Assembly (NCBI GenBank): GCA_002269645.1
Contig: NIVC01000266.1
Coordinates: forward strand, 186,001 to 250,000
Reading direction: 5' to 3'
DNA length: 64,000 bases
Source of the DNA: Macrostomum lignano
Taxonomy: Eukaryota
Shown: piece after piece, positions 1 to 64,000 of the stretch
Numbering within the stretch: the first letter of the stretch is position 1
Layout of the letters: each line of letters starts with the position of its first letter
Translations under genes and position numbers: made by a program
Notes under the pieces: generated by a model
What the model saw: only the letters and a program-made list of their open reading frames with translations
The model's database searches: none
What the model was told of the DNA's origin: nothing

Positions 1-960
1 TCTCTCTAGCTTCTTGATACCCTTTCTAAGTTCTAAGTCTGACTTGGGGCAGTTTCCAATATACTTTCTCTAGCAAAGTGCTATAATAGACAGCAGTGAT
101 GCTTATCTTTGGAGGGTAGAAATCAGTGTAGATTATTATTTCCTTGCAGTCCTAGAATAGTAAGTTGAAACTTGTTAACAGAGGGACCTGACTTGGCATA
201 GACTAGTCAGGATTTGTTAGGACCTACCCACTGCATTCATTAGCACTTAGTCTCAGGTAGGAAATGTGGCAAAGGGGTTTCATCATAGTTATAATGTGCT
301 GCCAGAAACAGTTGCCCATGTCCTCTAATATATCAATGTACATAGTTATATAGGCCACTATTGTTCACTTCTGCTCAGCTATCAGCAGCCTTGGGACCCA
401 GGGGAGCTAAGTTTCTTTAGTTGCAAATCCTCATAGACAATCTTCTCCAAAAAGCCATAAGAGATACTTGTGGATACCTTCATTTTATCAAATGTGAGCC
501 GCTAGTCTTTATCCAAAAGGGCCATACATGGTCCATATTCTTTTCTGTTGTCATAGTCAATGGACCCCGAACTGTGTACATCATCTTTGAGGTCATGTTG
601 TCTAGCAGCAAAGTGGGTAATCCACTTGCTCACTGTGGATCTGTCAGGAGCCAAGTCATCATAGTGTGCTTATAGGTGCTTAGTAGCCAAGCTTTAGCAG
701 CTTGGCAGTTGATATTGATCCTTTATATAGGAAATGGATGATTGCCCTCTATCTTCATTTTTAATGAAGCTTGGCATCTAGAAAATAGGTGCTTCATTTA
801 TTATCTAGATAATTAAGAACTGTTAATGTGAGTTGAATAAAAGCTTTAATATAAATAGATGATACAATATACCATCTAGTCCATATATAGAAATAAATGT
901 TTCTTTGTTTTAATTCAAGCAAGAGCCCCATGTGCAGAATATATTGTATGCCCATCATAT
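1..960 (-). mobile_element. Highly degenerate mariner (Tc1/mariner) element, running off the window start
   Basis: Minus-strand translation across stops and frameshifts gives HFLYKG (N-terminus, ~730), APDRSTVSKWITHF (HTH), WVPRLLIAEQK (~375-402; mariner WVPHEL motif) and FWQHIIT/DET (~275-310). The left end TATGATGGGCATACAA (~945-960) resembles a CpG-decayed TACGAGGG-type TIR. Confidence 0.75.
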
Positions 961-1038
961 TAAATTATATAGATTATATGTCATTGACTATAATAATCTT
1001 AATATAGTTGTTTAAAGTATTTATATGTAGCATACTAA

Positions 1039-1794
1039 GGGTGATTCCATATAAGTATGGTCATAATAATTTTAGAAGAAATAAAGTAGAACTCAAAGTC
1101 ATACCATTGTAAAAAGTCAAGTTTGAACAATCAATATACATACTTTATTATTTTGTGAATTCTAGGTGCAAATACATTTTTAATGCATTCAACAACATGA
1201 TAAAGAAATATTGTGATTGTAGCAATAAAAAAATGAAAGAACAGGTTTTAAAGCTTAACTGAAAAATTTCTATGTATATAGTATATGCCAAACAATAAAA
1301 TTTCTACAAAAAGATGTTAACCTATGTGGAAACTTTTTGAGTGCAATATTTTAATGATTGAAGAAATTGTATTTTTTATCTAACTTTGTTTGTGTGCTGG
1401 TCATAACTGTTGCAGTCTTAACATATTTTTCTTTCAATTCAGTAACTTTGAGGTATCAATATTATAAAAATATAATAGATTATATGGTGGCTAATGTTTT
1501 TATCTGATTATGCAAGTATTATAATTTTATCTATAGTTTGTTCAACCTTCCAAAGCTTTCCTTTTGTTTTGAAAAGATACAAAAAGTTAATGATGTCTTC
1601 TGCTTAGAAAAATGTCCAAATTTTTATAAAAATGACTTTGCCAATTGATAACATACTAATCCAACATTTTACCATTCATTTATTCTTAGATTGTATATAT
1701 TACACATTTAAACATTTGGCAAAAATTGGCTAATAGGGCAATGGCAAGCAAAAAAATTTTTTTTAAATATGTCCATGTTATCTGGAATGAGCCC
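1039..1794. mobile_element. Non-autonomous DNA transposon/MITE with ~22-bp imperfect TIRs (possibly PIF/Harbinger-like)
   Basis: GGGTGATTCCATATAAGTATGG at 1039 versus the reverse complement of CCATGTTATCTGGAATGAGCCC (1773-1794); TAA on both outer flanks; AT-rich interior with no ORF. Confidence 0.45.
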
Positions 1795-2543
1795 TAAATA
1801 TTTTCTATAAATAAGATGTCTTATATTTAAAACTTGTAATAAAACAATTGGTTGCTTTCTAATATATAGCATAGTTATTAGGCTCATTTTAACTTCTAAT
1901 TTATTATTTTTTATCTATCTATGCAATTAATTTTTCAAAGTTTTTAGTTAAAACCATTATAATATTATGTTGAGGCGAAAGGCCTTTTTGTTTCAATAGA
2001 ATGGCAGCAAAGATGTTGCACTGCATTGCGCATATATTTATACAAGTGAAAACAGAGCGAGATTATTGAGGGGCTACGCCAACCCCCCTGGCTTAGCAAG
2101 CTGGCTAGCGCAGTGCGCCACCACCCCACCTCAGCTAGACAGAGGTTGGCGGGGGGTTTCCAGTGCAGCTGCACTGGTGTTGCCGGTCGCGTAGTCTGGC
2201 TGCCACACAGCTCACCCCAGCACCAAGCTCAACCCAGCCCATCTCTGACATAAAGCCTGCAAGTTTCTACATTGACACCTACAGTTTTTTTGCATCACTC
2301 AAGTCAACAACAATCAAATTATTGTATAAATTTGCTATAGAAAATGTTTAGTTTTGAAGGTGAACTACTGTCTGCTGACTACTGACTACTGTCAAGAACT
2401 ACTAGAGGCAAGCTCACTCAAACAAATTGATTAGTCAACCTAAGTATACCTTGATTTGTGTTCAGGGCTATAATAACTTTATATTTCTTGTAAAGAAAAA
2501 GTTACTTGTATTTAAATAATAGTTTCTTTTTTCAGGTATCTGC

Positions 2544-5500
2544 ATGCAACCTGCCATACGTCTTGATACAGCTACTGAGAGGGCTGTGTGCTGTTCGCAA
2601 TTCACAAGCCCCACTGACTTCTGGCTACAGCTAAAAGATGATGATAGTCGATCATTGCAAAAATTGACTTCTGAGTTGACTTCTCTCCATAGCGAAGGAC
2701 TTTTAAAGCCAATAGCTAAAGTCAAAACTTCGGACTTCGTCGCAGTGATTAATTCAGAAAATGTTTATCGCGGCCAAGTGCTTGCTTCTGAATCATCCGA
2801 CTATTATAGGATTTTGCTTGTAGACACTGGTGAGACCATCAATGTCCCTATTCAGTCATTGTTTCTTCTGCCTGAAGAATTCAATGCGTTGAACAGGCAA
2901 GCAGTGCATTGCAAACTACGATTAATCAAGGAACCAGACGGAGGTTGGAAACCTGACGAGTGCCAACGCTTGTGGACGGAGATGAGCTCTCAAGATACCG
3001 ACGTTCTTCAGGCAGTTTTCGTCCCCGATGATTCCGAATCTGTTGAATCTCTTGTCCCGGTGGAACTTTGCAGTCGAACCACTTGCAAGTCCATCAACGT
3101 TAGGTTCGGAATTGCTACTAAAAGCCTTGATTTAGAGTCCAATATGACTCAGATGACCACAAGCACAGGTGTGAACTATCTTGGAGTCGTAAGTCACATA
3201 TCCTCGAGCGGATTAATTTTTGCTCAAAAAGTATCTGACGCCAAAAGACTTCATCAGCTAGAGAGCCAGCTTGAAATTCTAGCTAACGTGCGATTTTCAT
3301 CTCATTCGGATATTGTTCCCAGCGTCTTTGGTGTTGAAGTTGGTGGAAAATACTACCGTGCAGGCCTTCTAGGTAGGTCTGATGACGCCCTAGAAGTTAA
3401 TCTACTGGATTACGGTTCCAACGCTACCATTAAAGTTACTGATTGCTTTGTGATTCCAAGTCAGCTTCAGTATGCTCCTTTGGCAAAAGCCTTCCTTATT
3501 GACAAGCGAGTCAACAATCCGCTCAATGAAAAGCATTTAGCTGAAGTTAGAAACTTCATTGGGTCTCCTGCTATTGTTTCTGTGACGCCAGTAGAGGATT
3601 CTAATTCACTAGGCAATTATGCCGAACTAATTCCATGCAACAGTGGATTGCGCCTCTCCGACTGGCTTGAGACCAAAAACATTTTAAAGGCTGCTGACAC
3701 CGCAAATGGCAATCCGAATTCTCGTGCTACCAGCCAGTTATCTCAAAATGAAATCAAATGCGTTTCAGATGCCGTTCAATCTTTGGAAAACTCAGAAGGA
3801 CTTAGCTTTGTTCCATACGACTATACCAGTTTGAATGCAGGTTGCTCTTACTCTGCTGTGTGCTGCGCGACTGAAGACACCGGCGCTGCCTACTTTCAGT
3901 TGGACAAAGACAAATCTATTCTTGAAATGGTATCAAGTGTTTTAAACAGCAACTCACTAAACGAACTCTCGCTGCTCTCAACTTTCAAAATCGGTGCGCC
4001 AGTTATTTTCAAGCAAAATAATTGCCTTTGCCGAGGCTTGATTCGCTCTGTTAGCTACGATACCAACACATGTCTCATTTTCTCCGTCGACTTTGGCACC
4101 CTTGACACAGTTTCTATGTCAAGCATTTTTGCTGCTTCCAATAAAGTCTGCAACATTCCTGTCTGTTGTGTAAAGGTAGACATTAATGACTTTAGGCTGC
4201 TAAAAAGCTCTCTTAGCTCTGTTTTATCAGGCGCCTGTTGTATTATCAAGATTAATTCCGTTTCAGCTGATTTCATCTCTGCGAGCGTTGCTTTATCAGC
4301 TGACTTAAATGGTTTGACTATTGATCCAAACGGTGTCGAAATCTCAGTTGAGCGAGCAAACTCGACCAGCGCTTTGTCAGGCTCATTTTGTTCTTACGAC
4401 ACCCGCCTAACTCCGCTAAGCATTGCCTACATAGCCAAGTCACCTCCTAACGATTCATTCTTGGCCAACATCACGCACATCGAAAATCTGTGTTCATTTT
4501 ACTTGTTGCTGGACGAAGACGTAGAGCTTTTACGCACTACTATGTCCAAAATCCAAGAAATCGCTAAATCATCATGTAAGCTGGAAGGAGAGTTGCATGC
4601 TGGACAACCATGCCTTGCCATGTATACAGAAAACTTTACTTGGTACCGTGCCGCGCTCATTGCCAATTTAGATAACGCCCACTACGTAGTCAAGTTCGTG
4701 GACTATGGAAACATCGCTCTTGTGCCACAAGACTTTTTGCGGTGTATATCCGACGAGGCTTTAAAATGCAGCGCGTTTGCACTTCACTGCAGCCTTGCAG
4801 ATTGTGACCTCCGCTTCTATAGAGAGGAGGCCATTACGAGTTTTAGAAAGCTTCTTAATAAACAACTGTCCGTCAAAGTCGTCGATAAGGACTCTATCCC
4901 GATTAAGGTCCGATTACAGTTTGAGAAGCACGATTTTCTCACTAGTCTGCATAAACTACCAACTACTGCTTATCAACAAGCTTATTCTAAACATGATGCA
5001 AACGAATTGTATGCGGATCATGTCAAATCCAGTAAAAGCAAACACCTCTTAAATTGCATGGAGTTGAATTGGATTGTTTCAAAAAAATCTTACATTAGTT
5101 CCAGCGAAAGTGTTGTGAGCCATGCATCACCTCTAAAAGATTATAGAAAGCTGCACTTGTGGATTCAGAGCAGCCGAGATCTGGATGAGTTGGCTTCCTT
5201 GCAGAGCCAACTCGACGTTGAGGCTGCCAGCTCAGAGGCATTGACTGCACCTCAGATAGGACAGTTCTGCATTGGTCTGTTCGAAGGCGGCTGGTATCGG
5301 GCCGAGGTAAAAGCTGTCAGCTCCGACTCGATTCGCGTGTTGTTCATCGACTATGGCAACGAAGAGGAAGGCTCGCTAGACGAGCTGCAGTTGAAGGTTT
5401 TGCCGAAGCGTGAAGAGTTGTACCGAGATGCTTTTGCTTTCGAATGCATTCTGCAATCTAGCGATAATTGCTGCTTTAGTACTGACGCCTGCGACAAGAT

Positions 5501-8500
5501 CGTCGAGTATGGAGAGTTGCAGTTCAGCATTGATCCGTCAACTGATTCTGAGCCGCCCACGGTCAGCATACCAAAAGACATTCTGCAGTCTCTTACAGTC
5601 ATTGAAGTCACGGATGCTGCTGCAGCCAACGCAGACAGTGCCGCAGTTATTGAGTCAGGGAAGCAACAGATTGAATCACAAGCCAATAAGTCGGAGACAT
5701 GGGCAGTTTCGAAGAGCACCCAAAGCGAAACATTCACAGGAGTTGTAAGCCTCGTTACACCCTCAGATGATGGTACTAAGCTGCACTTGTGGATTCAGAA
5801 CACCCGAGATCTGGATGAGTTGGCTTCCTTGCAGAGCCAACTCGACGTTGAGGCTGCCAGCTCAGAGGCATTGACTGCACCTCAGATAGGACAGTTCTGC
5901 ATTGGTCTGTTCGAAGGCGGCTGGTATCGGGCCGAGGTAAAAGCTGTCAGCTCCGACTCGATTCGCGTGTTGTTCATCGACTATGGCAACGAAGAGGAAG
6001 GCTCGCTAGACGAGCTGCAGTTGAAGGTTTTGCCGCAGCGTGAAGAGTTGTACCGAGATGTTTTTGCTTTCGAATGCATTCTGCAATCTAGCGATAATTG
6101 CTGCTTTAGTACTGACGCCTGCGACAAGATCGTCGAGTATGGAGAGTTGCAGTTCAGCATTGATCCGTCAACTGATTCTGAGCCGCCCACGGTCAGCATA
6201 CCAAAAGACATTCTGCAGTCTCTTACAGTCATTGAAGTCACGGATGCTGCTGCAGCCAACGCAGACAGTGCCGCAGTTATTGAGTCAGGGAAGCAACAGA
6301 TTGAATCACAAGCCAATAAGTCGGAGACATGGGCAGTTTCGAAGAGCACCCAAAGCGAAACATTCACAGGAGTTGTAAGCCTCGTTACACCCTCAGATGA
6401 TGGTACTAAGCTGCACTTGTGGATTCAGAACACCCGAGATCTGGATGAGTTGGCTTCCTTGCAGAGCCAACTCGACGTTGAGGCTGCCAGCTCAGAGGCA
6501 TTGACTGCACCTCAGATAGGACAGTTCTGCATTGGTCTGTTCGAAGGCGGCTGGTATCGGGCCGAGGTAAAAGCTGTCAGCTCCGACTCGATTCGCGTGT
6601 TGTTCATCGACTATGGCAACGAAGAGGAAGGCTCGCTAGACGAGCTGCAGTTGAAGGTTTTGCCGCAGCGTGAAGAGTTGTACCGAGATGTTTTTGCTTT
6701 CGAATGCATTCTGCAATCTAGCGATAATTGCTGCTTTAGTACTGACGCCTGCGACAAGATCGTCGAGTATGGAGAGTTGCAGTTCAGCATTGATCCGTCA
6801 ACTGATTCTGAGCCGCCCACGGTCAGCATACCAAAAGACATTCTGCAGTCTCTTACAGTCATTGAAGTCACGGATGCTGCTGCAGCCAACGCAGACAGTG
6901 CCGCAGTTATTGAGTCAGGGAAGCAACAGATTGAATCACAAGCCAATAAGTCGGAGACATGGGCAGTTTCGAAGAGCACCCAAAGCGAAACATTCACAGG
7001 AGTTGTAAGCCTCGTTACACCCTCAGATGATGGTACTAAGCTGCACTTGTGGATTCAGAACACCCGAGATCTGGATGAGTTGGCTTCCTTGCAGAGCCAA
7101 CTCGACGTTGAGGCTGCCAGCTCAGAGGCATTGACTGCACCTCAGATAGGACAGTTCTGCATTGGTCTGTTCGAAGGCGGCTGGTATCGGGCCGAGGTAA
7201 AAGCTGTCAGCTCCGACTCGATTCGCGTGTTGTTCATCGACTATGGCAACGAAGAGGAAGGCTCGCTAGACGAGCTGCAGTTGAAGGTTTTGCCGCAGCG
7301 TGAAGAGTTGTACCGAGATGTTTTTGCTTTCGAATGCATTCTGCAATCTAGCGATAATTGCTGCTTTAGTACTGACGCCTGCGACAAGATCGTCGAGTAT
7401 GGAGAGTTGCAGTTCAGCATTGATCCGTCAACTGATTCTGAGCCGCCCACGGTCAGCATACCAAAAGACATTCTGCAGTCTCTTACAGTCATTGAAGTCA
7501 CGGATGCTGCTGCAGCCAACGCAGACAGTGCCGCAGTTATTGAGTCAGGGAAGCAACAGATTGAATCACAAGCCAATAAGTCGGAGACATGGGCAGTTTC
7601 GAAGAGCACCCAAAGCGAAACATTCACAGGAGTTGTAAGCCTCGTTACACCCTCAGATGATGGTACTAAGCTGCACTTGTGGATTCAGAACACCCGAGAT
7701 CTGGATGAGTTGGCTTCCTTGCAGAGCCAACTCGACGTTGAGGCTGCCAGCTCAGAGGCATTGACTGCACCTCAGATAGGACAGTTCTGCATTGGTCTGT
7801 TCGAAGGCGGCTGGTATCGGGCCGAGGTAAAAGCTGTCAGCTCCGACTCGATTCGCGTGTTGTTCATCGACTATGGCAACGAAGAGGAAGGCTCGCTAGA
7901 CGAGCTGCAGTTGAAGGTTTTGCCGCAGCGTGAAGAGTTGTACCGAGATGTTTTTGCTTTCGAATGCATTCTGCAATCTAGCGATAATTGCTGCTTTAGT
8001 ACTGACGCCTGCGACAAGATCGTCGAGTATGGAGAGTTGCAGTTCAGCATTGATCCGTCAACTGATTCTGAGCCGCCCACGGTCAGCATACCAAAAGACA
8101 TTCTGCAGTCTCTTACAGTCATTGAAGTCACGGATGCTGCTGCAGCCAACGCAGACAGTGCCGCAGTTATTGAGTCAGGGAAGCAACAGATTGAATCACA
8201 AGCCAATAAGTCGGAGACATGGGCAGTTTCGAAGAGCACCCAAAGCGAAACATTCACAGGAGTTGTAAGCCTCGTTACACCCTCAGATGATGGTACTAAG
8301 CTGCACTTGTGGATTCAGAACACCCGAGATCTGGATGAGTTGGCTTCCTTGCAGAGCCAACTCGACGTTGAGGCTGCCAGCTCAGAGGCATTGACTGCAC
8401 CTCAGATAGGACAGTTCTGCATTGGTCTGTTCGAAGGCGGCTGGTATCGGGCCGAGGTAAAAGCTGTCAGCTCCGACTCGATTCGCGTGTTGTTCATCGA

Positions 8501-9386
8501 CTATGGCAACGAAGAGGAAGGCTCGCTAGACGAGCTGCAGTTGAAGGTTTTGCCGCAGCGTGAAGAGTTGTACCGAGATGCTTTTGCTTTCGAATGCATT
8601 CTTGAATCTAGCGACAATCGCTGCTTTAGTCCTGACGCCTGCGACAAGATCGTCGAGTATGGAGAGTTGCAGTTCAGCATTGATCCGTCAACTGATTCTG
8701 AGCCGCCCACGGTCAGCATACCAAAAGACATTCTGCAGTCTCTTACAGTCATTGAAGTCACGGATGCTGCTGCAGCCAACGCAGACAGTGCCGCAGTTAT
8801 TGAGTCGGGGAAGCAACAGATTGAATCACAAGCCAATAAGTCGGAGACATGGGCAGTTTCGAAGAGCACCCAAAGCGGAACATTCACAGGAGTTGTAAGC
8901 CTCGTTACACCCTCAGATGATGGTACTAAGCTGCACTTGTGGATTCAGAGCAGCCGAGATCTGGATGAGTTGGCTTCCTTGCAGAGCCAACTCGACGTTG
9001 AGGCTGCCAGCTCAGAGGCATTGACTGCACCTCAGATAGGACAGTTCTGCATTGGTCTGTTCGAAGGCGGCTGGTATCGGGCCGAGGTAAAAGCTGTCAG
9101 CTCCGACTCGATTCGCGTGTTGTTCATCGACTATGGCAACGAAGAGGAAGGCTCGCTAGACGAGCTGCAGTTGAAGGTTTTGCCGCAGCGTGAAGAGTTG
9201 TACCGAGATGCTTTTGCTTTTGAATGCATTCTTGAATCTAGCGACAATCGCTGCTTTAGTCCCGAAGCGTGCGACAAGATTATCGAATTCGGAGAGTTGA
9301 AGTTCAGCATTAATTGTTTATTGGAATTGGGCCTCCCTCGAGCCAGCATAGCGGACGTGTGTCTGAAGTTTTTATATTCTGCTTAA
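2544..9386 (+). CDS. Multi-Tudor domain protein, block 1 (TDRD6/TDRD15/Tud-like; 11 extended Tudor domains)
   Basis: 2280-aa ORF preceded by a splice acceptor (tttcttttttcag, ending 2535). Four divergent Tudor cores (YRGQV..LVDTG; YYRAG..LDYGS; LCRG..VDFGT; WYRAA..FVDYGN) are followed by 7 copies of CIGLFEGGWYRAEV..VLFIDYGN. Orthology was not resolved. Confidence 0.9.
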   Translation: MQPAIRLDTATERAVCCSQFTSPTDFWLQLKDDDSRSLQKLTSELTSLHSEGLLKPIAKVKTSDFVAVINSENVYRGQVLASESSDYYRILLVDTGETINVPIQSLFLLPEEFNALNRQAVHCKLRLIKEPDGGWKPDECQRLWTEMSSQDTDVLQAVFVPDDSESVESLVPVELCSRTTCKSINVRFGIATKSLDLESNMTQMTTSTGVNYLGVVSHISSSGLIFAQKVSDAKRLHQLESQLEILANVRFSSHSDIVPSVFGVEVGGKYYRAGLLGRSDDALEVNLLDYGSNATIKVTDCFVIPSQLQYAPLAKAFLIDKRVNNPLNEKHLAEVRNFIGSPAIVSVTPVEDSNSLGNYAELIPCNSGLRLSDWLETKNILKAADTANGNPNSRATSQLSQNEIKCVSDAVQSLENSEGLSFVPYDYTSLNAGCSYSAVCCATEDTGAAYFQLDKDKSILEMVSSVLNSNSLNELSLLSTFKIGAPVIFKQNNCLCRGLIRSVSYDTNTCLIFSVDFGTLDTVSMSSIFAASNKVCNIPVCCVKVDINDFRLLKSSLSSVLSGACCIIKINSVSADFISASVALSADLNGLTIDPNGVEISVERANSTSALSGSFCSYDTRLTPLSIAYIAKSPPNDSFLANITHIENLCSFYLLLDEDVELLRTTMSKIQEIAKSSCKLEGELHAGQPCLAMYTENFTWYRAALIANLDNAHYVVKFVDYGNIALVPQDFLRCISDEALKCSAFALHCSLADCDLRFYREEAITSFRKLLNKQLSVKVVDKDSIPIKVRLQFEKHDFLTSLHKLPTTAYQQAYSKHDANELYADHVKSSKSKHLLNCMELNWIVSKKSYISSSESVVSHASPLKDYRKLHLWIQSSRDLDELASLQSQLDVEAASSEALTAPQIGQFCIGLFEGGWYRAEVKAVSSDSIRVLFIDYGNEEEGSLDELQLKVLPKREELYRDAFAFECILQSSDNCCFSTDACDKIVEYGELQFSIDPSTDSEPPTVSIPKDILQSLTVIEVTDAAAANADSAAVIESGKQQIESQANKSETWAVSKSTQSETFTGVVSLVTPSDDGTKLHLWIQNTRDLDELASLQSQLDVEAASSEALTAPQIGQFCIGLFEGGWYRAEVKAVSSDSIRVLFIDYGNEEEGSLDELQLKVLPQREELYRDVFAFECILQSSDNCCFSTDACDKIVEYGELQFSIDPSTDSEPPTVSIPKDILQSLTVIEVTDAAAANADSAAVIESGKQQIESQANKSETWAVSKSTQSETFTGVVSLVTPSDDGTKLHLWIQNTRDLDELASLQSQLDVEAASSEALTAPQIGQFCIGLFEGGWYRAEVKAVSSDSIRVLFIDYGNEEEGSLDELQLKVLPQREELYRDVFAFECILQSSDNCCFSTDACDKIVEYGELQFSIDPSTDSEPPTVSIPKDILQSLTVIEVTDAAAANADSAAVIESGKQQIESQANKSETWAVSKSTQSETFTGVVSLVTPSDDGTKLHLWIQNTRDLDELASLQSQLDVEAASSEALTAPQIGQFCIGLFEGGWYRAEVKAVSSDSIRVLFIDYGNEEEGSLDELQLKVLPQREELYRDVFAFECILQSSDNCCFSTDACDKIVEYGELQFSIDPSTDSEPPTVSIPKDILQSLTVIEVTDAAAANADSAAVIESGKQQIESQANKSETWAVSKSTQSETFTGVVSLVTPSDDGTKLHLWIQNTRDLDELASLQSQLDVEAASSEALTAPQIGQFCIGLFEGGWYRAEVKAVSSDSIRVLFIDYGNEEEGSLDELQLKVLPQREELYRDVFAFECILQSSDNCCFSTDACDKIVEYGELQFSIDPSTDSEPPTVSIPKDILQSLTVIEVTDAAAANADSAAVIESGKQQIESQANKSETWAVSKSTQSETFTGVVSLVTPSDDGTKLHLWIQNTRDLDELASLQSQLDVEAASSEALTAPQIGQFCIGLFEGGWYRAEVKAVSSDSIRVLFIDYGNEEEGSLDELQLKVLPQREELYRDAFAFECILESSDNRCFSPDACDKIVEYGELQFSIDPSTDSEPPTVSIPKDILQSLTVIEVTDAAAANADSAAVIESGKQQIESQANKSETWAVSKSTQSGTFTGVVSLVTPSDDGTKLHLWIQSSRDLDELASLQSQLDVEAASSEALTAPQIGQFCIGLFEGGWYRAEVKAVSSDSIRVLFIDYGNEEEGSLDELQLKVLPQREELYRDAFAFECILESSDNRCFSPEACDKIIEFGELKFSINCLLELGLPRASIADVCLKFLYSA
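5150..9310 (+). repeat. Coding tandem repeat, 630-bp (210-aa) unit, 6 full copies plus 1 partial
   Basis: CTGCACTTGTGGATTCAG recurs at 5151, 5781, 6411, 7041, 7671, 8301 and 8931; copies 2-5 look identical by eye. Confidence 0.95.
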
Positions 9387-12300
9387 ATGCACTTTAGACG
9401 AACTTTTACTAACGCTGTTTTTTGCTGCAATCTTTCATAAGTACGTGTTTTTTGGTGTTGCGTCGCTTTGCCAGTTATTATGGATCGTCTCATATTTTGC
9501 TATGAGGGAGCGACAGTGGGCTTGAAATTATATTTGTTCTTCCGGCTTCTAGATGCATGTGGTGCATCAAAGTGTGTTTTGGTCACGGCTAGTATAGTGC
9601 CTAAATTCGTCAACAAAATCGAGATCGTTTCGAGTAACTACAAAAGTGTGTAGGTTGTCTGAAAATATTGATTTTAGCTAGTACAAATAAGTAGTGAATG
9701 TAGATTGAATTGTATTCACAGGTTAAACTGCTCCATCAAGCCAGTAATAATGTACTCGTACTTACAGTTTGACTACAGTTTAAACACTTGGTCTAGGGGC
9801 GTGTGTCTTGGGGTAGTATTTAAATTTTTATTTTGTCCTGTATACGAGTATTTTTTCAGTAAGCCTTAGTCCTTCGGGTGAAATGTTCGAATGCACTTTT
9901 AATACTAGGGGCCAAACAACAATCGTTATTGAAAGATGACTTTAAAATTAACATGCTAATGTTTAAAACAAGTTTGATCACAATATACTAAATCTTTAAT
10001 AATACTTCTATAGGCATTTAATATTCTAGTTACTGTTTCCTGTTAGTGTTCTTTCATGGTTTAGTAATCTCTTGTTGCTATGTTTGTTTCTGGGTGCTAG
10101 TATGCATTCTGTCCACTTATTTTTAAGCTTATTCTTATTATTTTAGGTCCAATATTATATGGATCTCTGTTAGAGCCAATCGGCTTCTTTCTAAAGTTAG
10201 TTTGTTGCTACTTGCTCTGGGTTAACTTTAGTGTTATTATGTTTGCTATAAAATAAATAAATAGTCAAGGCAAGAGTCCAAGCATTTATTTTAATCTCGA
10301 CTCTCGGGCTTTACACTTGCATGCTGAAAGTTACATGTACTTCTAAGAAGCTACCAATTTGCTTAGTAAAATACTAAGTGCTGCAAAAACTTGGCACCCA
10401 AAAACTTTCTTTCTACATCCTTTTTGTTACGCCTTTTGTTCATTATTCGTTCCCTAAATATTTTTTGTTTATTCGAAACGTTGCATTAGCAGTCTTTACG
10501 AATTCAATAAGCATTTTCTGTCGCTGATTTTTCGCAACTTTACGTTTAATTTACGAGTGCCAATTTTCGCTTCTGTGAGCCGCAATGTTGCAGCTGTTAT
10601 TGAGGCCACTAATCTAAATAGCTCCACAGAAATTAGGTAATCTATCGAAACGAATATAAAACTATTGAACGTCATGCGCTTTAAATTCTAGCTGCCGACT
10701 TGTGCCTCTTTCGTGTCTATGGTCACGCCTACCATGTCCGTTCTTGCCGGCTATGGTATGCCCTGCTGACCATACAGGAGTATCTGATATTTTTGCAAGA
10801 TAAATGAAATTTTAAAGCTGAAACTTTTACTCAGTTGCAGTCGCCTCTATGGATAGCATAGTCGGCATTGTGACTAAATATTCTCAGTTAACTCGCTTTC
10901 ACCCCTTATGATCTTACCTCACCCCTCAGTCAAATCACCCCTTAGTTTTAAAGCCCCAGCGGGCTTCACAAAAATTAGACACAGTAAAGACTGTACTATT
11001 GTAACCCCACATAGTACAGTCAAGCAGTAGACTATAAACAACTGTTGTCTATGGTAATCGAGCGATGTTCATTTTTGTCACGGCGTCGCTTAATCAGTCC
11101 TCTTCTGTCTGTTCTATGTATCCGCTGCGCGCTCAGTTGTGAAAAGGAATGTCTCTCTTTGCTAAAAGAATAACTATGGTAAGCAATGCGTACCATCCCG
11201 GCAGGAGCGGAGATGATTCAAAACCCGATCAGGCAAGAAGCTTTAAGGCTTAATGCTGTGCGAATCGATTTTGTTGGCTTCAGTGTAGCTGCATTCTGTG
11301 GTTTTAGTCTGCTGTTGGTTTCAACTAAATACTAATATTTTTAATTACCTGTTTGTAACTCGATCTTTATGGCAAATATACAAGCCTATATTGTTTGTAA
11401 ACAATTGGTGCTTATTATTGCAATCGTATAGCGTCGGGTGAAATTTTTTTAACCTAGCTTTTAATTTCCTTTTCTTAGTCTGACATTTTAGAAACAGTTT
11501 TGTAATGAGGTAGCTTGCTTACCCGGTTTCTGAAGCAGAGACAACGCTTTTCGACTTCTGTAATCCCTGGCTCTTGCCCCTAGTTAGATAGGGTGGCTTT
11601 CCTAAGCTCGAAATTGAGCATCGTCGAAGACAATTCACTGAGCATACTACGAGGGTTGTACAAAAAGCTCTGTATATTGTGGCATAGCTAGCTGGCAAAA
11701 CATAGGTTTCGCCATAGACAATTTCGTATGTAAAGAGCTGATAACTTTGATGGAAGTTTTACGTCTTAAAATCATTTTAGCCTGCGTACACCATTTTACC
11801 CTCGATTTTGAACAAGGGGAACTTCGAAACTGGCAGACTCCTCTTCAATATGACACTCTATGGTCGGGCACTCAAATCTACAATCAATATTGACAGATCA
11901 AGCTTCAATTTTGACAATGCACGTTTTGTCAACTTCTCCTGGAGAATTCGGTAACAAAGTAATCCAATGAAAGCCTCGGGGCTGAAGTGAGCTGTGCAAA
12001 ATCAGCTTATTTTGACTTTGCTTTTGGGATCTACAAGTATTGATAAAATTTATTTTTCTCCAACACAGACTAAAATAGCCTGACTGGTTGGGGCTGCTAA
12101 GTCTGATTCTATTTTGACAGAGTTGCTTCAAAACTGACACTCTATGGTTTGTGTACAAAAAGTCCGCTTCATTTTTGACAACTCCGAATCAATATTGAAC
12201 AGTTTACGTTGTGCACGTAAGATGTGCATACGTTGATCTGACCAACCTCGATGGTAAAAACTGAAGCAGTAGCCAATTAGATTCGAGGCGCAGGCTGCCT

Positions 12301-12599
12301 CAAGACTTGACAAAAAACAAACTGCATAGACAAAAGACTGCCTCGACATTTCCAAGCTAAACGATTCTTAGTCAAAATTGTCAAAATCTTTTTCAAAAAG
12401 TTTCTTAGTAAAAATTGATTGTAAACTGTTCAATATTGATTCGGAGTTGTCAAAAATGAAGCGGACTTTTTGGGTACACAAACCATAGAGTGTCAGTTTT
12501 GAAGCAACTCTGTCAAAATAGAATCAGACTTAGCAGCCCCAACCAGTCAGGCTATTTTAGTTTGTGTGTAAAGGATGGAGAAAAATAAATTTTATCAAT

Positions 12600-12960
12600 T
12601 TTTTTATTAGAGGCAGGGGGGTTGTGTGCACCCTGGCGCACTTTAAGCGACATAAGCACACAACCGGCGAGAGGCATTACTGCCCATTCCGCCGACTCCC
12701 CTGAGCAGGCATACAAGCGCGCGGATACGTACGCAGGCACACACTCACACAGGAGTGTACAGCGGCCCTAACTTTATATTATCGTTAGGCATGTACACTT
12801 CACTGCGCCTGGGGGGGTTGGCTCTCAAGGCCGTTAATTGCACGAGCAGAGCCAAGCCGAGATTCCAATTCAGCCCCAAATTAATGTGACTGCACTTGGA
12901 ATCGAGCCTGGGTCGCTGGCACACCAGAGCAGCTGCGCTACCGCTGGGCTACGGCCCCCC
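12600..12960 (-). mobile_element. tRNA-derived SINE
   Basis: Minus strand begins GGGGGGCCGTAGCCCAGCGG (A box), carries GGCTCGATTCC (B box) and ends in an A-rich tail; perfect 14-bp TSD TAAATTTTATCAAT at 12586-12599 and 12961-12974. Confidence 0.85.
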
Positions 12961-13088
12961 TAAATTTTATCAATACTTGTAGATCCCAAAAGCAAAGTCA
13001 GAATAAGCTGATTTTGCACAGCTCACTTCAGCCCCGTTCAGGCTTTCATTGGATTACTTTGTTACCGAATTCTCCCAGAAGTTGACTA

Positions 13089-14364
13089 CGAAGGGTATTT
13101 CAAGTTCGTAGAAAGTGATAGAAAGCAAGCAGATATCAAAAAGCGGTTTTGCGACACATAATCATCATCTAAATCCGATCTCTCAACGTAATCGCCACCG
13201 ATTTCTATGCACTTTCGCATGCGCTGCAGCCAGCTATCAAAGCAACCCCTAAAATCAGCTTTTTCAATGGAGTTGAGCTGCTCATTCTCAGCAGAAATCA
13301 GCTCATCGCGAGTCTCAAACAACTTTCCACGCAGCGGCTGCTTGATTTTCGGAAATAACCAGAAATCGCACGGCGTCAGATCCGGTGAATAAGGCGGAGG
13401 AGCGCTCAGCAGCTTGATGCCAGAAGCACGAATGTGCTGCACTGTGTTGTTTGCTGTGTGTGCAGGTGCGTTGTCGTGATGCAGGAAGTAGCGCGTAGCT
13501 CAGCTTTGCCACGGCCAGCTGCGATGGAATTGAACACAGCAGGCAAGCAGCTGGTCACATACCAATCAGAGGTCACAGTGCGGCCTTGCTCAACTGGCAC
13601 TGAGGCCACAATGCCTCTGGGCGAGAAGAAAATCGCGAACATGATTTTCCCAGCTGACCTCACCCGCTTCGCCTTTTGGGGAGGTGGGGCTCCTTTGAGT
13701 GACCAAACCATCGACTGTGATTTAGTTGGCGGGTCGTACTGATGGAACCAGGCTTCATCACCTGTTACGATGTTCTGGAAGTTCGCAGATGCTCCATCTT
13801 TGAACTGATCCAGGAAATTTCTGCAGAAATCAATTTCTGCTGCTTCTGCTCAGGCGAGAGGATTCGTGGCACCCATTTGGCAGCTTTCTTGGTGACACCA
13901 AGATCTTCGTGCAAGATCCTCCAAATCGATGTGGCATCAATGCCCAGACTCTCCTCCATCCTCTCGATCGTCAGTCTTGCATCCTCGTTCAACGCCGACT
14001 GCACAGCAGCCATATTCAAGGAGTCTGTTGATGTTCTTGGACGACCTTCTCTTGGCTTGTCAGCCAGATCGAAATGGCGGGCTCTAAAGCGACCAAACCA
14101 CTTGTGCACAGTGCTGAGGGATGGTGCTTCATCTTGCAGTACAGTCCTCATCTCAGCAGCAGCTTCATTTGCGCTAGAGCCTCGACGAAACAGGAACAGC
14201 ATTATGGCTCTTGACTGATCGCAGATTTCTGGTGGCCATTTCAATCAATTTTGCTGAAAATGTAGCTGCAGGCTGTAGATATATGAAATAGTATTTGTGA
14301 AAAGTTTCAAGGCTATAGCTTTATGCAAAGACGGCTTTTCTACGAACTTCTGAAATACCCCTCG
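13089..14364 (-). mobile_element. Full-length (1276 bp) mariner with frameshifted transposase
   Basis: TA TSD at 13087 and 14365 and ~28-bp imperfect TIRs. The transposase is split over three frames: HTH and WVPRIL (13765-14244), IVTGDEAW..KIMFAIFF, and HHDNA..YSPDLTPCDFWLF. Confidence 0.92.
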
Positions 14365-15201
14365 TAAACGTGCATTGTCAAAATTGAACCAGAGTTTGTC
14401 AAAATTGAAGCTTGATCTGTCAATATTTTGAGTGCCCGACCATAGACTGTCAATATCGAAGAGGAGTTTGTCAGTTTCGAAGTTCTCCTTGTTCAAAATC
14501 GAGGGTGTGCTCGCCAACTGAGATCTTCGATATGATGCAGCAAACTCATATCATTGGAGGTTGCTCTAATTGGGGAGGGGGGCCCAATTTTGCTTTAAGA
14601 CAATGCATCTCCTCATTTAAAGCAGATGGTGCTGACAGCCGTCGAGTCATGGGGGTGGGAAGTACTTCCGCATCCGCCATGCCCCCCATGCCAGACCTCA
14701 GCCTATGCGACTTCTTCCTCTTTACCCGCATCAAGGACTCAATGCAGGGCCAGTGTTTCAGATAAGTTGAACTAGGCATATGAAGTGGGAATCGCAACTA
14801 TGACAAACAATGACATGAGTGCTAGAATTGAGGAGAGGCTCGTGTGGCGATGGCAGAAGTGCATGGAGGCTGAGGGTGTATATTTTAAGTGAAATGATGC
14901 CTAAGATAAGTTTAAAGTTTTTTGTCTGCTGGTTATCATTTTAAAGTCGTTATGTAATACACAGAACTTTTTGTACAACCCTCGTATTTACGAGTAGGAA
15001 ACCAATCTTTAAGCTGAGCTTGGCCTTGAATGTTTAGTTATTTTTAAGTTATAGAATGTTTTTGCTTCAAATCAGTAAGTTATTTATGTATGTCGCGGTG
15101 TCGCTTAGCGTTTTGGTGCAACATTTTAGGAGTAATCGTGATTTTGCTACGTTGTAATATATATAAAGTATATATTTGTCATCCTCTCCTACTTTTTTCA
15201 G

Positions 15202-16183
15202 TGATTCTCCGAACTTACGGAAAAGCAGAGTCGAATGCAATAGCCCCTGCCCTGTCACGATGAATTTCGTGGCCAATGCTTTTGAGCAACTTCTGCAACT
15301 GGGCCCGATAGAATTTACTGTCCAAAGTGACATCATTTTTGACCTACCAGTCGTCTCGGTTGACAAAAAAATCATGGATTTTTTGGTGGAAAATAATCAA
15401 CAATTGAGTCTCACTAGGACGGAAAGTAATAATGCCCTCGAGCTGGATGCAAAACATGATTTAATCCATCCGGAATTTGAAATTGACGCAGATAATATCC
15501 TCATAAAACAGCAAAAATGGATAGCTTCATTTACGGGCGTTGTTAGTTCTGCCACTCAGGATTTAAAGAACCTGCACCTATGGGTTCAAAACAGCAGCGA
15601 TTTTGATAAACTGACTTCATTACAAAATCTGCTTGACGCTGATGCTGACAGCTGTAAAGCTTTGGATAAGCCAAAGGCTGGACAGTTCTGCATTGGCCTG
15701 TTCGAAGGCGGCTGGTACCGAGCCGAGGTAAAGGCTGTCAGCTCCGACTCGATTCGCGTGTTGTTCATCGACTATGGCAACGAAGAGGAAGGCTCGCTAG
15801 ACGAGCTGCAGTTGAAGGTTTTGCCGCAGCGTGAAGAGTTGTACCGAGATGCTTTTGCTTTCGAATGCATTTTGAAATCTAGTGACAACCGCTGCTTTAG
15901 TCCTGACGCCTGCGACAAGATCATCGAGCATGGAGAGTTGCAGTTCAGCATTGATCCGTCAACTGATTCTGAGCCGCCCACGGTCAGCATACCAAAAGAC
16001 ATTCTACAGTCTCTTACAGTCACTGAAGTCACGGATTCTGCTGCAGCCAACGCAAACAATACCGCAGTTATTGAGTCAGGGAAGCAACAGATTGAATCAC
16101 AAGCCAATAAGTCAAAGACATGGGCAGTTTCGAAGAGCACCCAAAGCGAAACATTCACAGGAGTTGTAAGCCGCACCTTCTAG
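15202..16183 (+). CDS. Multi-Tudor protein block 2, part a (starts at a splice acceptor, ends at a frameshift-induced TAG)
   Basis: Acceptor ctacttttttcag at 15201; a diverged repeat half followed by one near-identical Tudor unit (GQFCIGLFEGGWYRAEV); no ATG at the ORF start. Confidence 0.7.
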
Positions 16184-18798
16184 ATGATGGTACTAAGCTG
16201 CACTTGTGGATTCAGAACACCCGAGATCTAGATGAGTTGGCTTCCTTGCAGAGCCAACTCGACGTTGAGGCTGCCAGCTCAGAGGCATTGACTGCACCTC
16301 AGATAGGACAGTTCTGCATTGGTCTGTTCGAAGGCGGCTGGTACCGAGCCGAGGTAAAGGCTGTCAGCTCGGACTCGATTCGCGTGTTGTTCATCGACTA
16401 TGGCAACGAAGAGGAAGGCTCGCTAGACGAGCTGCAGTTGAAGGTTTTGCCGCATCGTGAAGGGTTGTACCGAGACGCTCTTGCATTCGAATGTATTCTG
16501 GAATCTTCCAGCAAGTGCCGATTCACTTCGAATGCTGATGCTTTAATCACTGCCTTTGATTGTCTTACGGTAAACATTGTGCAAGATTTTTCTTCTGGAC
16601 TACGCACTATTGGTATCGACTCCGACCTTCTGGCATCTTTGGAATCGAGGATTTGCAGTTTGGAACCCATCAGTGCTGCTTATGATGAGCCTCAGAAGGA
16701 TGCTCCAGTCAGTTCATCTACCAATGACATTCGAGAAGTCAGAGATGCATCGCAGCATGCTATAATGGAGCACGATTCTCGTACAAAAATTTGGCGAGTA
16801 AAGCGACGTCAACTTACTGGCACTTTTACTGGTACTGTGTGTGCGTGTGTCCCAACTGGTGACAATAAGGAGTACCTGCGCCTTTGGGTTCATCGAACCT
16901 GCGATAGTGTAAAGCTAAAGGCTCTGCAAGACTTGTTCAAAATTGAAGCCGATTCAGCGCCAGATTTAAAACAGCCGAGCCTTGGCCAGACTTGTCTTGT
17001 TTTTCACAAGGACCAATGGTGCCGTGCCGAGATTCTTGCCACGTCTTCTGTGACAATTGAATTGTTTCTTCTGGACTATGGTATTGAAGTGAAGGGCTCA
17101 CCTAGTATTTTTAGACTAAAACCTTTGCCCTACAAAGAGGAGCTTTACTGTGAATCATTTGCTTTCGAGTGCATTCTGCCTTGTCCTGGCGTGAATCAGA
17201 TTATAGGACCTGTTGCTCAACACAGTTTGTGCGCTAATAACACTGCAGAAGAATCTACAGAGTTTTGTGCTATAACTAATGATAATGTAGATAAAAATTG
17301 TGCTCACATGAAAGAAGAAGCATATACCACTACCTTAAGCATTTCTGTCCCTCAGTGTAAATGGAGCGTCTCCAAAAAACATTTGTTCGGCTTGGTTTCC
17401 GCTATGGTTGTTTTCGCTATTCAAGTTCAAGACGATCCGAGACGTCTTCGCTTGTGGATTCAGAGCAGCCGAGATCTAGATGAGCTGGCTTCTTTACAGA
17501 GCCAACTAGATATTGAGGCAGCCAGCTCAGAGGCTTTTACTGCACCTCAGATAGGACAGTTCTGCATTGGCCTGTTCGAAGGAAGCTGGTACCGAGCCGA
17601 GGTAAAGGCTGTCAGCTCCGACTCGATTCGCGTGTTGTTCATCGACTATGGCAACGAAGAGGAAGGCTCGCTAGACAAGCTGCAGTTGAAGGTTTTGCCG
17701 CAGCGTGAAGAGTTGTACCGAGATGCTTTTGCTTTCGAATGCATTCTGCAATCTAGCGATAATTGCTGCTTTAGTACTGACGCCTGCGACAAGATCGTCG
17801 AGTATGGAGAGTTGCAGTTCAGCATTGATCCGTCAACTGATTCTGAGCCGCCCACGGTCAGCATACAAAAAGACATTCTGCAGTCTCTTACAGTCACTGA
17901 AGTCACCAATTCTGCTGCATCTTTGGCTTCTATCAATAATAACAAATTGAAACCGGCCGTGCTACCAGCCAGTACGAGTATCTTTTTCGACGGGGAAAAT
18001 AATGAAAATTTTCATAAAAGCTGGTGCAAAGTCCCATTGACGCCAATAAGTTACGAATCAGGTAGCGATCGTCCAGAAAACTCAGAAGTTTTGGCCACCG
18101 TTTGCTGTCTTCAACCCATCACCAACTGCTCCAAACAATCGAACACCTGCAGCAGCGAGGCAGAAAAGCGGCAGCACCAGCAATACAGACCTCGACTGCG
18201 GTACACTCCAGATCAGTTGCGTTCTGTGTTCGCTAGTATGGTACATGATTATGGTTGCACCATTGTGCCTACACCAGTTCCGCTGCCAGGCCGTTACTCT
18301 GTTATTATCCTGCCGTCATCAAACTCCAGCCAACTGATGGTGCACCTGCTGCCGCAGTCTCTCCAGCAGGTGGATCGGTTAGCTAAGCGCATGCACTTCT
18401 GGTACAATAAGCTTGGCTTGCTTATCAAGCCTGTGACCAAGTTGTACCCAGGAAAGTCTGTTGCTTTCTTCACCATGAAATCCCATGGTGGTGGTGAATG
18501 GTACCGCGGTCGCGTACTGTCCATCGATACTCGTAACTCTCAAGAGGTCTCCGCCACCGTTTTGGCAGTGGACTACGGCTTTGTGTCGTCTGGCCTACTG
18601 ACTAGTTTCATTCGCGAGTTGCCACCGGACCTGACAGGACCAGAATGGCCAGCTGCCATCTGCATCTGTAGATTGGCTAGCAAGGACGTGTTGCCGCAAC
18701 AGCCGTCTCTGAAACGCGCCGGCATTGAAGTACTGTCTGATGGCACTTGCTGTCTCTTGCCGCCTTCTAAAAACGCTGACAGGAATGTTGAGAAATAA
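16120..18798 (+). CDS. Multi-Tudor protein block 2, part b (4 Tudor domains), continuing part a across a -4 nt frameshift
   Basis: Two more copies of the 630-bp-family Tudor, one diverged Tudor (WCRAEI..LLDYGI) and a C-terminal Tudor (EWYRGRV..AVDYGF); stop at 18796-18798. Confidence 0.75.
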   Translation: MGSFEEHPKRNIHRSCKPHLLDDGTKLHLWIQNTRDLDELASLQSQLDVEAASSEALTAPQIGQFCIGLFEGGWYRAEVKAVSSDSIRVLFIDYGNEEEGSLDELQLKVLPHREGLYRDALAFECILESSSKCRFTSNADALITAFDCLTVNIVQDFSSGLRTIGIDSDLLASLESRICSLEPISAAYDEPQKDAPVSSSTNDIREVRDASQHAIMEHDSRTKIWRVKRRQLTGTFTGTVCACVPTGDNKEYLRLWVHRTCDSVKLKALQDLFKIEADSAPDLKQPSLGQTCLVFHKDQWCRAEILATSSVTIELFLLDYGIEVKGSPSIFRLKPLPYKEELYCESFAFECILPCPGVNQIIGPVAQHSLCANNTAEESTEFCAITNDNVDKNCAHMKEEAYTTTLSISVPQCKWSVSKKHLFGLVSAMVVFAIQVQDDPRRLRLWIQSSRDLDELASLQSQLDIEAASSEAFTAPQIGQFCIGLFEGSWYRAEVKAVSSDSIRVLFIDYGNEEEGSLDKLQLKVLPQREELYRDAFAFECILQSSDNCCFSTDACDKIVEYGELQFSIDPSTDSEPPTVSIQKDILQSLTVTEVTNSAASLASINNNKLKPAVLPASTSIFFDGENNENFHKSWCKVPLTPISYESGSDRPENSEVLATVCCLQPITNCSKQSNTCSSEAEKRQHQQYRPRLRYTPDQLRSVFASMVHDYGCTIVPTPVPLPGRYSVIILPSSNSSQLMVHLLPQSLQQVDRLAKRMHFWYNKLGLLIKPVTKLYPGKSVAFFTMKSHGGGEWYRGRVLSIDTRNSQEVSATVLAVDYGFVSSGLLTSFIRELPPDLTGPEWPAAICICRLASKDVLPQQPSLKRAGIEVLSDGTCCLLPPSKNADRNVEK

Positions 18799-20728
18799 TA
18801 TCGTTTGCAACCTACTTTGTTCAGCACTTAGCTAATTAATTCAGGTTTTAGATAAGCAAAATAACTACGCTTTTTTTAAGTTGTTCCATGCAGAAAAGTC
18901 AAGGTCCAAAGGCAGAATAAAAAAAACCAACTACAAGAACTGCCTCTGATAAGTATATAAAACTTTTTAGTGTATACTTATTTTCTTTCTAAAACAGCTG
19001 AGTAATCTTAGTAGTTTTTAGTGTTCGATGACATTTACTATAACGTATCACACAGCTTGATCCCTCTGCATGGGTAGTCTATCTTTGTTGCTGCTAAATT
19101 GCTATTTTTCTGTAATTATCTTTTTATCGTTTTTTCGTTTAAAAAATTTTGCTTAATAATTTTCAAACCTATTCAAAAATTGGATTTTTTCAAACTTATA
19201 GAAGGCTAATATAATATTCCCTCGTATTTATAGATAGGTGCTCAACTCTGTCTAACTATTTGCATTTTACTACTTTAAGTAGTTCTGAGAATTTCTGTTG
19301 TGTAACTGAATTTACAGTTCTAGCCCTACTCAGTTTTCTAGTTTAAGAGTACCCCGGTGTTTTCCTTGTTGGACTGCTGCTCTCCGCTTTTTGAGAGTGG
19401 AGCCGTAATAATAAACGTTTCTGAAGTTTGTTTGGTTTGCAACGTTGAGTTTTAGTGTTTTTGTATTCTGTTTGGAAAATTCATTAGAATGTGTGTTGGT
19501 CTTTATTTTTTTGAATTCTAGGACTAACATTATATAATGGGTTGTAAAGAGATTGGTATTTATCTCTTACAGCAAGACAAAAATCCAATATAATCAATAC
19601 TTACGGTTATGCTCTCCTCACCTTTGCTTTGAGCTCATACTTGCTTGACATTGACAAATAGTTTTTAGTGATAATAGAGCCACTATAAACTACCTTTAGG
19701 CGCGTCTTGCACTACATAATCCCCGTCATCATTATCCCAGGCCTTCTATTCTGGCAACTCAAGTCGATGTGCCAGCTAAATTTATAGCAAATCCCTGGAT
19801 CGTATACCCAAAATAAAATCCCATGTGAATCTCTCCACCTTTCTCCACATTCCGTGGCCCGTATATCTTTGAGCTGCCCAGCGCTTAGGCAACTGCCTTG
19901 TATTTTCTCCCATTCTGTTCAGAATTGTCAGCCGGAAGCTGCTTCATGAAATATTCAGCGCACCAGATGAGAGACAGTCTGGGTATTCCTGGCAGAGAAT
20001 TGGCACTTAACTCGCTCTTCCCTCATCTACTCTTAGTGGCCGCTCCCGATTCCCAAAGCCACTCTTAGCGGCCGTGTTGTCTTGTTGACCAACTGAGGCA
20101 TGGATGAAGCAGCTGCTTCACTTTTTTAATAGTTTGCTATTTTCTAAGACTAAGAATTCCCACTGCGTCCTGAGAATACTGAGATGCTTTAAATAGACAG
20201 TAGTCGGAATCAAATGCTACCTGTTTAGTTTATTGTTCGTTTAATCTGGTTTTCAATTGTTTGAGCGGATCTGAAATCTTTTTCCCTATAATTTCATCCA
20301 ATTTGCACCTGCAGAAAAGTAAACTGGCCGGAAATATAAATTATGTCACGGAAAATCTCTGAATAGTTTGCTCTTGCATTGCATTGAATAGTGGAACTAC
20401 TTGTAAATGCCCAGGAGAGTGGTTCATTTGCAGAACGCCTGCTGCGTTCCATTTTAAACGTTGAATGGAATCGATTCAACATGCATCATGCATCTACGCT
20501 ATTCTGAAAAGCTTGAGTATAATCTAACCATTCATTTGATCAAGGAGTGGATGGATAGCTTGACAATCTGCGGAGTCAACTTTTAGATATTTCAATCATA
20601 ATTTACTATTTTTACTCGAATAAACGGTGATATCCAGACAGAAAGTTTTCTACCCCGCAGCTTCTGTTTAGGGCCAAACTAAAGTTGCGGTCTGCAAAAT
20701 AGTGCTATTGTTTACTACTATAATCTTA

Positions 20729-21023
20729 CATGACCCTCTCTGGTCACGGCTGCTTCTCCAGGCACCAGTACCTGCAGGGCAACGCCACCAACGCCACCTG
20801 TAGTTTCTGCAACTCAGGTGACGAAACCGCTGAGCATTTCGTCAGCATCTGTCCCGCCTTCACGCGGGCCAGACTCACTTACCTCGGGCCACACACATCT
20901 ATTACTGAAGCGTGCAAACCCGAAAACTTTAATCAGCTCATGCGCTACCTTCGGGCCACCCGCAGGGCTGAACTCTCCTTTCCAGAGAGCACTATAGCTG
21001 CTGGCGACACTGGGGGACCTCCC
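20729..21023 (+). repeat. 295-bp direct repeat of 26506-26800 (ORF2 C-terminus) at the 5' end of the retroelement
   Basis: The two copies are identical apart from 3 substitutions seen by eye. Confidence 0.95.
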
Positions 21024-21541
21024 CCCTGCACGCGAAGGCGTATTCAGCATGCCAGTGAAGTATGAGACAGACTAGGCCCATGGGCTAAGGTCTGCGATGC
21101 TTCACGCCTGCCCCTATCTTCAGCAGGTCAAGGCTGGTGGGAGGTCTGCACCCTCTATTTGCCTCTGGCAGCCGCAGACCCCCCACGCTGTCTCGCAAGT
21201 CGACCCAGGGTACTCGTCCCCGCGTGTGTTCAAGGCAGTCCCTAGGGCTGCTGGACAGACTGGGCTCCGGCGCTGGCGACCCTATCCAGTGGCTTCGGCC
21301 GAATTTGGGTATGCGGGTCTGGCTCGCCAACCTGCAGGCCGTGGTACTGCTCAACGTACTCTCTAATGCCTAAGGTGTTGACCGTCCCGATGGGCTGGAA
21401 GGCCGGGGAGTAGTCCGGTCGCAAGCGGTCCCCCTCCTGGTGTCGGGCCAGCCTTGAGGCTGCTATTGGCCTACTTCCCGGTCAGGTGGAGCGGCCGGGT
21501 GGGTACCGCGCCCCTTTGAGGGAGCCCACCAACCTTTTATC

Positions 21542-23047
21542 ATGGCCTTCGAGCCGATTATGGATAACAAAGCTTTTTCTAGGGACGGTGACCCTTCTAA
21601 ACCCCAACCTCAGTCCGAAGGACCGGCCGGCCCTGCTGGCAGATCCCAACCGACTGATTCAACTGTGGCAAAGGAAGGACCGGCTGGCTCTGCTGGCAGA
21701 TCCGACCAGAGCTACCAAACTCATAATACCCAAAGACCTGCCAGCTCCGCTGGTGGATCTAAGGGAACCGCGAGCTCTGAGCCTAAAGGACCGGCCAAAT
21801 CTGCCAGATCCGATGAAGCTCAGCGGGCTCGGCTTGAGCGCAAACGCGCTAAACAACGCGCCAAAAGGCAGGCCAAGAAGGGAGCTGCGGGGGCCAAAGC
21901 GGCGGCGTCCACCATGGATGCTGAAGCGACTGGCGTCCCAAGGCAACCAGACGGGCCGGCCGGTGTAAGCTCCGGTAGTTCAGCGGCGGCGCTCCCTGGA
22001 GATGCTGCTGCGGCTGCTGAGGCCGAAACCACGGCGCAACAAATGGCCACTGCCAACAAGGAGGTTCCTTCGGGAGCTACCTTTGCGGCGAAGGCCAAGA
22101 CCAAAATCCCGGGAGTGATCATCCAAGGTCGCGACCAGGACTGGACCACTGATCAGCTTCAAAAAGTGTGGAGTGCTGTTGACTCCTATCTGATTGAGCT
22201 GACTGTCGAGGAGGGAATCTCCATCGGCATTGAGCGGATGGTGCTGCGAAGCACATTCGTTCTTATTGCTCTTAGCAGCGAGGAGGACGCTCGGCAGCTG
22301 CTCCAGCGGCTACCGACGGTCTCCTTGGATGCTGACCTTGGCGGAGCTCTTTTTCTTCGCGAGGGCCGGCGTCCAAAGACGATACCCTATGTGGTTTTCG
22401 TCCCTGCTAAGAGCACCGCAGCTGGACCAGACGTTATTCGCCGGGTCCTACTGCGTCTGAACCCCGACCTCCCTGCTAGTGGACTGGTGTATCACCGTAA
22501 ACTCCGCAGGGGGGAGACGGGCAACTCAATTGTCCTCGGCCTTTCCAGCACTTGGGCGAGTCGGTACCCTAATGGATCCTCTTTCCAGCTGGGTGCCCTC
22601 AAGCTCAAGATGCGCCGAGGAAAGTCTGCCAAAGGGAAGGCTACTGCCAACCCCGGCATCTCCGGCAAGAGCGGGGCGCAGTCTAAGGCCCAAGGAAAGG
22701 CGCAAGCCGATCCCAAAGCCAAAGCTGCATCTCGCCCCTCTGCTAGCAGCAGTTCGGCGACCGCGGTAACGGCTCCGGCCAAGCCCCGGGAACCAAACCT
22801 GCCAGTCGGAGAAGGAGTTGAGGACGAGGCCGGGTCTTCGGAATCCGAGCTCTCCTCGGCCACCCTGGTGGGGTCTGAAGGTAAAGATGCAGGTGAGGAA
22901 GCTTCCTCCATCCTGTCATCGGAGCCTGAGGACTCTGCTGGGGGGGCCGGTGGGGGTGAGGAGGCCATGGACGTCGACCAACTCCCATCTCCCAGTCAAG
23001 CCCCAGCGGCCTGGGACGAGGACGATCTGTTGTCCAAGTCTCCTTGA
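21542..23047 (+). CDS. Retrotransposon ORF1 (gag-like, 501 aa)
   Basis: ATG-initiated ORF directly upstream of ORF2; basic patch RARLERKRAKQRAKRQAKK and low-complexity termini; no CCHC knuckle seen. Confidence 0.8.
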   Translation: MAFEPIMDNKAFSRDGDPSKPQPQSEGPAGPAGRSQPTDSTVAKEGPAGSAGRSDQSYQTHNTQRPASSAGGSKGTASSEPKGPAKSARSDEAQRARLERKRAKQRAKRQAKKGAAGAKAAASTMDAEATGVPRQPDGPAGVSSGSSAAALPGDAAAAAEAETTAQQMATANKEVPSGATFAAKAKTKIPGVIIQGRDQDWTTDQLQKVWSAVDSYLIELTVEEGISIGIERMVLRSTFVLIALSSEEDARQLLQRLPTVSLDADLGGALFLREGRRPKTIPYVVFVPAKSTAAGPDVIRRVLLRLNPDLPASGLVYHRKLRRGETGNSIVLGLSSTWASRYPNGSSFQLGALKLKMRRGKSAKGKATANPGISGKSGAQSKAQGKAQADPKAKAASRPSASSSSATAVTAPAKPREPNLPVGEGVEDEAGSSESELSSATLVGSEGKDAGEEASSILSSEPEDSAGGAGGGEEAMDVDQLPSPSQAPAAWDEDDLLSKSP

Positions 23048-23086
23048 TGGCCCTGGGCTCTAGCCAGAAATTGCATTTAATACAGT

Positions 23087-26000
23087 ATGACTAAGCTCCA
23101 CGCTGCCAAAGGAGCGACATTCTGTCTGCAAATTAATTTACAGCATTGCGTATCTGCGTCAGTAAATCTGATGAGATTGCTGAGCTGTACAGGCCAGGCC
23201 TCATCCTGATCCAGGAACCCTGGATGCGCAACGGTAAGTTGCCCAACATTCCCTCTGGCTACTCTGATTTTTATGTGTGTGGCCCGGGGAACAGCCGCCC
23301 TAGAGCGGCTATCCTCGCTGCTAGCCATCTCCAGGCTTGGCTGAGGACTGATCTCTCTGATGGAGACCTTTGCGTCATCCAATCTAATCATTTCTCTCCG
23401 CGTACGTGTCTTGTTGCCTCGGTTTATATCCCAGGCGACAGAGACCCTGCTCCTGAGAGTTTACTGCGCCTCGCGCAGTACTGCGAGTCCCAGAACGCTG
23501 AGCTGTGCTTAGGGGGCGACCTCAACGCGCACCACAAGCACTGGGGCAGCAAAGATACCAACACTAGAGGAGAGGAGCTTCTGGCCCTCATCTCTAACAC
23601 AAACCTCATGCTCTGCAACCGCGGCAGCACTCCTACCTTTAATAATGGCAGATGGACCGAGGTCCTCGACGCCACACTCGTTACCCCAAGACTCTTTGAC
23701 AGAGTTGAGGAGTGGAGAGTCTGGTCTGAGGAGCCCTCCCTGTCTGACCACTGCTTTATCGCCTTTAACATCGCGGACACTAAAACCCAGTCTCCGATCA
23801 CTTGGAGACGCAATATCCGCAACACTGATTGGGCGGCCTACAAGGCTGCCCTTGATCTGCACCTGCAGGAACTCACGGACTTACGTCCGATTGAGACCTG
23901 CGAGGATGTGGATCATATGGCTGAGACGCTGACAGGTTGCATTATTGAAGCCTACGAAGCGGCTTGTCCTGCTCGCGCCTACAAAGGCAAGACCTCGGCG
24001 CCGTGGTGGAACCCGGAGCTGGGGAAACTCAGGCGGAAGGCCAAAAGCCTTCATCGCCGTGCCATGAAGACCGGAAACCCGGAGGACATGGAGCTTTTCC
24101 GGCAAGCCTCCCGCAATTTCAAATCTGAAGTGCGCAAGGCCAAGGAATGTAAGTGGCGCCAATTCTGCAATGAATTGATCAAGACAGACCTACTTCTAGG
24201 CTTGTCAAGGCCCTTACAATGGACAAAATGTCCAAATTAGCCATGATCAAAAAAGATGATGGCTCTCTTACTAAAGACCCTGAAGAAGTGCTTCAGCATA
24301 TGCTTAGCACATTCTTCCCGAGGGTACCTACTGCTAGACCGGAGCCCAACCATTCGATGGATGGAGCCACCCTAGCGGCGGGCATTGTCACTGAAGACCT
24401 AATCGCTCGTGCGGTCAGAACCTTCAAGCCCTTCAAATCTCCTGGACCTGATGGTATCTACCCTGTTCTCCTTCGTGAAGCAGCCAAGATACCCTCGTTC
24501 CTGAGACTCACCCGCAATCTTATGCGGGCCTCTATCCAGCTGGGATACGTTCCCAAATGCTGGACTGAAGCTCGGTAGTCTTTATTCCCAAACCTGGGAA
24601 GGGTGACTACCAAAGCGTCAAGGCCTTCCGGCCTATTAGCTTAACGTCAGCAATGCTTAAGCTCACTGAGAGGCTTATTCTCTGGCGGCTGCTGTCCTGC
24701 GAGCTGACAGCGATGCCCCTCAGCAATAATCAGCACGCCTTCCGTACCGGGAGTCGACTGACAGCGCCCTGCATGCGATTGTCGAGAAGATTGAAAGGGC
24801 GGTACTGGGTGACGGTTACGCTCTGGCTCTCTTTCTTGACATTGTTGGCGCCTTCGACAACGTTATCTTTGAAGCGTTTCAGAGGGCCCTTCAAAATCGC
24901 AAAGCTCATGCTACCCTCATACGGTGGATCATGTACATGATCTCCAACCGTACGGTCACTGCCCAACTTCTTGGCAAACTGCCTCCACCAGAGTCTGTAA
25001 GGGTGGACCCCAAGGCGGAGTCCTCACCCCGACGCTCTGGAACCTGGTCATGGACGCTCTTTTGAGTGACTCCCGACCCGACCCCGTCTCAAAGTCGGGT
25101 ATGCTGATGACGTCACGGCCATTGTGGCAGGACCGTCTCCCAGCACGCTCAGGGATCTGATGCAGAGCTTTATCCGCAAAGCAGAATCCTGGGCCAATGA
25201 CAATGGTCTGGAACTCTCTGAGCCCAAAACCGTTGCCATTATGTTTACCAGCAGACTACGCTGGAACATACGTCCTCTGCAGCTCTACGGCAGAGATATT
25301 GCCTTCGCGCATCAGACCAGATGTCTCGGGGTCATACTTGACCACCGGCTCAACTGGTCCTCCCATGTGAAAGCAAAAGCCAAGCGTGCCTCAGACATCC
25401 TGGCCCAGCTCCGACGAGCACTTGGCACTTCTTGGGGTCTATCCCCAAAGCGGCTTTGGTGGATCTATACTTCCGTAGTTACTGGTAGACCTGCCATTAC
25501 GTACGCCTCTGTTGTCTGGGTTAGCGCTACCCAGGTCAAAAGCCATGCAGACCTGCTCAACACGATCCAAGGCAGAGCGTGTAGGCTCATCTGCAACGCC
25601 ACCAGGTCCACGCCCTTTGCTGGCATGGGGGCCTTCCTTAATCTTCCGCCTCTTGACCTCTTCATCAGGGGTGAGGCGGCTAGAACGACGCGGCGTCTAA
25701 TTGATGCCGGCGTCAAATTCATTTACATGAGAACACCTGCTAAGCGGAACCTTGTCCCGCATAGCGATCTGTGCCTCAACTTTCTCAACGAGTGTCAGGC
25801 CAATCGCGTCTTCACCGATGGCATTGCCTCAACGCTCAACCTGAGACAGCGCTACTCCGTAGCTATCGACTCGCGCGATAACATCAATGACCAATGGAAC
25901 CCTGGTGAGCTTCATTGCTACACCGACGGTTCTAAGCAGTCAGTCAACACCGGCTTTGGTGTTGGAATCTTTCTGAACGGGAGGGTCATCGCTACCCACG

Positions 26001-26827
26001 CTCAATACACTGGGGTCAACTCCAGTGTTTTCCAAAATGAAGTTCTGGCCATCAGCTCCTGCACTGCAGAGCTTCTCGCCACTGGCGTTACTGGTAAGAA
26101 CATCATTTTCCATTCGGACAGCCAAGCTGCCTTGCACGCCATCAGTGGCTGCAGCACCAACTCTGCTACAGTCCTCGACTGTATCAAACTCCTCAACGTG
26201 TTGGGTTCCGCCAACAAAATTACCCTTAAGTGGGTTCCGGGGCATGTGGGGATCCGAGGAAATGAGTTGGCTGACACCCTTGCAAAAGTTGGTGCCTCCG
26301 GCTCCTCTCTCGGCCCCGAACCTCTTGTCCCGATTCCTGGCTGTGTCATCGACTCGCGCATCAAAGCGTGGATCAGGACTCAGCACCGCTCGACTTGGGC
26401 GAACCGCACGAACTGCAGGCAATCCAGAGGCGCTGTCCCTCAGCCCTCTCACCAGCTCCGGAAGCTCCTCTTGCGCCTCTCGCGCAGAGACATCCGGGCT
26501 GCCACCATGACCCTCTCTGGTCACGGCTGCTTCTCCAGGCACCAGTACCTTCAGGGCAACGCCACCAACGCCACCTGTAGTTTCTGCAACTCAGGTGACG
26601 AAACCGCTGAGCATTTCGTCAGCATCTGTCCCGCCTTCACGCGGGCCAGACTCACTTACCTCGGGCCACACACATCTATTACTGAAGCGTGCAAACCCGA
26701 AAACTTTAATCAGCTCATGCGCTACCTTCGGGCCACCCGCTGGGCTGAACTCTCCTTTCCAGAGAGCACCATAGCTGCTGGCGACACTGGGGGACCTCCC
26801 TGGGCGGCGCCAACCCTCCGTCCATAG
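23087..26827 (+). pseudogene. Retrotransposon ORF2 (APE endonuclease, reverse transcriptase, RNase H, CCHC), about 6 frameshifts
   Basis: Motifs LQINLQH, LIQEPW, GGDLNAHH and SDH (APE); KSPGPDGI, PQGGVL and YADD at 25100 (RT); YTDGSK, SDSQAAL and WVPGHVGIRGNELAD (RNase H); CSFC..HFVSIC. Confidence 0.9.
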
Positions 26828-27197
26828 CGACGCGTCGGCCGTTCAGGGACTAGCGGAATGGGCGCCCGCGCCTTCCCGCTGTGTCCCCTCCGGGACAGCC
26901 CTGCAGCTAAGTCAAGTAAGTCCAGGGGGACCTCCCTAGGCGGCGCCAACTCTCCGTCCATAGCGACGCGTCGGCCGTTCAGAGACTAGCGGAATGGGCG
27001 CCCGCGCCTTCCCGCTGTGTCCCCTCCGGGACAGCCCTGCAGTTAAGTCAAGTAAGTCAAGGGGGACCTCCCTGGGCGGCGCCAACTCTCCGTCCATAGC
27101 GACGCGTCGGCCGTTCAGAGACTAGCGGAATGGGCGCCCGCGCCTTCCCGCTGTGTCCCCTCCGGGACAGCCCTGCAGTTAAGTCAAGTAAGTCAAG
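26789..27197 (+). repeat. Three tandem 136-bp copies of the retroelement 3' UTR and tail
   Basis: Units start GGGGGACCTCCC at 26789, 26925 and 27061, and each ends TAAGTCAAGTAAGTC. Confidence 0.95.
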
Positions 27198-28268
27198 ACT
27201 ATAATCTTACAACTGTCTACCTGCCTGTCTGTCAGCTTACTAAGATACGAGTAATTTATTCGTTTTTTGATCAGCGAAGCTCACTCTTGGCAGTATATAC
27301 CTTCCTACTACCCATATCGCGTCATTTTATTGGGTTTATAGTTTATAGCTTCGATCTTATATACGAGTGTAAGATGTGCCATGTCTGATGGTACGAGTAG
27401 CTAATAAATTTGAATGTATAACAAAAACAAGAGCTAATTATAATTCTAATTCAACGATACTTTTGTCGTAAACATAAAATCTCAGTTTTAATTTCTTCTT
27501 AAGCAGTTTTTTTAACTATACTGTTCGTAGTGTGCAACAACAGTTCGAAAATTATTTGAAGTTAGATTTGCAAAGCATTGAATTGTTGAATGCTGGAAAA
27601 TCGTTTCAAGTTATGAAGATTTATTTTATTATTTTACTATTAGGGTACACATTACTTCTTGATGTCTCCCTGCATGTCGGTATTTTTTATTATATGCATC
27701 AGGAATACACAAGCTTATCCAAAATTTGTTTTTCTACCAAAAAGACTTTGAAATCGATCAAATATCAAAACTACAAGGAAAAGCAATTCTGCAACAATTA
27801 AAACGATCGAATAGGCAGGTCGCAGCATGTCGTATTAAATCGTTCGTTGGTTAGTGACTAGAGAAACGCGAAAGATTGAAGTTGGTAACTCGAAACAGTG
27901 CAGTCACGGCATACATTGAAGTGCATTGAATTCATTAGTAGTGCTAAAATCATGTAAGGCGGGCAATTTGTTAATCCAAATATATTGTTATTGATTAAAT
28001 ATGGTGGCTAATTTGTGACGGATCGTCTTTCCTAGAAAATTCTATCGCTTGGCTTGAACTCGAACCAACTCGTCTGGCATCTGCCTACTCGTGAAGACTC
28101 CCGGGAGACCAAATTACTATGCTATGCTAGTCTGGGTCTGTTTGAGTTCGCACTATCACTTAATACGAAGTACCGATGCAGTATTGCCTATCCCTGTCTG
28201 TATTCTTTGATGTAGATCTTGATTTTGTTTCGCCCCCTATCAACCTGCTCACATTTACTCCAATCTGC

Positions 28269-29082
28269 TCACAAAGCTACACAGCCGCCCTTCTCTTTAA
28301 ACGGATTCTCAGTCTGCTTGGTGAAACCGTTGATCAGCATGTCATCGGCAGAGCGATCCTCGCAGTACTTGATCAGCTCCGCCACTGTCTGCGACACTGA
28401 CAGGCGGTTCAGGCCGGCCTCCACCCGCAGCTGTTCCACCATGCAGCGCTGCACCGCCAGAGCGTCAGCCAGTTTGCTCACTGAAATCGGTAAATTAGGT
28501 TTGGAATCCTAGCAGTTGTGGCGTCTTCATCCGCAACTTACTGTTCCACCTGTAGTGTCTCGTCTGTTTGCTGTCACGCAGACCCAATTGACACTCAGAA
28601 ACTGCTGCAGTCCGAGACCCAATTGACCCTCAGAAACTGCTGCAGTCCGAGACCCAATTGACCCTCAGAAACTGCTGCAGTCCGAGACCCAATTGACCCT
28701 TAGAAACTGCTGCAGTCCGAGACCCAATTGACCCTCAGAAACTGCTGCAGTCCGAGACCCAATTGACCCTCAGAAACTGCTGCAGTCCGAGACCCAATTG
28801 ACCCTCAGAAACTGCTGCAGTCCGAGACCCAATTGACCCTCAGAAACTGCTGCAGTCTGAAACCCAATTGATCCTCAGAAACTGCTGCAGTCCGAGACCC
28901 AATTGACCCTCAGTAACTGCTGCAGTCCGAGACCCAATTGACCCTCAGTAACTGCTGTACTCCGCAAAGTTATGAACCTCGTTCCTTTTTGCAGCTCTGT
29001 GCATAACTAAAATCAGCAATGACGCTTTCAACGCTTGCGAGTAAAAACAATTTTTCTTGAGAGAACTTGACGGATCCTTACT
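28269..29082 (-). CDS. Heterotrimeric G-protein gamma subunit 1 of this window (70 aa); join(29082, 28480..28269)
   Basis: MVEQLRVEA..NPFKEKGGCVAL (GGL domain, CaaX ending in L). The ORF lacks its own ATG; the acceptor ttaccgatttcag at 28481 and donor A|gtaagg at 29081 rebuild A|TG. Confidence 0.88.
28581..28960. repeat. 35-bp minisatellite, ~11 copies, in the G-gamma 1 intron
   Basis: Unit GACCCAATTGACCCTCAGAAACTGCTGCAGTCCGA. Confidence 0.95.
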
Positions 29083-29199
29083 TTTCTAAAGGTAGAGAAG
29101 ACGGTCTCACGGAATGCTGAGCACAGGAGAGAAGAACACTTTTTTTGCTTAGGAAAACCTTCACGCTGCGTTTCCTGCTGTGAGCGACGCTGTCTGCAT

Positions 29200-29303
29200 T
29201 GAACTTGAATTGAAGCCGCCGAGAGATGGCCTCTTTGTATAGGATCTGTACCAATCCTCTGGAGTGGCTGCTGCCTAATTCTCAAAAGCGCAGCTCCCAT
29301 TGG
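29200..29303 (-). promoter_or_regulatory. Putative core promoter of G-gamma 1
   Basis: On the minus strand: CCAAT (29299-29303), TATACAAA (29234-29241), then Inr-like TCAATTC ~25 nt further on. Motif spacing only. Confidence 0.35.
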
Positions 29304-30504
29304 TCGATGGCCTCCCCCTTGACTGCAACCGTGGCTGTAATCCCCCCTGCAGCCCATGGGATATGAACTATGCTATAGACCAGGCATGCAATTGTCGTGC
29401 AGACTGCAACAGCTGCTTTTTACTGGTGGCGTTGAAGACACGCACGCCCCCGTCCTCCCTGCCTGCCTGTCTTCTGGTACTGCGTTCCCTCCTCCCCAGC
29501 TACTCCCTGAAATTGGAAATTCTGCCTTGGGTTGCCTGCGCCCCTTATTCTTCTTCTATTGCTTCTTCCAGCGCTCCTGTATTCTCCATACTCGTATTAT
29601 TATTCCCCTTCGCCAAGCCAGCAACCGTAGGAATAGCGTAGCAGCAAGTCAAGTCCCACACAGGCCATATTCAACTGTCAACTAACTGAAACGGTGTATC
29701 TTTCATTTTCCCTTCTCTCCGTTCACACGAACTCCCATTCCCCTCTTTATGGACGGGCGCGGTGCGGAGGCAGAAATGACCAGGCCTTCCAATTTGCAAT
29801 TCGAGATGGCGGGTGGTGGCGCAAAGTGCAAATTTGTGGAGCTTTCGGGGTGTGGAAAATTTACATTAGCTATTGCTGCTCCCGGGGCTGGGCTTGGCAG
29901 ATATGCGTTTTTTAGGGCCACCCGTCATGGCCTATGCAGCGTCATGCAGCGCTTTCATCCCGGCAAAAGCGAACCCTGAATGCATGGGCTTTATATGCAC
30001 CCCGGTTTCAGCCTTTCATAACTCCGCTCGATTTCCGCCCTGCCAGAGGTTTTTGTTCGTCCGAATTTTCTAATTGGCATGGCCAACCATGGAAACTATT
30101 TTGCAATAGTAAAATATATTTTACGTTGTGGTCTCATTCTTCATTAATGAGCGTAGCAAATATCGCAAAAATGACCAGTCAATGAAACGGTAGTCTTAGC
30201 TCGTACGAAATTGCTCACTTTGAACTCAATAATATTATTGTTTAAGAAGGTTCGAGACGATGTGGCACTGAGTTCGTATACGCATCGGCCTCTGAGGCTC
30301 TGGATCCTGCGGGGTCTATGTGGGCAGCTGATCTCCCACTTGGAAAAATAGCTCCACTGGGAGTACCGCGTGTAGAGTAATTTAAGATAACTTTTGAATT
30401 ATTTGGTTTTTACTTAAACCTTAATTGGAATTGTTAAGAAACAACAGTGAGTGGCGTAGGGCCCACATGAGTGTTACATGTACTCGTAAGACTTAAATTT
30501 AGGC

Positions 30505-30823
30505 CTAGGGAGTTAAGTGCAGATAAGAAAAGGAGCGGTAGAGTGCGCGACTGAAGAAAGAGACGAGATTGAATAGCCAATCAGAAGGCAGTGAGGGAAA
30601 GAGATAAGAGAAGGAGGGTGGAGTGCGCGACTGAGGAGAGGCGAGATTGAATAGCCAATCAGAAGGCAGTGAGGGAAAGAGATAGCTCGTAAGAGAAGGA
30701 GGGTGCAGTGCGCGACTGAAGAAAGAGGCGAGATTGAATAGCCAATCAGAAGGCAGTGAGTGAGAGAGAGAGAAGAATAACAAGACTGGACTGGACTGAA
30801 CTGAGAGGGAGAGAAAACAGAGT

Positions 30824-30899
<76 letters not shown>

Positions 30900-30935
30900 G
30901 AGGGCTGAAGAGATGACTAAGAAAGTCACGACACC
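30505..30935. repeat. Dispersed repeat with three AGCCAATCAG subrepeats and a (GA)~37 tract; a related copy lies at ~56470-56665
   Basis: Shared blocks GCAGATAA..GAGTGCG..CCAATCAGA..AATAACAAGA..ATGACTA(A/G)GAAAGTC at both sites. Confidence 0.6.
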
Positions 30936-30975
30936 GCGTATGACGTATATGACACGCGCCAATCACATGGTTACA

Positions 30976-31100
30976 GTATCCAATATACTAAAAATGGTCT
31001 GTCTGTGTCTATCTATCTATCTATCTATCTATCTATGTGATCGATTAGAGAAAAAATGGCTGGACAGATTTTGTTCGAACTTGCACTGTTCGATCAGAAA
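30976..31100 (+). mobile_element. Possible Helitron/DINE-like non-autonomous element 5' part
   Basis: ATCCAATATACTAAAAAT, then a (CTAT)n microsatellite, then AAAATGGCTGGACAGATTTT: a layout like Helitron-derived short elements. Weak. Confidence 0.3.
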
Positions 31101-31611
31101 TTTTCCCGTGACTGTACATGCATCGTGGCTAAGAAATTGCTCGATGCTAAAGGCATTAAATATTCGAAAAACATGCTTTTTTGCAAAGGTCAAGCAAACT
31201 TTTCGACTTGAAATGCATTGTAAGAATGCTAGAGAAAAAACTGACTGGTTGAATTCTGATTCTGAAATAGATTGCATCATAACTAAATTGTAACTCCGAC
31301 TTGAATTGGAAATGCAGTGTGAAAGCGTAGCACCAGACTTGATTTAAATTGCGTAACCATATTGTTAACTGATACCGACTGACTGAAAAACTGATTATGT
31401 CATAACTGCTTTGTGTGATTTACTCTATGCTTGGATTTAAAAGTGTTAAATTATATAAGTGCAAAAGTTGATGTTATCAAAACGATGAGAGCTAGCCTAG
31501 AGGTGAACAAACTGAACTGCTAAATGCAGCGACGATGGTTTGAATTTTCATAGAGTATAATTTTTTAATTAAATCTTTTCAACGTCAGAAAAACTAAAAG
31601 ACTTTTTAAAA

Positions 31612-33850
31612 AGAAGCGTCATGTAAACAATCATAGAAGTGTCATGTAAAAAATTATAGAAGCGTCATATAAAAATCATAGAAGCGTCATTTAAAAAATC
31701 ATAGAAGCGTCATGTAAAAAATCATAGAAGCGTCATGTAAAAATCATAGAAGCGCAATGTAAAAAATCATAGAAGCGTCATGTAAACAATCATAGAAGCG
31801 TCATGTAAAAAATCATAGAAGCGTCATGTAAACAATCATAGAAGCGTCATGTAAACAATCATAGAAGCGTCATGTAAAAAATCATAGAAGCGTCATGTAA
31901 ACAATCATAGAAGCGTCATGTAAACAATCATAGAAGCGTCATGTAAACAATCATAGAAGCGTCATGTAAACAATCATAGAAGCGTCATGTAAACAATCAT
32001 AGAAGCGTCATGTAAACAATCATAGAAGCGTCATGTAAACAATCATAGAAGCGTCATGTAAAAAATCGTAGCAGCGTCATGAAAAAATCATAGAAGCGTC
32101 ATTTAAAAAATCATAGAAGCGTCATGTAAACAATCATAGAAGCGCCATGTAAACAATCATAGAAGCGTCATGTAAACAATCATAGAAGCGTCATGTAAAC
32201 AATCATAGAAGCGTCATGTAAACAATCATAGAAGCGTCATGTAAACAATCATAGAAACGTCATGTAAAAAATCGTAGCAGCGTCATGAAAAAATCATAGA
32301 AGCGTCATTTAAAAAATCATAGAAGCGTCATGTAAACAATCATAGAAGCGCCATGTAAACAATCATAGAAGCGTCATTTAAAAAATCATAGAAGCGTCAT
32401 GTAAACAATCATAGAAGCGTCATGTAAACAATCATAGAAGCGTCATGTAAACAATCATAGAAGCGTCATGTAAACAATCATAGAAGCGTCATGTAAAAAA
32501 TCATAGAAGCGTCATGTAAACAATCATAGAAGCGTCATGTAAAAATCATAGAAGCGCCATGTAAAAAATCATAGAAGCGTCATTTAAAAAATCATAGAAG
32601 CGTCATGTAAACAATCATAGAAGCGCCATGTAAACAATCATAGAAGCGTCATTTAAAAAATCATAGAAGCGTCATGTAAACAATCATAGAAGCGTCATGT
32701 AAAAAATCATAGAAGCGTCATGTAAACAATCATAGAAGCGTCATGTAAACAATCATAGAAGCGTCATGTAAACAATCATAGAAGCGTCATGTAAACAATC
32801 ATAGAAGCGTCATGTAAACAATCATAGAAGCGCCATGTAAAAAATCATAGAAGCGTCATGTAAACAATCATAGAAGCGTCATGAAAAAATCATAGAAGCG
32901 TCATTTAAAAAATCATAGAAGCGTCATGTAAACAATCATAGAAGCGCCATGTAAACAATCATAGAAGCGTCATTTAAAAAAATCATAGAAGCGTCATGTA
33001 AACAATCATAGAAGCGTCATGTAAACAATCATAGAAGCGTCATGTAAACAATCATAGAAGCGTCATGTAAACAATCATAGAAACGTCATGTAAAAAATCG
33101 TAGCAGCGTCATGAAAAAATCATAGAAGCGTCATTTAAAAAATCATAGAAGCGTCATGTAAAAATCATAGAAGCGCCATGTAAACAATCATAGAAGCGTC
33201 ATTTAAAAAATCATAGAAGCGTCATGTAAAAAATCATAGAAGCGTCATGTAAACAATCATAGAAGCGTCATGTAAACAATCATAGAAGCGTCATGTAAAC
33301 AATCATAGAAGCGTCATGTAAAAAATCATAGAAGCGTCATGTAAACAATCATAGAAGCGTCATGTAAAAATCATAGAAGCGCCATGTAAAAAATCATAGA
33401 AGCGTCATGTAAACAATCATAGAAGCGTCATGTAAACAATCATAGAAGCGCCATGTAAACAATCATAGAAGCGTCATTTAAAAAATCATAGAAGCGTCAT
33501 GTAAACAATCATAGAAGCGTCATGTAAAAAATCATAGAAGCGTCATGTAAACAATCATAGAAGCGTCATGTAAACAATCATAGAAGCGTCATGTAAACAA
33601 TCATAGAAGCGTCATGTAAACAATCATAGAAGCGTCATGTAAACAATCATAGAAGCGTCATGTAAACAATCATAGAAGCGTCATGTAAAAAATCATAGAA
33701 GCGTCATGTAAACAATCATAGAAGCGTCATGTGAAAAATCATCGAAGCGTCATCTTAAAAATCGTAGAAGCGTCATGTAAGAAATCATAGAAGCGTCATG
33801 TAAAAATCATAGAAGCGTCATGAAAAAATCATAGAAGCCTCATTTAAAAA
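31612..33850. repeat. 23-bp satellite, ~97 copies
   Basis: Unit ATCATAGAAGCGTCATGTAAACA, with edges that degenerate gradually. Confidence 0.97.
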
Positions 33851-34282
33851 GTAATGAAAGTGTCATTTAAAATATTAAGAAGCATCATGGTAGAATAAAA
33901 GAAGCGTCATGTCAGACATGAAGGGTGTCATGTAAAAATTAAATGAAGCTATAATGCTGTGCTGGGGAGAATTACTGAGACGTCAAGGCTCTCAGAGAAT
34001 AACTGAGATTACGGGGGGGGGGGGTTTCTGAGATGTCAAAGCAAAAGTCAGAGGCTACTTCAAAGTTCATGTACTTTACTCAATTTTTTATTGCATTCTT
34101 TGTTGGCTCGCCACGGGGGGGCGCTGATAAAAAAAGCGTAATGTAAAAAATAAAAGAAGCTTCATGTCGAACTTAAGAGATTCATTTGGGAATCCCTACG
34201 ATGTCGAGGCTTGCAGGGAATCGCTATAATGCTGTAGTAGTGCTATAATGACTCTCAGAGAGAATTACTGAAATTTCAATGC

Positions 34283-34344
34283 TTTAGGGTTAGGTTAGGG
34301 TTAGGGTTAGGGTAGGGTTAGGGTTAGGCTAGGGTTAGGGTTAG
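34283..34344 (+). repeat. Interstitial telomeric repeat (TTAGGG)~10
   Basis: TTTAGGGTTAGGTTAGGGTTAGGGTTAGGGTAGGGTTAGGGTTAGGCTAGGGTTAGGGTTAG. Confidence 0.9.
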
Positions 34345-35021
34345 AAGGTTGACAGATATTTTTAGATTTCCAAGGCTTATTGGGGGCATTGCTGAGATGT
34401 CAATGGGGGAAGTTGATATGTTAAAGCTTGTGGGGGGGGAGTTATTGACATGTCAAGGCTTACAAGGTTTGACAGGAGATTTTTTAAGATTTCAAGGAAA
34501 TATGTAGCTTATTAAAAAACGTGTATTGCATTTCTTTGGCTCCCCAACGGGGGGGCGTAGATTGCTAGTAATAAAAATATAATTAAAATCTACGAAGTGC
34601 ACAGGCAATAATATATAACTTTTAAGCTGCAAATCTTATCGATTTATATGATTATATTTACAGTCATAGCATCCGGCAGGATCTCAGCTGCAAGCACCTG
34701 ATCGCGGTGTAATTTATGGCGCCCGCAGCCCTTTTTATTACCATTTATTTTTATCAAAGCCCGGCGCCGCCGCTTTGCTTGCTTCGGCTCAGAGTCAGCC
34801 GGAGGCGTCATAAATTAACTCAAAAAATGGTTGCGAGTGGCTTTGAGATTGAGTGGGAAATTGCACTTATACGACCTACTGTGGTTGAATGGGCGGCGCG
34901 GGCTCATGACCGCAGGACTGATGCGGTTCTTCATACAAATATTAGTGCTTCTGGCTGCCGAATGGAGGGAAGCTGAGTGCCAGGGAAGGCAGTGGAGTGA
35001 CAATTTAGAAAGTAGAGTGCG

Positions 35022-35365
35022 ATGGATGAGACGGAGTGCCAGATGAGACAGTGGAGTGCCAGATGAGACAATGGAGTGCCAGATGAGACAGTGGAGTGCC
35101 AGATGAGACAATGGAGTGCCAGATGAGACAGTGGAGTGCCAGATGAGACAATGGAGTGCCAGATGAGACAGTGGAGTGCCAGATGAGATAATAGAGTGCC
35201 AGATGAGACAGTGGAGTGCCAGATGAGACAATGGAGTGCCAGATGAGGCAGTGGAGTGCCAGATGAGACAGTGGAGTGCCAGATGAGACAGTGGAATGCC
35301 AGATGTGACAATGGAGTGCCAGACGAGACAGTGGAATGCCAGATGTGACAATGGAGTGCTAGATG
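35022..35365. repeat. 20-bp minisatellite, ~16 copies
   Basis: Unit GGAGTGCCAGATGAGACA(GT/AT). Confidence 0.95.
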
Positions 35366-35849
35366 GTGATAATAGCTGGTGAAATGTTTAATTCAATTTC
35401 AACAAAACTTGTGAAAAACTACGCGCAATCATACATTCCTGATGCACTTATATTTTCGTAGTATCTGTTTGACGTAAAAATATCAAACAAGGTGATCGCA
35501 GGTGTGATAGCTACTAGAAGGCGGGGGTCATGCTCTATTTAAATGAAGAACAGTGTCCAGCACATAGGGTTCCTTGTGTCATTGCGGTAAGCATATACAT
35601 GTACGGGTGGACAGTTATGGTGAGACAAGCTTTAACAATGCGTACACCTTGAATTACCGTGTTGGAACTGGCCGTAGCATGAAAAAGGGAGATTTGGGAA
35701 ATGCGGCTACAAGCAAAGCAAGCCGAAGGTTCTCGCAGATTGATAAATAATTTAGTATCTTGGGCATGGCAGACAGCTCACACAACATTCCAATTGATAT
35801 AGCCTTCACAACTGGCACAGACTCCAATCGACACAAACTGACACAGACC

Positions 35850-36265
35850 CCAATTGACAGCCTTCACAACTGGCATAAATTCCAATTGACAGCCTTCACA
35901 ACTGGCATAAATTCCAATTGACAGCCTTCACAACTGGCATAAATTCCAATTGACAGCCTTCACAACTGGCATAAATTCCATTGACAGCCTTCACAACTGG
36001 CATAAATTCCATTGACAGCCTTCACAACTGGCATAAATTCCAATTGACAGCCTTCACAACTGGCATAAATTCCAATTGACAGCCTTCACAACTGGCATAA
36101 ATTTCAATTGACAGCCTTCACAACTGGCATAAATTTCAATTGACAGCCTTCACAACTGACACAGACTCCAATTGACAGCCTTCACAACTGACACAGACTC
36201 CAATTGACAGCCTTCACAACTGACACAGACTCCAATTTACAGCCTTCACAACTGACACAGACTCC
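35850..36265. repeat. 32-bp minisatellite just downstream of the G-gamma 2 stop codon
   Basis: Unit CAATTGACAGCCTTCACAACTGGCATAAATTC, ~13 copies. Confidence 0.95.
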
Positions 36266-36318
36266 AATTTACAGCCTCCCGCTGACAGCCCCTTCCTGTT
36301 TCTGCCAGCAGTCCCAGA

Positions 36319-36519
36319 TCAAAGCAGGGAGCAGCCGCCGCTCTCCTGGAACGGGTTGTCCTTCTTGGCAGCGAACCCGGTGACCAGGCAGTCGCCTTCC
36401 TTCTCCTTCTCCACGAATTGCAGCATCTCGCGAACGCACTCGGACACCGGCTTTCGCTCCAGGGCGGCCTCTTGACGCAGCTGCTCAACCATCTTCTTCT
36501 GTTGAGAGATGGCCGCCAT
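36319..36519 (-). CDS. Heterotrimeric G-protein gamma subunit 2 of this window (66 aa)
   Basis: MVEQLRQEAALERKPVS..NPFQESGGCSLL (GGL domain, CaaX-L). The acceptor ctcccccag lies immediately before the ATG; likely 5'UTR exon donor gtaagt at 37318. Confidence 0.92.
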   Translation of the reverse strand: MAAISQQKKMVEQLRQEAALERKPVSECVREMLQFVEKEKEGDCLVTGFAAKKDNPFQESGGCSLL

Positions 36520-36564
36520 CTGGGGGAGTGCGGAGCAGATACATGTACATTTTGGACATTACAT

Positions 36565-36900
36565 GATACATGCTAGACATTGTAGACACCTGTTGAACAT
36601 TACAGATACCTGTTTGACATTACAGACACCTGCTGGACATTACAGACACCTGTTTGACATTACAGATACCTGTTGGACATTACAGATACCTGTTGGACAT
36701 TGCAGGATGCCTGATGAAGAGTACAGACACTAATTTGACATTACAGATACCTGTTGAACATTACAGATACATTTTTGATATTACAGATGCATTTTTGACA
36801 TTACAGATACCTGTTTGACAATAAAGATGCCTGTTTGACATTAAATATACCTGTTAGACATTGCAGACACCTGTTAGACATTACAAATACCTGATGTAAA
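36565..36900. repeat. Degenerate ~21-bp minisatellite in the G-gamma 2 5' intron
   Basis: Unit approximately GACATTACAGATACCTGTTT. Confidence 0.85.
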
Positions 36901-37959
36901 TTGCCGATACCCTGTAGATATTTCCATTCGCCCGTTTAATACATAAGGGTCTTCAATTGAACATCAGAACAGTCGGTTGCACAGAGATGTTCTAAAACTT
37001 TAGGAGAGCGGCCGCCCTGCTGCAGGCCAAGTCCGGGATGAAATGTCACGCTCCCCGTGGCTTATCAGGCCAGCGCTAAAGCGGGGGGGGGGCACCAGCC
37101 GCATGTGGCAGAGCAAAGAAGTGCTTTGGATTATTTTTGTTCAGCTAAAACCAACTTTGCGCAGTGTGTATGTTTGTATTCAAGCCGCGACACTAAGTCA
37201 ACACAGCACTTCAGACAGTCGTGGCTGCAGGAGGGTTCAACTGTCCCCATATTGGAAAAGGAACCCTATTTTAAAATATTGCAGCCCCGGGTCCATGAAC
37301 AGCGAGCACAGCACTTACAGCTGACTACAGGTGACTGCTTCTGGGTTTCTTGCGTCTCACGCTGCCGGTGCAGGTGCAATTCTTGCGCGGAGCTTTCGGT
37401 CCCGCTGCCTGCCTGCTTGGAGCTACAGTTCTGTCTTTATGAGGCTTTGGCGCAGTCAGTGCAACCTTGATTGCCGCAACAGCGCACGAGACAAGCTTAG
37501 GGAAGGCATCAAGGATGTCTCTCTCCCTCTCCTCCCTCTCCCTCCTCTGTACCCTCCCTGCGCCGCAAGCCGTCGCAAACAAGGCGATTCCGAGTGTTCG
37601 GAGGTCGGATCAATACGAATGCGCGGTGCCTGGCTGAAAGCAGACACTAAAAAGGCCATGAGGAACTTCGGTTGCGGGCGCTGCAGAGGCTGCGCATTCA
37701 AGGGGTGGGTAGTCCGCTGCCAGGTGCTCTGCACTCTTCAGTAACTTGCTGTACGCTCTCTGCCGCCTGCCTTCTGCAGGTGTGGTGGTGGAATTTTCAC
37801 GAATTTAAAACAAGAAATGCATCTGACAAGAAATTCAGATACATGAATCCGGCCGTAGAGCTAATGTGGTATCACAATGGCGTCATTTCAAGGTTTTCGA
37901 TCCTACTGACAAGCAAACGCCTTCCTCTGACACCACAGAACATCTGACACCCCATAGCA

Positions 37960-38462
37960 TCTGACACCACAGCCTCCACTGACACTCTATAGCCTCCACT
38001 GACGCTCCACAGCCTCCACTGACGCTCCACAGCCTCCACACAGCCTCCAATGACGCTCCACAGCCTCCACTGACGCTCCACAGCCTCCACACAGCCTCCA
38101 ATGACACTCCACATCCTCCACTGACACTCCACAGCCTCCACTGACGCTCCACAGCCTCCACAGACGCTCCACACCCCGCAATGACGCTCCACAGCCTCCA
38201 ATGACGCTCCACATCCTCCACTGACGCTCCACAGCCTCCACTGACGCTCCACAGCTTCCACTGACGCTCCACAGCCTCCACAGCCTCCAATGATGCTCCA
38301 TAGCCTCCACTGACGCTCCACAGCCTCCACAGCCTCCAATGACGCTCCATAGCCTCCAATGACACTCCACATCCTCCACTGACACTCCACAGCCTCCACT
38401 GACGCTCCACAGCCTCCACAGACGCTCCACACCCCGCAATGACGTTCCACAGCTTCCACTGG
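37960..38462. repeat. Degenerate 10/20-bp minisatellite
   Basis: Unit approximately CTGACGCTCCACAGCCTCCA. Confidence 0.9.
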
Positions 38463-39144
38463 CACTCAGAAAGTGGCGGTTCCAAATTCGAAATCCGCAG
38501 TATTAAAACGACTTTTATCTCTTTTGTCAGTTGTGTATGGCGCACTGATACTCTTTATGCACTACTTGCAACAGGCTTGTTGGGAAATTTACTTATTACC
38601 GCTGAATGACGTGACTAGAACATTCTGACCAGTCAGTAAGGCTGGATTTGTACTTTAAAACCAGGAGTTTCAGCAACATTTTGAGCAACACTGTGGTAGC
38701 CGGGACCAAAGTCGAAGTTTCTTGCGTCCTTGAGACCAGAAATCCGTGCAATGCAGCTGCCGTCGGCCCGTCACTGTCTCTCTTCCTCTCTACTTTCTGT
38801 CTCCCAAGGCGGGCGAAGTCTTGAAGGCATAATTGGATTCCCAGAGCCTTGGGGGGAGGAGAGCAGAGATAGGTATCACTGGATGCGGAGCGCTCTCTGG
38901 ATTGTACATTGATATTCTGGCTCGTCTGTGCTCACTGCCCGACTGAGTTGCCAGTTCCTGCATGCTGCCATTCGCCCAGAGTGAAAAAATCCCCGGAAAT
39001 TTTCCCACTCTGCCGACTGTTTTTGGCCTATAAACCGTGGGGGGGGAAATTTTTACCTTTATACTTTTCACCGAAAATCAATAATAGCGCTAATGGGAGT
39101 TCTCGTGGTGGCACCGAGAGGGTCTTCATGGTGGTGCCGATGGG

Positions 39145-39705
39145 GGTCCTCATATTGGCGCAGAGGGGGTCCTCATATTGGCGCAGAGAGGGTCCTCATA
39201 TTGGTGCAGAGAGGGTCCTCATATTGGCGCAGAGAGGGTCCTCATATTGGCGCAGAGAGGGTCCTCATATTGGCGCAGAGAGGGTCCTCATATTGGCGCA
39301 GAGAGGGTCCTCATATTGGCGCAGAGAGGGTCCTCATATTGGCGCAGAGAGGGTCCTCATATTGGCGCAGAGAGGGTCCTCATATTGGCGCAGAGAGGGT
39401 CCTCATATTGGCGCAGAGAGGGTCCTCATATTGGCGCAGAGAGGGTCCTCATATTGGTGCAGAGAGGGTCCTCATATTGGTGCAGAGAGGGTCCTCATAT
39501 TGGTGCAGAGAGGGTCCTCATATTGGCGCAGAGAGGGTCCTCATATTGGTGCAGAGAGGGTCCTCATATTGGCGCAGAGAGGGTCCTCATATTGGCGCAG
39601 AGAGGGTCCTCATATTGGCGCAGAGAGGGTCCTCATGTTGGCGCAGAGAGGGTCCTCATATTGGCGCAGAGAGGGTCCTCATATTGGCGCAGAGAGGGTC
39701 CTCAT
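39145..39705. repeat. 23-bp minisatellite, ~24 copies
   Basis: Unit GGGTCCTCATATTGGCGCAGAGA. Confidence 0.96.
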
Positions 39706-40449
39706 GGCACCAAAGCTGGCCAGCTGGAAGAGGCCAAAACTAAAACCAACATTGCATTGATTTCTCCACAACTTCTAAAGTTCTGACCGTCTTTTTCTGC
39801 CTTCGATAGCATCAATTTTCCTGTTCTGCAATCGCTATGTAGAACACCTGCCTGTCTCAAATTATGATTAGGAGAAGCCAAGACAGCAACAATGAGCAGC
39901 AGCTGCCCTTAAGACAGCGCCTTTGGCGGCAGGACGGCAGAGAGACCAGTAAAGCCGAAGTCTCGTTGCATGGAAATCGGCCCTAATGAGAACTCAACAC
40001 CTCCTTCTGGCCGCAGCGGGTTGCTGGGAGGCGAGAGGAGGGCGGGGCGTCGCTGGCAGGCCTTACCAACCCCAGCCGAGCGGGGATTCCGCCGGATCCG
40101 TCAGGACGCAGGAATCGCAGCGAGATTTGTCAAGGCTCGAGCGTTTACGCGTCGAGGAACTGACGCGCTGTCATGCATAAATCATGCCAGCCGGGGCCTC
40201 TCCAGCCCCCTTCAGGCCGGCTCGAGCTGGCTCTGACTGGCTGTTTACTCTGCAGCCACGGTTCTGATCTGCTGAAAGCAGGATGGCTGCCCCCTGTGCA
40301 GCGGGCGGAGCCAACAGTTTCTGTCTGTCTGACGTTTTTTTTCATTTTAAAGCGCCGCTGAAACATGTCTTGCGCACGGAACGATAACTTTATAAGTTTT
40401 ATAAATTTGTTCAATCATTTTTTAACGTACAACTGCGAAAAAAATTCCC

Positions 40450-40945
40450 AGAATCTCACTTCCCAGAATCTCACACTCTCCAGAATCTCACACTCTCCAA
40501 AATCTCACTGTCCAAAATCTCACTCCCCCAAATCTCACTCCAAAGAATCTCACTCCCCAAGATCTCACTCCTCAGAGAATCTCACTCCCCAGAATCTCAC
40601 TTTTCAATCTCACTCTCCAAAATCTCACTCCCCCAAATCTCACTCCAAAGAATCTCACTCCCCAGAATCTCACTCCCCAGAATCTCACTCCCCAGAATCC
40701 CACTCCCCAGAATCCCACTCCCCAAAATCTCACTCTCCAAAATCTCACTCCCCAGAATCTCACTCCCAAGAATCTCACTCCCAAGAATCTCACTCCCCAG
40801 AATCTCACTCCCCAGAATCTCACTCCCCAGAATCTCACTCTCCAGAATCTCACTCCCAGAAAATCTCACTCCCAGAGAATCTCACTTCCCAGAGAATCTC
40901 ACTTCTCAGAGAATCTCACTACACTGAGAATCTCACAGAATCTCG
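40450..40945. repeat. 15-bp minisatellite
   Basis: Unit AGAATCTCACTCCCC. Confidence 0.93.
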
Positions 40946-41878
40946 CAGCCATTCTCTCTATAAAAAGCCCCATATTGAAATAGAGTTTCCTAAAGAAACT
41001 TTCACTGTTGAAAAGATATTGCAGTAAAAGTGCATGCTAGGCCAATAAATCATGGTGAGACAGCCTCATAAACAATGAGTTCAGTTTATCTAGAAAGTGG
41101 CGCAGTTTAGGTGTCACTTCGTCATATCACTTAAATATTTTATTTCAGTGTGGCAAACAGACTCAAAGCAGAAGGAAACCAGACACTGAGGCAGAAGCTC
41201 TGGGAGGCGAGCGATTTGGACTTAATACCGCGACCGCAGCCCGCAAGCCTCGTGCACGGGTTTTGCCGCCCTCAGTGCGAGAGAGGGGACGGGGCAAAAA
41301 CTGCTGCTGCTGTTGCTACTAGAAGAACGGGCAGCTCCCGGCAGTCTAGGGTGTCAAAGCCCTCTCTATTTTGGCCAATACGTGCCTTCCTGCCTCTGAA
41401 GTGGGGGGGGGGAGAGAAGGGATAGAGGGGGGAGAGAAGGATAGTGGAAGGGGGCAGTCCTGGCTGGGATCGCATGCCCCCCCCTTCCCACCGACTCACA
41501 GCTGAAGCCCTGGGAGGGGGCTGCCAGGCAATTGGAGAAGATTGCAGCGTCAATGATTGGCCCACAGCGCGCCCTCTCCCTCGCTGCTCCCCCCCCCTAT
41601 CCTCCTTATCATCTGGCGTCCCAGCTTGGCAGTGGAGCGAAGCAACTTCGCAATTCCCTCCTGGACCAGACAGCAGCAGAGCCTCTCAGCCTATCAACCC
41701 AGCCAGCTTCGGTGCCTGACAGTAAGGGAGTGGCCAAGTTCTTCAGCGTCAACTTGGACCGCAGGGCCGCACAGGCCGATGCCACGGATCGAGGGCGCGG
41801 CGGCCGCAGCTCTTCAGTGCCAGCGTTGACCCGGGCCGCAGCCGGAATGCCCTGGGCGGATCAGCGGACTGGATTACT

Positions 41879-62287
<20,409 letters not shown>

Positions 62288-63459
62288 TGTCTGCCTCTGT
62301 CTCAGTCTCTCTTCTGACTTCAGCGAACAGAAACTAATGCTTCCAAAGTTCACGCGCAGACCTCTCCTCTCGTTGCAATAGATTTGTTGCAGCGTCTGAA
62401 ACCGCTTCATCGCCCAGACTCCCATGTTGGAAAAGTAGGAAAATCTTACACAATTATCGCAAAGTCAGGGCAACCCCGTTTGACCCCCCCCCCTCTCGTT
62501 TCAGTCAGTCACTCACGCGTGAAAACGGTTGCTTTTGTTAGGAACAAAGAGAATTCAATGCTTGACACGGGGGTGGCTTTGCAGGCTTTCATACGTCTGT
62601 CAAACTTTGTGGTTCGTTCATTTTTCATTGTTTTATTTGCCCGTCTGTCTCTGTTGAAGTATCCCATGCGCATTGCAAAGCCACCTGACCCTCTTGCCAC
62701 TTGACACAGTGTGACCGATAATTTCACTCTTGTTGACTTGGAAAATCCAGCCGCTCAAACGAATGGCTGCTACCCACATCTCTGAGCACTTTGTTGCTAT
62801 CTAGCTGCTGCTGTATTGAGGAATTTTCTAAGAAAACACTGAGTAGGCCTTGGTGCAACTAACTGACCAAAGAACTGAGCGCTGGCTAGTTTCAGCTCAT
62901 ACTAGTAGTTGTCATAAATCACAGAGCACTTGTCTCCCCCCATGTCCACCCCTATCTGTCGGTCTCTGCATGCTATTAAACTAAGCTCGTCTGAACTCAT
63001 AAACAGTACGCAATGGAGCTGCTTGTTCTTGTGGCCTTAATGCAAGCTGGCATATGTATTGTTAGCTACAAACAGCAGCAGTGTTTTATATTAAAAATGC
63101 AGGTTTCCATGCGCCCGAAGACCCAACCAGCTTGGATAGTAGTATATTTAGAATTTGTTTCTCCGTGAAATACTGAGTAATCATTGCTGTTAACCCCCCG
63201 AGTTTATCTGATTAAAACAAAACAAAACTTGCTTGATGACTTGACAGTAAAATTTTCTTAATTGTTAATCATCTAAACTTTGACAATTTGCTCCGATTTT
63301 ACCATGTCAGTAAGGGCTGCGCCTGACTAGCTAATGCCTAATAAATTGATGACAGACCTGTCCAGTGCAGAGAGAATGAAATACCTCGTACTATTATAGT
63401 TTTTTATTGATTTTTTAACTGAAACTTTCGAATTGTCGAAAGGTCAGTGCCGTGTAGGT

Positions 63460-63840
63460 TGCTAGCAGGTGACACCCGAAACTGAAGCCAAGGACTATTG
63501 CTAACAGGTGACACCCACAATTGAAGCCAAGGACTATTGCTAACAGGTGACACCCACAACTGAAGCCAAGGACTATTGCTAACAGGTGACACCCACAACT
63601 GAAGCCAAGGACTATTGCTAACAGGTGACACCCACAACTGAAGCCAAGGACTATTGCTAACAGGTGACACCCACAACTGAAGCCAAGGACTATTGCTAAC
63701 AGGTGACACCCACAACTGAAGCCAAGGACTATTGCTAACAGGTGACACCCACAACTGAAACCAAGGACTATTGCTAACAGGCGACACCCACAACTGAAGC
63801 CAAGGACTATTGCTAACAGGCGACACCCACAACTGAAGCC
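63460..63840. repeat. 39-bp minisatellite x~10
   Basis: Unit GGACTATTGCTAACAGGTGACACCCACAACTGAAGCCAA. Confidence 0.95.
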
Positions 63841-63877
63841 GATGCATTTTCAAGCAAAAGTACCTTTTCGAATTCGT

Positions 63878-64000
63878 AAGCAGCCACATTAATTTGGGGC
63901 TTCTGTGCAAGAAAGTTGGCCGGGAGGGGGGGGGGGAGGCTGTTGCGCGATTCAAACCCATGAGGACCAACCCCCAAGGCACAGAATGTACATGCCTGCG
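63878..64000 (+). mobile_element. SINE body fragment of the same family, running off the window end
   Basis: GCAGCCACATTAATTTGGGGC and ACCAACCCCCAAGGC..TGTACATGCCT match the 12600-12960 SINE body. Confidence 0.6.

Follow-up and report, generated by a model that had tools for sequence, protein, structure and literature searches.

A very young in-frame array of extended Tudor domains in a multi-Tudor gene of the flatworm Macrostomum lignano

A gene of Macrostomum lignano contains a tandem array of extended Tudor domains that are almost identical in nucleotide sequence. In the 64,000-nt window analysed here (contig NIVC01000266.1 of assembly GCA_002269645.1, positions 186,001–250,000), the array spans coordinates 5112–9314 on the + strand and comprises 6.67 in-frame units of 630 nt, with nucleotide homology beginning at 5148 and the same F-Y-F-Y-N cage in every unit. 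The array is a genuine and very young repeat expansion, the pattern of which could not have arisen by chance. We consider it likely that this is a Tud/TDRD6-like gene in which a 210-codon module was multiplied in frame and homogenised by exchange, giving a putative multivalent sDMA/PIWI scaffold. Germ granules are believed to be organised by multi-Tudor proteins, each holding many methylated PIWI tails simultaneously, and an array whose size can be altered by simple unequal exchange is a natural experiment on how valency relates to granule assembly and transposon control. M. lignano is amenable to transgenesis and RNAi, and the valency question is therefore testable in this animal.

The array lies, as the earlier note had proposed, within a single uninterrupted frame (ORF1; 2544–9386, + strand; 2280 codons, 6843 nt) that includes all seven units. 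ORF1 contains 11 TUDOR stretches (Pfam PF00567, E 7.8e-158), corresponding to the seven array units and four N-terminal domains that are divergent, as had also been noted. The cage is degenerate in three of these four (all + strand), Tudor 1 (2550–3062; N-Y-L-T-E), Tudor 2 (3138–3566; Y-Y-L-Y-S) and Tudor 3 (3813–4253; F-C-S-F-T), and is complete in Tudor 4 (4422–4964; Y-Y-F-Y-N), which is also the best match of ORF1 to the Drosophila Tudor and TDRD1 structures. Above the per-stretch threshold the Pfam content of ORF1 is of Tudor type only: it has no zf-MYND domain (the mark of TDRD1) at E≤0.01 and no SNase domain, and Pfam searches of ORF1 and the downstream ORFs revealed no RING, LOTUS, KH or helicase domains, the marks of TDRD4/RNF17 (Qin), TDRD5/7, TDRKH and TDRD9/12, respectively. 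An Rfam scan of the window gave no match.

The locus falls within M. lignano gene BOX15_Mlig022547g1, the product of which (PAA86760.1) is annotated as a hypothetical protein. The GenBank CDS begins at 2538 and is 5′-partial, which qualifies the Tudor-only content, although an acceptor-like tract (5′-ttttttcag; 2527–2535, + strand), read directly from the sequence, ends 8 nt before the ATG; it is a candidate acceptor that may be used for cis- or spliced-leader trans-splicing. In M. lignano, 38.8% of genes are trans-spliced (PMC5730564). The array region is probably transcribed, because the GenBank model derives from RNA-seq-guided annotation (PMC5730564); searches of the literature and supplements with Mlig022547 returned no expression, localisation or binding data.

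Each unit encodes 210 aa, consisting of an extended Tudor of ~165 aa and a linker of ~45 aa. The array was detected by repeat search and offset comparison, as Tandem Repeats Finder is blind to a 630-nt period (its longest period is 500), and the seven copies start at exact 630-nt intervals from 5112, with the seventh partial. Units 2–5 (5742–8261, + strand) have no differences in any pairwise comparison, neither synonymous nor otherwise, over the 2520 nt, just as the earlier note had reported. The edge units differ in an ordered manner. Unit 1 (5112–5741, + strand) has 19 differences, 15 of which are within the first 36 nt and mark the array boundary, and is a mosaic with an 'SS' 5′ part and an inner-type 3′ part. 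Unit 6 (8262–8891, + strand) is likewise mosaic; it matches units 2–5 exactly over its first 319 nt, and seven of its eight differences, all in the 3′ part, are common to unit 7 (variable-site table). Unit 7 (8892–9314, + strand) is a 423-nt partial copy with 95.5% identity that ends at unit coordinate 423; 24 unrelated codons come next, and then the stop codon at 9384–9386. Self-comparison at an offset of 630 nt shows no mismatch from 5432 to 7950, and the block from 5432 to 8580 (+ strand; 3149 nt, 5.0 unit lengths) is therefore perfectly periodic, without a mismatch between successive copies and equivalent to five perfect copies in another register. Substitutions between array units are mostly non-synonymous, but very few.

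The units are assigned as extended Tudor domains, with their aromatic cage intact, from the Pfam core, the SN-like strands and helix that flank it in a predicted fold of about 180 aa, and the cage residues. The AlphaFold2 model of the unit (pLDDT 89.7, pTM 0.81) has as its best Foldseek matches TDRD1 TD3 with a MILI sDMA peptide (4b9w), SND1, and Tudor eTud11 with Aubergine (3nth), with E values of about 1e-10, and TM scores against 4b9w, 3omc, 3nth and 5m9n are 0.6–0.7 over 170–190 columns. SND1 (Tudor-SN) is also the best single-domain sequence match (E 8.6e-10), with cage residues that align one to one with those of the unit, although in SND1 the one Tudor sits among staphylococcal-nuclease repeats. 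The motif F..WY..F.DYGN recurs in every array unit, in agreement with the previous description, and the F-Y-F-Y-N cage is intact in all ten unit copies, i.e. the seven in the array and three older copies (a, b and c) described below. Tudors 1–3, a divergent downstream Tudor and the C-terminal Tudor lack the full set of four aromatics plus Asn. As judged by cage residues, the array accounts for seven of the eight predicted competent pockets of ORF1.

A scaffold function follows plausibly from these features. Every unit keeps the four aromatics and the Asn that bind sDMA in solved extended Tudor domains, and the array, with seven of eight pockets, could bring together partners that carry sDMA, most likely PIWI proteins, in granules of the germline or of neoblasts. 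We infer PIWI binding, germ-granule localisation and germline expression by homology. The number of units would then set the valency of the scaffold, with a putative selective value. The pockets could instead bind methylarginines of non-PIWI proteins (Sm, Vasa or other RG-rich proteins) outside the piRNA pathway, as SND1 does with non-PIWI sDMA ligands such as E2F (5m9o). We think this unlikely, however, as Tudor-only proteins with many extended Tudors are described as metazoan germline and piRNA factors (PMC12147562), and tud, TDRD6 and TDRD15 are the named proteins nearest to this one.

A second Tudor-coding stretch (locus 2; 15202–18798, + strand) contains five more Tudor domains in two overlapping ORFs (15176–16183 and 16120–18798). 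Three of the five are older copies of the array unit located 6 kb downstream of the array (15.5–17.9 kb): copy a (15569–16162, + strand; 89.6% identical to the array unit; cage F-Y-F-Y-N), copy b (16163–16506, + strand; 94%; intact cage) and copy c (17451–17919, + strand; 94.7%; intact cage). The others are a divergent Tudor (16810–17340, + strand) with a degenerate cage (H-C-L-Y-I) and a unique C-terminal Tudor (18304–18732, + strand), also with a degenerate cage. The presence of copies a, b and c shows that the expansion began from a pre-existing multi-copy family. Relative to the array unit these copies have pS values of 0.12–0.22 and pN/pS of 0.18–0.33, and across the unit family pN/pS is 0.18–0.40; the family is under purifying selection. 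Six-frame searches upstream of the gene, in the 9.4–15.2 kb interval and beyond 18.8 kb gave no further Tudor pieces. Between the two Tudor-coding stretches, in what is either a spacer or an intron, lies a degenerate remnant of a mariner (Mos1-type) transposase (13086–14244, − strand; HTH_48, E 5.7e-14; Transposase_1, E 3.1e-6), and a LINE adjoins the Tudor locus; dozens of other tandem arrays are distributed within the window.

Locus 2 also raises the question of whether this is a redundant duplicate in a polyploid-like genome that is becoming a pseudogene, with an array that has no selected role. Compared with the other gene copy, this one has lost a net 4 nt (16171–16176, + strand), which shifts the frame between copies a and b, mobile elements lie within the locus (mariner) and next to it (LINE), and the few substitutions between array units are mostly non-synonymous. 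Such decay is nonetheless quite improbable, given that ORF1 is open for 6843 nt through all seven units, that pN/pS is low in the unit family, that all ten unit copies retain the cage residues, and that a transcript-derived gene model covers the region.

Public gene models differ as to whether the two stretches are joined. In three of them ORF1 either ends at 9386 or is connected to 15202–18798, and the protein thus has either 11 or about 16 Tudor domains. A second strong acceptor-like tract (5′-ttttttcag; 15193–15201, + strand) opens the downstream coding stretch, the first ATG of which is at 15260; PAA47151.1 begins just past this tract and A0A1I8HJ07 begins at that ATG. Towards the 3′ end of ORF1, splice donors compatible in phase with the 15201 acceptor are weak candidates only, with exon ends at 9295, 9301 or 9358 (by eye). 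The first + strand AATAAA past the ORF1 stop is at 10252 (866 nt away), and the first past the locus 2 stop is 118 nt downstream (18916–18921, + strand). Two of the annotated junctions were rejected. The 7897-nt GenBank intron, not accepted as a sign of genuine splicing, connects unit 6 to copy b at positions that are homologous, and its placement is ambiguous over 274 nt, with a GT..AG pair that fits at two places; the bridge between the Tudor parts in UniRef model A0A1I8H6A6 uses an ORF antisense to the mariner remnant and is a prediction artefact. Arrays of this kind have a lesson for annotation, in that repeats cause wrong introns and broken contigs.

M. lignano has several sequence-distinct copies of the Tudor-array gene, and these differ in array size, with seven units here (as assembled) and six in A0A1I8H6A6. 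All six units of A0A1I8H6A6 have SS at unit residues 20–21 and G at residue 206, whereas in the copy described here units 2–6 have NT at 20–21 and units 1–5 have E at 206; the diagnostic sites are few, amounting to three amino-acid positions. The unique C-terminal part of A0A1I8H6A6 differs from both this window and contig NIVC01004554.1. The two arrays thus each appear homogenised to a variant of their own, which indicates concerted evolution accompanied by a copy-number difference. The two gene copies differ at pS 0.012–0.032, compared with 0 among the inner units, and the inner units are therefore younger than the divergence of the gene copies. This bears out the recency of the expansion that the earlier note had suggested, although not as an event starting from a single unit, since it was built on the older family represented by copies a, b and c, and the mosaic edges argue against a single burst. 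The suggested copy-number polymorphism holds as a difference of seven versus six units between gene copies, but as there are several gene copies it may distinguish duplicated copies rather than individuals.

The perfect identity of the inner units depends on the assembly being correct, and an assembler or polisher could have over-expanded or smoothed a real array, altering its copy number or creating the identity. The Mlig_3_7 assembly is hard, repeat-rich and redundant (PMC5730564), there are dozens of other tandem arrays in the window, and the Mlig_3_7 contig that carries the other gene copy begins at the counterpart of window position 9892, 578 nt beyond the end of the array, which hints that the assembly broke around the repeats; consensus polishing could also partly exaggerate the perfect unit identity. 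An artefact is still rather unlikely, because a 4.2-kb array with unique flanks is spannable by the 130x PacBio reads, the edge-unit differences are ordered and mosaic, unlike random errors, the frame is held over 2280 codons, and the array is seen again, with six units and consistent variants of its own, in an independent protein model derived from a different copy or assembly.

On the favoured reading, one module of an extended Tudor plus linker (210 codons) has been multiplied in frame to about seven copies in a large exon, and the 630-bp repeats are kept identical, or were recently made so, by exchanging sequence through unequal crossing-over or gene conversion. The identical inner copies would be the most recent, and the edge copies mosaics that escaped homogenisation. 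Alternatively, one unit could have been amplified in a single recent burst, by slippage or one or two unequal exchanges, with the copies having had too little time to diverge. The zero differences among inner copies are as expected from such a burst, and the M. lignano genome has undergone recent duplication and recent repeat activity (PMC12147562). But each array is uniform internally, whereas between the two arrays the same unit positions differ, as does the number of units, and the edge units are recombinant mosaics, so that repeated exchange is the simpler account. Mosaic edges and array-specific variants point to ongoing homogenisation, presumably by unequal crossing-over or gene conversion; a single burst is possible but doubtful, and the two models are compatible and not fully separable by these data.

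Relatives outside Macrostomum have only 25–35% identity, and the top named ones at this level are a mixture of 'protein tudor-like', TDRD15, TDRD6 and tud. As in Drosophila Tud, TDRD6 and TDRD15, the predicted protein is large and Tudor-only, with at least 11 domains encoded mainly in one large exon, and the sDMA cage is intact in most C-terminal domains and degenerate in some N-terminal ones. Tud eTud9–11 are among the best matches by sequence and fold. The domains of Tud and TDRD6 are old and mutually divergent, and the solved Tud domains are each only 16–21% identical to the unit, whereas seven of the M. lignano domains are near-identical in nucleotides. The Tud, TDRD6 and TDRD15 relatives have all been placed in one unresolved orthogroup, OG164 (PMC12147562). 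Searches of the literature and supplements found nothing on these gene identifiers or on Tudor-array homogenisation. The closest general parallel is with concertedly evolving coding tandem repeats (minisatellite-like domain arrays), which similarly have in-frame units, an identical centre, divergent mosaic edges and copy numbers that differ between copies; here, however, the unit is a complete ligand-binding domain, and copy number therefore directly alters binding valency.

Near-identical Tudor arrays have arisen independently in members of this gene family from other animals, and the M. lignano case is not unique. Hydra vulgaris TDRD6 (XP_065670678.1) has about 6.6 tandem C-terminal units of 636 nt (212 aa), each with one extended Tudor and a linker, in a single unbroken run at the gene's 3′ end; its inner units differ by just 0–3 nt, although the cnidarian gene is 41 kb long and contains introns. 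The Hydra units are far closer to each other than to the flatworm unit, and the array is therefore independent in origin; no description of it was found in the literature searched. This recurrence in distant animals suggests a general evolutionary mode of the family, which single-domain phylogenies would misread. More speculatively, Tud/TDRD6-like genes across Metazoa may repeatedly and independently build concerted eTudor arrays, with copy number acting as a fast-evolving and possibly polymorphic dial of PIWI-scaffold valency; we hold this as a tentative possibility, under which the size of the array might follow the transposon load or the number of PIWI paralogues. With 14 Piwi-like and 63 extended-Tudor genes (PMC12147562), M. 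lignano exceeds all other reported sets of these genes. In window-wise BLASTP, near-identical internal repeats are present in roughly an eighth of the multi-Tudor homologues nearest to this protein. Array sizes are 7 x 630 nt in the flatworm, 7 x 636 nt in Hydra and 3–6 copies in others.

The longest open reading frame in the window, ORF1, lies on the forward strand at 2544–9386 and has 2280 codons. Its product contains 11 TUDOR stretches by Pfam scan (E 7.8e-158), and no other Pfam domain passes in that scan on any single stretch of the protein. A repeat search of the window finds seven copies of a 630 nt unit at exact 630 nt spacing, the first at 5112. Self-comparison at an offset of 630 gives zero mismatches from 5432 to 7950, and 5432–8580 is therefore perfectly periodic (3149 nt, five unit lengths). 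With the register for pairwise counts starting at 5112, units 2–5 (forward strand, 5742–8261) show no difference from each other over 630 positions. Unit 6 has eight differences and unit 1 has 19, 15 of which fall within the first 36 nt, where the array begins; unit 7 can be aligned over 423 nt (95.5%), after which come 24 unrelated codons and the stop. The earlier note had described seven tandem Tudor units with apparently identical copies 2–5, and its description of the array is right in every part. Six identical 128-codon ORFs, one per unit, are present on the reverse strand at 5351–8887; these follow automatically from the repeat and give no evidence for genes. About 300 nt 5′ of the acceptor preceding the ORF1 ATG, the sequence at 2020–2260 is rich in GC and contains runs of C and of G (surroundings 31% GC); this island could be a promoter or leader exon.

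A 186-residue segment spanning one unit, modelled with an alignment of 25 extended-Tudor segments, has a mean pLDDT of 89.7 and a pTM of 0.81. The top 36 Foldseek matches in the PDB are all extended Tudor domains, including mouse TDRD1 TD3 with a dimethyl-arginine MILI peptide, human SND1 with PIWIL1 peptides, and Drosophila Tudor eTud11 with Aubergine. The methyl-arginine cage positions of SND1, which we take to be F740, Y746, Y763, Y766 and N768, face F, Y, F, Y and N of the unit in the HMMER alignment. When all 16 Tudor domains in the locus are aligned by HMM, the same positions show a complete F-Y-F-Y-N cage in the seven array units and in three further copies downstream (a, b and c), and a complete Y-Y-F-Y-N cage in Tudor 4 of the N-terminal domains. 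The cages of Tudor 1 (N-Y-L-T-E), Tudor 2 (Y-Y-L-Y-S), Tudor 3 (F-C-S-F-T) and a divergent downstream Tudor (H-C-L-Y-I) are degenerate, as is the incomplete cage of the C-terminal Tudor. One amplified module thus accounts for nearly all of the binding capacity predicted for the protein. The structural side of the earlier interpretation holds, with extended-Tudor fold matches and a complete cage in all seven units; its functional side, that the expansion would raise the valency of a PIWI-binding germ-granule scaffold, is reasonable on grounds of homology.

Copies a–c belong to a second coding stretch, which the earlier note missed. A BLAST search of the window with the unit as query places all three on the strand of the array (forward), at 15569–16162 (copy a, 89.6% identity to the unit), 16163–16506 (copy b, 94%) and 17451–17919 (copy c, 94.7%). 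The stretch itself, at 15202–18798 on the forward strand, also contains the divergent Tudor and the unique C-terminal Tudor; its first ~60 codons have a weak, tentative likeness to the C-terminal half of an extended Tudor (E 1.2), and a strong acceptor-like tract, ttttttcag (15193–15201), lies immediately 5′ of its opening. A net 4-nt deletion at 16171–16176 breaks the frame in NIVC01000266.1; in NIVC01004554.1, a second contig of the Mlig_3_7 assembly with 98.1% identity to the window across 10.6 kb, the stretch is one intact frame of 1198 codons (PAA47151.1). Between the two coding stretches is a decayed Mos1/mariner-type transposase (reverse strand, 13086–14244) with HTH_48 and a partial DDE spread over three frames; it is also on NIVC01004554.1 and therefore predates the split of the two gene copies.

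The array gene is BOX15_Mlig022547g1, annotated "hypothetical protein, partial", and across 28.8 kb the window matches the DNA of PAA86760.1 at 100% identity, which places the window at 186001–250000 of NIVC01000266.1 (Mlig_3_7, GCA_002269645.1). Public gene models conflict on joining ORF1 to 15202–18798. PAA86760.1 splices them by a 7897-nt intron whose ends are homologous positions in unit 6 and copy b, such that the junction (8284–8557 to 16183–16455) can be placed anywhere across 274 nt, with GT..AG fitting two sites. We do not accept this intron as splicing evidence, an ambiguous junction being typical of a spliced aligner in repeats; it is probably a spliced-alignment artefact, and the deposited 2787-residue protein is likely not a real isoform. 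The bridge in another model, A0A1I8H6A6, runs via an ORF antisense to the mariner remnant and is implausible, and a third model, A0A1I8HJ07, takes the ATG at 15260 as its start. That the two stretches form a single gene is suggested by their common strand, by the acceptor at 15201, which requires a partner upstream, and by AATAAA, which is lacking over the 866 nt that follow the stop of ORF1 but present 118 nt past the downstream stop. Pointing to two genes are the stop codon of ORF1 itself, the weakness of all donors in the required phase, and the resemblance of an acceptor with a close ATG to a spliced-leader acceptor. ORF1 has a similar arrangement (tract 2527–2535, ATG 2544), and 38.8% of M. 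lignano genes are trans-spliced (PMC5730564). We consider one gene and two genes about equally probable, and the question is without effect on the array itself.

Synonymous differences order the history of the units. The array unit and copies a–c have pS of 0.12–0.22 and pN/pS of 0.18–0.33, so the family is of long standing and evolves under purifying selection. The downstream stretch has pS of 0.012–0.032 and pN/pS of 0.34–0.40 between the window and the other gene copy, whereas units 2–5 have pS of 0 among themselves (pN/pS not applicable), so that the inner units coalesce after the gene-copy split. The outer units are mosaics: unit 1 carries 5′ the "SS" variant common to unit 7 and has inner-unit sequence from unit coordinate 321 on, and unit 6 has inner-unit sequence through coordinate 319, beyond which 7 of 8 differences are common to unit 7. 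For a third gene copy only the protein, A0A1I8H6A6, is known; it differs from both contigs in its unique C-terminal region and has six units versus seven in the window; all six have SS at unit residues 20–21 (NT in window units 2–6) and G at residue 206 (E in window units 1–5). Uniformity within arrays, difference between them and recombinant edges are, at the few diagnostic positions available, what repeated rounds of unequal exchange or gene conversion leave behind; one recent burst is a less probable account. A non-LTR retrotransposon is present at 21023–26506 (endonuclease 23146–24240, RNase H within 25124–26827), and ~5.5 kb of it is missing from the otherwise collinear NIVC01004554.1; an insertion or deletion therefore distinguishes the two gene copies.

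Mlig_3_7 is PacBio-based and highly repetitive, with redundancy arising because the sequenced line has duplicated chromosomes, and its annotation was guided by RNA-seq (PMC5730564). An assembly artefact would fit the start of NIVC01004554.1 at the position that corresponds to window 9892, 578 nt beyond the array end, and polishing can erase small differences between repeats. However, the unit differences are ordered and non-random, the reading frame is intact across 2280 codons, the array covers a short span (4.2 kb) between unique flanks at a read depth of 130x, and another model independently has an array. It is thus rather unlikely that the exact copy number or perfect identity is wrong, and highly improbable that the array does not exist.

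A full HMMER search of 1.84 billion representative proteins returns two close matches, both from Macrostomum lignano, and ~1700 distant ones. Outside Macrostomum, the closest relatives (25–35% identity) are giant proteins with Tudor domains only, from nemerteans, hemichordates, amphioxus, molluscs, brachiopods, cnidarians and insects; those that carry a name are called "protein tudor-like", TDRD15, TDRD6 or tud. In a survey from 2025, all proteins of this type fall into a single unresolved orthogroup; the survey counts as many as 19 extended Tudor domains in one protein, and finds in M. lignano the largest extended-Tudor gene set (63) along with 14 Piwi-like genes (PMC12147562). Among 155 homologues, 20 (three of them Macrostomum proteins) have internal repeats at least 95% identical over ~90–120 residues. 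Copies at this level number seven in Hydra vulgaris TDRD6 (spacing 212 aa), six and four in two unnamed ENA proteins, P0032 (about 235 aa) and P0149 (197 aa), three in medaka TDRD6 (307 aa), and two each in cockroach tud (604 aa) and a Saccoglossus protein (206 aa). In Hydra DNA (CP147949.1; 37940–42154 of the stretch retrieved) the array closes the gene on its 3′ side with ~6.6 units of 636 nt in one unbroken run; unit 3 repeats unit 2 exactly, units 4 and 5 depart from these two by 1–2 nt, and the inner units are 0–3 nt apart. This array arose independently of the flatworm array. The flatworm array thus exemplifies a mode of evolution that has recurred independently in this family, and is of moderate interest alone and greater interest as part of this pattern. 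Our literature search found no account of the M. lignano array or of homogenised Tudor arrays generally; the array is previously undescribed, though the genome is publicly annotated.

The remainder of the window (28500–64000) is extraordinarily dense in minisatellites with extreme strand skews, and its long ORFs are by-products of the repeats. TRF reports 26 rows scoring at least 200 in 26.8–63.8 kb, some being one array at two periods; they include a 23-mer x 100 (31612–33912), a 45-mer x 39 (43894–45684), a 42-mer x 77 (46896–50083) and a 20-mer x 97 (51779–53675). Further downstream of the array gene, the annotation gives a G-protein gamma subunit gene (PF00631) on the reverse strand (28269–28798), and two such genes are annotated on NIVC01004554.1.
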